64,000 nucleotides of DNA from Legionellales bacterium (GCA_027486005.1 JAIXPZ010000083.1:1192-65191); one strand, 5' to 3'; counted from the first letter of the stretch, positions 1 to 64,000 are shown. Notes: generated from the letters alone by a model not told the origin. Numbers and translations are program-made.

Positions 1-1
1 G

Positions 2-274
2 AATAGCTTGCAACCACTAAACACGTCTACCAATTATTTTGTGACACTTAACCCTAAACAACGACCACAAGAAGACTTAATTATTGATGAGCATCAATTT
101 GAGCATCCACAGTTCAGCCAGGGGGCGATAACAGCACAAAACAGTATTGAAAAGATACAAGGTGAAAATGACACCTATTATTGTGGCGCTTACTTGCGGT
201 ACGGATTTCATGAGGATGGACTTCAAAGTGCCGTTAATGTTGCGAAAAAGCTCGGCGTGGAAGTTCCATGGTAA
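2..274 (+). CDS. FAD/NAD(P)-dependent oxidoreductase (amine-oxidase/desaturase-like), C-terminal fragment; 5' end lies outside the window
   Basis: The frame is open from the window edge. The tail 'YYCGAYLRYGFHEDGLQSA' is typical of the oxidoreductase that precedes DUF1365/cfa genes. Its stop overlaps the next start (ATGGTAA). Confidence 0.75.
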   Translation, partial: NSLQPLNTSTNYFVTLNPKQRPQEDLIIDEHQFEHPQFSQGAITAQNSIEKIQGENDTYYCGAYLRYGFHEDGLQSAVNVAKKLGVEVPW

Positions 275-1053
275 TCACCGGGCATCAACTATTAAGTGCT
301 AATATTTACCATAAGCGATTAAGGCCTAAGGAAAATTCTTTCCGCTACCGCGCGTTCTATACGATATTAGACATGCAAAGGTTAAAGGAGAAAAACAACT
401 TACTTTTTTCTACCAACAAAATCTCGATATTAAGTTATCAACACCGTGATCATGGCTGTCGAGATGGAACAGACGCCACCCAATGGGCGAAAAAAATTTT
501 TAGTGAAAATGGTATTGATGTTGATTATATAAAATTAATCACCTTACCAAGAGTATTGGGTTATCTCTTTAACCCGGTGAGCTTTTGGTTGGGCTACATT
601 CAGAACGACCTGTGTGCAGTTATCTGTGAAGTTAATAACACCTTTCAACAAACACACACTTATATTTGCCATAAAGAAGACAATCAGTCTATTGCAGGAG
701 AAGATTGGTTTTGTGCGCCAAAGGAGTTTCATGTTTCACCGTTTTACCCCAGAGAAGGCAGTTATTATTTTAAATTTGATTTCAATGATGAAAAGAAAAA
801 TTATGTTATTTTAATTCACTATTATATCAATAATCAGTTAGAACTGATTACCTCTGTAACCGGAAAGGTAAAGCCGATGACTAAAAAAGGTATATTGTTC
901 GAGCTCTTTCGTTCACCTTTATTGACCTTAAAAGTGACAGCAATGATTTATTATCAAGCAGTAAAGATTTTTTTAAAGAAATCAAGATTTCACAAGTTGC
1001 CTGAGAAAAAAAACTGCCAAGTCACCGTTGCTAGAAATATTAAGAAAGTTTAA
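268..1053 (+). CDS. DUF1365 family protein
   Basis: 261 aa. The N-terminus 'IYHKRLRPKENSFRYRAFY' and its position between the FAD oxidoreductase and the CFA-synthase-like gene match the DUF1365 context. Confidence 0.8.
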   Translation: MVITGHQLLSANIYHKRLRPKENSFRYRAFYTILDMQRLKEKNNLLFSTNKISILSYQHRDHGCRDGTDATQWAKKIFSENGIDVDYIKLITLPRVLGYLFNPVSFWLGYIQNDLCAVICEVNNTFQQTHTYICHKEDNQSIAGEDWFCAPKEFHVSPFYPREGSYYFKFDFNDEKKNYVILIHYYINNQLELITSVTGKVKPMTKKGILFELFRSPLLTLKVTAMIYYQAVKIFLKKSRFHKLPEKKNCQVTVARNIKKV

Positions 1054-1121
1054 TGTTAATTAAATAGGTTATGGAAAAATATTTGATATAATCCCCTCAA
1101 TTCTATAATAGAGATCAATAT

Positions 1122-2288
1122 ATGTTTGAGAAGATTATTAAAGAGAAGCTCTTAAAATCTCTAAGAAAAATCGAGCAGGGAGAGATTCACTTAACCACGC
1201 CAGAAGGCGAGACTTTTTACTTTAAAGCGAATAATCCAGGTCTGAGTGCAGATATCACATTAAAAGATTGGCGTGTTATTGCTAATTTAAATATCAAGGG
1301 TGATATCGCTTTAGCAGAAGATTTTCGTGATGGATTCTGGGAGACTCAAAACCTCACTAATCTTATCCATTTTGGATTGGAGAATGAGAAAGTATTTCAA
1401 GGATATATAAAAGGCAGTTTTTTCTATAATTGTCTTGCTAAACTCGGCTATTTAACTCAGCGCAATACTATCAAGCAAAGCAAAAAAAATATTCATGCAC
1501 ATTATGATCTAGGCAATGATTTTTATAAGCTTTGGCTAGACGAGTCTATGACGTATTCTTCAGCTATTTATAAAAATGAGCACGAGCCTCTACAAAATGC
1601 GCAAAATCATAAGTATGATCGTATTTTGGATAAAATCTCGAATTTTGAACAGATCCTAGAGATAGGCTGCGGCTGGGGTGGTTTTGCTGAAAGAGCGATA
1701 CAAACCAAAGGCTGTACTATAAAAGGCATTACTTTATCACAGCAACAACAGAGTTATGCCAATGCTCGTTTAGAAAAATATCAAGATGCGGCAACAATTG
1801 TCATTGAAGACTATCGAAATCAAACAGGGAAATATGACGCTATTGTTTCCATCGAAATGATTGAAGCTGTTGGAAGGAAATATTGGCCTACCTATTTTAA
1901 GAAATTACAATCACTGTTAAAACCAGGCGGAAAAATATTTATTCAAAGTATCGTTATTGAAGATAGCCTTTTTAAAAATTACGTCAAAGGTACTGATTTA
2001 ATACGCACGCATATTTTTCCTGGGGGCCTATTACCAAGCAGGCAAGCGTTAAATGAACAAATTAGCAAAGCTAAGCTATGCTGCACGGATAGTTACGCTT
2101 TTGGCGCAGACTACGCAAAAACCTTGTCGCAATGGCTAGAAAATTTTACTGGGCAGGAAGAAAAACTGCTTCAACTAGGCTTTGATAAACGCTTTCAACG
2201 AATGTGGAAGTTTTATTTGGCTTCGTGTATCGCAGCGTTTAGACATAAAAAAATTGATGTCGTACAACTTGAGCTAAGCCATGTTTAA
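1122..2288 (+). CDS. cfa: Cyclopropane-fatty-acyl-phospholipid synthase family SAM-dependent methyltransferase
   Basis: 388 aa with the SAM-binding motif 'ILEIGCGWGGFA' and the CMAS-type core 'HYDLGNDFYKLWLD...MTYSSAIY'. Confidence 0.9.
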   Translation: MFEKIIKEKLLKSLRKIEQGEIHLTTPEGETFYFKANNPGLSADITLKDWRVIANLNIKGDIALAEDFRDGFWETQNLTNLIHFGLENEKVFQGYIKGSFFYNCLAKLGYLTQRNTIKQSKKNIHAHYDLGNDFYKLWLDESMTYSSAIYKNEHEPLQNAQNHKYDRILDKISNFEQILEIGCGWGGFAERAIQTKGCTIKGITLSQQQQSYANARLEKYQDAATIVIEDYRNQTGKYDAIVSIEMIEAVGRKYWPTYFKKLQSLLKPGGKIFIQSIVIEDSLFKNYVKGTDLIRTHIFPGGLLPSRQALNEQISKAKLCCTDSYAFGADYAKTLSQWLENFTGQEEKLLQLGFDKRFQRMWKFYLASCIAAFRHKKIDVVQLELSHV

Positions 2289-2826
2289 AAAAATAATTCA
2301 ATCTTTAGGGGTAATACTGATGAGCGCGTGCATATTTTCTGGTTGTTCCACTGATATCAGTTATTACAAAGATCAAAAACCCGCTTTGAATTTACAAAAT
2401 TATTTGCAAGGCAAAATTATCGGTTCTGGCATTATTAGAGATTGGCGCGGTCGCGTCACTAAACAGTTTGATTTTGTTGCAGAAGCTTCATGGAATAACA
2501 ATATCTGTACATTTAAAGAAGAGATGAGATATTACGATGGGCAAGTGGACCATCGTACTTGGACTATAAAGAAAATTAATGATCATTATTACGAAGGAGC
2601 CACAGACGATGTTATTGGTGTGGCCAAAATATTGGTTGATGGTAATGCCATGAATTGGCAATACCGGATGGATATAAAAGTCGATGATTCGACATACCGA
2701 ATAAAGTTTGATGACTGGATGTATCTGATGAATAACAATACACTTATCAATCACAACACATTTAAAAAATTTGGTATTACCGTCGGAACTCTCGTATTGT
2801 TTATGCATAAGCCCGAGGATCACTGA
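2281..2826 (+). CDS. DUF3833 family lipoprotein
   Basis: Lipobox 'IFSGCS' after a signal peptide. The start overlaps the cfa stop. 'FDDWMYLMNNNTLIN' resembles DUF3833, the usual partner of this cluster. Confidence 0.75.
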   Translation: MFKKIIQSLGVILMSACIFSGCSTDISYYKDQKPALNLQNYLQGKIIGSGIIRDWRGRVTKQFDFVAEASWNNNICTFKEEMRYYDGQVDHRTWTIKKINDHYYEGATDDVIGVAKILVDGNAMNWQYRMDIKVDDSTYRIKFDDWMYLMNNNTLINHNTFKKFGITVGTLVLFMHKPEDH

Positions 2827-2827
2827 T

Positions 2828-3595
2828 ATGGACACGAAAAGCTTGTTTTATCATAAGAACATTTGGATTATTGGTGCGAGCGACGGCATTGGAAAAGCCG
2901 TTGCAATTGCTTTGAGCAATTTAGGCGCTAATCTTGTGATCTCTGCTCGCTCACACGACAAATTGCTTGAGACCAATCGCGGGCTTAAAAATCAGGCTGT
3001 TGTCGTCGCGTTTGATGTTTCTCAACGTGAAGCGTTTTCTGTAGCCGCTCATTCCATTTTTGCTACACAGGAGATTAACTCTATTCTTTACTTTCCGGGC
3101 GTTTATGAACCTGTTGCTTTATGTCAGTTAAATAATGAAATAATTGATAGTAGTATCGATGTCAATCTTCGTTCTGTTTTTACATTACTACAATGCACAC
3201 TCCCGTATTTAAAAGAGCATTCAACGTGCCAACTGGCTGTAGCTGCTAGTGTGGCAGGGTATCAAGGTTTGCCAAATGCGCAGCCCTATTCCGCAACAAA
3301 AGCAGCGGTCATCAACTTGATAGAAAGCCTCAAATCTGAATATCCTATGTATAATATTAAGTTAATCAATCCAGGTTTTGTAAAAACCAAACTAACGGAC
3401 AAAAATAATTTTGATATGCCGGCGCTTATTTCAACCGAAAGAGCTGCAAAATACATATTGGCAGGGCTTCTTCAAAATAACTTTGAAATTCACTTCCCGA
3501 AAAAATTTACCTACATACTCAAAGTGATCAGAATGATGCCTTATAAGTATTATTTTTTACTGATAGATAAATACTTCAATCCGCTTAAAAAATAG
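2828..3595 (+). CDS. SDR family oxidoreductase
   Basis: ATG at 2828 gives 'MDTKSLFYHKNIWIIGASDGIGKAVA' (TGxxxGIG-type Rossmann motif). The catalytic 'YSATKAA' is present. The longer ORF from 2771 would overlap the upstream gene. Confidence 0.85.
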   Translation: MDTKSLFYHKNIWIIGASDGIGKAVAIALSNLGANLVISARSHDKLLETNRGLKNQAVVVAFDVSQREAFSVAAHSIFATQEINSILYFPGVYEPVALCQLNNEIIDSSIDVNLRSVFTLLQCTLPYLKEHSTCQLAVAASVAGYQGLPNAQPYSATKAAVINLIESLKSEYPMYNIKLINPGFVKTKLTDKNNFDMPALISTERAAKYILAGLLQNNFEIHFPKKFTYILKVIRMMPYKYYFLLIDKYFNPLKK

Positions 3596-3604
3596 GACGC
3601 CTAT

Positions 3605-4450
3605 ATGAACCCAATAGCGGATACTGCGATTTCACAAGTACATTTTAAATACTCTTTCTTAGTGGTGTCACTGGTTTTGATTATACATGCGCTACCGTTT
3701 TTTGCATTTTTCACGCCATTTAACCAAGCAGATGTTTGGCTTTTTTTCGTGAGTTATACTATACGTGTTTTCTCGCTTACCGCGGGCTATCATCGTTATT
3801 TTTCACATAAAGCATTTGAAACAAACCGGGTATTTCAATTTATTTTAGCCTTTTTTGCCGCATGCTCCTTACAAGGGGGCCCGCTCTGGTGGGCATCGCA
3901 TCATCGTCATCATCACCACACTTCTGACGAAGTGTCAGATGCACATAGCCCGGTTAGGTTTGGATTTTTTTATAGTCATTTTCTATGGTTTATGCAAAAA
4001 AAGCATTTAAAAGCACACTATCATTTAGTTAAAGATTTTAGTAGATTCCCTGAGTTACGCGCCTTAGAGCGCTACTGGTACCTCTTGCCGCTACCCGTGA
4101 TTGCTTTACTTTATCTGATAGGTGGATGGAACTATGTCATATGGGGGTTTTTTGTTCCTACATTGTTTGTGAATAACGCCACCTACGCAGTGAACTCCTT
4201 TGTCCATTTATACGGTAGCAGACGTTATAATACATCCGATAATAGTAGAAATAACGTGTGGGTCGCCCTACTGACCTTCGGTGAAGGTTGGCATAATAAT
4301 CACCACCGTTATGCTGGGTCTGCGAATCAAGGTTTTTGTTGGTATCAAATCGATATCACGTATTATTTTCTTTGTCTGCTATCTTATTTAAAAATTGTTA
4401 AAAATTTAAAAAAGGTGCCGGAAAAAATCCTTAAAGAAGGTGGCTATTAG
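3605..4450 (+). CDS. Membrane acyl-CoA/acyl-lipid fatty acid desaturase (di-iron, histidine-box)
   Basis: Three histidine boxes ('HRYFSH', 'HHRHHHH', 'HNNHHRY') and hydrophobic N-terminal helices. Confidence 0.9.
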   Translation: MNPIADTAISQVHFKYSFLVVSLVLIIHALPFFAFFTPFNQADVWLFFVSYTIRVFSLTAGYHRYFSHKAFETNRVFQFILAFFAACSLQGGPLWWASHHRHHHHTSDEVSDAHSPVRFGFFYSHFLWFMQKKHLKAHYHLVKDFSRFPELRALERYWYLLPLPVIALLYLIGGWNYVIWGFFVPTLFVNNATYAVNSFVHLYGSRRYNTSDNSRNNVWVALLTFGEGWHNNHHRYAGSANQGFCWYQIDITYYFLCLLSYLKIVKNLKKVPEKILKEGGY

Positions 4451-4521
4451 GTACAAATACCTCCGTTCATAGCTTCAATGCCTGCAAGAATCTGCATAAT
4501 AACTCTGTTAGTGTTTTTTTG

Positions 4522-5727
4522 CTAATCTTGATCTTTCAAAAACTGCGTAAATTTTCTACTGAGAATAACATTATTAAGTTGATCACGCACAAACAAGGTT
4601 TCATAAATAGTATCTTTAATAGATTTTGAAAACAATGTTAATAAGCGTGTTTTTTCTTCTTCCGCTAATTGATGGAAATTTTCGAGTAAAATTTGCTGGC
4701 AGGATTTTTCATAGTCGCTACGCGCTTTTTGCAATTGATCCGCTTCTGATTTTATTGGAGCCTGCTCTGAAAGATTCGTCTTTGAGATTGGCTTCTTCAT
4801 TTTTGGATTTTTATAATCTTGAACTAAAGCGCTGTGCATATAGCCGGATAAATGCTGAATAGCTTGCTTTTTATAACTTAAGGAATCTTTTACTACCGCA
4901 ATTTTTTCTTCCACATAAGCTTCGCCAAAATCGGCTAAAGCTGCTGAGGCTTGTTGCTTAGAAAACGCAAATTCATGCTGTAAAATATTTTCTACTTTCG
5001 ATTCTGAAACAATCTCTTCAAGCACTTTATTTTCTGCAGGATTAACACTAAATTTAATTGCCACAGGTTTTCGACCCACCTTTTTTAAGAGATATGCCAC
5101 ATTTAAACCGCTATATTCGTTAACTTCTTTAAGAGCGATATCAATAACTCGTTTGCGAAAGTCTTTGAAAACCGCATACTTAGTTTCATCTACGCCCATT
5201 AGTTTTCGAAAAACTGTCATATCAAACCACGGAGTCTCTTGAATATTTTGATAGCGTGCGCAATTTTCATAAAGCACCAGACCATAACTAGATTTGAAGC
5301 GTGCTTGTACTTGCATATTCAAGCGGCCATAAACTTCTGGTCGAAACAATAATTGACGCATTTTATGGCTATAGGAATAGGTACACAGCGGTCCGTCAAT
5401 ACTTGCATCGGCAATAATCGCGCTCGCGTTCCATACTCCCACACGATCCAGGCGCTCTTTGTCCACTAAATTCCATTCAATCACTGTTGAAATTAAACTC
5501 ACCAATGCTTTTTTGATAGCGTTTAATTCATTACTGTTGTACCCAATAAGATCGCACAAAGTCCGAATATGAATCTGGTGCTCATGCTTTTCAGAAAGCT
5601 CACTGTACGCATTGAAAAGTAACGCATTCGCAATTTTCCGCTGCACCAAAGAAAGCTTGTTCGCAGAATGAATGGTTGCGACATGTTTCTTCAAATCAAA
5701 ATTTTTATACGGTAATGTTGATAGCAT
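4522..5727 (-). CDS. Plasmid-type replication initiator protein (Rep_3/RepB-like)
   Basis: 401 aa. The N-terminus 'IHSANKLSLVQRKIANALLFNAY...IRTLCDLIGY...AIKKALVSLISTVIEWNL' has the winged-helix Rep_3 pattern. Iterons lie immediately upstream and the gene is divergent from parA. Confidence 0.8.
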   Translation of the reverse strand: MLSTLPYKNFDLKKHVATIHSANKLSLVQRKIANALLFNAYSELSEKHEHQIHIRTLCDLIGYNSNELNAIKKALVSLISTVIEWNLVDKERLDRVGVWNASAIIADASIDGPLCTYSYSHKMRQLLFRPEVYGRLNMQVQARFKSSYGLVLYENCARYQNIQETPWFDMTVFRKLMGVDETKYAVFKDFRKRVIDIALKEVNEYSGLNVAYLLKKVGRKPVAIKFSVNPAENKVLEEIVSESKVENILQHEFAFSKQQASAALADFGEAYVEEKIAVVKDSLSYKKQAIQHLSGYMHSALVQDYKNPKMKKPISKTNLSEQAPIKSEADQLQKARSDYEKSCQQILLENFHQLAEEEKTRLLTLFSKSIKDTIYETLFVRDQLNNVILSRKFTQFLKDQD

Positions 5728-5733
5728 TCTCTT

Positions 5734-5846
5734 TCCTGAATCTGTCCCTAATAAAACTTAAAAGACTCCTGTTAGTGTCCTTATTTATCCTGTTATTGTC
5801 ACACTCATTTCCTGTATCCGACCCAAACCACCCTGTTCATGTCCCC
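5734..5846. repeat. Iteron array (5 copies of about TCCTGTTANTGTCC) of a plasmid-type oriV, followed by an AT-rich tract to about 5945
   Basis: CCTG cores lie at 5735, 5768, 5789, 5811 and 5832, giving spacings of 33, 21, 22 and 21 bp. The array sits directly upstream of rep. Confidence 0.65.
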
Positions 5847-5968
5847 GTTTAACGATAAAAATCATTAAAAATCAAAGTGTTATAGTTCCTAAATATTAAA
5901 ACAAGTTATAAACTAATAAACATGTTTGTATTTTTTCTATCGTATCTTCTTCTTAACTTCAACTCAAG

Positions 5969-5996
5969 CTTATGTTACTCTTATTCATAACATAAG
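5969..5996. promoter_or_regulatory. 9-bp inverted repeat (CTTATGTTA-N10-TAACATAAG) just upstream of the parA RBS; candidate par operator or centromere-like site
   Basis: Perfect 9-bp arms read from the sequence, about 17 bp upstream of the GTG start of parA. Confidence 0.35.
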
Positions 5997-6013
5997 TCAT
6001 AAAGGAGCGAGAG

Positions 6014-6886
6014 GTGGCTAAAATCCTCGTGTGTGCTACAAATAAAGGTGGCGAAGGTAAAACAACCACCAGTATCAATCTTGCTGAATATGCGTCTCTT
6101 ATTTTAAAAAAACGCGTTTTGCTGATAGATTTAGATCCACAGGCGAATTTATCAGGTCGTTATATTGCAATGGATTATGATCCAGCCTACAAAAGTGGCA
6201 AGATTCCTCCTATTCATGCTGATTACGACGCAGAGCAAGATGAACAATGGGATGGACGTAGCAGTATTGCCAATATTTTTTATGGGGAAGAAGCTGTCCC
6301 CTACCCTACAAGTATAGAACATTTAGAATTACTTCCTGCACATTCTCAAAAGCTTTTAGAAGCAGAGGCTGTAACAAAAAACGAAGTGCTAGAAAAAGTA
6401 CATATGCAATTGAAATATTTTGTTGAATTGCCAGACTTACAAAAAGGCTACGACTTAGTGATTATTGATACTCCTCCTTCAAAAGGCCCACTGACAATAG
6501 CAGCAATCAAAGCTGCAACACATTTGATAATACCTGCTCAAATGGAACAGTTTTCGATCGAGGGGATCTATGGAATGTTACAACTTTGGAAACAAGAGTC
6601 TTATAAGCGTTCCAAAGCAACGCCAATTACCCTAGTAGGCATTTTACCTAACAAATACCGTGATATTAATCTGCATAGAGAATTTTTAGAAGAGCTGTGC
6701 ATGATGCCCGGAATAGGGAGCTATGTACTGCCTAATCCTATAAAAGTTCGGGCAGTTTATTCTGAGATTTTGGTGGAGGGTGCTCGTCCCAAAAGCATTT
6801 TTGAGTTAAAAAAATCTCATATTGCTAGAGAAGAGTGCGAAACCATTTGCCGAGAAATTTTAAATAAGGTGCTTGATCATGGCTAA
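6014..6886 (+). CDS. parA: ParA family partition ATPase
   Basis: Deviant Walker A 'NKGGEGKTTTS' and Walker B 'LVIIDTPP'. GTG start is preceded by AAAGGAG. Confidence 0.9.
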   Translation: MAKILVCATNKGGEGKTTTSINLAEYASLILKKRVLLIDLDPQANLSGRYIAMDYDPAYKSGKIPPIHADYDAEQDEQWDGRSSIANIFYGEEAVPYPTSIEHLELLPAHSQKLLEAEAVTKNEVLEKVHMQLKYFVELPDLQKGYDLVIIDTPPSKGPLTIAAIKAATHLIIPAQMEQFSIEGIYGMLQLWKQESYKRSKATPITLVGILPNKYRDINLHREFLEELCMMPGIGSYVLPNPIKVRAVYSEILVEGARPKSIFELKKSHIAREECETICREILNKVLDHG

Positions 6887-7859
6887 ACGAAAATCCTTTT
6901 CCATCAACTCTTCTTTGTCCAAAAGTTTAGAGGAAACGGTTCAAGCTGCCCATGATTTCTCTGGTCAACTGTTTGTTGAAGTGATTCCTGTTGATAGATT
7001 GGAACTTGATCCAGAAAATCCGCGTGACTTACATCTCAGCTTTCAAGATATTCAAGAAGGTATTGCTGCAGATGATCCTTTAGCCGATACAAAGAAGAGC
7101 GAATTACTCAATCTTCAATCGCTCTCTAAATCGATTGTTGCCCAAGGATTAATTAATCCGATTGTAGTGTATAAGTATCAAGATAAATATCGCTTGATTG
7201 CAGGTGAACGACGAACATTGGCGTCTATTTTAGCTGGGAAAAATCAGATTCAGGCCCGCATTTTTGAAGATAAACCTAGCCCACTTAACCGTGTCGTCCT
7301 GCAATGGATGGAAAATAACGAGCGTGAAGACTTAACTTTAGCGGAGCGTGTCAATAATATCCGCTCAATTGTTAAAATTTATAGCAATCAACATGAGGCA
7401 CATGCAGAGCGAGTGACTGCCGCTGAGCTGAGTGATTTGACCGGAATGTCAGTTTCTCAAGCCGCGCAATATAGATTGGTATTACAGGGCACTGAAGCTC
7501 TTTTACTTGCTATCAAAGAAAATAAAGTAAGTAACTTGGATAAAGCTGCTTTTATTGTAAAAGCTTCATTTCAAGACCAGGATGCTCTGATTAGTTTATG
7601 TTCTCAAGGGGCTTCTTTGAGAGAATTAAAAGCTGCTAGTCATAAGTTGTTTATTCAGAAACCCGACAAAGTGTTGGCTACTTCAAAGATATTTTCTGCA
7701 ACAGTACGGGGTGAAAAGACGATGCGTATTATTTTGGATGCTTTATACAGAGAAGCAATTTTGCCCTCCACTATGCAAAATCATACGACACTTGACGGTA
7801 ATGCGCTGGTACGCCATTTTCACGAGGTGCTTGAACGCATAGAAAGAGGTGCTGCATAG
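6879..7859 (+). CDS. parB: ParB/Spo0J-like partition protein
   Basis: ParB N-terminal box 'GLINPIVVYKYQDKYRLIAGERR' and HTH 'TAAELSDLTGMSVSQAAQY'. The ATG at 6879 overlaps the parA stop. Confidence 0.85.
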   Translation: MAKRKSFSINSSLSKSLEETVQAAHDFSGQLFVEVIPVDRLELDPENPRDLHLSFQDIQEGIAADDPLADTKKSELLNLQSLSKSIVAQGLINPIVVYKYQDKYRLIAGERRTLASILAGKNQIQARIFEDKPSPLNRVVLQWMENNEREDLTLAERVNNIRSIVKIYSNQHEAHAERVTAAELSDLTGMSVSQAAQYRLVLQGTEALLLAIKENKVSNLDKAAFIVKASFQDQDALISLCSQGASLRELKAASHKLFIQKPDKVLATSKIFSATVRGEKTMRIILDALYREAILPSTMQNHTTLDGNALVRHFHEVLERIERGAA

Positions 7860-8203
7860 TGTTTAGCGGGTTAAAAACAAAGATTACTTTTGTGGTTCCT
7901 GCTGCTTTACAAATGGAGCTACGTGAACGTATCCCCCGCGACGGCTATGGCTTGAGAGGTAAAAGCAAATGGGTATCAGAAGCGATTGAATCTTTGTTGG
8001 TTTTAGAGAATTTTGCACGATTAGTTCAATATAGCGAAGAAATGCATGGTTTTGAAAAAGTAGAAACTGTTGTAGTGAGCACTGAGTTAAAGAAGCAAAT
8101 TGATAAGGCGATTCTTGAGGTACGTAAGTACTATCCAGGATCTGAAGGTGTTCAAAGTTCTATTGTTCGAACTGCAATTATGCAGCGGCTTCTGCGTAGT
8201 TAA
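7859..8203 (+). CDS. Small protein with two tandem ribbon-helix-helix-like repeats (third gene of the par operon)
   Basis: GTG overlaps the parB stop. Two strand-helix-helix patterns are present: 'KITFVVPAALQMELRERI..KSKWVSEAIESLL' and 'ETVVVSTELKKQIDKAILEV..VQSSIVRTAIMQRLL'. The fold is assigned from the pattern only. Confidence 0.5.
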   Translation: MFSGLKTKITFVVPAALQMELRERIPRDGYGLRGKSKWVSEAIESLLVLENFARLVQYSEEMHGFEKVETVVVSTELKKQIDKAILEVRKYYPGSEGVQSSIVRTAIMQRLLRS

Positions 8204-8225
8204 GTATCCTGTAGGTGTCCCTGTT

Positions 8226-8260
8226 GCATTTAAGAGGGCGACTGCCGGTCGCCCTCTTTC
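8226..8260 (+). repeat. 35-nt hairpin element, copy 1 (GCATTTAAGAGGGCGACTGCCGGTCGCCCTCTTTC); probable terminator
   Basis: 10-11 bp GC stem at 8233-8257. A near-identical copy lies at 10236-10270. Confidence 0.5.
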
Positions 8261-8367
8261 CTATTCAAGCACCTGTATTGTTAATCTCAGCTAAATTTAT
8301 ATTTTCAACGTTTTCCGGCCACCAGAAATATGATCTTTTTATGCGCAATCTGGTCTAGCACTTATTC

Positions 8368-9144
8368 CTACACTTTCCCAGGTTTATGGCAATAATTCAC
8401 CGAAGCTTGGTCTGTTGGAAAAATCACAAGTTCAGCAATGGAAACATGAGGCGGGCGAGTAACGCAATAAACAATTGCGTCGGCAACGTCTGTTGCAGCA
8501 AGTGGCGTGAATTCCTCATAAAATTTATCTGCTTTTTCCTTATCTTTCCAACGTACTGTACTGAATTCAGTGTTAACTGCTCCAGGCGCAACATCACTTA
8601 TTCTTATTTTTGTACCAAGGAGATCAAGGCGCAGCGACTTACTTAAGGCTCGTACAGCATGTTTAGTAGCAGAATAAATATTGCCCATAGGATAATGATC
8701 GTGTCCTGCGACAGAGCTTACATTAATAATATGGCCACTATTTCGTATCAACATGCCTTTGAGGACCGTCTGGGTAACATATAAAAGTCCACTGATATTG
8801 GTTTGAATCATGGTATCCCAGTTATCGAGATTGCCCTGCTGTAATGGCAGGCTATCTAAAGCCAGGCCAGCATTGTTGATTAGAATATCAATAGATTGCC
8901 ATTCTTCAGGGAGTGTATTTACAGCATGAATAACATCCTGTTTATTTCTAACATCGAGTTCAATATCAAGGACTTTTATGGAGTATTGTTGGGTTAATTG
9001 CATGGCAAGGGATTGCAACCTGTCTTTTCTTCGTGCTGTAAGAATTAAGTGACATCCCAACTGGGCAAAATGCTCTGCACATGCAGCACCAATGCCACTC
9101 GAAGCCCCAGTGATAAAAACAATTTTGCTTTTCAATGTATCCAT
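8368..9144 (-). CDS. SDR family NAD(P)-dependent oxidoreductase (YdfG-like)
   Basis: 'ITGASSGIGAACA', 'NNAG' and 'YSATKHA' motifs; 258 aa. Confidence 0.9.
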   Translation of the reverse strand: MDTLKSKIVFITGASSGIGAACAEHFAQLGCHLILTARRKDRLQSLAMQLTQQYSIKVLDIELDVRNKQDVIHAVNTLPEEWQSIDILINNAGLALDSLPLQQGNLDNWDTMIQTNISGLLYVTQTVLKGMLIRNSGHIINVSSVAGHDHYPMGNIYSATKHAVRALSKSLRLDLLGTKIRISDVAPGAVNTEFSTVRWKDKEKADKFYEEFTPLAATDVADAIVYCVTRPPHVSIAELVIFPTDQASVNYCHKPGKV

Positions 9145-9317
9145 TGTTGAATCCTCTACCTCTATTTAGTCGCGCGATATTAAAGGGTTATGTAAATTGT
9201 TTCTAGTTAAAAGTGATTGATGGGACAGATGCAGGATAATTTTATTGATTATATTTTGACCTGTTTTCTGGTAACCGGAAAATAGATTTAATGGGCCTAT
9301 TGTAATCTGCTAAAAAA

Positions 9318-9465
9318 GCGAGCGCCACCCGCCCCTACATTGGTCGATGCGTTTACTGATGGATTTGTGGAAAGGGCCGATTATAAGATTGATTGTTGGA
9401 GAAACCTAAATGAATTTTGATGCTAAATTTTGTGTTGACCTAGTGTAGGGGCGAGTGGCGCTCGC
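9318..9465. repeat. MITE-like element: 22-bp terminal inverted repeats (21/22 match) enclosing about 104 bp of non-coding DNA
   Basis: Left arm is GCGAGCGCCACCCGCCCCTACA (9318-9339). Right arm is TGTAGGGGCGAGTGGCGCTCGC (9444-9465). The GC-rich arms sit in an AT-rich gap. Confidence 0.45.
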
Positions 9466-9589
9466 CGTCTTTAAAATGCAACAAGCAAAATAGCGTTAAA
9501 TTATAATGACACCAACAGAAATATGCAGTTTAATCCATCCCTTATGTCAAACATGTCCTGATAACAGGGACGAATACAGGAAAGATAAT

Positions 9590-10234
9590 ATGACCAACAA
9601 AAATCCAATGTTCTACGTGAAACTATTTATGACCACCTTTATTGTTCTGGGGTTCTTATTTACTATTAACAAATCTGTGGCTAACCCGTCTGATTCTGCG
9701 CCAACAGCTGCGGTTTCCTCACAAAAAGAGCCGGTTCTGATTATTCATACGGCACAAGGCCAGATTAAAGTTGAGCTTGATGTAGAAAATGCTCCTGCAA
9801 CTGCACAGAACTTCTTAAGCTATGCGAAAGAGGGTTACTATAATGGCACTTTGTTTCATCGTGTCATTGATGGGTTTATGATTCAGGGTGGTGGCTTTTT
9901 GCCAGGAATGAAAGAAAAGCCAGTCAGCATGCCACCAATTAAAAATGAGGGAAGCAAGTGTGGTAAGAATAAACGCGGCACCTTAGCGATGGCAAGAACG
10001 TCAGATCCTCATTCAGCCACTTCACAGTTCTTTATCAATGTTACGGATAATGACTTTTTGGACTTTCAGTCAGAGACTTCACAGGGCTGGGGATATTGTG
10101 CTTTTGGCCATGTGATTGAAGGCATGGATGTCGTTGATAAGATTAAAGCTGTACCAACTACTATCGTTGGTGGATATCAAGATGTTCCTGTGAACGATGT
10201 TTCGATCGATCGTGTTGATATTATTAAAAATTAA
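9590..10234 (+). CDS. ppiA: Periplasmic peptidyl-prolyl cis-trans isomerase A (cyclophilin type)
   Basis: The start at 9590 gives the signal peptide '[24 protein letters not shown]'. Cyclophilin core '[14 protein letters not shown]...GTLAMAR'. Confidence 0.9.
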
Positions 10235-10235
10235 A

Positions 10236-10270
10236 GCATTTAAGAGGGCAGCTGCCGGTAGCCCTCTTTC
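10236..10270 (+). repeat. 35-nt hairpin element, copy 2 (GCATTTAAGAGGGCAGCTGCCGGTAGCCCTCTTTC)
   Basis: 32/35 identical to copy 1, including the non-stem 5' flank. It starts 2 nt after the ppiA stop. Confidence 0.5.
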
Positions 10271-10321
10271 GCAAAAAGTGTATTGTGTGCATAATGCCCC
10301 GTTCATTTATAGGAGAAACTA

Positions 10322-10822
10322 ATGATTATTATTCACACTACTCAAGGTCCTATTAAGGTCACACTTGATTTTGAAAATACCCCTGTTACTGCGCAGAATT
10401 TTTTGAACTATGCTAAAGAAGATTTTTATAATGGTACTTTGTTTCATCGAGTTATTAATGGATTCATGATTCAAGGAGGAGGGCTGCTGCCTGGGATGGA
10501 AGACAAAAAATCGGGCACACCTTCTATTAAAAATGAAGCCAATAAAGGCGGTAAGAATAAGAAAGGGACTTTAGCAATGGCTAGAACCTATGACCCTCAT
10601 TCTGCAACGGCACAGTTCTTTATCAATGTCGCGGATAATGACTTTTTGGACTTTAAGTCAGAGACAACGCAAGGCTGGGGATACTGTGTTTTTGGTCATG
10701 TTGTCGAAGGCATGGATATTGTTGATAAGATTAAAGTCGTGCCAACAACGAGCCGTCGTGGGCATCAAGATGTTCCTGTAGAGGATATCTTGATCGAGCG
10801 CGTTGAAGTTCTTGAATCTTAA
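10322..10822 (+). CDS. ppiB: Cytoplasmic peptidyl-prolyl cis-trans isomerase B (cyclophilin type)
   Basis: 166 aa with no signal peptide. '[14 protein letters not shown]' motif; paralogous to ppiA. Confidence 0.92.
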
Positions 10823-10863
10823 AAGTTTTAAAAATTCTCTCTCCCTCGGCGACTACGCCTCGA

Positions 10864-10887
10864 CCTCTCCCGCAAGGGGAGAGGTGA
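10864..10887. repeat. REP-like palindrome CCTCTCCCGCAAGGGGAGAGGTGA
   Basis: 8-bp stem with a GCAAG loop. A second copy lies at 12199-12222. Confidence 0.45.
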
Positions 10888-11030
10888 CAAGAGGCAATAA
10901 CTAACCCAGCAAAAAAAGTAATGCAATATTGAATTATTCTCTATATTTTGTGTAAATTTAAGTAACGGAAGTTTCCATTACTTCTTTTTCCGTAATATAA
11001 TTGACTGATAGAATATAAAAAGTTGTATAT

Positions 11031-12158
11031 ATGAGACCAAGAGATTTTTTTCCTTTAGGTAAAGCTTATGGGGAAGCATTTTGTAACAGAGAAAAAGAAG
11101 CGGAAAAGCTTTTGGGGAATGTCCAAAACGGCAAGCATACCTTTCTTGTTGCGCCGCGACGTTATGGAAAATCTAGCCTTTGTGAAAAAGTGTTAGAAAA
11201 AAGCACGTTACCTTGGACAAAAGTTGATTTTCATATGGCGATCACTGAAAGCGATGTTGAGAGTTTTATTGTTGGTGGTGCTAATGATCTGATAGGAAAA
11301 TCTATCAGCCAAGTAGATAAATTATCTTCTGTTATTAAAACAGTTGTTAAAAAATTAAAACCAAAATTTGATATCAGTGCGGGGCCACTACGGCTTGAGC
11401 TTGAAATTTCATCCGGTAGTTCGCCCGCTGAAAATGTTGCTGAAGCATTGTTGCTTATTGATCGCCTACTGATAGAGAAAAATAAACAAGCAGTGATACA
11501 TTTTGATGAGTTTCAAGAAGTTGGGAATATTACCGAAGGGCGAGGCGTAGAAGGCGCTATTCGACATGCAGCACAAGAAACGAAAAATTTAGCGATTATC
11601 TTTTCAGGCAGCAACCCTCACCTTATAAAAAACATGTTTGAAAACGAAAGTAGACCACTTTATAAGTTATGTAAAAAATTACCTTTGCCCAGAATTTCTG
11701 AGGAACATTATAATCATCATTTGAATAAAGCATCACTTGCAATGTGGGGTAAAGAACTACCAGCGAGCTGTTTTGAGCGAATTATGACACTGACTGAAAG
11801 ACATCCTTATTATGTTAATGCACTATGTGATGAAGTTTGGTCAGAGACGCAGACTGTACCGACTGTTGATCATGTAAATGCATGTTGGGAATATGTGATA
11901 GAAGGCGAGCGTAGTGATCTTATTAAAGACTTTCTCAATCTTTCTGATAATCAACGAAAAGTATTAATTCAGATAGCTAATTTTGGCGGTGAAAATATTT
12001 ATGCAAATAGTTCTTCAAAGCAAATGGATGTTCCTGTCAGCTCACTAAGAAGTGCAATAGAGGCAGTGCTTGAAAAGGACTTTATTGAAAAAATCGGTAC
12101 ACATTATTCCTTAGTAGTTCCAGTGTATAGGTGGTTATTGCGGCATCAGCAAGAGTAG
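11031..12158 (+). CDS. AAA-type ATP-binding protein (archaeal-ATPase/ATPase_2-like with a C-terminal winged-helix-like region)
   Basis: Walker A 'VAPRRYGKSSL' and Walker B 'AVIHFDEFQE'; 375 aa. The family is assigned from motifs only. Confidence 0.7.
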   Translation: MRPRDFFPLGKAYGEAFCNREKEAEKLLGNVQNGKHTFLVAPRRYGKSSLCEKVLEKSTLPWTKVDFHMAITESDVESFIVGGANDLIGKSISQVDKLSSVIKTVVKKLKPKFDISAGPLRLELEISSGSSPAENVAEALLLIDRLLIEKNKQAVIHFDEFQEVGNITEGRGVEGAIRHAAQETKNLAIIFSGSNPHLIKNMFENESRPLYKLCKKLPLPRISEEHYNHHLNKASLAMWGKELPASCFERIMTLTERHPYYVNALCDEVWSETQTVPTVDHVNACWEYVIEGERSDLIKDFLNLSDNQRKVLIQIANFGGENIYANSSSKQMDVPVSSLRSAIEAVLEKDFIEKIGTHYSLVVPVYRWLLRHQQE

Positions 12159-12198
12159 GGTAAGCCGCCTGTGAAACTGCTCATGTAAAAACCTTTCC

Positions 12199-12222
12199 CC
12201 TCTCCCGCAAGAGGAGAGGTGA
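12199..12222. repeat. REP-like palindrome CCTCTCCCGCAAGAGGAGAGGTGA
   Basis: 23/24 identical to the copy at 10864 and in the same orientation. Confidence 0.45.
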
Positions 12223-12230
12223 GACTCTCC

Positions 12231-13667
12231 TTATCGAGTTAAACGTTTCAATGATGGAACAAACATTGCCATTACCAGGCTAATTGCAATAGTGATAATA
12301 CCGATTTTAATAAATAAGCTGTAATAAATCGCCATTGATTGGACTGGGTCAGTAATTTCTCTAGGTACTGCAGCCATACTGGCAACATGTCCTGCAATAA
12401 TGCCAGCAATCGAAGTACATAAGAACCATGCGCCCATGGTAAAGCCCATCAGACGTTGTGGCACAAAACGAGACATCATCGCAAGACCAAGTGCGCTGAC
12501 CAAAAGCTCTCCAGCTCCTTCAAAGAAGTAAAATAATACTACCCACCAACCTGAGATGATGCCGTCATGTGAAGACCAGTGGATAGCCGCTGACAATACC
12601 ATAAAGCTTATTCCAGTACAGAAGGTCCCTAATGCAAATTTCATTGGAATAGAGAGGTCACGGTTTCTGTATGCCAATTGATTGTAGATCATGGCTAATA
12701 CAGGGCTTAATATCATAATCCAAGCAGAGTTGAAGACTTGATAAGAAGCAGGTTCAATTGGAATGCCCCATAAGTGGTGTTCTACATTACGTAGCGCAAA
12801 TAAGTTGAGTGAAGTTGGCATTTGCAAGTAGAGAACAAAAAAGATAATGGCTTGAATAATTAGAATTAAGCAAAGAATTAATGAACGTTTTTCATTTGCG
12901 GGAGATTTTTTAATTTCAGACAGAAAAATAAATAAAACAACCACGCCCCCAAGCAAAATTAACCATCCAGAGAAAGTATAATGCTTTAATAACCATGAGC
13001 TTAGTGCAATCAGTGCAATTGTGCCAACAGAGATCAGCGCCATCGTTTTAACAGTAATTTTTTCAAAATCTGGCTGAGAACCGTAAGTTTTAACTAAGTT
13101 TCTTAGAATGAAGTATGTCAGCATGGCTAGGCATAAACCTAGAGCGCTGATACCAAACGCAGCGTGCCAACCCCAAATACCTGCAAAAATTGGAGTAAGC
13201 GACATAGAGAAAAACGATCCGATATTGATCGCCATGTAGTATAACGTAAACCCACCGTCGAGCTTAGTAGCATCTCCCTCGTAAATTTTGGAAAGCAAAC
13301 TCGCAGGGTTGGCCTTGAATAAGCCGACACCGACAGCAATAATACCTAAAGGTAAATAAATATCTTTATCTCCAGCAACGGCTAAAGCAGCATAGCCGAC
13401 AATAAGGACAAGCGTACCAAGGATCATCGTGTTTTTAGTCCCTAACACGCGATCACCGATGTAACCTCCCAGACTAGGAAGCAAATAAATAAGCGCAGCA
13501 AAAGCAGCAAAAAGGTGATCTGCTTCAGAGTCTGAAAAATTAAGTTCTTTGACAAAATAGAGCACAATAAGCGCTTGCATACCGTAGTACCCAAAACGCT
13601 CCCACAGCTCGATAAAAAAGACAAGATAAAAAGGCTTAGGTTGTTTCAAAGCTTCTGGAAAAGACAT
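12231..13667 (-). CDS. POT/PTR2 family proton-dependent di/tripeptide transporter
   Basis: PTR2 signature 'FIELWERFGYYGMQALIVLYF'; 478 aa with multiple transmembrane helices. Confidence 0.9.
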   Translation of the reverse strand: MSFPEALKQPKPFYLVFFIELWERFGYYGMQALIVLYFVKELNFSDSEADHLFAAFAALIYLLPSLGGYIGDRVLGTKNTMILGTLVLIVGYAALAVAGDKDIYLPLGIIAVGVGLFKANPASLLSKIYEGDATKLDGGFTLYYMAINIGSFFSMSLTPIFAGIWGWHAAFGISALGLCLAMLTYFILRNLVKTYGSQPDFEKITVKTMALISVGTIALIALSSWLLKHYTFSGWLILLGGVVVLFIFLSEIKKSPANEKRSLILCLILIIQAIIFFVLYLQMPTSLNLFALRNVEHHLWGIPIEPASYQVFNSAWIMILSPVLAMIYNQLAYRNRDLSIPMKFALGTFCTGISFMVLSAAIHWSSHDGIISGWWVVLFYFFEGAGELLVSALGLAMMSRFVPQRLMGFTMGAWFLCTSIAGIIAGHVASMAAVPREITDPVQSMAIYYSLFIKIGIITIAISLVMAMFVPSLKRLTR

Positions 13668-13724
13668 AATTTTACTCCAAATAATGCTACGTTGTTGTCG
13701 TTATGTTTTTGGCTCTAGGGTATT

Positions 13725-13910
13725 TCAATTTAGCTGACTATTATTTGAGGCTCCCCAGTTTAGCCAGCGAAGGCGTATACAGGCAATGATGTAGACGATC
13801 AATCCAACGATACTGCCAATTACGAATAGATACGATAAAAAAATGAGAGTAAAGATCAGAAGGACGATGAACATTCCCAGACCAATAAATGGCATAATGC
13901 GTGATAGCAT
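13725..13910 (-). CDS. Possible small two-TM membrane protein
   Basis: An internal Met gives the 61-aa hydrophobic peptide 'MLSRIMPFIGLGMFIVLLIF...'. No homology was recognised. Confidence 0.3.
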   Translation of the reverse strand: MLSRIMPFIGLGMFIVLLIFTLIFLSYLFVIGSIVGLIVYIIACIRLRWLNWGASNNSQLN

Positions 13911-14063
13911 AGTACTTCTCTCAAGTATCTTTAGTGAAAGAGTACACTGTAACGGAAAAAACGAATAATGAAAAGTAGCAGTGTTTCGATAGAAGTTTCT
14001 AGGTCGATGCTCGAAAACTAGATGCTGCAATTACAGGTTGCGCAAAAAACAAGCTTCTTTTTG

Positions 14064-14435
14064 TTAGACATCACTGTGTTCTGTTGTAAGGGTGACAGTG
14101 AGCGTTTCTAAATCAATACCTGCTTTTTTAAGTTCTTCCTTCTGTGTGTCTGAAATGTTGTCTGCCCCTCCTAGATACTCATAAGCAGACATGGGCGAAC
14201 TGGTTGCTACTAAATCACAGGCGCCATTAGGAGCATTGTCATCACAGGTTTTAACCGTTGAGACAAATTGTTCTAAAATCTCATTGACCACTAAACTGTA
14301 ATCGTTTCCCGTTGATTTGCTACTGGTTTCGCGTTGATTTGAGGCGGAAAAAGTCATAACAACGCTGATACCTATAGCGACAACGATAAGTGCCAGCATT
14401 ACTTCGAGTAATGAGAAACCGCGTGAACGAATCAT
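14064..14435 (-). CDS. Prepilin-type N-terminal cleavage/methylation domain protein (orphan type IV pilin or pseudopilin)
   Basis: Class III signal 'MIRSRGFSLLEVMLALIVVAIGISV', with G at -1 and E at +5. Confidence 0.75.
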   Translation of the reverse strand: MIRSRGFSLLEVMLALIVVAIGISVVMTFSASNQRETSSKSTGNDYSLVVNEILEQFVSTVKTCDDNAPNGACDLVATSSPMSAYEYLGGADNISDTQKEELKKAGIDLETLTVTLTTEHSDV

Positions 14436-14708
14436 GATTCTACTGCCCTATTTAAAAGTCTATTTTAATAAAACCTTAATTTTTGCATTATTGCGCAAAT
14501 TTTGTCTAAACTCAAGGTCGAGAGTTCGCCGAGATAAAATAATTTTTTGGGCATGAAAATGACTAGATATTTAATTTGAATCAAATCTATCCAATCCTTG
14601 ACAATATTTATCCAACTGCTATTCTTACTGCCCAGAAGTTAGACATATAGCTTCCTGTTTGAAGTTATAAAAAAACAAAAACTAACAATAAATAATGAGG
14701 TAATTACC

Positions 14709-15470
14709 ATGCAAAGATTTGGATTTGTAGCAAAATCAACACAATCATCTGAAGAGAATTTTAGTCAGCTCATGCGGCTTGATCAAGAAGAGTTTGAACA
14801 ACTTACGCAGGCTCTAGCACGCTCAATTCTACACGTTGATTCTTCCGAAGAGGCGGTATTAATACGCGAAATCACCGAGCAAGTTGCTGAAACAAAGCCT
14901 GAAATTAGTGATGTACTTAAAAAATTCGCGCCACCGCCTACAGCAGAAGAGCTGAGCACAACCTCAGATGCTCGGATTCTTGAAAATTCAAAAAAAGGCA
15001 CGAATCATCATACCTTGTATAAAGATATGCTGTCGCTAACTCCAGAACAAAAAGACCAGTTAATGAAAAAATTCGGGATTACTTTAACAAAATTCGCCAT
15101 TTGCAATTTGATTAATCTCTACATTGAAGGAAATAAATTAGATGGAGATAAAGGTGTAAGGAATCTATTTGCAGTCGGCAGACAGTTTTTAGGCGCTGTT
15201 GTCCCTGCGACAGATAGAGAGCTTAAACTAGAGTTTTTCATTCATCTTCTTTCACAGTTGAGTCATTCATTGCCACCGAGGGATTTCATAACAAACATAC
15301 GTAGCGCCAGCCAATATGAGAGCGCACAAGAAGACGACGACTCTACTTACATTGGCATTATTAGAAGAGGTGTAAATACTGCCAATGCGCTGACACTTTT
15401 TGATAAGCATACCCTAGAAATTATAGAGCGCGCAGCTGTAGTTTCAGAGGCGAAAATGGATTTTAAATAA
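14709..15470 (+). CDS. Hypothetical protein (253 aa, acidic, no recognised domain)
   Basis: Long ORF with a GAGG-type RBS ('aatgaggtaattaccATG') and coding-like composition. No motif was recognised. Confidence 0.55.
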   Translation: MQRFGFVAKSTQSSEENFSQLMRLDQEEFEQLTQALARSILHVDSSEEAVLIREITEQVAETKPEISDVLKKFAPPPTAEELSTTSDARILENSKKGTNHHTLYKDMLSLTPEQKDQLMKKFGITLTKFAICNLINLYIEGNKLDGDKGVRNLFAVGRQFLGAVVPATDRELKLEFFIHLLSQLSHSLPPRDFITNIRSASQYESAQEDDDSTYIGIIRRGVNTANALTLFDKHTLEIIERAAVVSEAKMDFK

Positions 15471-15480
15471 AAACAAAAAT

Positions 15481-15500
15481 CTCGGGGGCTTGCCCCCGAG
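15481..15500 (-). terminator. Rho-independent terminator hairpin (CTCGGGGG-CTTG-CCCCCGAG) between convergent genes
   Basis: Perfect 8-bp GC stem. On the minus strand a T-rich run (ATTTTTGTTTT) follows, downstream of the histidine kinase gene. Confidence 0.6.
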
Positions 15501-15504
15501 AAAA

Positions 15505-16569
15505 TTACTTTATTTCATTATTAGTATAAGTGGTTTGCTTTTTAGGAAACGTGAGTAGAACACTTAACCCGCCTTGCGGAAGATTTTTTGCATACACATG
15601 GCCTTTGTGCAGTAAGATAGCACGCTTCGCGATAGCCAATCCTAACCCAAAGCCACCAGTATGTTGCGTTCTTGAATCATCGACTCGAAAGAAAGGATCA
15701 AATACATGTGCAAGTTTTTCTTCGGGTATTCCTGGGCCAGAGTCTTCAATACTGACTTGAACCTCTTCTTCTTTCACCAACAAGGAGACGTGAATTGGAT
15801 GTTCTTCGGGCGTATAACGTAGAGCATTTCTAATGATGTTTTCAATGGCACTGCGTAATAGGGGATAATTTACTTGAGCGTGACAAAATTTTGGAATGAT
15901 AAGACGTATTGGAGTGATATGATGTTGCACTTCGTAATTGGCATCACTCACAATAGATTGCACCAATTCCACAATATCAATTTCTTCAAAAATAATATTA
16001 TTTTGTGCAGCATCCAGGCTAGCTAAAGATAAAATTTGTCGAATCAGCTCGTTAAGTTTATCTGTTTCGTAAGCAATACGAGTCAGTTCTTTCTCTACCT
16101 TTGGACTCTTATCTCTCGCAATTTCAAGCGCCACCGAAAGCCGTGCTAAAGGGGAACGTAATTCGTGAGATATATCTTGTAGTAATTGTTGTTTAGAATG
16201 CACCAGGGATTCAAGACGCGCGGCCATTTCGTCAAAATCTTGCGCTAGTTCACCAATTTCATCTTTTCTATTGCCTAATATTGCGCTGACACGAGTCTGA
16301 AACTCTCCTTGTCCTAATTTTCTTGCGGCTCGCTGTAAAATTCGAATAGGGCGCAACAGATAGAGCGATAGCAAATAACAGATGAAGCCACCAATCAAAA
16401 TGGCAGCTGCGAAACGAAAAATAATATTCCCACGATTAAAACTGTAATGTTCAATATCTACACCCGAAGATTGTTGTGTAACTTGTGAAGAAACGAGCGC
16501 AATTACCACGATGGTTAAGCACATCGCTAACCAAAACCAAATAAATATTTTCCAGTATAATTTTCTCAT
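15505..16569 (-). CDS. Sensor histidine kinase (CpxA/BaeS-like: TM-HAMP-HisKA-HATPase)
   Basis: H-box 'SHELRSPL', N-box 'IIRNALRY' and G-boxes 'DSGPGI' and 'GGFGLGL'. Confidence 0.9.
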   Translation of the reverse strand: MRKLYWKIFIWFWLAMCLTIVVIALVSSQVTQQSSGVDIEHYSFNRGNIIFRFAAAILIGGFICYLLSLYLLRPIRILQRAARKLGQGEFQTRVSAILGNRKDEIGELAQDFDEMAARLESLVHSKQQLLQDISHELRSPLARLSVALEIARDKSPKVEKELTRIAYETDKLNELIRQILSLASLDAAQNNIIFEEIDIVELVQSIVSDANYEVQHHITPIRLIIPKFCHAQVNYPLLRSAIENIIRNALRYTPEEHPIHVSLLVKEEEVQVSIEDSGPGIPEEKLAHVFDPFFRVDDSRTQHTGGFGLGLAIAKRAILLHKGHVYAKNLPQGGLSVLLTFPKKQTTYTNNEIK

Positions 16570-16573
16570 CGTT

Positions 16574-17263
16574 TTATTTCTCTAAAATATAACCAATACC
16601 ACGGATCGTACGAATTCTAGGAGAGTCATGACCTGCTTGGTCGAGTTTACTCCTTAAATGACTGATATGCATGTCTACACTACGATCAAAAGCAGCAATT
16701 TTTCGATTGAGTCCTTGTTCACTTAAATCTTCTTTAGGGACAATTTTTCCTACATCTCTCATCAAGCAACATAAAATGTTATATTCTGAATTGGTTAACT
16801 CAATAAATTGTCCAGCAATAGTGGTCGCCCGAGTTCCAAGGTCAATACAAATGTTACCAACCGTCAATTGTTCAGGAGTTTCTGGAACAACAGGCTCAAC
16901 TCGTCGTAGAATAGCTCGCAAACGTGCAACCAATAATTTCGGGCTGCAGGGTTTGGGGAGGTAGTCATCTGCTCCAATATTTAACCCGGTGAGTTGGTCT
17001 GCTTCATCTCCTTTGGCGGTTAACATTAAAACAGGAGTTTCTGTGTTTACTTTTAATTTCTTGAGGACCTCAAAGCCATTCATTTTTGGTAGCATGACAT
17101 CCAAGATAATAATATTAACGTTGGGGTCCAAAGCTGCTTCATAACCACTGATGCCATCGTGCGCAGCAAGCGTCTCAAATCCTTCGCGTTCCAAATACTC
17201 CCCCAGTAATTCACAGAAGTCGATATCGTCATCAATTAATAGGACAGTGTATTTTTTTATCAT
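16574..17263 (-). CDS. OmpR-family response regulator (CpxR-like)
   Basis: Receiver domain 'LLIDDD...IILDVMLP...LTAKG' and winged-helix C-terminus 'IRTIRGIGY'. Confidence 0.92.
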   Translation of the reverse strand: MIKKYTVLLIDDDIDFCELLGEYLEREGFETLAAHDGISGYEAALDPNVNIIILDVMLPKMNGFEVLKKLKVNTETPVLMLTAKGDEADQLTGLNIGADDYLPKPCSPKLLVARLRAILRRVEPVVPETPEQLTVGNICIDLGTRATTIAGQFIELTNSEYNILCCLMRDVGKIVPKEDLSEQGLNRKIAAFDRSVDMHISHLRSKLDQAGHDSPRIRTIRGIGYILEK

Positions 17264-17352
17264 TAAAAGTGGTGATCCTGAGTAGATTATTGCTATTATT
17301 ACTGTTCTACTTAATGAAAACCATGCGTTTCCTTTTATTTAGGTAATTTATT

Positions 17353-18417
17353 ATGATGCGTAAATCAGTGTGGATAAGCGTTTTTGCAGCTTTGTTGCTA
17401 CTAGTGACCAGTTACGCGTGGGTACATTTTCAAATGCAACATAAGCCTGTCATGCCGAAGATAACCCCCAGTGTGACGGTATTTCAAGTGAAAACAGAAA
17501 ATTATCAGCCTACGATTGAGGCAGTGGGTACCTTGCAAGCCAATCAGGGGGCGGTGTTAAAAGCGCAAGCCGATGGGCAAGTTGACAGTATTCATTTCGC
17601 GCCGGGTGACGCAGTGAAACAGGGCGATATCCTGGTGACTTTAAACAATGTGCAACAAAAGGGAGCCTTAGACGCAGCGATTGCGCAACAAAAACTCAAT
17701 AAAGCCATGTATCAGCGTGATTTGGAATTAAAAAAATTAGGGGCGATATCGCTTGCTGCGGTGGATCAAGCCAAAGCGACGCTGGAGGTCGGTGCTGCTG
17801 CGGTGGATGAAGCGCAGGGCGTCTATGATCTTACCATTATTAAAGCGCCTTTTTCTGGAAGAGTCGGTATTATTAAAGTGAATTTAGGAGATTATTTACA
17901 ATCTTCCGATTCGATTGTCAGTTTACAAAATCTTGATCCCATGTTTGTCGATTTTTATGTGCCTGAAAAATTATTCAGTGCGATTAAAAAAAACGAGATG
18001 GTGAATGTTATTGCTAACGTATCACCGGATCAAGTGTTCACCGGACACATCGTGAATTATGAAACGGTGGTCGATCAAACCACGGGGATGTTACAAGTTA
18101 GAGCGGCGGTTCCTAATCCAAAAGAAACGCTTTTGCCAGGAGGATATGCGACGGTGAAAGTAGATATTGGTACTTCGCGCACGACTTTATCGATTCCACA
18201 AACTGCGTTGATGTACGATACCTCTGGCGCGTATGTTTATCTTGTGCAAGATAATGTAGCGGTGCGACAAAACGTACAAATAGGCACACAGATTAATCAA
18301 AGCATTCAAGTCCTCTCTGGCTTAAAATCGGGGGATGTGATTGTCAGCGCAGGAACGAATAAAGTGCAAAAGGGTGGGGAAATTAATGCGGTTGCGATAG
18401 AAACAGGGGATGTATGA
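17353..18417 (+). CDS. RND efflux periplasmic adaptor (membrane fusion protein)
   Basis: HlyD/MFP pattern 'IKAPFSGRVG' with an N-terminal membrane anchor. It overlaps the RND pump start. Confidence 0.9.
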   Translation: MMRKSVWISVFAALLLLVTSYAWVHFQMQHKPVMPKITPSVTVFQVKTENYQPTIEAVGTLQANQGAVLKAQADGQVDSIHFAPGDAVKQGDILVTLNNVQQKGALDAAIAQQKLNKAMYQRDLELKKLGAISLAAVDQAKATLEVGAAAVDEAQGVYDLTIIKAPFSGRVGIIKVNLGDYLQSSDSIVSLQNLDPMFVDFYVPEKLFSAIKKNEMVNVIANVSPDQVFTGHIVNYETVVDQTTGMLQVRAAVPNPKETLLPGGYATVKVDIGTSRTTLSIPQTALMYDTSGAYVYLVQDNVAVRQNVQIGTQINQSIQVLSGLKSGDVIVSAGTNKVQKGGEINAVAIETGDV

Positions 18418-21400
18418 GTAAACCAACGGATTTTTTTATTCAACGCCCGGTATTTTCGACAGCCTTAAGTTTATTACTGTTTGTTGTTGGGCTGATTGCT
18501 TATGATCAATTAGAGCTTCGTCAATATCCGAGAATGGAAGCGAATGTTGTTTCAATTTCGACCACTTATAAAGGTGCAAATGCCGATACGGTGGAAAGTT
18601 TTGTCACCACCCAAATTGAAGATGCGATTGCCGGTGTTGATAACATTGATTATATCACGTCTTCTAGTACAGCAGGGAAAAGCCGTGTCACACTCCATTT
18701 AACCTTGAATGCGGATGTTAATACTGCATTACAAGATGTGAGTAGCGATCTTGCTTCAGTCACAAAATCACTTCCTGATGGCGTGGATGATCCCGTTGTG
18801 ACGAAAATCGATCCGGATGCAGCGCCTGGATTAGTGATTGGTTTCTCCAGTAGTAAAAAGTCGGCACCCGAAATTACGGATTATTTAAGTCGAGTGATTG
18901 TACCACAAATTGTGACCGCGTCCGGCGTCGGCGCTGTCGATCTATTGGGGGATCGTACTTACGCGATGCGTGTGTGGTTGGACCCGTTGAAAATGGCCAA
19001 GTTAGGTGTGAGCTCGAACGATGTTCAAGATGCGTTAAACGATAATAATGTTCAAGCGCAACCTGGTTCTGTGCGTCGCGATGAACAAGTCTTAACGATC
19101 AACGCCCAAACCGATTTACAAACGGCGGAAGAATTTAATCAATTAGTGGTGAAACATAGCGGCCATCAGTTAATACGTATTCAAGATATTGGACGCGCAG
19201 AATTGGGAGCTGAATCATACAACAAAAGTTTGTATGTCGGCGGAAAAATTGGAGTGGGACTTGCGATTACCATTAAATCGAATGCCAATCCTCTAGTAGT
19301 GTCTGTTGACGTAAAAAAAGTATTGGATAAACTTCAAAAACAAATGCCGCCTGATATGTCGATGCAATATGCGCAAGACAGTTCAAAGTATATTGCCTTA
19401 TCGATTAATGAAGTTATTCGCACGATTATAGAAGCCTCCATATTTGTTTTCATTGTTATCTTTTTGTTTATCGGTTCGTTACGTGCGGTATTGATTCCAA
19501 TGGTGACCGTGCCTTTATCGCTGGTCACTACGTTTGCGTTTATGTTTGCGATGGGATACAGCGTGAATACCTTAACCTTGTTGGCGTTTGTTTTTGCGAT
19601 TGGTATGGTGGTGGATGATGCGATTGTGGTATTGGAAAATATTCATCGCCATATTGAAGAAGGATTATCACCGTTTAATGCGGCTATTACCGGCGCACGC
19701 GAAATTGTATTTGTCGTGATTGCTATGACGTTTACTTTAGTGGCGGTTTATGCGCCGATTGGATTTACGACTGGTTTAACCAGTGTTTTATTTAAAGAAT
19801 TTGCATTTACACTGGCAGCGGCAGTGGTGATTTCTGGATTTACGGCGTTAACCCTTTCACCAATGATGTGTGCAAAATTAATGAAGCCTATGCAAAAAAA
19901 ATCGCGCATGGAAGTAAAAATAAACGCGATGATTTTTTCTATTACCGAAAAATATAAAACATTTTTAACACTAACGTTTAATAATAGAATCATGATTGTT
20001 GTGATTATGATCGGTGTTATTGTATTAGGCGCTGTATTTTTTCCGCCGCTACAAGCGGCAAGCACCTTAGCGCCGACCGAAGATCAGGGGGCGCTGACGG
20101 GTAAAGCAACCGCGCCTACAGCGGCAAATATTGATTATACTAGTAAATACACCGGACCTCTCAATACGGAATTGAAAAAAATTCCAGAAGTTGAACATCA
20201 GGTGATTATCAATGGCCAAGGCGGAGAAAATTACGCAGGTTTTTATCTTGGTTTGATAGACTGGTCAGAGCGCGATCGTTCTGCGGCAGACATACAAAAA
20301 GAGTTGATGAATATCACCAGTAAAATTCCAGGCATGAAATTTTCATTTTTTAGCCCGAGCAGTCTTCCAGGCTCCAGTGGTGTTGCATCTACACAGTTGG
20401 TTTTAAAATCTACCGGCAGCTTTGAAGAACTCAATACCATTTCACAAAAACTCATCACACAGTTAGAAACGGTACCGGGCGTCTTGAATGCTGATTCTGA
20501 TTTAAAATTAAATAGCCCACAAGTCATGGTGCGAATAGATAGAGACCGCGCCTCTTCATTAGGTATTAGTATGTCAGATATTAATACCACACTTAATTTT
20601 GCCTTGGGAGAACCAACGGTGGGCTCTTTTGTCAGAGATGGGCAAGGTTATGATGTTATTCCACAGCTAGATGCGTTGTATAGTAATGATCCTGAAAAAT
20701 TAAATCATCTCTATGTAAAAACGGAAGCAGGGCAGTTGGTTCCTCTTGCCAATATTATTACCGTTACGAATACTGTTTCACCCGATACGCTGAATCATTT
20801 TCAACAGCAGCGCTCCGTGACCATTACGCTTATATTGTCTGAAGGCAGTGGGCAACAACAAGCGATTAATGCTTTTGAAACGTTGTTGAAAAACGATCAG
20901 TTGCCGGAATACATGAGTTACGATTTTTCCGGTGATACGCGTCAGTTTGCTACATCGGGGAGTTCTATGCTGACGATATTTTTATTCTCACTTGTTTTTA
21001 TTTATTTAGTTTTAAGTGCGCAGTTTGAAAGTTTTATGGATCCGTTTATTGTGATGTTTACCGTTCCGCTGGCCCTGGTGGGTGCCTTGATTACGTTATA
21101 TTTTGTGGGGGCATCGCTGAATATTTATACGGCAATAGGATTGATCACTTTGGTTGGATTGATTTCAAAACACGGTATTTTGATGGTAGCGTTTGCCAAT
21201 CAACTTCGAGAAACAGGGCTAAGTATTCAGGAAGCTATTAAAGCGGCCGCTGCCGTTAGATTACGTCCTATTTTGATGACAACAGCAGCCGTTATTTTAG
21301 GCGCACTCCCGTTGATTTTAGCCAACGGAGCTGGATCTGTTGCTCGTTCACAGATGGGATGGACCATTGCCGGCGGTATGATGTTTGGAACGGTATTAAC

Positions 21401-21452
21401 CTTGTTTATCATTCCTACTATTTATACTTTATTTAAAGAAAAAAGTCTTTAG
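18414..21452 (+). CDS. RND family efflux permease (AcrB/MdtB-like)
   Basis: 1012 aa. 'FIQRPVFSTALSLLLF' N-terminus and 12-TM architecture with two large loops. Confidence 0.93.
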   Translation: MSKPTDFFIQRPVFSTALSLLLFVVGLIAYDQLELRQYPRMEANVVSISTTYKGANADTVESFVTTQIEDAIAGVDNIDYITSSSTAGKSRVTLHLTLNADVNTALQDVSSDLASVTKSLPDGVDDPVVTKIDPDAAPGLVIGFSSSKKSAPEITDYLSRVIVPQIVTASGVGAVDLLGDRTYAMRVWLDPLKMAKLGVSSNDVQDALNDNNVQAQPGSVRRDEQVLTINAQTDLQTAEEFNQLVVKHSGHQLIRIQDIGRAELGAESYNKSLYVGGKIGVGLAITIKSNANPLVVSVDVKKVLDKLQKQMPPDMSMQYAQDSSKYIALSINEVIRTIIEASIFVFIVIFLFIGSLRAVLIPMVTVPLSLVTTFAFMFAMGYSVNTLTLLAFVFAIGMVVDDAIVVLENIHRHIEEGLSPFNAAITGAREIVFVVIAMTFTLVAVYAPIGFTTGLTSVLFKEFAFTLAAAVVISGFTALTLSPMMCAKLMKPMQKKSRMEVKINAMIFSITEKYKTFLTLTFNNRIMIVVIMIGVIVLGAVFFPPLQAASTLAPTEDQGALTGKATAPTAANIDYTSKYTGPLNTELKKIPEVEHQVIINGQGGENYAGFYLGLIDWSERDRSAADIQKELMNITSKIPGMKFSFFSPSSLPGSSGVASTQLVLKSTGSFEELNTISQKLITQLETVPGVLNADSDLKLNSPQVMVRIDRDRASSLGISMSDINTTLNFALGEPTVGSFVRDGQGYDVIPQLDALYSNDPEKLNHLYVKTEAGQLVPLANIITVTNTVSPDTLNHFQQQRSVTITLILSEGSGQQQAINAFETLLKNDQLPEYMSYDFSGDTRQFATSGSSMLTIFLFSLVFIYLVLSAQFESFMDPFIVMFTVPLALVGALITLYFVGASLNIYTAIGLITLVGLISKHGILMVAFANQLRETGLSIQEAIKAAAAVRLRPILMTTAAVILGALPLILANGAGSVARSQMGWTIAGGMMFGTVLTLFIIPTIYTLFKEKSL

Positions 21453-21510
21453 GACCAGCATCAAGAAAAGGACTTGAGCTAAATGTAAGCACTTTCGGAA
21501 ACCCATCCTT

Positions 21511-21567
21511 TCAGGTTATGTCGCAATGAATTTAATGTGCCAGAAAAAGTATGAGGCGAGTTTTTGC
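21511..21567. repeat. About 57-bp IS-end-like repeat, copy 1 (TGTCGCAATGAATTTAATGTGCCAGAAAAAG...)
   Basis: Direct repeat of 22907-22970. It abuts the 3' side of the IS6 transposase remnant and contains a GGCAC motif on the minus strand. Confidence 0.5.
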
Positions 21568-21576
21568 CTGGCATGG

Positions 21577-21945
21577 CTAGCCTGCCAATACATAAAATTG
21601 CTCGAAAATGGATTGATTTTCACCACTTTTACCAAGCGTTACGTTTTCTGGTAATCCATGCAAGCCAATAGTTTTGACAAAAAAGGCTTTGGCTGAAGGC
21701 TTATCTCTATTTTCAGATAATATAAAATCAACCGTATCTCCAAATTTGTCCGCCGCGCGATACAAATAATACCACACACTTTTTATTTTGATGTAGGTCT
21801 CGTCCATACGCCAACGGGAATTAATTTTTTTATTGTAATTTTTTCTAAATGCTTTTTCTAACAAAGGCGCGCAACGAATGACCCAGCGATTAAGTGTAGA
21901 GTGGCCGACATTATACAAGTGGCCCGAAAACGCACACCCGTTCAC
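21577..21945 (-). pseudogene. IS6-family (IS26-like) DDE transposase remnant, truncated at both ends
   Basis: 'STLNRWV...RWRMDETYIKIKSVWYYLYRAADKFGDTVDFILSENRDKPSAKAFF' matches the central IS6 transposase core. Only 122 aa remain, with no proper N-terminus or C-terminal catalytic E region. Confidence 0.75.
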
Positions 21946-21993
21946 ACACTGCCTTTTAGGTCATTACATTAGAACCGCCAAGAGGCCGTCGGT

Positions 21994-22890
21994 TCAACTC
22001 TGGCTAACCTGATGTTTTTTTGTTGAGATGGGGTTAGTTTCAGAAACTGAAAAATTATTAAAATAATTACGTTGCTCAGAGGTAAATGCCCATTGATCAG
22101 GATCACTACCGCCAGGGAAAGCATCTATCTGCGCATAGGAGATGTGTAAACTAGAATCGACTCTGAGCTCTATATTTTGTAAATCTAAATGAAGATCGCC
22201 ATTTACCCACACGCGCACATAACCATCTGCTTTGCCTATGGTATTCAGCTTGACCTCTTGTGTTAGCGTTGTCCATTGACCTGGGGTAAAGTAATAAGGA
22301 GTATCTAAGTCAATATAGTCTCCGCAATCTTCTTTTTTATCAGGATTATACACATACAGATAGAGTTTCAGCTGCTCGTTCTCGTTGCGCCACATGTAGC
22401 GGGTGCTAAATCCTTTAGTGTTACTTACACAACCTGATTCATCCTCGTCTGAAGCTAAGCCGGGCAGCTTGCCGCCGCCTTTTTCAGGAGCATCAAAGCC
22501 AGCGGGAAATAGTACATCGTATTGAAAAAATAGACTGTCATAATTTTCTTGTAATGGCGCTGGAAAAGCGACACCAGCAGAGCCTCCTACTTCACCCTTG
22601 GGGAAAACTACCTTGAACAAATGATCCTCATTGGCGCTGCTCAATCGATTATGGCTATTTTTTTTCTTGCGTTTAGGTCCCTTAGCTAAATTAGACGCAT
22701 CACTAATGTAGAGATTATCTTTCTCTGATGAGTACATGCTAGTCAACCAATCTACTTTAAATTCTTCTTTTTGATACTGACCAATAGTGTTTTTATCAAA
22801 ATTCACGGGCTGCTTCACTGTTAGCGCATAATTATAAGAGCTACTAACGAACAGTAAAGATCCAAGAAGACATTGATATAATGTTTTCAT
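21994..22890 (-). CDS. Secreted polysaccharide-lyase-like protein (PL14/PF14099-like)
   Basis: Signal peptide 'MKTLYQCLLGSLLFVSSS'. 'GGGKLPGL...GFSTRYMWR...LYLYVY...VWVNG...FPGG' resembles the Polysacc_lyase fold family as I remember it. Confidence 0.55.
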   Translation of the reverse strand: MKTLYQCLLGSLLFVSSSYNYALTVKQPVNFDKNTIGQYQKEEFKVDWLTSMYSSEKDNLYISDASNLAKGPKRKKKNSHNRLSSANEDHLFKVVFPKGEVGGSAGVAFPAPLQENYDSLFFQYDVLFPAGFDAPEKGGGKLPGLASDEDESGCVSNTKGFSTRYMWRNENEQLKLYLYVYNPDKKEDCGDYIDLDTPYYFTPGQWTTLTQEVKLNTIGKADGYVRVWVNGDLHLDLQNIELRVDSSLHISYAQIDAFPGGSDPDQWAFTSEQRNYFNNFSVSETNPISTKKHQVSQS

Positions 22891-22906
22891 ATATACTCCT
22901 TTTTTT

Positions 22907-22970
22907 GATTTTGTCGCAATTAATTCAGTGTGCCAGAAAAAGCATCATGAGGCGAGTTTCTGCTGGGCAT
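22907..22970. repeat. About 60-bp IS-end-like repeat, copy 2 (TGTCGCAATTAATTCAGTGTGCCAGAAAAAG...)
   Basis: Same orientation as copy 1 and about 85% identical by eye. No transposase gene is adjacent. Confidence 0.5.
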
Positions 22971-22978
22971 AGAATCGC

Positions 22979-23401
22979 TTACTTCACTAGCAAAACATCG
23001 CAAGCGGCGTTATGTGCAACACCATCGGCGGTAGAGCCAAGAAGTGTCGTAATGACGTTATTTTCACCATGACTGCCTACGATAATTAAATCGATATTAA
23101 GTTTTTTTGCCAAATTGACGATACCCGCTTTGGGCAATGACTCTTCAAGATAAAAATTCTCTGCTAGGATTTCTAATTCTTTAGCGATTTGTGCTAATTT
23201 TTCTTTTGCAGCTTGGATGATGCTCTGCTCATCAATCAATGCTGCACTGGCATAAGTAAAGGCTGCCGCTGGCAATGGTTCAATAAAGTGAACTAGATGT
23301 AATTTTGCATTACATGAAGTGGCGAGGCATTTTGCACGGTTAAGGGTCCGTCCGCATTTTTCAGAAAAAGCCGTGGTAACTAAAATGTTTTGGTATGACA
23401 T
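22979..23401 (-). CDS. Universal stress protein (UspA family)
   Basis: 140 aa; 'IDLIIVGSHGEN...LGSTADGVAHNAACDVLLV' C-terminal ATP-binding motif. Confidence 0.9.
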   Translation of the reverse strand: MSYQNILVTTAFSEKCGRTLNRAKCLATSCNAKLHLVHFIEPLPAAAFTYASAALIDEQSIIQAAKEKLAQIAKELEILAENFYLEESLPKAGIVNLAKKLNIDLIIVGSHGENNVITTLLGSTADGVAHNAACDVLLVK

Positions 23402-23489
23402 AATTTTTTTCCTTCTAAAGTGTAACTTAAGCGGAGAAGTAGAAATGAGTATAACTTTTTATTGAAAAAAAGAGGCCGCTTAATGAAGA

Positions 23490-23640
23490 TAAATCTCAAT
23501 TACGGTGAGGGATAGCATTACGCTACCCCTATCCGTACCAGCTTCCTTGCTGTTATTATGTGCATCCATGCTGGACCGTCCTTGGTTAGAAACAATCCTT
23601 GTTCCTTTTCCTTGTGAGTCACTCCATGTCACAAGCCTAA
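23490..23640 (-). ncRNA. Candidate CsrA/RsmA-titrating sRNA (RsmY/RsmZ-like), copy A
   Basis: Eight minus-strand GGA motifs lie within 94 nt, mostly as CAAGGA or CATGGA. Hairpin CUUGUGA-[CAUGGAGUGAC]-UCACAAG (23611-23635) presents a GGA in its loop. A 16-bp terminal hairpin lies at 23501-23537. The ends are approximate. Confidence 0.5.
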
Positions 23641-23859
23641 TATTAGCACAAAAAATGTAATTAGCTGGATTCGCAGAGGCCTCCATTTATACGTTTTTGG
23701 GCTATAATGAAGCTAAATTGTTATCAGTGTGTTAGAATAATCAAAGGGGTAGCGCAGTTTCTATAAAAAATTATTAACTCACGCGCTCGTAAAGCGCACA
23801 TGGTTTTAAGCGATGTCTCACGTTTTTATACGTAATGTTCATTGAGCAAGGAGAGGTTT

Positions 23860-25002
23860 ATGATCAAAAAATGCCTCATTATCATTACTGGAATGATGTG
23901 GACAAACTTATTGCTTGCAGCAATCAGTTTTCCTTACGAACATACTGATGTTCAGCTATTGAAAAATCCTTATGGCATTACCAGTATTCGTTTACAAGAA
24001 GAGCAATATCAACAGCATATGGCTCATCCAAGTGTCAGCATTAGAACAATCAATGTTGACTCTAAAAATCAACACATCTTGAATTTCTCTGATTTATTTT
24101 CTAATGAAGAAAACGCCCTGCAAATTATCGCGACATACTCTCAGGCTTATTTTATGGAGAAGTTGTCACAAGAGAAGCTTCCATCAGAAAATTTTTTATC
24201 CCGTAGCGAATTTATTAAAACAGGCACAACACCTAAATTAGAGAACTACCAACATTGGAATGTTGTTGCAGATTACTTACAAATCACTTTTGAACGCGCC
24301 CAAGTTGAACCTTCTTATTATGGAGTACAGAAAGTTGATGTGCCACTTGCGTTACTTATGAATGTACTGAACCCAAAATTGTTTCCTAATATATTTCAAC
24401 TAGCGCCAGGAGATTTGTTATTTCAAGATCTTGCTTGTGGCGAACTGTGTGATGGAATTAATAGCACCACCTATGGGTACCGTCACACGACAGTTTCACA
24501 TGTTGGCATGATAGTGGCTATCGATAAAACTCAACCGGAAGTGATTGAAGCAGGTAGCGCAGGCGTAAAGCTCACACCGCTCTATGAATTTTTAGTCAGA
24601 AGTGTAGATGAGTTTGGACATCCTCGCGTGATGGTAGGAAGAGTTGATGATAAACTAAAGCCGTTAATTCCCAAGGCAATTAAAGAAGCTCTACAGTATC
24701 TTGATTATCCGTACAATCCAACTTTTTTACCAGATGCAAAAGGATTATACTGTTCGCAATTGATTACACGAGCATTTTTTGAGGCAAACAATAATGTGAC
24801 GATTTTTGCATCGCACCCTATGAATTTCAAAACAGAAAATCCTAATGTGTTCTCTCCTGCTTGGGTAAGGTATTTTTCTGAATTAAAGCAATCCATTCCA
24901 CAGGGCGAGTCGGGTAATAACCCAGGAATGTTGTCGCGTGATACCCAGGTTCATGTGGTATATTTCTATGGAAAGCTTCGCGCACAAGAAACAATAGGAT
25001 AA
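23860..25002 (+). CDS. Secreted fusion protein: DUF3298-like N-terminal domain plus YiiX-family permuted papain-like (NlpC/P60-type) domain
   Basis: The ATG at 23860 follows AGGAGAG and gives a signal peptide. The C-terminal half 'GDLLFQD...VSHVGMIVAI...GLYCSQLITRAF' matches the YiiX pattern. Confidence 0.65.
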   Translation: MIKKCLIIITGMMWTNLLLAAISFPYEHTDVQLLKNPYGITSIRLQEEQYQQHMAHPSVSIRTINVDSKNQHILNFSDLFSNEENALQIIATYSQAYFMEKLSQEKLPSENFLSRSEFIKTGTTPKLENYQHWNVVADYLQITFERAQVEPSYYGVQKVDVPLALLMNVLNPKLFPNIFQLAPGDLLFQDLACGELCDGINSTTYGYRHTTVSHVGMIVAIDKTQPEVIEAGSAGVKLTPLYEFLVRSVDEFGHPRVMVGRVDDKLKPLIPKAIKEALQYLDYPYNPTFLPDAKGLYCSQLITRAFFEANNNVTIFASHPMNFKTENPNVFSPAWVRYFSELKQSIPQGESGNNPGMLSRDTQVHVVYFYGKLRAQETIG

Positions 25003-25007
25003 ATAAC

Positions 25008-26333
25008 GTGGAAAAAACACCTCACAAATTAGGCATTATAGCACTGACCGCATTAGTGACCGGCAACATGATCGGCTCGGGAATTTTTTTGTTACCTGCG
25101 GACCTTTCTCATATAGGCAGTATTAGCATCGTCTCTTGGTTAATTACTGGCTCGGGCGCTTTATTGCTTGCATTTGTTTTCGCTAATTTCAGTATGCTTC
25201 TACCTAAAGTGGGCGGCCCATATGCTTATGTAACCGCAGAACTAGGACAATTTCTAGGTTTTCAGACGGCTTATTGTTATTGGATTGCTGCGTGGGTCGG
25301 TAATGCAGCGATTGCAATTGCTTTGGCTGGCTATTTATCAGTTTTTTTCCCTGTGCTGACTCAGCCATGGCCCGCATGTTTTTGTGCGCTAGGTTTTTTG
25401 TGGCTTTTAACATTATTGAATATTACTAGCATGAAGGGGATAGGGTTTTTTCAAATCGTAACAACGTTTCTGAAGCTACTTCCAATATTGTTTATTGGTA
25501 CGATTGGTTGGGCATATATTCATCCTGCTTATTTTACAGAAGCAATAAATGTTACCGTGCCGCATCAATCCAATTTTTCTGCGATTAACTATGCAGTTGC
25601 TCTAACCTTTTGGTCATTTATTGGTTTAGAGTCAGCGACTTTACCCGTAGATTCTGTAAGTAATCCTAAGCGCAATATTCCTTTAGCGACATTGCTAGGT
25701 ACTGGTATTGCTGCTGTAGTTTATATCTTAAGTTCATCAGCGGTGTTGGGCATCGTGCCGCTAGAGCAACTTCAACAAAGTAGCGCTCCTTTTGCATTAG
25801 CTGCCAATATCGTTGCTGGACCTATTGGTGGATATGTTATTGCATTGGGCGCGATTATTTCTTGCGTGGGTTGTTTAAGTGGTTGGATACTGATGCAAGG
25901 ACAAATCGCTATGGCTGCAGCAAATGATGGCGTTTTTCCTAAACGATTTTCTAAACGAAATAAATCAGGTATTCCTGTTTTTGCTGTTGTAATCACTTCT
26001 CTACTTATTTCTATTTTATTGCTTACAACAGTATCAAAATCACTGGTTGAACAGTTTGAGTTTATTATTTTAATCGCTGTTTTTGCTGTCTTAATACCTT
26101 ATTTTTATACGGTACTTGCCTATTGGATAAAACAACGAAACGCTCCTTTCACACGAAAAATAGCCATAAAACTTGTTGTTGCACTGCTTGCTGGTATTTA
26201 TGTTGTTTGGGCTATAATTGGGTCAGGACAAAAAATTATTGCATATGGTACAGTACTGTTATTGGGGAGTGTATTTTTTTATATTCCGATTTTAATAAGG
26301 AACAAGCGCGATGTCGACCAACTTAAAAGGTAG
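25008..26333 (+). CDS. arcD: APC-superfamily basic amino acid antiporter, probable arginine:ornithine antiporter
   Basis: 'GNMIGSGIFLLPADL' motif; 441 aa, about 12 TM. It lies directly upstream of and overlaps arcB. The substrate is inferred from operon context. Confidence 0.75.
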   Translation: MEKTPHKLGIIALTALVTGNMIGSGIFLLPADLSHIGSISIVSWLITGSGALLLAFVFANFSMLLPKVGGPYAYVTAELGQFLGFQTAYCYWIAAWVGNAAIAIALAGYLSVFFPVLTQPWPACFCALGFLWLLTLLNITSMKGIGFFQIVTTFLKLLPILFIGTIGWAYIHPAYFTEAINVTVPHQSNFSAINYAVALTFWSFIGLESATLPVDSVSNPKRNIPLATLLGTGIAAVVYILSSSAVLGIVPLEQLQQSSAPFALAANIVAGPIGGYVIALGAIISCVGCLSGWILMQGQIAMAAANDGVFPKRFSKRNKSGIPVFAVVITSLLISILLLTTVSKSLVEQFEFIILIAVFAVLIPYFYTVLAYWIKQRNAPFTRKIAIKLVVALLAGIYVVWAIIGSGQKIIAYGTVLLLGSVFFYIPILIRNKRDVDQLKR

Positions 26334-27306
26334 AAGTTTTTTAACACTACGTGATTTTTCATCATTAGAAATAGAATATCTTTTGCAGCTTTCACATGAT
26401 TTGAAAGAGAAAAAGCGTACCGGGCATTCAAATGAGCTATTAAAAAATAAGAGCATTGTGTTGATTTTTGATAAACCCTCAACACGAACTCGCTGTGCAT
26501 TTGAAGTGGCAACTTATGATGAAGGCGGTCATGTCACTTTTTTAGAAAATAGTCATATGGGGAAAAAAGAATCCCTCGAAGACACAGCTAAAGTATTGGG
26601 CCGCATGTACGATGGCATCCAATATCGTGGCTACTCACATAGCGATGCGGAAACTCTTGCATTGCATGCAGGAGTTCCAGTGTGGAATGGTTTAACCGAT
26701 CAGTACCATCCTACGCAAATTTTAGCGGATCTGTTAACGATTCGTGAACATATTGCTAAACCACTGAATAAAGTAAAACTGGTTTATGTGGGTGATGCTC
26801 GTAACAACATGGGCAATTCTTTATTGATCGGTGCTGCAAAAATGGGTATGCATTTTATGGGTCTTGCGCCAAAAGCACTATGGCCTGAAAAAAGTTTTAT
26901 TGATGGTTTGGATGCTATTGCTCGTGAAACGAATGCAACGTTGGAGTATTCTGAAGATATTGCGACAGCCGTCAAAGATGCCGATGTTATTTATACTGAC
27001 GTATGGTTTTCTATGGGCGAAGAGGATCAAATGGCAGCACGCATTGAACAGCTTAAAGCTTATCAAGTGACAATGGATATGATACGTAAAACCCAAAACT
27101 CAGATGTAGTATTTATGCATTGTTTACCCGCTTATCATGATACTAATACTAAAGTAGGAAAAGAGATATTTGAAAAGTTCGGCTTGAGTGAGCTAGAAGT
27201 CACTGATGAAGTGTTTCGCAGCCGTCATTCTATTGTGTTTGATCAAGCAGAAAATCGTTTACATACAATCAAAGCAGTTATTGTTGCCACGATTGGTCAT
27301 GTTTAA
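26311..27306 (+). CDS. arcB: Ornithine carbamoyltransferase (catabolic context)
   Basis: 'STRTRCAFE', 'HPTQILAD' and 'FMHCLPA' motifs. Confidence 0.93.
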   Translation: MSTNLKGRSFLTLRDFSSLEIEYLLQLSHDLKEKKRTGHSNELLKNKSIVLIFDKPSTRTRCAFEVATYDEGGHVTFLENSHMGKKESLEDTAKVLGRMYDGIQYRGYSHSDAETLALHAGVPVWNGLTDQYHPTQILADLLTIREHIAKPLNKVKLVYVGDARNNMGNSLLIGAAKMGMHFMGLAPKALWPEKSFIDGLDAIARETNATLEYSEDIATAVKDADVIYTDVWFSMGEEDQMAARIEQLKAYQVTMDMIRKTQNSDVVFMHCLPAYHDTNTKVGKEIFEKFGLSELEVTDEVFRSRHSIVFDQAENRLHTIKAVIVATIGHV

Positions 27307-27333
27307 ATTAGTATTAGTAAATAGGGGGTTTTT

Positions 27334-28539
27334 ATGGGGATTTATTCAGAAATTGCGCCGCTAAAGCGCGTCATCTTGCATAGGCCTATGGAGTCCCTTT
27401 TACGTTTAACGCCGAGTAACTGTCAAGAGTTTTTATTTGATGATGTGTTGTGGCCGGAGAAAGCCGCACAAGAGCATGATGTTTTTGCTCAAGTATTACG
27501 TGATCATAACGTAGAAGTATTGCTTCTAGAAGATTTACTTACTGAAACGTTTGCCAACATGCAAGCAAAAGCGTATCTGATTAAGCAAATGATTAATCTG
27601 CAATTTTCTAATACGCATGAGGGGCATTTGTTATCACAGTATTTGTTACATCTTAACGAAGCAGAACTTGTCAAACATATTTTTGGCGGCATGGTTTATG
27701 CAGATCTTGGTCGATACTCACTTGGTTTGTGTTCTAAAGCAGCCGACCCCAATGATTTTGTTCTTCCGCCTCTTCCTAATCATTTATTTATGCGTGACAG
27801 TTCATTTTGGTTGGGTGAAGGTGTTTCAATTAATTATATGGCTTACCCTGCAAGGCGGGCTGAAACTGCAAATATGGCGACAATTTATAAATATCATCCA
27901 CGATTTGCTGAGAAAAAACCGACTATTTGGTTTGACGGTACTCATACAGATACTCCCTTACCCAGCATTGAAGGTGGTGATGTATTAGTTATTAGTCAAG
28001 ATTGTATCCTGATTGGATTAGGAGAGAGAACGAAACCTCAAGCCGTTGAAATGTTGGCAAAACAGTTATTTAAAAATAATGCGGTGATTAAAATATTTGC
28101 GATTGAACTCCCTAAAAAACGTGCTTATATGCACTTAGACACATTGATGACTATGATAGATTACGATACTTTTTGTGTGGCTTTTCCTTGCGAAAAGGAT
28201 ATTCGTGCATGGGAAATTAAGGCAGGTGATGTAGAAAATGAATTAGTTATTGAAAATATAGCCGATATTTTTGATGCCATCGCGCATGAATTATCTGTCA
28301 AGAAATTAAAACTTATTCATCCAGGTGGTGATTATTTTGCGCACGAGCGTGAGCAATGGACAGATGCTAGCAACCTGCTTGCGATTAAACCGGGTACTGT
28401 TATAGGTTACGAATGCAATTCAAATACCTTGGCAAAATTACGTAAAGAAGGTATTGAAGTAATTACGATTCCTGGTTCTGAGTTAGGACGTGGGCGTGGT
28501 GGTTCTCGTTGTATGTCTTGTCCTGTGGATAGGGAGTAG
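27334..28539 (+). CDS. arcA: Arginine deiminase
   Basis: 401 aa; 'EGGDVLV', 'MHLDT' and the C-terminal catalytic 'GGSRCMSCP'. Confidence 0.93.
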   Translation: MGIYSEIAPLKRVILHRPMESLLRLTPSNCQEFLFDDVLWPEKAAQEHDVFAQVLRDHNVEVLLLEDLLTETFANMQAKAYLIKQMINLQFSNTHEGHLLSQYLLHLNEAELVKHIFGGMVYADLGRYSLGLCSKAADPNDFVLPPLPNHLFMRDSSFWLGEGVSINYMAYPARRAETANMATIYKYHPRFAEKKPTIWFDGTHTDTPLPSIEGGDVLVISQDCILIGLGERTKPQAVEMLAKQLFKNNAVIKIFAIELPKKRAYMHLDTLMTMIDYDTFCVAFPCEKDIRAWEIKAGDVENELVIENIADIFDAIAHELSVKKLKLIHPGGDYFAHEREQWTDASNLLAIKPGTVIGYECNSNTLAKLRKEGIEVITIPGSELGRGRGGSRCMSCPVDRE

Positions 28540-28547
28540 TAGGTATC

Positions 28548-29429
28548 ATGCGTATTGTAATTGCTATTGGTGGAAATGCACTGCTAAAAAAGGGCGAGGC
28601 GCAAACTGCTGAGACACTAAAGCGCAATTGTGACATAGTGGCAAAAGATATTGCACAATTAGCGATTGAACATGAAATTATTTTGGTACATGGTAATGGC
28701 CCGCAAGTTGGATTACTTGCATTACAGTCGAATGATCCTTTCGATATACTCGATGCGGAAAGTCAGGGGATGATTGGTTATGTATTGCAGCAATCACTTG
28801 ATAATGTATTACAAAATAAAAAAATAGCAGTGACTGTACTAACACAAGTAAAAGTGGATGCGACTGATCCCGCGTTTAGTTCTGCTACCAAACCGATAGG
28901 ACTTTACTATAACGAAGAAGAAAAAATTAAATTGGAACAAGAGCGCGGCTGGAGTTTTGTAAAACGCGAACAACAATTTCGACGCGTTGTACCTTCGCCT
29001 AAGCCTAAAAAAATTGTAGAACTCAATGCGATTAAATTATTGGCGGAATCTGCTTATGTTGTTATCGCTGCCGGTGGCGGCGGCATTCCGTGCGTACAAG
29101 CAGAGAAAGGTTTACAGGGCATTGAAGCAGTGATAGATAAAGATTTAACAGCTGCGCGTTTAGCATTAGATTTACAAGCTGATAAACTTATTATTCTCAC
29201 CGATGTGGAGGGTGTTTATCGAGAGTGGGGGAATGAAAATCAAGCCCTTGCTTCTAGTGCTCACGTTAATGAGCTTAAGTCGCAAGATTTTGAATCCGGC
29301 TCCATGGCGCCTAAAATCCAAGCGGCGTGTCAATTCGCTGAAAGTAGCGGTCATTCAGCTGCAATTGGGCATCTCGAAAACTTATTAGCAATTGTTGAAA
29401 ATCGGTCCGGCACGAGTATTTTTGTTTGA
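28548..29429 (+). CDS. arcC: Carbamate kinase
   Basis: 'IAIGGNAL...VHGNGPQVG...GGGGIP...VIDKDL' motifs. Confidence 0.93.
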   Translation: MRIVIAIGGNALLKKGEAQTAETLKRNCDIVAKDIAQLAIEHEIILVHGNGPQVGLLALQSNDPFDILDAESQGMIGYVLQQSLDNVLQNKKIAVTVLTQVKVDATDPAFSSATKPIGLYYNEEEKIKLEQERGWSFVKREQQFRRVVPSPKPKKIVELNAIKLLAESAYVVIAAGGGGIPCVQAEKGLQGIEAVIDKDLTAARLALDLQADKLIILTDVEGVYREWGNENQALASSAHVNELKSQDFESGSMAPKIQAACQFAESSGHSAAIGHLENLLAIVENRSGTSIFV

Positions 29430-29434
29430 GATAT

Positions 29435-30295
29435 TTAAAACAAGACGTCCTTCTTAGGGATATTATCGTATTCAGGATTAATTTCCGGAGAGCGGGATGT
29501 GCGTAATGATTCTAGGTTTTTAAAATCCCAATGTTTTTTATCCATCAATTGACTGGGCTGTAAACTTTGTAGGGCATGCAACATGTTGCTGCCAACTTTG
29601 GGATTTTCCTCACAAAGTTGATCAATAAGTTTAGCCACTCGTTTGCGCACTAATTTTTCTTGAGAGCCACATAAAGTGCACGGAATAATTGGAAATTGCT
29701 GCTCTTTCATATACTGAATAATATCTTTTTCTTGGCAGTAAGCAAGCGGTCGAATCACGATATGATCTTTACTATCGGTCAGCAACTTTGGTGGCATAGA
29801 TTTAATTTCGCCACTGTAAAGAATCGACATTAATAATGTTCGAATCATATCATCACGATGATGACCCAACGCAATTTTTGTGAAACCATGTTTTGAGGCG
29901 TAAGAATAAATAATTCCGCGGCGCAGTCTTGAACAAAGTGAACAATAAGTCTTTCCTTCAGGAATTTTTTCTTTGACGATGCTGTAAGTATCTTCGGTAA
30001 TAATTTCATAAGGAATTTTGCGTTTTTCAAGCCATGCGCGCATGTCTGCGTCCCCCCAACCGGGTTGAGCTTGATCCAGCGTGAAAGCTTGCAGTTCAAA
30101 TTTGTAGTTAGAACTGACGCGCATCATGTTGAGTAATGACAGCATCGTATAGGAATCTTTGCCACCAGATAGACAGACTAAAACTTTATCCCCTGTTTGA
30201 ATCATATTGAAATCAGCAACGGCTTTTGTAGTGTAATGCAGGAGTTTTTTTTCTGTGATTGAACCAGGCTTCATAGTAAGGACTTGTCTTGTCAA
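29435..30295 (-). CDS. ttcA: tRNA 2-thiocytidine(32) synthetase TtcA
   Basis: PP-loop 'VCLSGGKDS' and '[10 protein letters not shown]'. The start may be the Met at residue 8. Confidence 0.9.
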
Positions 30296-30331
30296 AAGTG
30301 ATCAGGGATTATACCCCACTTCTCATCCGCT

Positions 30332-30937
30332 TCAATGAGAAGTGTAAGGAATCCATAAAAGAAAGTAGGAGGGTAGATGAGCGTAGCTTACTAATAAGCC
30401 TGAGACAAAACCAAAAACGTGACTTTCCCAAGAAGTGCCTGCTTTTGGCATTAAGCTTGCAAAAAGCCCGGCAAAATAATAAAAGCAAAAAATCACTAGT
30501 AAGACAGTAATAATCGAAGGATATAGGATCGCATTGATCATCAGATATCCCCAATACCCCATAATTACACCACTTGCACCCACGTGTAGCGCTTTTCGAC
30601 CCAGTAACCAAACGCAAAATCCGCTAATAATCGTAATGAGCAAGGTGACAATGATAAATTCAGGCATTCCTGTAAGCAAAACCAAATTCATTAATAAAAA
30701 TAGTGGAATAGAATTGAAAAGCAGATGACTAAAATTTCCATGCAACAAGGGCGCTAGCAAAATGCCAAGTAGACCAGACGGGGATCTTGGTAAAATCCCA
30801 AAGGCATTTAGCCGGTAGCCCAAAGCAAAGTTGACACATTGAATTATCCAAAGTGCAGCGACAATAGTGAGTACATAATGCATGTTAAATTGTACCACAT
30901 ACATCATCCAGGATAATTTTTGACCGATTTCTGTCAT
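30332..30937 (-). CDS. Rhomboid family intramembrane serine protease
   Basis: 'HGNFSHLLFN' and the catalytic 'GASGVIMG' plus a downstream His; 6 TM. Confidence 0.85.
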   Translation of the reverse strand: MTEIGQKLSWMMYVVQFNMHYVLTIVAALWIIQCVNFALGYRLNAFGILPRSPSGLLGILLAPLLHGNFSHLLFNSIPLFLLMNLVLLTGMPEFIIVTLLITIISGFCVWLLGRKALHVGASGVIMGYWGYLMINAILYPSIITVLLVIFCFYYFAGLFASLMPKAGTSWESHVFGFVSGLLVSYAHLPSYFLLWIPYTSH

Positions 30938-31099
30938 TAATAGAACCTAAAATCTTAAAGAAAAGCTAGAATAGCGTATTATTCTTAAAAAATCTTTCAT
31001 TTTGAATTTTTTTAAGGCTAGAATATTGCGAGTGGGTTTGCTCACATAGACGATGGCTACATTCACAGGAAGTGAAATAGATTAAAGGGGATTACTGCT

Positions 31100-31531
31100 A
31101 TGAGTATGATTGCTGATATCGCTGTTTCGTTCGCTCCTTATTCAGAAAAAAAACATGAAGAATATATGAACGATAAGCAAAGAGCGCATTTTCGTTCTAT
31201 CCTAGAAGTTTGGAAAAAAAATCTGTTTCTAGAAGCTAGTTCGACCTTGGAATCTATGCGTAGAACAAAAGAAGGTCTTGCCGATGAAGTCGATCTTGCC
31301 GCTTATGAAGAGAATTTTCGATTAGTGCTGCGCGCACGTGACCGAGAATTAAAACTTATTAAAAAAATAGACTTTTCTATTGAGGCGCTTAAAGAAGGCG
31401 ATTATGGATACTGTGATGATTGCGGCATAGATATTGGTATTGCTCGTTTAGAAGCAAGACCTACAGCTACTAAATGTGTTGAGTGCAAAACTATTGCTGA
31501 GTTGAAAGAAAAACAACTTATTAACGCTTAA
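31100..31531 (+). CDS. dksA: RNA polymerase-binding transcription factor DksA
   Basis: Coiled-coil tip 'DEVDLAA' and C4 zinc finger 'CDDCG...CVEC'. Confidence 0.9.
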   Translation: MSMIADIAVSFAPYSEKKHEEYMNDKQRAHFRSILEVWKKNLFLEASSTLESMRRTKEGLADEVDLAAYEENFRLVLRARDRELKLIKKIDFSIEALKEGDYGYCDDCGIDIGIARLEARPTATKCVECKTIAELKEKQLINA

Positions 31532-31542
31532 TGCTTTGAAAT

Positions 31543-32433
31543 TTAGGTCCAAATTGCAACTATAGCCATAAGTGAGAAACCTATTATAACAAAGGTGTAT
31601 TGCTTGAGGTTACAGCATTGTTGAACCATGACTGCACGTGACAGTCCGTGTAATGTGCCTAAATATAAGAAAGTACCTGCAGCGAGCGCTAAAAAAATAG
31701 GGCCGAGTAGCGGTAAATGTTGAATTTTTTCGCTGGCGAAACCACCGAGAAAGATGCCTAATGGTGCGACAAGCGCAAAAAGTAGAAAATAAAACAATCC
31801 CGTTTTTGGAGAGAGCGTGCTTTTTGTAAGTTGAATCGCCAATGCGAAACTTTCCGCCCATTTATGCGCGAGAATAGCAATTGCCAGCATCAAAATAATT
31901 GTAAAATTAGTCGAGAGTCCCAACGCAGCACTTTCTAAAAAAGCATGCAGTGAGAGCATTCCAAGCGCTAGGAGAGCAAATGATTTTCCTCTAGCGTTTC
32001 CATGCGTACCGTTATCGTTACACGCATGATTATCATGGCCATGCGAATGCTCATGGTGGTGTTGATGTTGATAATAATCGCGCCCCAAGTGTTCTAACCA
32101 GAGTAAAAATAAAAACATTGCCCCGGCACAAAGCGATGCAAAAGGGTACTCGTATCCTGCTGCTGTAAAGCCTTCTGAGGCATCTGACAACATATGTAAT
32201 AAGCCAACACCAAGAAAAACGCCGCTGGCTAAAGCTTCACCAATAGGGAAATCAATGCCCATGCGCATATTGATACGTTTAACGAATGGGATCCAACCCG
32301 CACTGAGGGTAACAATAAAAATAATGACGGCGGTTAATAGCTTAAAGCTTAGAAAACTCATTGCAGCGCACCCCTCTAGGTAAAGAGGGTCGTGATCATA
32401 CATGAATTTTTGTGGAGGTAAATATGTTTTCAT
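31543..32433 (-). CDS. ZIP family divalent metal transporter
   Basis: His-rich loop 'HQHHHEHSHGHDNH' between TM bundles. 'HKWAES'-type motif. The start may be the internal Met at 32361. Confidence 0.8.
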   Translation of the reverse strand: MKTYLPPQKFMYDHDPLYLEGCAAMSFLSFKLLTAVIIFIVTLSAGWIPFVKRINMRMGIDFPIGEALASGVFLGVGLLHMLSDASEGFTAAGYEYPFASLCAGAMFLFLLWLEHLGRDYYQHQHHHEHSHGHDNHACNDNGTHGNARGKSFALLALGMLSLHAFLESAALGLSTNFTIILMLAIAILAHKWAESFALAIQLTKSTLSPKTGLFYFLLFALVAPLGIFLGGFASEKIQHLPLLGPIFLALAAGTFLYLGTLHGLSRAVMVQQCCNLKQYTFVIIGFSLMAIVAIWT

Positions 32434-32517
32434 CTGTACAATGTTTTTTATTGCATCACAATACGATTTGCTTCAAAATTGTCCTTCTTTTAGGTTGATT
32501 AAATTTTGGATAGAAAG

Positions 32518-33927
32518 ATGCAGATAAATCAAGCAACAAAAACGTTAGGACTGTTTCTGTTAATCATGCTGATTACTGGCTCTATTGACAGTGTACGCAA
32601 CTTACCCGCTACTGCACTTTTTGGTTCTTCTTTAGTTTTCTACTTTATTTTTTCAGCGCTTGTTTTTCTTATTCCTGCGGGTTTAGTTTCTGCAGAGCTT
32701 TCTTCCGCATGGACAGAGCAGGGTGGAATATACGATTGGGTGCGTATGGCATTTGGTGAAAAAGTAGCATTGATTGCTATTTGGTTGCAGTGGATTAATA
32801 CCATGGTTTGGTTTCCGACAATACTTTCATTTATTGCTGGAGCGATGGCTTTTTTAATTGATCCTCACTTGGCAGAGCATAAAGGTTATCTGGTTTCTGT
32901 TATTCTTATTATTTTTTGGGGGTTGACATTACTCAACTTTAAAGGAGTTCGTGCGTCCGCAAAATTTGCCGGTATTTGTGGCTTATTGGGAATGATTTTC
33001 CCTATGGCTATTTTAATATTTTTAGGGATTACCTGGATGTTAAAAGGCGAATCCTTACAAGTTTCTTTTACTATGCACAGCATGCTGCCTCATTTTGATG
33101 ATACTAATAGTTGGATTTCACTTACTGCAATCATGACATCTTTTCTCGGGATGGAGCTTGCAACAGTGCATGTACGCAATGTTGTGAACGCTCAGAATAC
33201 TTTCCCTAAGGCATTAATTATTTCTGTTGTTTTAATTTTATTCACCATGATTTTTGGTTCACTAGCCATAGCGGTAATTTTACCGCATGATCAAATTAAT
33301 TTAGTGGATGGCGTGATGCGTGCTTTTCAAGGGTTTCTAGGTGGATACCATATGAAATGGCTTGTTCCATTATTAACACTACTTTTATTAATCGGTGCTT
33401 TGGGTAGCATGGTGAATTGGATTATATCCCCGGCCAAAGGATTATTACGGGCAGCGCAGCACGGGTATTTGCCGAAATTTTTTGCGAAAGAAGGCGCTCG
33501 AGGTGTTCCAACGCGCATGTTACTACTGCAGGCAGTGCTTGTTTCTGTCATGTGTATGGCATTTTTATTAATGCCTAGTGTGAATGGATCTTATTGGTTA
33601 TTGACATCATTAAGCACGCAACTTTATATGATTATGTACCTTTTTATGTTTTTAGCGGCGTTGCGATTACGTTACAAATTCCCTATTCAATTGAGACCAT
33701 TCAAAATTCCTGGTGGAAGCTTCGGCATGTGGATGATTACGCTATTAGGTCTTTTTGGTTGTGCAGTAACGTTAATCGTAGGATTTTTTCCGCCGGATAA
33801 TATTGATGTTGGCGGCAAGCTGCATTATGAAGTAGTGTTTTCTATCGGTATTATAGCGATGATTTTCCCTGTTGTCCTTTTATATATGTATAAGCGCATG
33901 CATACTGCACGTTCGCTTCTCCAGTAG
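32518..33927 (+). CDS. APC-superfamily amino acid permease (GadC/YjeM-like)
   Basis: About 12 TM; ATG at 32518. The general APC pattern is present; the substrate is unknown. Confidence 0.85.
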   Translation: MQINQATKTLGLFLLIMLITGSIDSVRNLPATALFGSSLVFYFIFSALVFLIPAGLVSAELSSAWTEQGGIYDWVRMAFGEKVALIAIWLQWINTMVWFPTILSFIAGAMAFLIDPHLAEHKGYLVSVILIIFWGLTLLNFKGVRASAKFAGICGLLGMIFPMAILIFLGITWMLKGESLQVSFTMHSMLPHFDDTNSWISLTAIMTSFLGMELATVHVRNVVNAQNTFPKALIISVVLILFTMIFGSLAIAVILPHDQINLVDGVMRAFQGFLGGYHMKWLVPLLTLLLLIGALGSMVNWIISPAKGLLRAAQHGYLPKFFAKEGARGVPTRMLLLQAVLVSVMCMAFLLMPSVNGSYWLLTSLSTQLYMIMYLFMFLAALRLRYKFPIQLRPFKIPGGSFGMWMITLLGLFGCAVTLIVGFFPPDNIDVGGKLHYEVVFSIGIIAMIFPVVLLYMYKRMHTARSLLQ

Positions 33928-33951
33928 TATGTGTTTGTATATATGTTCTCT

Positions 33952-35241
33952 TTAACGAAGGGCTAATGTAATAAACACACGATGAGCAGCCGCGATTGTT
34001 TCGTCAATAGTTTCATTAGTATGTGCTATTGACATAAATCCTGCTTCAAAAGCGGAAGGAGCCAAATAAACTCCTTCGTTAAGCATGCCATGAAAAAACT
34101 GGTTAAAACGCGCAACATTACATTGAGTAACGTCAAAAAAATGACGTACCGACTTTTGCTCGGTAAAAAACAAGCCAAACATACCGCAGACGTGTTGTGT
34201 TAATAGTGGAATGTTATGTTGTTTTGCGGCTTGTGTAATACCATCAATTAGGCGTTGGGTTTTTTGTGCTAGAACAATAAAAAAGTCAGGTTGCTGTACA
34301 ATTTGCTTTAATTGTGCCAAACCGGCTGACATTGCTAGTGGATTTCCTGAAAGTGTACCGGCTTGATATACCGGGCCAACTGGGGCAAGAAATTGCATGA
34401 TATCGCGACGTCCGCCTAATGCTCCAACAGGCAAACCACCACCAATAATTTTACCGAAAGTGGAGAGATCCGGGGTGATGGAATAAAGTTCTTGAGCACC
34501 TGCTTTGGCCACGCGAAATCCAGTCATCACTTCATCAAAAATTAATACACTGCCATAACGGGTACATAAAGATTTTAAGTCTGCCAAAAAGCCAGAATCT
34601 GGCAGAATGCAATTCATGTTTCCTGGAATAGGTTCAATGATGATGGCGGCAATATCATTTGGATATTGTTTAAAAAGGGCATCAACTTGATCAATGTGGT
34701 TGAACTCAGCGATCAAGGTATGTGCTGCAATACTTTCTGGCACCCCTGCTGACCCGGGAATACCGCATGTTAGTACCCCAGAACCTGCTTTTACAAGCAA
34801 GCTATCTGAATGCCCGTGATAACAGCCATTAAATTTAATGATTTTATCTCTGCGGGTAAAACCACGCGCAAGGCGTAAGGCTGTCATGGTGGCTTCTGTG
34901 CCAGAATTGACAAAGCGTACTTGTTCTACTGAAGGCACCATGCTGCAAACAAGCTCAGCCAATTCAGTTTCTAAACGTGTTGGAGCTCCATAGCTCAGGC
35001 CGTTGCTTGCTGCAGTTTGTACGGCTTTAATAACTTCGAGATTTGCGTGTCCTAAAATCATCGGCCCCCATGAACCCACATAATCAATATAACGCTTATC
35101 GTCCGCATCAAAAATAAATGACCCAAAAGCCTTTTCAATAAAAATCGGCGTGCCACCGACAGATTTGAACGCACGCACAGGCGAGTTCACACCTCCAGGA
35201 ATATAGTGTTGCGCTTCTTGAAATAAAGTTTGATTATTCAT
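33952..35241 (-). CDS. hemL: Glutamate-1-semialdehyde 2,1-aminomutase
   Basis: '[10 protein letters not shown]' with the PLP-lysine region '[17 protein letters not shown]'. Confidence 0.95.
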
Positions 35242-35306
35242 GATTGAAATCCTGGCCGATTCGTTTTACGATGCGTCGCATTATAAAGCGATAAGTGAGT
35301 AAGTAA

Positions 35307-35471
35307 ATGAAATCCTATATGTGTCAACTGTGTGGTCTAATTTATAACGAAGCAGAGGGTTGGCCGGAAGATGGAATTCCTGCTGGAACGGCTTGGGCAG
35401 ATGTGCCAGATACGTGGTTATGCCCAGAGTGTGGTGCGAGTAAAGGTGATTTTGAGATGATGCCGTATTAA
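35307..35471 (+). CDS. Rubredoxin (54 aa; absent from the supplied ORF track because it is under 60 aa)
   Basis: My own translation is MKSYMCQLCGLIYNEAEGWPEDGIPAGTAWADVPDTWLCPECGASKGDFEMMPY. It has two CxxCG knuckles and the conserved 'W.CP.CG..K..F'. Confidence 0.85.
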   Translation: MKSYMCQLCGLIYNEAEGWPEDGIPAGTAWADVPDTWLCPECGASKGDFEMMPY

Positions 35472-35899
35472 GGCTGTATTACTGCCAGTAATACAATTGC
35501 AATTAGGAAGATTGTCGGAACTTCATTTAGGTAACGATAAAATTTTTCCGAATGTGTAGCCTGGTTACACCTAAACTGGAAGAGCAATTTTCCAAGGTAG
35601 ACGTGATAGATCGCCAATAATAGCACTAAAATGAGTTTGATATGCAGCCAGTTCATGGTTTCGTAGTAGTGGTAGTTGGTGAAAATAATGCACCAGCCAA
35701 AAAGTCCTGTTAAAACTGCGGCTGGCGTCATGATATACCAAAACAACCGCCACTCCATGATTTTGAATTGTTTTTGCATGATATCGGTTGAATTTGCATG
35801 ATAGACATAAAGCCTAGGCAAGTAAAATAAGCCTGCAAACCAACAAACCATTGAGATTATATGTAAGGCTTTAAACCATAGCATAAATAGAGGTTCCAA
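35468..35899 (-). CDS. hemJ: Protoporphyrinogen IX oxidase HemJ (UPF0093 membrane protein)
   Basis: 'WFKALHIISMVCWFAGLFYLPRLYVYH' signature; 4 TM, about 140 aa. Confidence 0.85.
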   Translation of the reverse strand: MEPLFMLWFKALHIISMVCWFAGLFYLPRLYVYHANSTDIMQKQFKIMEWRLFWYIMTPAAVLTGLFGWCIIFTNYHYYETMNWLHIKLILVLLLAIYHVYLGKLLFQFRCNQATHSEKFYRYLNEVPTIFLIAIVLLAVIQP

Positions 35900-35902
35900 T
35901 TG

Positions 35903-35979
35903 TGGTGCGCCCAGAGAGATTCGAACTCCCGACCACTTGGTTCGAAGCCAAGTACTCTATCCAGCTGAGCTATGGGCGC
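35903..35979 (-). tRNA. tRNA-Arg (anticodon UCG)
   Basis: The reverse complement folds as a cloverleaf: acceptor GCGCCCA/TGGGCGC, D-arm GCTCAGCTGGATAGAGT, anticodon stem CTTGG/CCAAG with loop CTTCGAA, T-loop TTCGAAT, and an encoded CCA. Confidence 0.93.
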
Positions 35980-36130
35980 AGGGTATGTAAATCTAAACTA
36001 GTTTCATCGATTGCGCAATAGCCATAAATTGGGCGTTAAAATCTTCTTGATATCATGTAAAAACCACTTGTTTCTTTAATATTAGATTGCCTACAATTAT
36101 GACTCTAATTCAACCCAGGAGTTTTTGAAA

Positions 36131-36451
36131 ATGAAAGCGAAGATTGAGAAATTAACGTTGGCTTTAGCAGAGGTAAAAGCTGCAATTAGTGCATTAAAAG
36201 AAGAAAAAAGGGCTTTGAAAACAGAGTTTAAAGAAGAACTGAAAGTAGCAAAATCTGGCCAAAAGCCAGTGGCTAAAAATTTGGTTGCTAAGAAAAAAGC
36301 GGTAAAAAAAACAGCGACTAAAAAAGTCGTAGTGGTTAAAAAATCCAAGTCACCTCGCCCAAAGAAAGCTGCCCCTCTTGCCAAAAAAATAGAAGAGCCG
36401 GCAGTGGACTCAGTGATTTCTACTGATGATATATTTCCTTTAGGCGAATAG
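36131..36451 (+). CDS. Lysine/alanine-rich histone-H1-like basic protein with an N-terminal coiled coil
   Basis: AGGAG lies 9 nt upstream of the ATG. 'AKKKAVKKTATKKVVVVKKSKSPRPKKAAPLAKK' is the basic tail. The antisense ORF 36097-36384 is a Phe-rich mirror artefact. Confidence 0.65.
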   Translation: MKAKIEKLTLALAEVKAAISALKEEKRALKTEFKEELKVAKSGQKPVAKNLVAKKKAVKKTATKKVVVVKKSKSPRPKKAAPLAKKIEEPAVDSVISTDDIFPLGE

Positions 36452-36594
36452 CATTTCTCTTATCTGGAAGAGGTGGTGCCAAGTTGCTGCCTCTTACTTT
36501 CCCGCCCTTCACTCATGTAATCAGTATTCGCAATAATGGTTTAACAGTATTATCATACTGATGCTTTTGCATATAATTAAAAGGGGAATCTAGA

Positions 36595-37203
36595 ATGAAA
36601 TTTTATTACAAACGTGGCGCATGTTCGTTAACAGCCCGCATTTTTGCTCATGAATTAAGTATTTCATGCGACTATGAATCCGTTGATTTACAAACGAAAA
36701 AAACAGAAACTGGCGGCGACTTTCTTGCTATTAACCCCAAAGGTTCAGTGCCTGCTTTAGTGTTGAAAAATAAAGAAGTGCTCACTGAAAATGCAGTGAT
36801 TTTACAATATCTTGCAGATGCGCATAACGCCACCCAATATTTGCCCGTAATAGGAGACATGAAGCGTTATCGTGTGTTGGAATGGCTGAATTTTTGTTCT
36901 ACTGACTTACACGGTAGCTGTGGACCATTTTTTAATCCAAAGATTTCTACGGAACTTAAACACGAAGTTTTTCTTCCTATATTAAAGCGAAAAGTTGCCG
37001 TAGCTGAAAAGCAATTAGCAACACATGCCTACATAACTGGAGATCAGTTTTCATTGGCAGATATTTATTTATTTGTAGTATTCACGTGGTTTCCTCATAT
37101 CGGCCTTGAATTAGCAGAGTGGCCGCATGTGGCGAAGTATTTTGACATGCTAAAAAATCGCAAGGCGATACAGCAAGCGCTGAAAGAAGAAGGGCTTATT
37201 TAA
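36595..37203 (+). CDS. gst: Glutathione S-transferase
   Basis: N-terminal thioredoxin-like 'INPKGSVPALV' and a C-terminal GST helical domain; 202 aa. Confidence 0.85.
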   Translation: MKFYYKRGACSLTARIFAHELSISCDYESVDLQTKKTETGGDFLAINPKGSVPALVLKNKEVLTENAVILQYLADAHNATQYLPVIGDMKRYRVLEWLNFCSTDLHGSCGPFFNPKISTELKHEVFLPILKRKVAVAEKQLATHAYITGDQFSLADIYLFVVFTWFPHIGLELAEWPHVAKYFDMLKNRKAIQQALKEEGLI

Positions 37204-37210
37204 GCTATGT

Positions 37211-37564
37211 TCAACCGTGTTTATTGGTTTTTTCTTGGGAGATAACGTATTCCTTCACATATTCACCACCAATTAAGTGTTCTTGAAGTATTTTTTCAAG
37301 AACACTGGGTGAGCAAGAGTGATACCAGATGCCTTCGGGATAAACTACTGCAATCGGACCTTGAGCACAAACGCGTAAACAATTCGCTTTAGTTCTAAAT
37401 ATTTTTGTTTCAAGCTCTAATTCTTTTATTCTGCGTTTTAAATATTCCCAAGACGCTATGCCGCATTCTTTGCTGCAACATTTTGGCTTGGTTTGATCAC
37501 AACATAAAAAAATATGATGCTGCATCTCAGACGTATTTATTGAGAGCATGTTATTTTCATGCAT
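37211..37564 (-). CDS. Thioredoxin-like [2Fe-2S] ferredoxin family protein
   Basis: Cys clusters 'CCDQTKPKCC' and 'CLRVCAQGP'. The start is uncertain: internal Mets at 37549 and 37525 would remove the 28-nt overlap with the upstream gene. Confidence 0.7.
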   Translation of the reverse strand: MHENNMLSINTSEMQHHIFLCCDQTKPKCCSKECGIASWEYLKRRIKELELETKIFRTKANCLRVCAQGPIAVVYPEGIWYHSCSPSVLEKILQEHLIGGEYVKEYVISQEKTNKHG

Positions 37565-37959
37565 GTTGCGGTTGCCTCAGCAATTAAAGTGCCGTTTTCT
37601 AAGCGTGCTTCAGACCCGGTAAAGTAGAGGCGACCTTTTTTCTTGATTGACCATGCTGACAGTAATACTTTTTGATTTACTGGGCAAGGGGCTTTTAATC
37701 GTACATTATATTCTGCAGTCACAACCCTCTGATCCTTTAAGTAATGTAAGTTCACCATAACTTCGTCAAGTGCTGTTCCTATGATGCCGCCATGTACTAC
37801 ATTATTAAATCCCTGATATTCTTTTGGAAAAAATACACTAGAAAATAATTTTTCACCTTCGTAATGAAATTGCATTTTTAAATTTAAAGGATTTTTTTCC
37901 CCGCAACAAAAACAATAGCGATCATCAGTGAAAGTAGAGGGTGAAGTGTTGTTTGTCAT
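37537..37959 (-). CDS. PaaI-family hotdog-fold thioesterase
   Basis: 'CFCCG' N-terminal knuckle and 'HGGIIGTALDEVM' hotdog motif. Confidence 0.8.
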   Translation of the reverse strand: MTNNTSPSTFTDDRYCFCCGEKNPLNLKMQFHYEGEKLFSSVFFPKEYQGFNNVVHGGIIGTALDEVMVNLHYLKDQRVVTAEYNVRLKAPCPVNQKVLLSAWSIKKKGRLYFTGSEARLENGTLIAEATATCMKITCSQ

Positions 37960-37964
37960 GATGC

Positions 37965-38960
37965 TTACTCAGATTTTAGAGAGCGTGAAAATAAATTTTT
38001 TACGGCTTGAGTAGGAGCTAGTCCATGATGTAAGACTTGATAAACTTGCTCGGTAATAGGCATTTCAATTCGCAAACGCTGAATTAGTTTCTGGATAAGC
38101 GCTGATGTATCTATTGATTCTATGATTTGGCCAATTTCATTTTTTACATCTTGTATCGATTTTCCTTGGCCAATGGCAATACCTAAGCGACGATTACGTG
38201 ATTGATTATCAGTGCAAGTTAACACTAAATCACCTAATCCAGATAGGCCCATAATAGTTTTTAATTCTCCGCCTGCGGCTAGGCCGAGATGTTTCATTTC
38301 ACGTAAGCCACGCGTAATCAATGCAGCACGTGCATTGGCGCCAAATCCCATGCCATCTGAAATACCTACTGCGACTGCGAGAATGTTTTTAACGGCACCA
38401 CCAATTTGTACGCCAATTAAATCATCACTGGTATATACGCGAAAAACATTTTTAGAAAGTAGATGTGCTAATTCCTTAGCGCATTCTTTGTCATGACTCG
38501 CAATAATGACAGTAGTAGGTAAATGTCGGGCAACTTCTTTAGCAAATGATGGGCCTGATAATAAAGCGTAACGAGTACTTGGTAAAATACTATGGGCAAG
38601 ATCTCCCATGAACTCACCATGCTCCGTTAATCCTTTTGTGGCCGATAACAATATTTGCGAAGGAGTTAATAGAGGTTTTATTTCATATAACATTGCCTCA
38701 AAAGCCTTGCTAGGTGTTGCTAATAAAACAATATCAGCTTGAGCAAGAGCCTGCTTAAGATTGGCATCAACAGTAAGCGCAGGGGGAAATTGTATGTCTG
38801 GTAGATAACGTAGGTTTTCCTTTTTAGATTGCATTTCAAGCGCATGTTGAGCATTGTGCGACCACAATACGGTCGGGTATCCACAGAATGAAAGATGGAC
38901 GGCCAGAGCAGACCCCCAAGAGCCTGCACCTAATACTGTAAATCTAAGTGGCGAGGACAT
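37965..38960 (-). CDS. gpsA: NAD(P)H-dependent glycerol-3-phosphate dehydrogenase
   Basis: 'VLGAGSWGSALA' and 'GPSFAKEVA' motifs. Confidence 0.95.
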   Translation of the reverse strand: MSSPLRFTVLGAGSWGSALAVHLSFCGYPTVLWSHNAQHALEMQSKKENLRYLPDIQFPPALTVDANLKQALAQADIVLLATPSKAFEAMLYEIKPLLTPSQILLSATKGLTEHGEFMGDLAHSILPSTRYALLSGPSFAKEVARHLPTTVIIASHDKECAKELAHLLSKNVFRVYTSDDLIGVQIGGAVKNILAVAVGISDGMGFGANARAALITRGLREMKHLGLAAGGELKTIMGLSGLGDLVLTCTDNQSRNRRLGIAIGQGKSIQDVKNEIGQIIESIDTSALIQKLIQRLRIEMPITEQVYQVLHHGLAPTQAVKNLFSRSLKSE

Positions 38961-39415
38961 TAGTGCGTAGTTTCACTGGTAGAAACTTGCGCAGCCTGTT
39001 GAGCATACAGGGCATCAAAATTTACTGGCGCCAAATAAAGCTGTGGAAATCCACCGCGGCTGATCAAGTTAGAAATAGTTTCACGGGCATAAGGAAACAA
39101 AATATTGGCACATACCGTGGCTAAGATTTGCTTTCTTTGCTCTTCGATGAAATTTTTAAGGGTAAAAATGCCACCTTGTTTAGTTTCAGCGACATAAGCG
39201 ACTTCTTTATTAAGATCGTCTTTAGCTGTGACGGTTACTGCCAAGCTTACTTCATAGAAATCACCTTCAAGTGCAGTAGATTTAGCATCTAACGTAACAT
39301 CAACAGAGAATTTAACTTCTTGCTTAAAAATGGCAGGCGATTTAGGGGACTCAAAAGATAAATCTTTAGTGTAAATACGATTAATCTCAAAAATGGGGGC
39401 CGGTGCTTCAGACAT
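38960..39415 (-). CDS. secB: Protein-export chaperone SecB
   Basis: 'IYTKDLSFESP' and 'LFPYARE'; 151 aa. Confidence 0.93.
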   Translation of the reverse strand: MSEAPAPIFEINRIYTKDLSFESPKSPAIFKQEVKFSVDVTLDAKSTALEGDFYEVSLAVTVTAKDDLNKEVAYVAETKQGGIFTLKNFIEEQRKQILATVCANILFPYARETISNLISRGGFPQLYLAPVNFDALYAQQAAQVSTSETTH

Positions 39416-39520
39416 GTTGTAGTCACTCCTCTTGTAATAAATGATAACTGGTTAATGATACGAAATTATTTCCTTAGTAAAGTTAGCTATGATTATTTCC
39501 CAAGGTTTTTTATTTTTCGA

Positions 39521-39766
39521 TTACAACAATGTACTATTTTTTTCAAAATATGCATATAGATCATCGCACCCGCCGCGATGATTACCGTTGATGAAAATTT
39601 GCGGTACGGTAGTTCTGCCATTGCTTTTTTCGATCATCTCAGCGCGTTTTTCTGGATGTTCATCAATTTTTATTTCTTGATAAGACAATTGTTGTTGCTC
39701 TAATAATTTTTTTGCGCGCACACAATAAGGGCAGGTGGTCTTGGTATAAATAATGACTTCAGTCAT
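39521..39766 (-). CDS. grxC: Glutaredoxin 3
   Basis: 'CPYC' active site and 'TVPQIFI...GGCDDL'. Confidence 0.93.
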   Translation of the reverse strand: MTEVIIYTKTTCPYCVRAKKLLEQQQLSYQEIKIDEHPEKRAEMIEKSNGRTTVPQIFINGNHRGGCDDLYAYFEKNSTLL

Positions 39767-39770
39767 GAGA

Positions 39771-40220
39771 TTATCCTTTTGCTACTAATGGTAAATTCTC
39801 TTTTTGCCAGTTTGCTATGCCGCCACTTAGTGTGAATGCCGACGTGTATCCTTTTGCACGCAGTGCGCTAACTGCTTTATTGCTCGTTTGTCCTGCAGCA
39901 CAGACCAATAAGCATGTGGTTTGTGGTGTAATTTTAAGGGCCGCTTTCGGATCATCGGAGGCTGGTTTAAAATCGATTCGTTTTGAGCCAACAATATGAC
40001 CTCCAGCAAACGCAGTAGCGTCTCGCAGATCAAAAACAACAGCAGATTGCTTATTGATTAGCTCAACTGCATTTTGAGGTTGAACTGCCCACATATTTGC
40101 CTTTCGTTCATTTATTTGCGCGAGGATGGCCCAGATGAAAGCAGCTACGAATAACAGGGATAATTCCCAGTGTGCAACAAAGAAAGCGATGTAATGGTTC
40201 ATAATTTTCATAAATATCAT
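39771..40220 (-). CDS. Membrane-anchored rhodanese-like domain protein
   Basis: N-terminal TM helix. The active-site loop 'VCAAGQTS' sits in a rhodanese fold. This is the conserved rhodanese-grxC-secB-gpsA order. Confidence 0.85.
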   Translation of the reverse strand: MIFMKIMNHYIAFFVAHWELSLLFVAAFIWAILAQINERKANMWAVQPQNAVELINKQSAVVFDLRDATAFAGGHIVGSKRIDFKPASDDPKAALKITPQTTCLLVCAAGQTSNKAVSALRAKGYTSAFTLSGGIANWQKENLPLVAKG

Positions 40221-40314
40221 ACAATTGCGTGATTATACACGAATAAGTAGGTTGTGCTACTCGCGTAAATTGGATAAGATTTGCCCTTACCTTTTTTAAC
40301 GGCTTTTACTACTT

Positions 40315-42743
<2,429 letters not shown>

Positions 42744-42772
42744 TGCTTTCGCGATAAAGCTATAGAGAAGAA

Positions 42773-42800
42773 GGGGCAGCGTAGCCGGCCGCCCCTTTTT
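42773..42800 (+). terminator. Rho-independent terminator of wrbA (may also end the minus-strand sRNA candidate)
   Basis: GGGGCAGC-loop-GCCGCCCC hairpin at 42773-42795, followed by TTTTT. Confidence 0.6.
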
Positions 42801-42975
42801 CGTTGAGTCCATTCACAGAGAGTCATCCTTGCCGCCTGTTGCGTTTTCTTATTCCTTAAGAAAACCTAGCATCCTTACTTTCGGCGGACATTCAATCCTT
42901 AAAAAAATGTATCCATACCATTAGGCCTAATCCTTGAGCCGTTGTTCATCCTGAACAAGGTTGATTGTGCTGGTT
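42800..42975 (-). ncRNA. Candidate CsrA/RsmA-titrating sRNA (RsmY/RsmZ/CsrB-like), copy B
   Basis: Eight minus-strand GGA motifs lie at 16-27 nt spacing (TCC on + at 42808, 42826, 42853, 42872, 42896, 42912, 42931, 42949). Hairpins UUGUUCA-GGA-UGAACAA (42942-42958) and UUCUUA-AGGAA-UAAGAA (42846-42862) present the motif. No ORF is present. The ends are approximate. Confidence 0.5.
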
Positions 42976-43183
42976 TTTCGAGGTAACACAATATCTTTAA
43001 GAGTTATTGTGACGGGATAATCAATAAGTTTTTCAAGAAAATCATTATTTATCAATAAGATAGAAAGATATTTGCCTATTTAAGTGATGTAAAAAAAGAT
43101 GCAATCTTACTGCTCAATAAGAGATGGCTTACAAAGAATTGGGAGGTTTGGTCAATGTTTATGTTTTAATACTTTACGATTTT

Positions 43184-43210
43184 AAAAAAAGGGCAGCAAG
43201 TAGGCCGCCC
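43184..43210 (-). terminator. Rho-independent terminator of the glycine-zipper lipoprotein gene
   Basis: On the minus strand, the GGGCGGCC-loop-GCTGCCC hairpin is followed by TTTTTTT. Confidence 0.6.
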
Positions 43211-43230
43211 TTTACGCCATTTAGCTTATA

Positions 43231-43809
43231 TTATGGTAATGTGCTAATAATATGAGCATGACCACGGTCTATACCTGCTATAAGAACTTTTTGTCCCACT
43301 TGTAGAACTTGCTGGCCTTGTCCTTGAACAACGTTGACATAACGATTAGCGGCAGATTTGCTTCCAATGGTTGTAGTTGAGGTGTTTTTAGTAGTTGTGC
43401 TTGATGTGCTTTGCCCATTAGTCGTAATGGTGGTTGTTCCGCTATCCTGCTGCGCTAATTTGACCACATATTCTATGCCTTGTTGTGTCGTCAATTTATC
43501 TTCAATCGCATTACCTGCCGCACCACCAGCAACAGCTCCTGCAAGACCAGTTGCGTAGCGCATATTACCGCCACCTACCGCAGAGCCAGCAAGAGCACCC
43601 AAGCCAGCGCCTGCGAGGGTTCCTATCATATTGCTGTCGCCTTTAACTGTTACAACGCGTTTAGAGACAATGACGCCTTCTACCGCAGTTTGTGCTTCAT
43701 TGGCATTAGAAGCTGATACGACATCGGGAGAAATGTTCGGCGCACAAGCGCTCAACCCTAAGCTTAGCGCAATAATAACTGCGCTGGTCAACAAATTTTT
43801 TTTCATCAT
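43231..43809 (-). CDS. Glycine-zipper outer-membrane lipoprotein (SlyB / 17-kDa-antigen-like) with a Thr/Ser-rich linker
   Basis: Lipobox 'LGLSAC' and glycine zipper 'GTLAGAGLGALAGSAVGGG...GLAGAVAGGAAGNA'. Confidence 0.8.
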   Translation of the reverse strand: MMKKNLLTSAVIIALSLGLSACAPNISPDVVSASNANEAQTAVEGVIVSKRVVTVKGDSNMIGTLAGAGLGALAGSAVGGGNMRYATGLAGAVAGGAAGNAIEDKLTTQQGIEYVVKLAQQDSGTTTITTNGQSTSSTTTKNTSTTTIGSKSAANRYVNVVQGQGQQVLQVGQKVLIAGIDRGHAHIISTLP

Positions 43810-43963
43810 GTTTTTCCTCTTTTTAAGTGTTATGTGATTAATTATAGTGAGTAGTGATCAAGATGCAACGTCTGCAGTTATCTTATTAAATAATTCGTAA
43901 TTGTTTTCACAATTTTTTCGGATTCAGTTAAATAAATTCGGTCCATCAGTAGTTTAATGTTCT

Positions 43964-44341
43964 TCATAATTGTCTCCCTAATAAAATACCCAACCATACA
44001 GTTAGTAAACACAAAGAAACGCTTAGTATGATATTTAGCGTAGCTCCCAAGTAATTAGCTGACTCGATCAGGGCAAATGTTTCAATGGAAAAGGATGAAA
44101 ACGTCGTGTAACCACCAAGTAATCCAAGCACTAACAAATGCCGAACGGGTGTCTCCATGCTACTCAATCTCTCCTGCGCCAGGGCAGTCAAGAGTCCCAT
44201 GATAAATGCGCCACTCACATTGACGATCAATGTTCCATAGGGGAAGCCGCGACCAAGCAATAAATAAGTTAAATTAGCAATCCAGTAGCGAAATAGTCCA
44301 CCAAAGCCGCATCCAAAGAAAATGAGTAACGTATTTTGCAA
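43964..44341 (-). CDS. crcB: Fluoride ion channel CrcB/Fluc
   Basis: 'GCGFGGLFRY' and 'GGYTTFSSF' motifs. I prefer the TTG at 44341 because GGGAGGAG lies 6 nt upstream. The ORF-track start is 44368. Confidence 0.85.
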   Translation of the reverse strand: MQNTLLIFFGCGFGGLFRYWIANLTYLLLGRGFPYGTLIVNVSGAFIMGLLTALAQERLSSMETPVRHLLVLGLLGGYTTFSSFSIETFALIESANYLGATLNIILSVSLCLLTVWLGILLGRQL

Positions 44342-44385
44342 TGAAATCTCCTCCCTTATCCAGGCCAAAATTGTACTCTTATATA

Positions 44386-45087
44386 CTATGAAATAAAAAG
44401 AGGAATTGAATCAAAGTCGCGATAAAAAATCGATGGTTGTGAACCGAGAGAGGCAAGTGAAGCCGCATAGCCAACCGGGGCAGAAAGACATATAAGGGAT
44501 AATTCACGAGGGCACGTATGTTTCAGAACTGGCATAAAAAATAAGTCTAGTTTTACACAGAAGTGATTTAGTCCGGCCGCAATTCCTTCGCCTGTTGCTT
44601 TGATAATAGCTTCTTTTGCAGTCCAAAAAACAAAAAAAGCTTCTTGTTGTTTTTTTTCATCTTCAATTTTCAACAGATATTGGTATTCGTCTGAATGAAA
44701 AAAGCGCTTTGCAATGTCTAGATGATTGCTGGATTTTTTATATTTTTCGATATCAACACCTACTTCAACATCGCGAGACACCGCAAGAATTGCGTAATCT
44801 CGAGTATGCGATAAATTGAAAAATAACTCTTTATTTTTCAAAAATGGCTTTCCATTTTCTTGGATAGATAAGTCGATTTTTTTTGGCGATAGCTGTAAGT
44901 AGCTTGAAAGAATAATACGCTTACAAGCATGATAAAGAACAAATGATGATCTATCTTCTGCAAAATGAAAGCGATTGGCGCGTTGTTGCTCTTCTGTAGT
45001 AATTGCTTCTTCCCAGTGGTGGGGTAATGATGATAGTGAAGCTTTATTAAGAAGCCATATGTCGACGCAGTTGATGAGTGGATTCAT
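44386..45087 (-). CDS. 4'-phosphopantetheinyl transferase (Sfp type)
   Basis: 'FNLSHT', 'GVDIE' and 'WTAKEAIIKATGEG' motifs. Confidence 0.85.
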   Translation of the reverse strand: MNPLINCVDIWLLNKASLSSLPHHWEEAITTEEQQRANRFHFAEDRSSFVLYHACKRIILSSYLQLSPKKIDLSIQENGKPFLKNKELFFNLSHTRDYAILAVSRDVEVGVDIEKYKKSSNHLDIAKRFFHSDEYQYLLKIEDEKKQQEAFFVFWTAKEAIIKATGEGIAAGLNHFCVKLDLFFMPVLKHTCPRELSLICLSAPVGYAASLASLGSQPSIFYRDFDSIPLFIS

Positions 45088-45866
45088 TTTTGTAGAAACG
45101 CCTCTCCGCTTAAAAATTTTCTAATTTCACCGTTGTGTAACTTAAGTATTATCTCTCCTTGAGGTGACAATCCAACACATTTTCCTGTGGTGATTGTTTT
45201 ATTGTGATTTAATTGTATCACTTTGTTTAACAACGCATTGTACTTATTCCATTTTAATACAAAGTTCACCAAGCCTTCTTTCTCAAACAAATGAATTGAC
45301 GCTAAAAGTTTATTAATTAGTTTTGCACAAATTAGATTTCTGTCGTGAGGAGTGCCTGTCAAATGCGCTAATGACGTCCAGTTTTGTGAAATGGATGCTT
45401 CAGCTGCAGATTGCATATTAACATTAAGGCCTATTCCAATAACAACGCGATGTGTTTGATCAGCCATTTTTTTAGTTTCAATTAAAACTCCTGATAGCTT
45501 TGAGTTTCTACATAAAATATCATTCGGCCATTTTATTAATGCAGGCTCTGGCAAAGAAAAGCCAGTGTTTAATATGTCGCAGACAGCATACCCAGCAACT
45601 AGACTTAATCCTGATAGAAGCATCCGGGGTTGGGAAGAAAAGTAACATAACGAAAAATAAATATTTTCAGCAAAAGGCGAGTGCCAGACACGCTGCAATT
45701 GCCCGCGCCCTTGAGTTTGTTCTTCTGCAAAGCAAGCTGAAAATTTTTGAGAAGGCAACTGTTGGTCGAAAAAATTATTCGTTGAATTGATAGATTTAAC
45801 AATAGCAATATCAATCAATCTCTCATCAACTAAAGGCAAAATAGCTTCTTTATTCAGCAAAATCAA
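45084..45866 (-). CDS. birA: Biotin--[acetyl-CoA-carboxylase] ligase (no N-terminal HTH)
   Basis: 'QTQGRGQLQRVWHSP' and 'KWPNDI'. TTG start, so the exact start is uncertain. Confidence 0.85.
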   Translation of the reverse strand: MILLNKEAILPLVDERLIDIAIVKSINSTNNFFDQQLPSQKFSACFAEEQTQGRGQLQRVWHSPFAENIYFSLCYFSSQPRMLLSGLSLVAGYAVCDILNTGFSLPEPALIKWPNDILCRNSKLSGVLIETKKMADQTHRVVIGIGLNVNMQSAAEASISQNWTSLAHLTGTPHDRNLICAKLINKLLASIHLFEKEGLVNFVLKWNKYNALLNKVIQLNHNKTITTGKCVGLSPQGEIILKLHNGEIRKFLSGEAFLQK

Positions 45867-45988
45867 GATTAACGCCCTAAATTCGTTTTTCTAAGTGTTG
45901 GTAGTCTACAGAAATCTATTGTAAAATCTATGAATTAGCACATTAAAATTAACTGTTCAGTGACTTAAAGTCAAAGCAGGGGGCATGA

Positions 45989-46723
45989 ATGAAACTCATT
46001 ACACTTAATATTTGGGGTGGCCAGTTTAAAGAGCTATTAATTGAGTTTTTTGCCGCTCATCGTGATGTTAATTTTTTTTGCTTACAGGAAGTTAATCATC
46101 GTGCTTCTCATAAGTCTTCAACGGATGATAACCCTGTCTGCCTTAATATTCTAGATGAAATATCAGCCGCTCTTTCCGAGCATAACTTTTTCTTTCGCCC
46201 AACAGTGAATAATACGTATGGTTTGGCGATGTTTGTTAAGAAAAATATTGAAATTGTTGCTGAGGGAGAAGTGATTATTCATGATAATCCAAACTATCCT
46301 GGCGCCGGTCCGACGCACTCAAGAAATCTACAATGGGTGCAGTGCAAGGGCCAAGATAAGGAATATTGTGTATTGAATATTCATTGTTTGTGGAACGGGG
46401 CAGGCAAAGGCGATAGCGCTGAGAGAATTGAGCAATCGCATCGTGCTAAAGCTTTTTTAAACTCTCTACAAGTGCCAAAAATCCTAAGTGGCGATTTTAA
46501 TTTACGACCCGACACAATGAGTATCAGTATTCTTGAAGATAATATGGATAATTTAGTTAAACGTTTTGGCATTCAGTCGACGCGCACCAGCCTATATCCT
46601 AAGGCAGAACGTTTTGCAGATTATATACTCACATCTTCTGGAGTTTTAGTGAATGATTTCAAGGTGTTGCCTGATGAAGTCTCAGATCATTCTCCGCTTT
46701 TTCTCGATTTTTCTGTTGAGTGA
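45989..46723 (+). CDS. Endonuclease/exonuclease/phosphatase (EEP) family protein
   Basis: 'ITLNIWGG', 'LQEV' and the C-terminal 'SDHSPL'. Confidence 0.8.
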   Translation: MKLITLNIWGGQFKELLIEFFAAHRDVNFFCLQEVNHRASHKSSTDDNPVCLNILDEISAALSEHNFFFRPTVNNTYGLAMFVKKNIEIVAEGEVIIHDNPNYPGAGPTHSRNLQWVQCKGQDKEYCVLNIHCLWNGAGKGDSAERIEQSHRAKAFLNSLQVPKILSGDFNLRPDTMSISILEDNMDNLVKRFGIQSTRTSLYPKAERFADYILTSSGVLVNDFKVLPDEVSDHSPLFLDFSVE

Positions 46724-46834
46724 GATAAGTTATTGTATTCCAATGTAGATATCAATACGTGTATTAGCTGAATTTTTTTTATTAGTTTTTGCCGTTAAGT
46801 CAATTAATTATATTTTTGATTTTTTTTGTTTAAT

Positions 46835-47287
46835 TTATGCGGTTTTATATTTAGCTAAATAGGCATCCAGAGCATTAGAAAATTTCTGAATATTATTTTT
46901 ATTCATGGTTTTCGGTCCACCTGTGTGTATACCGCTTGAACGCACTTCATCCATAAAGTTGCGCAGAGCAAGTCGTTGTTTAATGCTATCTTTACTATAA
47001 AGTTCACCGCGTGGGTTAAGCGCAAAAGCACCTTTTTCTAATACTTGAGCTGCAAAGGGAATATCGGCGGTTATTACCAGCTCATTTTTCTCTACTTTAT
47101 CCACAATATAGTTATCCGCAACGTCAAATCCACCATTAACTTGAATGCAGAATATGAAAGGGCTGGCGGGAATAATAATGCGCTGATTAGCAACAAAAAT
47201 AAGCTCGCATTTCGTCCTTATCGATGCCCTGCATACAATGTCCTTGATATTTTTCGGACAAGCATCCGCGTCGACATATATTTTCAT
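46835..47287 (-). CDS. YaiI/YqxD family protein (UPF0178)
   Basis: 'MKIYVDADACPK' N-terminus; 150 aa. Confidence 0.88.
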   Translation of the reverse strand: MKIYVDADACPKNIKDIVCRASIRTKCELIFVANQRIIIPASPFIFCIQVNGGFDVADNYIVDKVEKNELVITADIPFAAQVLEKGAFALNPRGELYSKDSIKQRLALRNFMDEVRSSGIHTGGPKTMNKNNIQKFSNALDAYLAKYKTA

Positions 47288-47468
47288 TATTTGTTGTTTC
47301 TTTCACGCTATACCGCTTTAATCTTAATCGATCTATATGGGCATAGCAATCAAAAAATCATTCACATACTGGCGTGATTCTGTTAGTATTGCACGCGCTA
47401 GGCACTTAATCAGGAAGATTTAAATAACTACGAGGACTTGCTTTTTTTGGTACCAGTATGTTGTTTTA

Positions 47469-47951
47469 ATGGAGTATATTTTGATGCAAAATGATAGCCT
47501 GTTGCAAGAGAATGTAACGCACACAAGTTGGAGTCGCTTTGCAGCTCTAGAAGCAGAGCTCGAAAGTTCAAAAGAGTTTATCGAAATTCATAAGAATAAT
47601 TACGAAGCTTCGTCTGACAAATATCAATCTATTGTGACACAAGCTTGTGCTGAGATTGAAAATATTTATCAACAAATGTGCGCCGGAAAACCTGTCGATG
47701 TTAAAAGTAATATTAGCACTTACATGCATTCGATCACCAATCATTGCAAAGATTTTTTTAATACTGAAATTCACATGCCAATGCATAATGAGGTTATTAA
47801 GCCGTGGGGTATGTGCGCTGAAGGAAAAGATCCAGCGTTTTGGCAAACGTATCATGCGATACAGAATGAAGGAAAATTAGCTAAAGCGACACTTGAACAT
47901 GCAATTTATTCATTAGCCGGTTTGTTCTCTTTGCTGCTTGTTTTGGACTGA
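47469..47951 (+). CDS. Hypothetical protein (160 aa)
   Basis: Isolated ORF with coding-like composition and no confidently recognised motif. The start may be the Met at 47484. Confidence 0.5.
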   Translation: MEYILMQNDSLLQENVTHTSWSRFAALEAELESSKEFIEIHKNNYEASSDKYQSIVTQACAEIENIYQQMCAGKPVDVKSNISTYMHSITNHCKDFFNTEIHMPMHNEVIKPWGMCAEGKDPAFWQTYHAIQNEGKLAKATLEHAIYSLAGLFSLLLVLD

Positions 47952-47954
47952 GGA

Positions 47955-48299
47955 TTACCTGCTGGTAACACCTAATTGATCTACTTTCGCTGCGCAAATA
48001 AAATCATTCACCGATAATCCGCCAATCGCATGTGTACTATAGCGAACAGTTACTTGGTTGTAATGGACTTCTAAATCAGGATGATGTTTCTCTTGATGTG
48101 CGCTAAATGCAATAGCATTCACAAATGCCATCACGTGATAATAATTTTTAAATGTAAAATTTTTAAAAATTTCAGTACAAGCGGTATTGGTCTTCCAATC
48201 TTGCAATTGCTGTAAATATGTTTTAACTTGCTCGCTTGTTAGTGCAGGCACCTTGCCTTCGCAAGGAACACATGTTTTATTGGATAAGTCACAGATCAT
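47955..48299 (-). CDS. phhB: Pterin-4-alpha-carbinolamine dehydratase
   Basis: 'AHQEKHHPDLEVHYNQVTVRYSTHA' signature. Lies downstream of phhA. Confidence 0.92.
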   Translation of the reverse strand: MICDLSNKTCVPCEGKVPALTSEQVKTYLQQLQDWKTNTACTEIFKNFTFKNYYHVMAFVNAIAFSAHQEKHHPDLEVHYNQVTVRYSTHAIGGLSVNDFICAAKVDQLGVTSR

Positions 48300-48316
48300 T
48301 ATTACACACTCCTTAA

Positions 48317-49135
48317 TTAAGTGGGGTACTCTTGTTCATCACTGGGGCGATGTGTTGTTAGCAGAGGATGTAAAGCAAAATCACCGTTTTTTAATGCTTC
48401 CTCAACGTAAACATTCAAATCAACCTGCATCAATTGATACAAGTCATCAAATGATTCTAAATAATAATAAATTGGCTGCATCACATCATAACGATAAGGT
48501 GTTCGCAAAACATCTTCCAAGATAAAAGGTCGGCGTTCAGGTATCGCACTTTCAACGGCATACACAGTCTCTCCTGGCGAAGATAAAATACCGCCGCCAT
48601 AGATTCTCCAGCCCATCGATGTTTTAAAAAGACCAAATTCAATCGTAAACCAAAATAATCGCAATAATAAACGACGTTTTTCTTTGGAGGTTTGCTTTAA
48701 AGCATAATCCGCATACCATGCGACAAAATCAGCATAAGCTTGATTTGTCAATAAAGTGCAGTGACCAAAATATTCATGAAATAAATCTGGTTCTTTTAAG
48801 TAATCAAAATCCTCTGGGCGACGAATAAAAGTTGCTACTGGGAAATGACATGATTTTAATAAGAAGTAAAATTCATCACTTTGGATTAAAGCGGGTACAG
48901 GCTGAACTCCCCACCCCGTTATATTACCTAGTTGTTCATTAATTTCCTGACACTGCGGAATTTGGTTTTGAGGAAAAGCAATTTTTTCTAAACCGACAAT
49001 AAATTCGTCACACGCGCGATTTTTTACAATTTCTTTTTGTCGAGTATATAATTTCTGCCAAGTATCATTTTCAATTTCATTAAATTCAACAAACCCTTTA
49101 TCGTTTGGGGTTTTAGCTATGTAGGGTCCCATCAT
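48317..49135 (-). CDS. phhA: Phenylalanine 4-monooxygenase
   Basis: Iron ligands in 'PDLFHEYFGHCTLL' and 'FTIEFGL'; 272 aa bacterial type. Confidence 0.93.
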   Translation of the reverse strand: MMGPYIAKTPNDKGFVEFNEIENDTWQKLYTRQKEIVKNRACDEFIVGLEKIAFPQNQIPQCQEINEQLGNITGWGVQPVPALIQSDEFYFLLKSCHFPVATFIRRPEDFDYLKEPDLFHEYFGHCTLLTNQAYADFVAWYADYALKQTSKEKRRLLLRLFWFTIEFGLFKTSMGWRIYGGGILSSPGETVYAVESAIPERRPFILEDVLRTPYRYDVMQPIYYYLESFDDLYQLMQVDLNVYVEEALKNGDFALHPLLTTHRPSDEQEYPT

Positions 49136-49544
49136 ATGTCCCTATTTTTTTGTGGAATGAGGCTGAAATTTTAAAAATCGAGATTGCATATAGGTCTCTC
49201 TTGAAGCTGGATTGCATTAATCGAAAAATTATAAACCAAAATAATTTGAAAATCTTGTTTTATCTATAAGGAGGTAGTCAAAAGTTCGTGATTGCAAGAT
49301 AGGTTGATGGTTCTGCAAAAGCCGGTGCTAATGGCCGTGAGCAGAACTACAATCATTTCCAGTTGCTCTGCTTCCTCTGGCTGCCGCTGCGGTGATGCCA
49401 GGTCCTGCTCCTTCTCTCTTAATGAGGTCTTAAGGTAAATAGCAACATACCCCTGGGCATGCTCCAGCTTATATCTTGAGTTCTCTGTCGTTTTCTGAAA
49501 CAATTCGCTTCCTTTATTTATGATGAAATACCAAAGAATTTAAG

Positions 49545-50945
49545 ATGGAAAATTTAAGAATAGGCGTTATTGGTAACATTGGCGTAGGCAAGTCTACCTT
49601 AGTTGAAGCACTAAAATTACCACCGTTTTCTTTGGAGCTTCTTAACCACTTCCCATCGATTGATGGAGATGAGAGTGTTCATAGCTTCAAAGAGCATTTT
49701 AGTAACAATGTCCTCGATGCTTTTTATCAAGATCCCAAAAAACACGCACTTATAGCTCAGCTAGAATTTTTCAATGGCCGCTTAAAAAGACAGTATGAAA
49801 TAGAGCAAGCCCGCGGTATTGTATTAGAAGATAGAACCATTTTTGAAGATTATCATGTATTTGGTAAAGCCCAAAAAATTATGGGACACATGAATGCTCT
49901 TGAATTTGAAGTATATCAAAATAATTACAATTTGATGATGCAAAAAATTGAAGAACCTACTCTGTTAGTTTATTTGAGAGCTGATGTGGATACGATTATG
50001 GGCCGTATTCAAAAGAGAGGTCGTGAGTGCGAGCGAAATATCCCTAGGCCTTATATTGAGTTGCTCAATAGTCTCTATGAGACCTTTATTTCTCGTCATA
50101 CTTCAAGCCCTGTGTTGGTGATTGATGCTCGTCCACGCGCTGATTTAAATGCTTATCTTCGAGAAACAGTAGACAAAATTTCTCTTAAAATTAGAGAATT
50201 AGATTTGCGTGTATGTACACCTGGATTACAGTCTTGGGTGAGATTGCCTGAAACGGAAGCGGCAATTCGTGCCAGTGAGGCTGAACAACGGTTAGAAGAA
50301 TATTTGAAGAAAAATAAAAAGCTTATCACTGTTTCAGGCAATGTCGGGTTAGGAAAGTCAACCGTCGCTGCGTTGATGCAGCGTAGTCTGCGTATTGATG
50401 CAATTTTTGAAAATCCAGAAAAAAATCCACTATTGAACTTATTTCTTAGAAATAAAAAAGAACACTGTTTCGACTTGCAATATCATTTTTTACAAATGCG
50501 TGCTGAACAACGTCGACGTGGCCTTAATAGCGCAACGAGCATGGTGAAAGATCGATCGTTAGCGGAAGATTTGCTAGTTTTCTGTCAGCATTTCCATCAG
50601 TCAGGTTATTTGACTGAAAATCAACTCGATCTGCTGAGTACGGAATTTCATAAAATTAATAAAGAACTTCCTTCCTCCGATCTGATGATAGTTTTGCAAG
50701 GTCGTCCAGAATTGGCGTGGAAACGCATTCAACAGCGCGGCCGGGCGATGGAGGTTGAAGGAGGATGGGGGTTTTCAGATATTCAATCGTTGCATCGTTT
50801 TTATAGCAGTTATCCAGATGACGTTCGAAAGACAGGGTTTCATCAAAAACAAGTATTAGAGCTGAATGTCAACAAATTGGATTTAGCTAATCGCGTGCAT
50901 ATGGGATATATCTTTGAACAAGTCCTTGAAGCATTTAAACGCTAA
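49545..50945 (+). CDS. Fused tandem deoxynucleoside kinase (two complete dNK domains)
   Basis: Domain 1 has 'GNIGVGKSTL', 'LEDRTIFED' and 'RIQKRGRECE'. Domain 2 has 'GNVGLGKSTV', 'VKDRSLAED' and 'RIQQRGRAME'. Confidence 0.85.
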   Translation: MENLRIGVIGNIGVGKSTLVEALKLPPFSLELLNHFPSIDGDESVHSFKEHFSNNVLDAFYQDPKKHALIAQLEFFNGRLKRQYEIEQARGIVLEDRTIFEDYHVFGKAQKIMGHMNALEFEVYQNNYNLMMQKIEEPTLLVYLRADVDTIMGRIQKRGRECERNIPRPYIELLNSLYETFISRHTSSPVLVIDARPRADLNAYLRETVDKISLKIRELDLRVCTPGLQSWVRLPETEAAIRASEAEQRLEEYLKKNKKLITVSGNVGLGKSTVAALMQRSLRIDAIFENPEKNPLLNLFLRNKKEHCFDLQYHFLQMRAEQRRRGLNSATSMVKDRSLAEDLLVFCQHFHQSGYLTENQLDLLSTEFHKINKELPSSDLMIVLQGRPELAWKRIQQRGRAMEVEGGWGFSDIQSLHRFYSSYPDDVRKTGFHQKQVLELNVNKLDLANRVHMGYIFEQVLEAFKR

Positions 50946-50973
50946 TGCGGGCAAATAAGAACAAGGAGGCCGT

Positions 50974-51852
50974 ATGTCACGTCGTTTAGTAGGAGATGGA
51001 ATTTTACTATTTGTTACTTTGTGCTGGGGTATTTCCTTTCCTTTAGTCGGAAATGCAGTCGCGACAGTCGACCCGTCTGTTTTTGTCATGGTGAGATTTA
51101 TACTTGCGGCAGTTATTTTATTACCTTTTGTTGTTATGGAGATTAAAAAAGGAACAAAAAACGTGCTTTTGGCTGGAGTGGTACTGGGCGCTCTTAATAC
51201 TGTAGTTTATGTTTCATAAACGATCGGTATGCAAACACTTACATCTGCGCAAGGTTCTTTTATAACTGGCATCAGTGTTGTACTTGTTCCATTCATTTTA
51301 CCGTTATTTTTTCTGGGAAAGCCGAGATTAAAAGATATATTATGCTCGTTACTTTGTTTTCTCGGGTTATTTTTTTTAGTAAAAGATGACCTTTCTCATA
51401 TTGGTTCTGGAGCTTTGTGGGTTCTTCTGTGTGCATTTTTTGTCGCCGTGACCATTATTTATTTACAAAAAGTGTCGTCAAATTTATCTTATTTGGCACT
51501 GTTAGCTTTTTATCAAATAGTTTTCACAGCAGTTTTTACAGCGCCGTTCACTTTAGGGAAATGCGTTCATACCTTGTTGTCTTCTGAAGTTGCTGTTGCA
51601 ATATTATTTTGCGCTGTTTTTGCAACAAGTATTGCTTTACTTCTTCAGACAAAATATCAACATTATACTACTGCAAATAGAGCTGCGATGATTTTTTGTT
51701 TTGAGCCTATTTTTGGCTCGTTATTTGGTTATTTAATCAATGGAGAAAAAATTGGCTGGCCAATATTTTTTGGAGGAGTATGTATCTTTTTTGGAATTAT
51801 TCTTTCATTGCTCAATATTAATAAAAAAGGCATTATAGAATGCGAAGTATAA
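50974..51852 (+). pseudogene. EamA/DMT family transporter interrupted by a single in-frame TAA (51217-51219)
   Basis: ORFs 50974-51219 and 51229-51852 are in the same frame. Read through, they give one about 290-aa 10-TM EamA protein ('...NTVVYVS*TIGMQTLTSAQGSFITG...'). Confidence 0.75.
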
Positions 51853-52005
51853 ACAATAAAAAAATCAAAAATTTATTTGACAATCGAATAAAAACGTTTA
51901 TTCTATAAATCTCAAATCCTTTCCTCTCGAAATTTTCAAAAAACTCTTTTAGAAATTTTACTAAAAACTAATCATTTTTAATTCTCATCCTTTGGGAGAT
52001 CCATT

Positions 52006-52311
52006 GTGAGAAAAGTTCAGTATTTCTTAAAAAAAATCATTCGGCAGTGGGCAGCTCTATTTCTACTACCTAGTACGACATTTGCTTATAGCAGCAGCGA
52101 TGACACGCTGACCACTGTATTAACCAATGCGGTTGATTATGCTCAATCTGGTCCAGCTCGGGCATTATGTGTGTTAGCAATAGCTGGCGCAGGTTATTTG
52201 TGGATTGGTAAAGGCGCTATGCCAAAATCTTATGCGATCGCTATTATGTGTGGAGCAGGGTTTATTTTTGGTGCCGGTTTTATCGGTAGCAAAGTGTTGG
52301 GGCTAATCTAA
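52006..52311 (+). CDS. virB2: Type IV secretion pilin VirB2/TrbC family
   Basis: Long signal peptide followed by two hydrophobic helices ('ALCVLAIAGAGYLWIG', 'AIMCGAGFIFGAGFIG'). First gene of the virB cluster; GTG start. Confidence 0.8.
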   Translation: MRKVQYFLKKIIRQWAALFLLPSTTFAYSSSDDTLTTVLTNAVDYAQSGPARALCVLAIAGAGYLWIGKGAMPKSYAIAIMCGAGFIFGAGFIGSKVLGLI

Positions 52312-52601
52312 TGCAACAAGAAGAAATTCGTATCCATCCGATCTATTCTGGAATGACGCGTCCGCCAATGTTTCTGGGTATTACATTAGATTATCTTATG
52401 CTTACAACATTCGTGACTATGGTGGCGTTTATGTTAACGAATACAACAGAGTTTCTAGTGTTGTATATTCCATTTCATCTTATTGGCTGGATCGGATGTA
52501 AGCTCGATCCGAATTTTTTTCGAGTACTAATGAAAAAAACTATTTGTCACGGTGTTCCAAATAAATCGTTATGGGGATGTCAAACTTATGAGCCATTCTA
52601 A
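52311..52601 (+). CDS. virB3: Type IV secretion protein VirB3
   Basis: 'IYSGMTRPPMFLGITLDY' VirB3 motif; 96 aa. The start overlaps the virB2 stop. Confidence 0.85.
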   Translation: MQQEEIRIHPIYSGMTRPPMFLGITLDYLMLTTFVTMVAFMLTNTTEFLVLYIPFHLIGWIGCKLDPNFFRVLMKKTICHGVPNKSLWGCQTYEPF

Positions 52602-55071
52602 TTTGATGCAAGCTATTCGCAAAGAAGCAGGTATTTCAACACACATTCCAGTGACACATTTGAACTCACCGACTGTAGCTGAAACACAAGATGGAATAGT
52701 GTTTTCCGTGCTCAAAGTCGATGGAGTTCCGTTTCAAACTGAGCGTAATGAAAGCATTAATCACTGGAATAATTTGTGGCAACGATTAGTCGCTTCTTTA
52801 GATGAAAATATTTGTTTAACAGTGACAATTCACAGAAAAAAAGTGAATCATCATTTAGAAGGTGCGTTTACTAATGAAACATTACAAAACATTAATGATG
52901 CGTATATGCAGCGCTTTCAATCACGCGCATTATTTAGTAATACTATTTATATAACAATTCTTTATCGCGGTCTAAATTCGGGAAAGGTCGGTAAAAGTAT
53001 TCAATTATGGAATCGCTTGTCAGACAGTGTTGCAAAAGAAGCTCGACAATATCGACGTCGCCAGCAAATGCGAGAATTGGAAAAGATCGTAGATCGCATG
53101 GCTGGGGTTTTATCAATTTTTAAGCCAGCTATTTTAGGTAGTCGGGATAATGAAGACACTCATAGTGAGTTGCTTGAATTTCTAAGTATTGTGATTAATG
53201 GTGGGAAAGGACAAGTTTTACCTAATCATGGAAATTTTTCTCCGGTATCCAATTCTATTGCAGATAACATCAAAATTGCGATGCGGTATCCTTACGGTAA
53301 CCTTGCTCAGTATTTGCCAATAAATCGAATTTTCTTTGGTGAATCTATTCAATTTCAAGGTCTTACTCAGAATGATAATCGTTTTGGCAGTATATTGAGT
53401 ATTAAATCCTATCCAGAAGAAAGTGCTAGTGTGGCGCTGAATACGCTGATGCATTTAGAAGGGGAGTGGATTAGTACGCATACTTTTGCGATTGAAGCTA
53501 AAGATGTCATGATGAAAAAAGTCAAACTTCAAGGCAATAAATTAAAAAATGTTAATGATGCAGGTTTGTCACAAATTGATGCACTAGGTTCATTACAAGA
53601 ATTAATCCAAACTGGCGCTGCAAATGCAGGATATCATCATCATACTTTAATGGTTTTAGCTGATGATCAATCTACTTTAGATTATTTAACTCATCAAGCA
53701 GCCCGCTGTTACTTAGAGGTTGGCTTTCCGATTGTGCGTGAAACGCTGGGGCAAGAAGCTGCATTCTGGGCGCAAATTCCTGGAAATCTCCATTATATTG
53801 CTCGCAGCTGCTTAATTACCTCACAAAACTTTGCTGATTTTTGTCCATTACATAATTATCACGTGGGATATCGTGATGGTAATCATTTAGGCGAAGCGGT
53901 AACGTTGCTTGAAACAACGTCTAAAACAGCTTATTTTTTTAATTTTCATAAATCTGGTTCAAAAACTGAAATGACGCCAGGGCATACTACTATTATTGGG
54001 AGTAACGGTGCTGGAAAAACCGTTTTAATGACATTTTTAGATGCGCAAGTTTCGCGCTATCACGGCAGAAGTGTTTTCTTTGATCGTGATCGCGGCGCAG
54101 AAATCTATGTTCGTGCTAGTGGTGGTGTTTATTCAATTCTTTCACCAGATCATCCAGAAGAAAGCTGTTTCAATCCATTGCTGTTAGAAGACACTGCAGT
54201 TAATCGACAGTTTTGTCAAGATTGGCTAGCACAGCTCTGTAAAAAAGAAAGCGAAACTACCTTAGACGCTGAATTGCTAGAACCTCTATCGACTTGCATT
54301 GATTATGCTTTTGAAAAATTATTACCAGAACACAGACAACTTTCTAATGCGATTCAAGTTATCCCAATTAATTTTCCACGATGGCCACAGCTACGACGTT
54401 GGTTAAAAGCAGAGGGTAAACGTGAAGCTGGTACCTATGGTTATTTATTTGATAATTACAAAGATTCATTACAATCTGCCGACAAAATTGGCTTTGATAT
54501 GACACATTTCCTAGATAATGAACCACCACAAGTGCGTACCGCTTTATTAATGTATTTATTTCACTGGATACGTTCTAAGCTAGATGGCCGATTAATGGCA
54601 ATTTGGCTAGATGAAGCCTGGCAATATTTTACTGATCCGTATTGGGAAGGCGAGTTAAAGAAAACATTGCCAACATTTAGAAAACTGAATGCTTTTCTCG
54701 TCATGGCTACTCAGTCTGCTTCCAGTGTCGCACAATCGTCATTGCGTAATATAATATTGGACAATAGCGCAACGCAAATTTTCTTCCCAAATCCAGATGG
54801 GCGATCCGAATATTATCAAGAAGGATTTAGTTTAACTGAGTCAGAATTTCTATTTATTAAAGAAAATGAAGCTAAAAGTAGACAATTTTTGGTAAAACAA
54901 GGTCATGGTTCTGTCATTGTCAGGCTTGACTTGGGTCATATGCGTCATTTGATTGGCATCCTTTCAGCTGATAAAAAATCAATTCAACGCGTTGATCAGT
55001 TACGGCAGAAATATGGTAATGAGCCCCAAAATTGGTTGCCGTACTTTATAAAAAAAGACGATATTGTATGA
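52588..55071 (+). CDS. virB4: Type IV secretion ATPase VirB4
   Basis: Walker A 'GSNGAGKTV' and Walker B 'AIWLDEAW'; about 827 aa from the ATG at 52588. Confidence 0.93.
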   Translation: MSHSNLMQAIRKEAGISTHIPVTHLNSPTVAETQDGIVFSVLKVDGVPFQTERNESINHWNNLWQRLVASLDENICLTVTIHRKKVNHHLEGAFTNETLQNINDAYMQRFQSRALFSNTIYITILYRGLNSGKVGKSIQLWNRLSDSVAKEARQYRRRQQMRELEKIVDRMAGVLSIFKPAILGSRDNEDTHSELLEFLSIVINGGKGQVLPNHGNFSPVSNSIADNIKIAMRYPYGNLAQYLPINRIFFGESIQFQGLTQNDNRFGSILSIKSYPEESASVALNTLMHLEGEWISTHTFAIEAKDVMMKKVKLQGNKLKNVNDAGLSQIDALGSLQELIQTGAANAGYHHHTLMVLADDQSTLDYLTHQAARCYLEVGFPIVRETLGQEAAFWAQIPGNLHYIARSCLITSQNFADFCPLHNYHVGYRDGNHLGEAVTLLETTSKTAYFFNFHKSGSKTEMTPGHTTIIGSNGAGKTVLMTFLDAQVSRYHGRSVFFDRDRGAEIYVRASGGVYSILSPDHPEESCFNPLLLEDTAVNRQFCQDWLAQLCKKESETTLDAELLEPLSTCIDYAFEKLLPEHRQLSNAIQVIPINFPRWPQLRRWLKAEGKREAGTYGYLFDNYKDSLQSADKIGFDMTHFLDNEPPQVRTALLMYLFHWIRSKLDGRLMAIWLDEAWQYFTDPYWEGELKKTLPTFRKLNAFLVMATQSASSVAQSSLRNIILDNSATQIFFPNPDGRSEYYQEGFSLTESEFLFIKENEAKSRQFLVKQGHGSVIVRLDLGHMRHLIGILSADKKSIQRVDQLRQKYGNEPQNWLPYFIKKDDIV

Positions 55072-55769
55072 AAAAATATATTACAACTATCCTATCAGTT
55101 TGCATGTTGTTTTCACTTAGCCATGTCTTTGCAAATGATGCAGCTGAAGCAGATATGGTTCTTCTTCTTACAGAAATTGAAGAATTAAATTCTTTAATGG
55201 AAGGTTATCAAGTCGCCATGAAAGGATATGAAGAAATTATGCAAGGAGATATCAATAACCAATTAAAATCGATTACGGGTACAAACACTTTTGGAAGCTT
55301 GTTAAATGGTGAGAGTGACCAAGAAGCCAGAGAATGGTCTCCAGAAGAATGGGCCCAAGCTGTCTCTGGTGGAAATAATGATCGCTACAATGAGTTGCTA
55401 AAAAGTTATCAGGATCTACATCCTACATTAAATACATCAGAAGCCAGTTCTGGCATGAGCTCTTCATATGCAACAGACTACCAGCAACAAGTGGATACTA
55501 ATCAAGCAGCAAGTACTCAAGCAACTTATGCGTTTAATGATACTAATAAACATTTAGAAAATATTAAAACACTTTCTGATGAAATTGATAAGGCTGAAGA
55601 TACTAAGCATATACAAGACTTAAACGCGCGTTTAAATACTGAAATTGCCTATCTGCAAGTAGAAGTTATCAAAGGACTAGCGGTTGTTAATGAACAACTT
55701 GCCCAGCAACAAGCGACTGAAATCCACGATCGTACCGAAGCTGCAAAATTTAACCAAATACCTGAGTAA
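55068..55769 (+). CDS. virB5: VirB5-like minor pilin or adhesin component
   Basis: The ATG overlaps the virB4 stop. It has a signal peptide, about 233 aa, and is helical and coiled. Assigned mainly from position and size. Confidence 0.65.
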   Translation: MKKYITTILSVCMLFSLSHVFANDAAEADMVLLLTEIEELNSLMEGYQVAMKGYEEIMQGDINNQLKSITGTNTFGSLLNGESDQEAREWSPEEWAQAVSGGNNDRYNELLKSYQDLHPTLNTSEASSGMSSSYATDYQQQVDTNQAASTQATYAFNDTNKHLENIKTLSDEIDKAEDTKHIQDLNARLNTEIAYLQVEVIKGLAVVNEQLAQQQATEIHDRTEAAKFNQIPE

Positions 55770-55785
55770 CCAACAAGGAGAAGCC

Positions 55786-55947
55786 ATGAAAGAAAAGAAA
55801 CTAAGAACGTACCTACTAGCACTAGTACTCTCGTGTAGTGCGCTAATGACCAGTTGCGCATCCGATAATCTAAAGGCGCCATGTCCAGACTATGGAAAAA
55901 ATTGCGATAGCACGCCAGTGAATAGCTGGGATACGTCAACTGTTTAA
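55786..55947 (+). CDS. virB7: VirB7-like small lipoprotein (53 aa)
   Basis: Lipobox 'LMTSC' and a conserved 'PVN' motif in 'CDSTPVNSW', comparable to the VirB9-binding P[ILV]N motif of VirB7/TraN. AAGGAG RBS. Confidence 0.6.
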   Translation: MKEKKLRTYLLALVLSCSALMTSCASDNLKAPCPDYGKNCDSTPVNSWDTSTV

Positions 55948-55975
55948 CTACATAATTTAATATAAGGAGAACACA

Positions 55976-56362
55976 ATGAAAAAATCATTAATATTATTCA
56001 CTATTGCAGCAATCATTGGTTTAACAGCTTGTTCGCATGAAAATCCTATGGAAACACAATCACAGCAAGATACAGCTAAGTTTTTGATAGCAGCTTCAAT
56101 ATACGCTTCAGACAAAATGAAATTTAATATTTCTGTTTTAGAGAAAAGTTTGCGATATGGAGATTGCGTATTAAACCATATGATAGATTCGAGCTTTTGC
56201 CCAAAATTCTATGATTACATGATTGAATACGCTGATCAATCAGGCTCTAGCTTCTCCAGTATTACTATTGAAGATTTGAAGGATAGGGAAATATATAGAA
56301 GTGTTGAAAAAACCTATTTTGATACTGCACTAAAAACCATAAAAATTACTAAGAAAAAATAA
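55976..56362 (+). CDS. T4SS-associated lipoprotein, paralog 1 (128 aa; possible entry-exclusion or accessory protein)
   Basis: Lipobox 'GLTAC' followed by 'SHENP'. Paralogous to 61156-61533. Lies between virB7 and virB6. Confidence 0.7.
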   Translation: MKKSLILFTIAAIIGLTACSHENPMETQSQQDTAKFLIAASIYASDKMKFNISVLEKSLRYGDCVLNHMIDSSFCPKFYDYMIEYADQSGSSFSSITIEDLKDREIYRSVEKTYFDTALKTIKITKKK

Positions 56363-56363
56363 A

Positions 56364-57395
56364 ATGCCAAATTATGCAACTCTTGTTTATGACATTCTAG
56401 ATAAAGTTGACGATATTCTCAAGGAATTTGTCTATGACGGATATCAGGGATTAGTTGATTATTTAGAGGAACCCTTGGGAGCTGCCATTGTTCTTTTTTT
56501 TGTTTGTTATGGCATGGCAATTTCACAAGGTTGGATTAAGGGGTCTGTATCTGGGTTAACACGCTCTGTATTTAAAATAGGCGTTATTTATTTTCTTGGT
56601 ATGAACTGGAGCCATTTTAGTCTATATGTTTATGATCTCTTTTATAAAGGAGCAAGTGAAATTGGATCAGCAATATTAACTGCTTCTCCAATTCAATGGA
56701 CATCAACGGGAGAAGCTGGGGTTAATGGTGGATTGCAATATGTTTTGATTGAGATTTGGAAGATTGCTCAATGGATTTTTGATAATGGAGGTATCACAAA
56801 TCCTGGGCCATGGCTTGGTGGTGTATTGATGGGATTAGTCGGACTGTTTTTGGTGGGTATAGCTTTATTAGAAATAGTTATCGCCAAGTGTATGTTATCA
56901 ATCCTTTTTGTCACGGCTCCATTATTTATTGCATTTACTTTATTCGAACCTACTCAAACCTTTTTTGACCGTTGGTTAGGAGCTTGCGTGGGTTATGCTT
57001 CCTTAATGATTTTCATCTGTTCTGGCTTGGGGATTGTGATTGCTCTTGACCAATGGATTTTAGAGGAGATATATCAATCAGGAGCAAAAAATATGACATG
57101 GATCGACACAGGAACAGCAATTTTAGTCACCTGGGTTTGCATCGGGATTATTAAGCGGATTGCAGCGCTAGCAATGGCTATTGGTGGAACAATTACCACT
57201 ATTAGTGCCGATGAAATGATCGCTGGTTCAGTAGGTAGCGTGTTGTCTTGGGTGAACGATGGAAAAATTTCAGCACATCGTGAACGCAAATTCCGTTCCT
57301 TTCAAGCGAGAGAAAGACATGATAAGCATCAAAACAATAGCATAATCAAACATGTTATGCGAAAAATGCGTCGCGGCGATGAAGAGTATAATTAA
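56364..57395 (+). CDS. virB6: Type IV secretion inner-membrane protein VirB6/TrbL family
   Basis: 343 aa, polytopic with about 6-7 TM, in the expected position in the virB operon. Confidence 0.85.
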   Translation: MPNYATLVYDILDKVDDILKEFVYDGYQGLVDYLEEPLGAAIVLFFVCYGMAISQGWIKGSVSGLTRSVFKIGVIYFLGMNWSHFSLYVYDLFYKGASEIGSAILTASPIQWTSTGEAGVNGGLQYVLIEIWKIAQWIFDNGGITNPGPWLGGVLMGLVGLFLVGIALLEIVIAKCMLSILFVTAPLFIAFTLFEPTQTFFDRWLGACVGYASLMIFICSGLGIVIALDQWILEEIYQSGAKNMTWIDTGTAILVTWVCIGIIKRIAALAMAIGGTITTISADEMIAGSVGSVLSWVNDGKISAHRERKFRSFQARERHDKHQNNSIIKHVMRKMRRGDEEYN

Positions 57396-57413
57396 AAATA
57401 ATAAAGGTAAATA

Positions 57414-58178
57414 ATGAAAAATATATTGAGTAAATTTTGCTTTTCTAAACCAGAAAGAATAAAAAAATCTCCTCAAGAAATCAATAATGAAAATTATTTT
57501 CAATTAGCAGCATCTTGGTCAGATGATTACTATGCTCGTTTGGCAAGCTCTAAACATCGATATCAGATTGCATTTCTAGCAGCTATGGGCTTATGTTCGT
57601 TACTTACAGTAAGCGTAATGATTCTTTCGCATACGCATCAATATATTCCATTGCTTGTGCATCATTATGATAGTGGCGCTGTATCAGTATCACCCGCGTC
57701 GCAAACTGGCGCACCAAAAAATCAAGCTGAAGTAGAAAGTGATTTAGTCCGTTATATTATTAGCCGTGAATCTTATGATCCAGCATCATTTACTGAACAA
57801 TACCAACTAGTAGCGCTACTATCAGATTCAACTGTGGCGCATGCTTACCAAGCTCAGCAAAATGCGGATGATGATCAGGCGTTTATTCATAGATTTGGCA
57901 ATAAAGCAGTCAGATCGGTAAAAATTGAAGATGTTAACTTTCTTGATAATGAAGATAAAAATGCTAATGAAAAACGTGAAAAAAATCATAAAAATCTTGC
58001 GGAAATCCATTTTACGGTAACCGATAAAAATCTGTCTTCAGGTAAAGAAAGTAAAACTCCTTACGTAGCCATTGTTTCTTGGGATTATGGTGGAATTCCT
58101 AATGATCCAGAAGTTCGCTGGATGAATTGGAATGGTTTTACAGTAACAAGTTATCAGCGTAATCAACGAATAGTATAG
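57414..58178 (+). CDS. virB8: Type IV secretion protein VirB8
   Basis: Single TM, followed by 'IPLLVHHYDSGAVSV' and 'LVRYIISRESYD' (VirB8 NTF2-like domain pattern). Confidence 0.85.
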   Translation: MKNILSKFCFSKPERIKKSPQEINNENYFQLAASWSDDYYARLASSKHRYQIAFLAAMGLCSLLTVSVMILSHTHQYIPLLVHHYDSGAVSVSPASQTGAPKNQAEVESDLVRYIISRESYDPASFTEQYQLVALLSDSTVAHAYQAQQNADDDQAFIHRFGNKAVRSVKIEDVNFLDNEDKNANEKREKNHKNLAEIHFTVTDKNLSSGKESKTPYVAIVSWDYGGIPNDPEVRWMNWNGFTVTSYQRNQRIV

Positions 58179-58210
58179 AAAATTTTATTATTGACTGAGG
58201 AGTTTATCAA

Positions 58211-59017
58211 ATGAAGAAAATATTAATATTGTGCGGCTTAGCTTTTGGATTAAGTGTGACTTCTGCAGTTTTAGCCGAAATAGTTCCAAAAGAAATGATG
58301 GAGGATAGACGTGTCAAGCAAGTAGAATATCAGAAAAACAATGTGGTGACTATTCATGGCCAAGCATTCATAAGTACTCAAATTATTTTTGGTAGTGATG
58401 AATCTATTCTTGATGTACAAGGGGGGGATGAAGCGGGTTGGACGGTACATGTTGATAAAGTTCTTCCTTATATTTTAAATATTAAACCAACACTATTTAA
58501 CTCTAATACTAACCTTGCAGTTGTCACTTCAGATAATAAAAGCGATAAGCGTATTTATCGTTTCCATTTGCTTATGGGTAATCAAATAGGATCAGATGAT
58601 GAAAAACCAACTTATGCTGTTGAGTTTGTTTATCCTGATAAAGAAAAAGAAAAATTGGAAGACACGCTAAATTATTTACAACGGCAAAAAGATACTATTA
58701 TTAATTCTTCTAAAAAACCAGGGGATTATCATTGGGATTATAGCTTTAGTGGTGATAAAGAAATTATGCCATTTCATGCTTTTGACGATGGTCAGTTTAC
58801 CTATTTTCAGTTGCGCCCTGGGCAAACTGTCCCAGCAGTTTTTGCTGTAGATAATGCTGCAGGCGAAGAGTCAGTAGTAAATACACGTACGGAAGGTGAT
58901 TATTTGGTTGTTCAACAACTTGCTCCTCAGTTTACCTTGCGCCAAGGCCGATATCATATTGCCAGCATTTTCAATAATTCTGCCATTAAAAAAATTCGTG
59001 AAAATGGGGGTAATTGA
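58211..59017 (+). CDS. virB9: Type IV secretion outer-membrane core protein VirB9
   Basis: Signal peptide; 'TQIIFGSDESILDVQGGDEAGWTV...IKP...TNLAVVT...RIYRFHL'. Confidence 0.9.
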   Translation: MKKILILCGLAFGLSVTSAVLAEIVPKEMMEDRRVKQVEYQKNNVVTIHGQAFISTQIIFGSDESILDVQGGDEAGWTVHVDKVLPYILNIKPTLFNSNTNLAVVTSDNKSDKRIYRFHLLMGNQIGSDDEKPTYAVEFVYPDKEKEKLEDTLNYLQRQKDTIINSSKKPGDYHWDYSFSGDKEIMPFHAFDDGQFTYFQLRPGQTVPAVFAVDNAAGEESVVNTRTEGDYLVVQQLAPQFTLRQGRYHIASIFNNSAIKKIRENGGN

Positions 59018-60147
59018 TGAGCGCATATCATATTAAAGATAAAAAAGTTGAAGAAAAATCTGTATTTAGTAAAGCGTCTAAGGTGACTAAAGAGCAGTCC
59101 TGGATGTCTAAACGTATGTTACCATTTTTAATGGGGGGAGTGGGTTTAGTATTAATTGGAATTATTTTTCGTGAACACCATAAAGAAGTTAAAAAACAAG
59201 AAGAAACTAAACAGCATAAAATTGAAATAGCCAGCTCATTATTAAAAAAACGTTTAGAAGCATTAAAAGATATTCCCCTTCAGGCATCCTTGTCTGCGGT
59301 GCAACCTAAAATCGAAAATGTAAATAATACATCGGCTTATTCTAAAGAAATTGTTGCGAGAATGAATGCTCCAACTTCGCTTTATGAAGGAGGTAGGAAT
59401 GCTTCTTTTTCTCAAGCAGATGGTATTGCAGCAAATTATGCAAAACCATCAGTTGATGGTGCTGTCCCTGAAGCAACTTTTATTGGTAAAGGAGCTGATC
59501 AAACCTTTGGTAATACTACGTATCAAACGACAAGTGTTGATGCTAAGCAAGTGCCTCATCCTGAATATACGATTGTTTCCGGGGAAATGCTACACGCTGT
59601 ATTAAATGTTGCCATGAATTCTGATTTGCCTGGAATGGTTACTGCAACTGTCACGTCACCTGCGTATGCTTATACGCAAAATAGAGAATTAATTCCTAAA
59701 GGTAGTCGACTAATCGGTCAATATTCTTCTGCTGTATTACAAGGGCAGTCACGAGTTTTCATTATGTGGAATAGGTTGGTTCTTCCTGATGGTGTTTCAG
59801 TGGATATCAATAGCCCAGATACAGATCAAATTGGCCAATCTGGAGAGCCGGCGGATTACATTAATCGACATTTCTGGTCACGTTTTGGAGAAGCTGTCTT
59901 GTTATCTATTTTGGGAGCCGGTGTTGCAAATGTTGACGTGCAGTCAAGTGATCAATATAACTCTGCTCAAGCTTATCGTATGGCGATAGCAGATTCACTA
60001 CAACAATCTGCCTCAGGGACTTTAGAGCAGACGATTTCACTAAAACCAACTTTAGTGCGATATCAAGGTGCGAATATTAATGTGTTTATTGCCCATGATT
60101 TAAGTTTTTATAATTTATATCAACAACAAGGTAAGGTGCTTGCATGA
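59017..60147 (+). CDS. virB10: Type IV secretion core protein VirB10
   Basis: N-terminal TM. C-terminal 'SDLPGMVTATVTS...LIPKGSRLIGQYSS...GQSRVFIMWNRLVLPDG'. Confidence 0.9.
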   Translation: MSAYHIKDKKVEEKSVFSKASKVTKEQSWMSKRMLPFLMGGVGLVLIGIIFREHHKEVKKQEETKQHKIEIASSLLKKRLEALKDIPLQASLSAVQPKIENVNNTSAYSKEIVARMNAPTSLYEGGRNASFSQADGIAANYAKPSVDGAVPEATFIGKGADQTFGNTTYQTTSVDAKQVPHPEYTIVSGEMLHAVLNVAMNSDLPGMVTATVTSPAYAYTQNRELIPKGSRLIGQYSSAVLQGQSRVFIMWNRLVLPDGVSVDINSPDTDQIGQSGEPADYINRHFWSRFGEAVLLSILGAGVANVDVQSSDQYNSAQAYRMAIADSLQQSASGTLEQTISLKPTLVRYQGANINVFIAHDLSFYNLYQQQGKVLA

Positions 60148-61148
60148 TCTCGAGATTTTCACCTGGTGCAATGGGTATGCTTGCGCCGATACAAGCATTA
60201 TTAGATGATGATCAAATTTCTGAAATTCTTATTAATCGACCTCAGGAAGTCTTTTTTGAAAAATCAGGGAAGTTAAAAGCTTTTGCAGTACCAGAATTAA
60301 CCGAAAGACACTTGTCCCATATTTTTCAGTTAATTGCGAGTGAGAATGAACAGATTTTTGATGAAGAACATCCTTTGTTATCGGCTAGTTTAAGTGACGG
60401 TTCTCGGGTACAGCTTGTGCTTCCGCCAACTTCAGTTTTTCCCACTTTATCAATTCGTCGAAAAATAGTTAAAAATTTTGTTCTTGAAGATTATGAAAAG
60501 ACTGATTTCTTTAATCATGCCAAAGGATTCTCTTTTAAAGAATCTTTGGAGGATTTGCCAGAAGAAGAGCGATCTCTTTTTCAACTCTATCATGATAATA
60601 ATTGGCTCGAATTCATTAAAAAAGCGATTAGCATTAAAAAAACTATCGTAATTTCTGGGGGAACTTCTACTGGTAAAACTACATTTTTAAACGCCTGTTT
60701 GAATTATATTGATCACGAACAGAGAATAATTATTCTTGAAGATACTCGAGAAATAGATATTTCTCATCCTAATAAAGTTCAATTGCTTGCTTCAAAAGGT
60801 GGTCAAAGTAAAGCGAAAGTGGCCATGCAAGATTTAGTGCAGTGTTGTCTACGTTTAAGGCCAGATAGAATTATCTGTGGAGAAATTCGCGGCAAGGAAA
60901 TTCTTGATTTTTTAGCAGCAAGCTCGACTGGGCATGAAGGATCGATGACCAGTATTCATGCTAATAATCCAACGATCGCATTTATGCGGATGACACAAAT
61001 GTACAAATTAAACAATGTGCCTTCTATGACCGATGAAGATATATTGCGAGAATTAAAAGCGGTCATTGATGTGATTGTGCAAATCACAAAAAGCCCTAAA
61101 GGGCGGCATGTTCAAAGTGTGTATTATAAGTATGAACATTTAATGTAG
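60144..61148 (+). CDS. virB11: Type IV secretion ATPase VirB11
   Basis: Walker A 'GGTSTGKTT', 'RPDRIICGEIRG' and 'GHEGSMTSIHA'. Confidence 0.93.
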   Translation: MISRFSPGAMGMLAPIQALLDDDQISEILINRPQEVFFEKSGKLKAFAVPELTERHLSHIFQLIASENEQIFDEEHPLLSASLSDGSRVQLVLPPTSVFPTLSIRRKIVKNFVLEDYEKTDFFNHAKGFSFKESLEDLPEEERSLFQLYHDNNWLEFIKKAISIKKTIVISGGTSTGKTTFLNACLNYIDHEQRIIILEDTREIDISHPNKVQLLASKGGQSKAKVAMQDLVQCCLRLRPDRIICGEIRGKEILDFLAASSTGHEGSMTSIHANNPTIAFMRMTQMYKLNNVPSMTDEDILRELKAVIDVIVQITKSPKGRHVQSVYYKYEHLM

Positions 61149-61155
61149 TGGAATA

Positions 61156-61533
61156 ATGATGAAAGATAAAATAATAAACTTGATATTTTTTTGTATTGCG
61201 GGAGCTTTGTTAATCGCTTGCTCTCATGAAAATCCGTTAGATAAAAATGCATTAAGTCTTTCTGGAAAGTTTCTTTACCAATCAAGTCGTTATGCAGAAA
61301 AACTATTGAAAAGTGAGTTTAATAACGGATCTGATTATGGTAGATGCGTTGAGGGTGATTCAAAGTATTCCGATAAATATTGTCAATTAGTGTATGAATA
61401 TATCGTAGAATTTGCAAGAGCTCAAAATGGCTTATATAAAGACATTACAGTGCAAGATTTACTTGATGCCAATGCGTACTTTCAAGTGAAAGGATATTAT
61501 GATAATCAAGTTTACATAGGTGAAAAAACATAA
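61156..61533 (+). CDS. T4SS-associated lipoprotein, paralog 2 (125 aa)
   Basis: Lipobox 'LLIAC' followed by 'SHENP'. Shares 'YG.CV', 'C..(F/V)Y(D/E)Y(M/I).E(Y/F)A' and 'IT(I/V).DL.D' with paralog 1. Confidence 0.7.
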   Translation: MMKDKIINLIFFCIAGALLIACSHENPLDKNALSLSGKFLYQSSRYAEKLLKSEFNNGSDYGRCVEGDSKYSDKYCQLVYEYIVEFARAQNGLYKDITVQDLLDANAYFQVKGYYDNQVYIGEKT

Positions 61534-61672
61534 AAAATGGTTGATTTTTATTAGCAAAACTGAGATGTTTGCTTTTCTGTTCTTTCATAAACAGTATCCC
61601 TCCCTTATTTTATAGAAATATTTATATATTTTTTCAAAATCTATCCACTAAATTTTATTTGGAGATCTCTTC

Positions 61673-62047
61673 ATGCGTTTCTATGTTTCAGTTTTAATGA
61701 TTAGTACTTTTATGTTCACTCTAACTGGTTGCTCGACAATTTTTGGTAATAATGATCGGGTGGTTCATATTAATTCAGCGCCAAAAGGCGCTAAAGTAAC
61801 TGTTAATAATATGCCAATGGATGATACAACACCTACTGAAACAGTGGTAACCAATATGTGGGCTCCAACAGTTATCAAAATACAAAAACCAGGGTGTGCG
61901 CCAAAAACTGTGACTATTAATCCTGAATTCCAAAAAATCGGTGTTCTTAATATTTTAGTTCTACCGGGATTTATTGTTGATGCTATTACGGGTGATATGA
62001 TGAAAATACCTGAAAATCAACGTAACATTAATATGCGGTTATGTTAG
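61673..62047 (+). CDS. PEGA-domain lipoprotein
   Basis: Lipobox 'LTGCS'. 'VHINSAPKGAKVTVNN...TPTE' resembles the PEGA motif. Confidence 0.65.
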   Translation: MRFYVSVLMISTFMFTLTGCSTIFGNNDRVVHINSAPKGAKVTVNNMPMDDTTPTETVVTNMWAPTVIKIQKPGCAPKTVTINPEFQKIGVLNILVLPGFIVDAITGDMMKIPENQRNINMRLC

Positions 62048-62154
62048 CACCAGCGCGGCTGTTATTTTTATAGATGATAGTCGCTTCTTGGCAGGTTGCA
62101 TATAGCTTTGCAAGAGACTACGATAAGGCACTTCAGGAGTTAACGTGAGTTTCT

Positions 62155-63930
62155 ATGAAAATGGCCTTAATTGCTGTTGGTCTGTTTATGATGCTGATGT
62201 TTGCCGTTCTTGTTATAAAGGCCAATATATACAATCAGACCTCTTTTGTTCTTGAAGAAGCAACAATAGAGTCAGTTCATACGGCAATCAAAAAGCGCCA
62301 AATAACTTGCGAACAACTGGTCAGTGCTTATATTAGTAGAATTAAGGAATACAATCTTAGTGTCGGCAGTAAAGCGTCTATCAATGCCATTGCCAGAATT
62401 AATGTTAATGTACTTGATCAAGCAAGAGAGTTGGATAATAAATTAAAAAATGGTGAGGCAATGGGCCCACTTTTTTGCATCCCTGTCTTGCTAAAAGACA
62501 ATATTGATTCTTATGACTCTCCGTCGACGTCTAGCTCACTTTCTATGCTCGGAAATCAGCCAATACATGATGCGTTCTTAACTAAGAAACTTCGTGATGC
62601 TGGGGCCGTAATTTTTGGAAAAGGGACAATGGATGAATTTGCATCAGGTGTTTCTGGCATTAGTGGTGGGAGTGGTCGTACGGGTAATGTGTACGATACA
62701 TCAAAAAATTCTGGTGGATCAAGCAGTGGATCTGCAACAGCAGTGAGTGCAAACTTTGTGATGATTGGTATTGGCACCGATAATAATGGTTCAGTGAGAA
62801 TTCCTGCTGCCTTCAATGGAATTTTTGGGCTACGACCCACGGCCGGTCTAATTAGTCAGAATGGTATTTTTCCACGTGGAAATCTCAATGGAACAGCGGG
62901 GCCTCTCGCTAGGACAGCTGAAGACCTAGCGATTGTATTAGGTGTCATTGCTCAGCCTGATGTTAATGACAAAAAAACATTAAATATACCGCGTGAACAA
63001 TCTTATGCTACTTATTTGAATGAGAATGCTCTCAAAGGCAAACGAATAGGAGTTATTCATCATCTAGGAAAATTTGATACATTTAATGATATGCCTCAAG
63101 ATACGGCTTATATTTTTGAGCAGTCATTGGAAAAAATCCAAGCAATGGGGGTTATTATTCTTTCTGAAATTAATTTGCCAAAATTTAATTTTGAGTCAAG
63201 GTTAAATCAAGCAGGGGAGAAAGAAGATATCAACACATATCTTGCTTCGTATCCTGCAGTTAGAGAGGATTATTATGATATATGTGAATCTGAACGAACG
63301 CGAGTTTTTGGTAGCACGGTAGAATGCTTACAGTTTGTCAGAAGTCTTCCTAAAAAATATGGGCCTCAATACCAAGAAATGCTAACTATTTTCAAACAAA
63401 ATAAAATTTATATTGAAAGTGTTATGGATGAGCATCGTCTGGATGCTCTTCTTATTCCAATAAGCTCTACTGGTAGCGCAACTTATGTGAGTGCCGCAAT
63501 GCTGAATGAATCTTTGGCATCTAATGCTGGTCTTCCTGGCATTACGATTAACCTTGCTTATACTAATTCTGGTAGCTTACCTATCGGTGTTGAATTAATT
63601 GGTAAACAGTTTTCAGAAGGGAAATTAATAGGCATGGCTTATGCTTATGAAAAACATGTGCTGCATAGAAAACTGCCACAGATGCCAGAGAGAAATAAAG
63701 GATTAGAAAATTTGGATATTGCTCAGTATAATAATTTATTATCAAATATTGGTTATCATGCCTATATGAACGTACTTATAAAATGTAAGCCAGATAAATT
63801 TTCTCAATGCTTAACTCCAGAAATATTTCAAGGGATTGTCCAGGCTGAAATTAACCATGTAAATATTGCTTCTTCTGCAGTTAAAAAAGAGGTTGTTGGA
63901 CAGAGGAAAGCGTTATGTCAAACCAATTAA
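62155..63930 (+). CDS. Membrane-anchored amidase-signature (AS) family amidase
   Basis: N-terminal TM. Catalytic Lys in 'VLLKDN' and 'GGSSSGSATAV' plus 'GTDNNGSVRIPAA'; 591 aa. Confidence 0.88.
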   Translation: MKMALIAVGLFMMLMFAVLVIKANIYNQTSFVLEEATIESVHTAIKKRQITCEQLVSAYISRIKEYNLSVGSKASINAIARINVNVLDQARELDNKLKNGEAMGPLFCIPVLLKDNIDSYDSPSTSSSLSMLGNQPIHDAFLTKKLRDAGAVIFGKGTMDEFASGVSGISGGSGRTGNVYDTSKNSGGSSSGSATAVSANFVMIGIGTDNNGSVRIPAAFNGIFGLRPTAGLISQNGIFPRGNLNGTAGPLARTAEDLAIVLGVIAQPDVNDKKTLNIPREQSYATYLNENALKGKRIGVIHHLGKFDTFNDMPQDTAYIFEQSLEKIQAMGVIILSEINLPKFNFESRLNQAGEKEDINTYLASYPAVREDYYDICESERTRVFGSTVECLQFVRSLPKKYGPQYQEMLTIFKQNKIYIESVMDEHRLDALLIPISSTGSATYVSAAMLNESLASNAGLPGITINLAYTNSGSLPIGVELIGKQFSEGKLIGMAYAYEKHVLHRKLPQMPERNKGLENLDIAQYNNLLSNIGYHAYMNVLIKCKPDKFSQCLTPEIFQGIVQAEINHVNIASSAVKKEVVGQRKALCQTN

Positions 63931-64000
63931 ATATACAAGAAAACTCGCCATTACTTTGGTTAAGGTCTTTTCCAGAATTACAGCCAGATGACAACAAATA
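63915..64000 (+). CDS. Start of an unidentified ORF running off the window
   Basis: The ATG lies 16 nt inside the amidase 3' end, which suggests coupled translation. The frame stays open for 28 codons to the window edge. There is no functional evidence. Confidence 0.3.
   Translation, partial: MSNQLNIQENSPLLWLRSFPELQPDDNK

Follow-up and report, generated by a model that had tools for sequence, protein, structure and literature searches.

Gene content of the rep/par unit

The window analysed here, meaning the whole stretch of 64,000 nucleotides, derives from an uncultured gammaproteobacterium whose nearest cultured relative is Aquicella (Legionellales, Coxiellaceae). Positions 4522-8203 contain a rep/par unit, in which a gene for a Rep_3-family initiator is divergent from parA-parB and a third gene, here called X, that encodes 114 amino acids. 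Every feature of a preliminary description of this DNA was found again at the same coordinates. Its central reading, a complete module of the iteron-plasmid type amid core genes, is upheld. The features of the unit and its immediate surroundings are as follows.

1-4450, plus strand: cyclopropane-fatty-acid synthase (CFA)/desaturase operon (Pfam CMAS, FA_desaturase)
4522-5727, minus strand: rep, Rep_3-family iteron-binding replication initiator, 401 aa, WH1 and WH2 (Pfam)
5734-5748, minus strand: iteron 1, GGGACAGATTCAGGA, directly upstream of the rep start codon
5767-5845, minus strand: iterons 2-5, starting at 5767, 5788, 5810 and 5831; predicted Rep-binding array of oriV
5851-5940, no strand: AT-rich tract, 82% AT against 61% window-wide
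5946-5996, plus strand: conserved parA-proximal block CTTCTTCTTAACTTCAACTCAAGC with inverted repeat CTTATGTTA/TAACATAAG
6014-6886, plus strand: parA, Walker-type partition ATPase, 290 aa, KGGEGKTT motif (Pfam AAA_31, CbiA)
6873-7859, plus strand: parB, ParB/Spo0J-family centromere-binding protein, 328 aa (Pfam ParB_N, TIGR00180)
7859-8203, plus strand: X, predicted single-chain tandem ribbon-helix-helix (RHH) protein, 114 aa, third gene of the par operon
8207-8221, minus strand: iteron 6, perfect, GGGACACCTACAGGA, just past the X stop codon
8233-8257, plus strand: GC-rich hairpin, terminator-like end of the par operon; second copy at 10243-10267
8368-9144, minus strand: SDR (short-chain dehydrogenase) gene (Pfam adh_short), positionally tied to the module
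9222-9236, plus strand: iteron 7, perfect, upstream of the SDR gene
9567-9581, plus strand: iteron 8, perfect; the probable ppiA start (ATG at 9590) follows 8 bp downstream
9590-10822, plus strand: ppiA and ppiB cyclophilin genes (Pfam Pro_isomerase)

Both domains of Rep exceed their Pfam cut-offs, with 60.8 bits for Rep3_N (cut-off 22.4) and 58.1 bits for Rep3_C (cut-off 21.1), which confirms the proposed Rep_3-like initiator. The profile search of the 401-aa protein, previously named as a possible refutation, thus placed it in the Rep family. Rep shares 47.6% identity with its counterpart on Aquicella lusitana plasmid 4 and 45% with RepA of Coxiella QpH1. Against a relative with 89% Rep identity (locus L063), its dN/dS is 0.067 at a dS of about 1.

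The partition genes form a type I ParABS system, in which a deviant Walker-A ParA is followed by a ParB with a ParB_N domain in one operon. The two reading frames overlap at 6873-6886. The parB start is probably the ATG at 6879. ParB scores 61.9 against TIGR00180 (cut-off 58.45), and the domain matches of both proteins agree with their earlier assignment as parA-parB. ParA is 85-91% identical in close relatives, with dN/dS values of 0.03-0.05.

X has no match in Pfam or NCBIfam. Its AlphaFold (AF2) model, built with 48 homologues, contains two beta-alpha-alpha units (pLDDT 88, pTM 0.81), and its best Foldseek matches in the PDB are single-chain tandem-RHH proteins, namely F relaxosome chains, VirC2 and DndE. 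The two-unit model and the fold matches together support the assignment of X as a tandem RHH protein, as had been suggested. X has 685 homologues; among 120 listed, none carries a Pfam domain or a name beyond 'hypothetical protein'. The adjacent order rep-parA-parB-X, with X after parB, is found in the window and in about 50 loci, as well as on A. lusitana plasmids 3 and 4; X is also present on Legionella plasmids. The GC-rich hairpin that follows the operon occurs in two copies in the window and no more.

The origin region and outlying iterons

Five iterons, GGGACnnnnnCAGGA, sit between rep and parA. The last four are 21-22 bp apart, in keeping with the phasing described previously, while the first lies 33 bp away, near the rep start. 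With at most one mismatch allowed, GGGACNNNNNCAGGA matches 10 times, against 0.86 expected. Relatives keep the iteron core GGGAC..CAGGA while the spacers drift. The position of iteron 1 is kept in six related loci (L063, L009, L004, L003, L010 and L065), and this iteron is probably a site of Rep autorepression. The AT-rich tract had also been recognised correctly; a comparable block occupies the equivalent place in all close relatives, and the tract is probably the DNA-unwinding element.

The 9-bp inverted repeat reported between rep and parA is exact, with arms at 5969-5977 and 5988-5996. The block that contains it is near-invariant in the close clade and occurs only once in the window; it is a candidate for the par promoter/operator or the centromere. 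Canonical chromosomal parS sites were not found and no repeated centromere was identified; the single conserved inverted repeat at 5969-5996 is the sole centromere candidate. The DnaA box TTATCCACA has no match with up to one mismatch between 4169 and 9000, and there is no cluster of DnaA boxes; such a box is present in many Rep_3 origins but is not universal.

Beyond the elements described earlier, three more perfect iterons (6, 7 and 8 in the list above) lie outside the reported span. The position of iteron 6 is also filled in L004 (5307) and L065 (7397), and iteron 7 is conserved in both (3747 and 7091, respectively). Iteron 8 has a counterpart in L065 at 6098-6112, immediately upstream of the PPIase gene. 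The genes that accompany these iterons are linked to the module in relatives as well: the SDR protein has an 83% identical orthologue at the equivalent position in L004 and a homologue there in L065, where the PPIase gene also occupies the equivalent position.

Genomic neighbourhood

The CFA/desaturase operon on the left appears, from a comparison of loci, to be an insertion between rep and an ancestral neighbour block. In L063 a Spo0J-type parB directly adjoins rep; in a 48.8-kb JGI contig with a matching gene set, the two are separated by a two-component system and the CFA/desaturase operon.

Further afield, hemL, gpsA, secB, typA, the birA ligase domain, dksA, ttcA, hemJ, virB4 and virB11 all exceed curated NCBIfam cut-offs, and a tRNA-Arg(TCG) is located at 35903-35979. 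The housekeeping neighbours named previously (hemL, gpsA, secB, typA, birA and the tRNA) are therefore authentic, as is the VirB locus, a cluster at 52.5-61.1 kb. The eight housekeeping genes are generally chromosomal in related species. Homologues of dnaA, dnaN, gyrB, recF, mnmG, rsmG and atp genes are absent from the window and from 853 kb of related loci. Ribosomal-protein, aminoacyl-tRNA-synthetase and replisome genes are likewise absent from about 82 kb around the module and from the annotated flanks of relatives; one 20-kb stretch of the Aquicella chromosome carries hisS, der, bamB and secA.

The module had been described as lacking a flanking integrase, transposase or att-like repeat, and this was borne out. 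No integrase or recombinase reading frame occurs in 1-13 kb, no integrase or relaxase in the window, and no att-like direct repeats bracket the module. The nearest transposase, an IS6-type fragment at 21577-21945, begins at 21.6 kb.

Conservation and strand composition

The order of the flanking genes is kept among relatives with 68-89% Rep identity, and dN/dS across the module genes is 0.03-0.09; the module is under strong purifying selection. The contigs of relatives reach 300-373 kb, and in one of them the module lies about 165 kb from either end.

GC skew was examined for the inflection at the module that had been proposed at the outset. Cumulative GC skew of the window has its minimum at about 5-7 kb, but the leftmost 4 kb lack the expected opposite sign. 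On the parAB side, GC3 skew is +0.10 to +0.17 throughout 8.3-64 kb (56 kb), and this applies to genes of either orientation. GC3 skew is -0.21 in rep itself and about 0 in the rep-side 4.5 kb of the window, unlike either arm, which we attribute to the recent insertion of the CFA/desaturase operon. The Rep-side arm of L063 carries the expected sign, and for this strain the evidence for a skew switch comes from rep itself and from this closest relative.

Across related loci, the left 10-kb flank has negative GC3 skew in 22 of 24 cases, and the right 10-kb flank has positive GC3 skew in 24 of 32. In 19 of 21 non-redundant loci the value on the right exceeds that on the left (one-sided sign test, ~1e-4). 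Exceptions to the origin polarity are L041, where it is reversed, and two loci without polarity. A chromosomal locus of Aquicella that has the parB orthologue and lacks the module shows no skew switch. Strand composition suggests that a large replicon uses the module as its working origin, skew being a record of history and not of present firing. Given the low dN/dS, the conserved flanking order and the change in the sign of GC3 skew at the module, it is not a decaying insert.

Nature of the replicon

Judged by its gene content, rep-parA-parB-X is a genuine plasmid replicon type, because the four genes occur on A. lusitana plasmids 3 and 4 and on Legionella longbeachae plasmids, and because the replication region of QpH1 supports a shuttle vector. 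The presence of core genes on the replicon makes a secondary chromosome ('chromid') its most likely identity, the minimum being a megaplasmid with acquired essential genes. Two marks of a chromid were found here, namely a plasmid-type replication and partition system and core genes that score above their cut-offs. We give a rough probability of 0.55 to the reading in which a large, low-copy replicon with core genes, a chromid or megaplasmid, relies on the locus as its working origin and partition system; a separate main chromosome would presumably exist beside it. Among the three explanations offered in the preliminary description, this one is best supported.

Another of the three, an integrated plasmid replicon retained intact, could apply only in an unusual form. 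A passive insert does not fit, because the module is ancient, conserved in position, under strong purifying selection and located at an origin-type skew switch. An ancient integration would mean that an Aquicella- or Legionella-type plasmid entered the main chromosome beside the Spo0J-type parB block, where it is either silent or an extra origin alongside oriC. The chromosome-like flanks, the conserved synteny around the module, a 57% orthologue of the Spo0J-type ParB neighbour on the Aquicella main chromosome and the missing opposite skew on the rep-side flank of the window are in its favour, and some Coxiella strains provide a precedent in that they carry integrated plasmid sequences (PMC10098735). 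However, in 19 of 21 loci the module coincides with a skew switch of the origin type, which is not expected of a silent insert; nor would such an insert have retained rep, parA, parB, X and all eight iterons undamaged at a dS of at least 1, and integrase, att or IS borders are lacking. Bacterial chromosomes rarely have two active origins, and those that do are usually unstable; we consider ancient integration unlikely. More doubtful still is that the molecule is the main and only chromosome, on which the plasmid Rep/iteron origin and ParAB-X superseded DnaA/oriC. The skew switch at the module, contigs of up to 373 kb in relatives, the essential genes, the tight linkage of the Spo0J-type ParB to Rep across the clade, which matching longest-contig values for the two support, and the absence of dnaA-linked genes nearby would all suit such a replacement. 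Its prior is low because we know of no natural precedent in Proteobacteria; the lack of ribosomal-protein, aminoacyl-tRNA-synthetase and replisome genes around the module also speaks against it, as does the fact that the same module drives ordinary plasmids of 77-92 kb in Aquicella.

Legionella has episomal islands of the pLP45 type, and the third proposal was that the module drives replication of such an excisable island or ICE, including the VirB type IV secretion genes. The VirB4-VirB11 cluster does lie within a stretch of lower GC, but hemL, hemJ, gpsA, secB, typA, birA, dksA and ttcA fill the 44 kb between it and the module, whose flanks remain syntenic in relatives with 68-89% Rep identity. 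The window also lacks an integrase, a relaxase and att-like repeats, and this proposal was rejected as highly improbable. There is even less reason to believe that a plasmid fragment was joined to chromosomal sequence during assembly or binning. The source is a 67.5-kb metagenomic contig; nevertheless, separate Logan assemblies also contain the rep-desaturase and parB-parA-rep junctions, the entire left arm is present again in the JGI contig, the X-SDR-PPIase arrangement recurs in L004 and L065, and GC is even (0.36-0.43) over the module and the housekeeping stretch, including across the junctions.

Proposed mode of action

For the chromid or megaplasmid, we infer actual origin firing, copy-number control and the role of X along the following lines. 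By analogy with the Rep_3 family, Rep monomers would bind the four phased iterons and open the adjoining AT-rich tract, and bidirectional replication would then follow. Through the iteron at the rep start, Rep would repress its own gene. The three outlying iterons (past X, before the SDR gene and before ppiA) may sequester Rep by titration or become paired with the origin ('handcuffing'); either would keep the copy number low. ParA and ParB would segregate the copies. X would be a sequence-specific DNA binder; its most plausible role is repression of the par operon through the conserved inverted repeat, and it may also help to mark the centromere. If this is true, the replicon is a chromid of a kind without a report found in Legionellales.

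Comparison with known systems

The classical low-copy iteron replicons P1, F, RK2 and pSC101, which have extra control iterons, resemble the module in that they combine a Rep_3-type WH1-WH2 initiator with phased iterons of about 22 bp beside an AT-rich region; they also have an iteron over the rep promoter and extra iterons away from the origin. The module in the window differs in that its origin has no DnaA box, its outlying iterons precede host-type genes (SDR, ppiA), and its par operon has a third, predicted tandem-RHH gene.

The closest plasmid counterparts are those of A. lusitana SGT-39. Plasmid 3 (NZ_LR699116, 92 kb) has the identical divergent order of rep and parA-parB-X, with X 32% identical, and the four genes are also collinear on plasmid 4 (NZ_LR699117, 77 kb), where X is 54% identical. 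The 15-25 kb stretches inspected on these plasmids carry accessory genes, TA systems, transposases and group II introns, whereas the replicon in the window has hemL, gpsA, secB, birA, typA and similar genes, and one of its arms is uniform in skew over at least 56 kb. On L. longbeachae plasmids (NZ_CP045304, NZ_CP020895; 74-108 kb), Rep is 41% and X 39-41% identical, and X adjoins parB.

The Coxiella burnetii plasmids QpH1, QpRS and QpDV (cbuA0036-0039a: parB ... repA) belong to the same bacterial order as the replicon in the window. Their RepA is 45% identical over 75% of its length, and no homologue of X was detected on them. Experiments have shown that a shuttle vector can be based on the QpH1 replication region in Coxiella (PMC10098735). 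QpH1 itself, a virulence plasmid of 37 kb, does not carry core metabolism, and the integrated sequences in Coxiella strains are described as plasmid remnants, not origins.

The textbook chromid is Vibrio chromosome 2, whose initiator RctB is unrelated to the Rep described here. No description of a chromid in Legionellales came up in a literature search. Rep_3 initiators were present on 30 of 404 large secondary replicons in one survey; such replicons are known in Gammaproteobacteria, and Aquicella is among the genera with replicons of at least 350 kb (PMC10272867). Like the replicon in the window, the Rep_3 secondary replicons and chromids of Gammaproteobacteria combine a plasmid-derived origin with their own ParAB and core genes.

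Organisation of the replication and partition module

The module comprises a rep gene and, in divergent orientation, a parA-parB-X operon, with the origin in the rep-parA spacer. The features, in window coordinates, are as follows.

4522-5727, minus strand: rep, 401-aa initiator
5734-5748: iteron 1, abutting the rep start
5767-5845: iterons 2-5, four copies in a 21-22 bp phase
Spacer, parA side of the iterons: AT-rich tract (90 bp, 82% AT)
Spacer, between AT tract and inverted repeat: conserved block
Just 5' of parA: inverted repeat, 9 bp, exact
6014-6886, plus strand: parA, encoding a Walker-type ParA
6873-7859, plus strand: parB, encoding a ParB_N protein that is also above the TIGR00180 cut-off
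7859-8203, plus strand: X, 114 aa
8207-8221: outlying iteron directly 3' of the X stop codon (L004 5307, L065 7397)
9222-9236: outlying iteron upstream of a short-chain dehydrogenase (SDR) gene (L004 3747, L065 7091)
9567-9581: outlying iteron 8 bp upstream of the probable ppiA start (L004 3424, L065 6098)

The four ORFs of the preliminary description are all present, as are the elements it had placed in the spacer (five iterons, an AT-rich tract and a 9-bp inverted repeat). Its Rep_3-like initiator is borne out by the rep product, which far exceeds the Pfam cut-offs for both winged-helix domains; the 114-aa X has no family match in Pfam or NCBIfam. With at most one mismatch, the iteron core GGGACnnnnnCAGGA has 10 occurrences in the window where 0.86 would be expected; no shuffle reached this count. 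The origin contains no DnaA box and there is no cluster of such boxes anywhere, and the canonical chromosomal parS (TGTTTCACGTGAAACA) does not rise above chance in the window or in close relatives. By analogy, Rep bound at the iterons would open the AT tract and may repress its own gene, with X as a putative repressor of the par operon.

Three of the ten iteron occurrences, unnoticed in the preliminary description, are perfect copies outside the origin. All three positions are also occupied in L004 and L065, two related loci whose Rep proteins are 71% and 68% identical to that of the window; because the outlying iterons keep their position there, the functional unit is taken to reach approximately 9.6 kb. 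Rep may regulate the host-type SDR and PPIase genes, or the outlying iterons may serve copy-number control and, again by analogy, could take part in handcuffing. The SDR-ppiA segment is flanked by a 25-nt GC-rich hairpin with exactly two copies in the window (8233-8257 and 10243-10267). The genes ppiA and ppiB are tandem duplicates (9740-10039 and 10328-10627; 73% identical).

The third gene of the par operon

Modelled from its own sequence alone, X gave an uninformative AlphaFold prediction (pLDDT 47); with 48 homologues, the model reaches pLDDT 88 and pTM 0.81 and displays two strand-helix-helix units. The best Foldseek matches in the PDB are F-plasmid relaxosome chains (probability 0.99-1.0, TM 0.5-0.6), VirC2 and DndE, all with weak E-values of about 0.05 or higher. 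The relaxosome chains, which the match record does not name, are taken here to be TraY, and all three matches are presumably single-chain tandem ribbon-helix-helix (RHH) proteins. A profile search of PDB sequences gave one weak match, to the RHH of NikR (E = 0.12). The family has 685 detected members; the 120 listed are all named 'hypothetical protein' and lack Pfam domains. X accompanies parB in about 50 fetched loci; Aquicella and Legionella plasmids carry it as well, as do plasmids of 186-417 kb in Methylomonas, Xanthomonas citri, Thiodictyon and Manganitrophus. X would accordingly represent an unannotated tandem-RHH family that regularly joins ParAB as a third component on large plasmids in several proteobacterial groups.

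Conservation and gene order

Comparison with the 89%-identical Rep of the related locus L063 gives a dN/dS of 0.067 (dS about 1), and ParA yields 0.03-0.05. The origin architecture is kept in seven relatives; the iteron cores are constant while the spacers drift. On the par side, the order X-SDR-PPIase is found in both the window and L065, and L004 shares the SDR gene. The rep side has a block common to L063, L004 and L065: a Spo0J-type parB, in some cases a DUF3301 gene, then thioredoxin-like, SpoU, MlaA and ComF genes. The gene set of the window recurs on a 48.8-kb JGI contig, which shows that this block also lies to the left of the window. In that contig, a two-component system and a cyclopropane-fatty-acid/desaturase operon (window 1-4450) stand between rep and the shared block, so the operon is an insertion. 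An assembly chimera is ruled out, as both module junctions recur in independent assemblies. Exact-protein look-ups with window genes returned only Logan contigs of 2-5 kb, which extended the contig by 1-2 kb on either side. Identical sequence is present in the read runs SRR16126900-903. Taken together, purifying selection, the kept origin architecture and gene order indicate that the module is no relic.

The Spo0J-type ParB (ParB_N, HTH_ParB and ParB_C domains) lacks an adjacent parA and is linked to Rep across the clade, often with a DUF3301 gene 5' of it. It is found in four related loci:

L063, 1622-2825
L004, 13805-14984
L065, 12138-12965
L076, 10001-10798

Judging by contigs of matching length, it apparently shares a contig with Rep in relatives with as little as 52% Rep identity. 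The orthologue of this ParB on the Aquicella main chromosome (57% identity) is an orphan and adjoins what appears by eye to be a tRNA gene. An ATPase_2/AAA_14 protein (window 11031-12158) has homologues of 36-52% identity adjoining or near Rep in three other loci (L009 3196-4317, L017 1983-3074, L038 10231-11331), and a desaturase homologue lies near Rep in a fourth, L044; these recurrences suggest a common pool of module-associated cargo genes.

Strand skew around the module

Raw GC skew of the flanks is confounded by gene orientation. Skew was therefore calculated at third codon positions (GC3 skew) along a single strand, which keeps gene orientation from dominating the signal. For the 53 ORFs at 8.3-64 kb, the mean is +0.17 for plus-strand and +0.10 for minus-strand genes; since both orientations are positive, the plus strand is leading throughout this interval. 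The value for rep is -0.21. The five inserted genes beyond it average -0.01, which is 3.7 SE below the right-arm and 1.8 SE above the opposite-arm expectation.

For related loci, rep was set on the plus strand and the module left out of the calculation. Of 24 loci with a left flank, 22 have a negative value there; on the right, 24 of 32 are positive. Where a non-redundant locus has both flanks, the right value exceeds the left in 19 of 21 cases (one-sided sign test, ~1.1e-4). Among close relatives, the left and right values are -0.09/+0.15 for L004 and -0.18/+0.20 for L065, with +0.15 on the rep side of L063. The sole related locus with reversed polarity is L041 (contig Ga0207150_1011; +0.10 left, -0.07 right), which may reflect a recent inversion or an inactive copy.

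The switch is not an artefact of transcription, as genes on the two flanks are not arranged divergently about the module (the related locus L005 is an example). Nor is it due to a neighbouring canonical oriC, since the 853 kb of fetched loci contain no homologue of dnaA, dnaN, gyrB, recF, mnmG, rsmG or atp genes. In a control locus without the module, on the Aquicella main chromosome and with the orthologous Spo0J-type parB, the skew is uniformly negative on both sides. The skew says that replication forks have long started at the module; it is a historical record, and silent on present firing.

Gene content and nature of the replicon

Matches above curated cut-offs in the window include hemL, hemJ, gpsA, secB, typA, the birA ligase domain, dksA and ttcA, and there is a tRNA-Arg gene. 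The remaining content is largely accessory; RND efflux genes, a two-component system and an arginine deiminase operon were read from translations. Individual features are:

21577-21945: truncated IS6/IS240-family transposase fragment, adjoining a polysaccharide lyase 14 gene (21994-22890)
25008-29429: apparent arginine deiminase operon (amino-acid permease/antiporter, ornithine carbamoyltransferase, arginine deiminase, carbamate kinase; translations only)
49545-50945: 466-aa protein, by eye apparently with two tandem deoxynucleoside-kinase-like domains
52552-61148: VirB4, B5-like, B6, B8, B9, B10 and B11 cluster of lower GC (0.34-0.38); VirB4 and VirB11 above NCBIfam cut-offs

Neither VirD4 nor a relaxase is encoded within the window. 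No ribosomal-protein, aminoacyl-tRNA-synthetase or replisome genes were seen in approximately 82 kb around the module or in the annotated flanks of relatives; for comparison, a single 20-kb stretch of Aquicella chromosome carries hisS, der, bamB and secA. Contigs of relatives reach 300-373 kb, JARLJO010000030.1 being one such contig, and in one relative the module lies about 165 kb from each end. TypA and HemL matches in PLSDB were only mislabelled chromosome fragments; one example, Legionella adelaidensis 'plasmid 24', has no synteny with the window.

Of the readings offered in the preliminary description, a chromid or megaplasmid is best supported, by core genes, skew switch, synteny and plasmid kinship: the module would belong to a large, low-copy, plasmid-derived secondary replicon with acquired core genes, either a chromid or an essential megaplasmid. 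The proposal of an excisable island that includes the VirB genes fails, as integrase and att sites are absent, housekeeping genes lie between the module and the VirB cluster, and synteny is conserved. An ancient insertion in the main chromosome, firing as a second origin, is considered unlikely. Less probable still is oriC replacement, with the main chromosome of an uncultured Aquicella-related clade replicated from a Rep_3/iteron origin and segregated by plasmid ParAB-X. This would constitute a natural takeover of DnaA/oriC by a plasmid replicon, and the linked Spo0J-type parB would be a leftover of the old origin-proximal region. As a marker of an old oriC, that ParB was rejected; its Aquicella orthologue sits in the middle of a chromosome arm and shows no skew switch.

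For the secondary replicon there is precedent. Gammaproteobacteria are known to have Rep_3-type secondary replicons, and a survey (PMC10272867) lists Aquicella among the genera whose replicons include some of 350 kb or more, so this replicon would be a further case of a known type. No description of a chromid in Legionellales emerged from a literature search.

Implications

The usual picture of Legionellales is one chromosome accompanied by plasmids, and we know of no earlier chromid-like replicon in the order. A plasmid-type origin that is accompanied by hemL, gpsA, birA and similar genes and that a clade has inherited at a fixed location would be the first, and would show plasmid domestication in intracellular bacteria. 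For metagenomics, contigs with plasmid replication genes may be wrongly dropped from bins despite carrying essential genes. In practical terms, rep, oriV and parAB-X form a compact cassette, relatives of which already work as shuttle vectors in Coxiella; it could yield genetic tools for little-studied Legionellales.

Relationship to known plasmid replicons

On sequenced plasmids, the Reps most similar to that of the window come from Aquicella lusitana plasmid 4 (47.6% identity), Coxiella burnetii QpH1-type plasmids (45% across 75% of the length) and Legionella longbeachae plasmids (41%). At the DNA level, a PLSDB search with window 1-25000 gave no match. Among 668 Rep homologues, the collinear order is commoner than the divergent one. 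Collinear loci have two iteron clusters that both use the same core motif: upstream of parA the iterons are spaced at 21-22 bp, upstream of rep at 34 bp. The single iteron that follows X in the window appears to be a vestige of the second, rep-upstream cluster. Group II intron reverse-transcriptase genes occur on Aquicella plasmids 3 and 4 (L062 2276-3529 and 6572-7801; L079 7330-8583), between X and rep and also elsewhere; one intron protein is identical on both.

Aquicella plasmid 4 has the order parA-parB-X-rep, whereas plasmid 3 has rep divergent from parA-parB-X, exactly as in the window. The QpH1 replication region has been demonstrated to drive a shuttle vector (PMC10098735). Together with the Rep kinship, these gene orders and this vector identify the module as a genuine Legionellales plasmid replicon.
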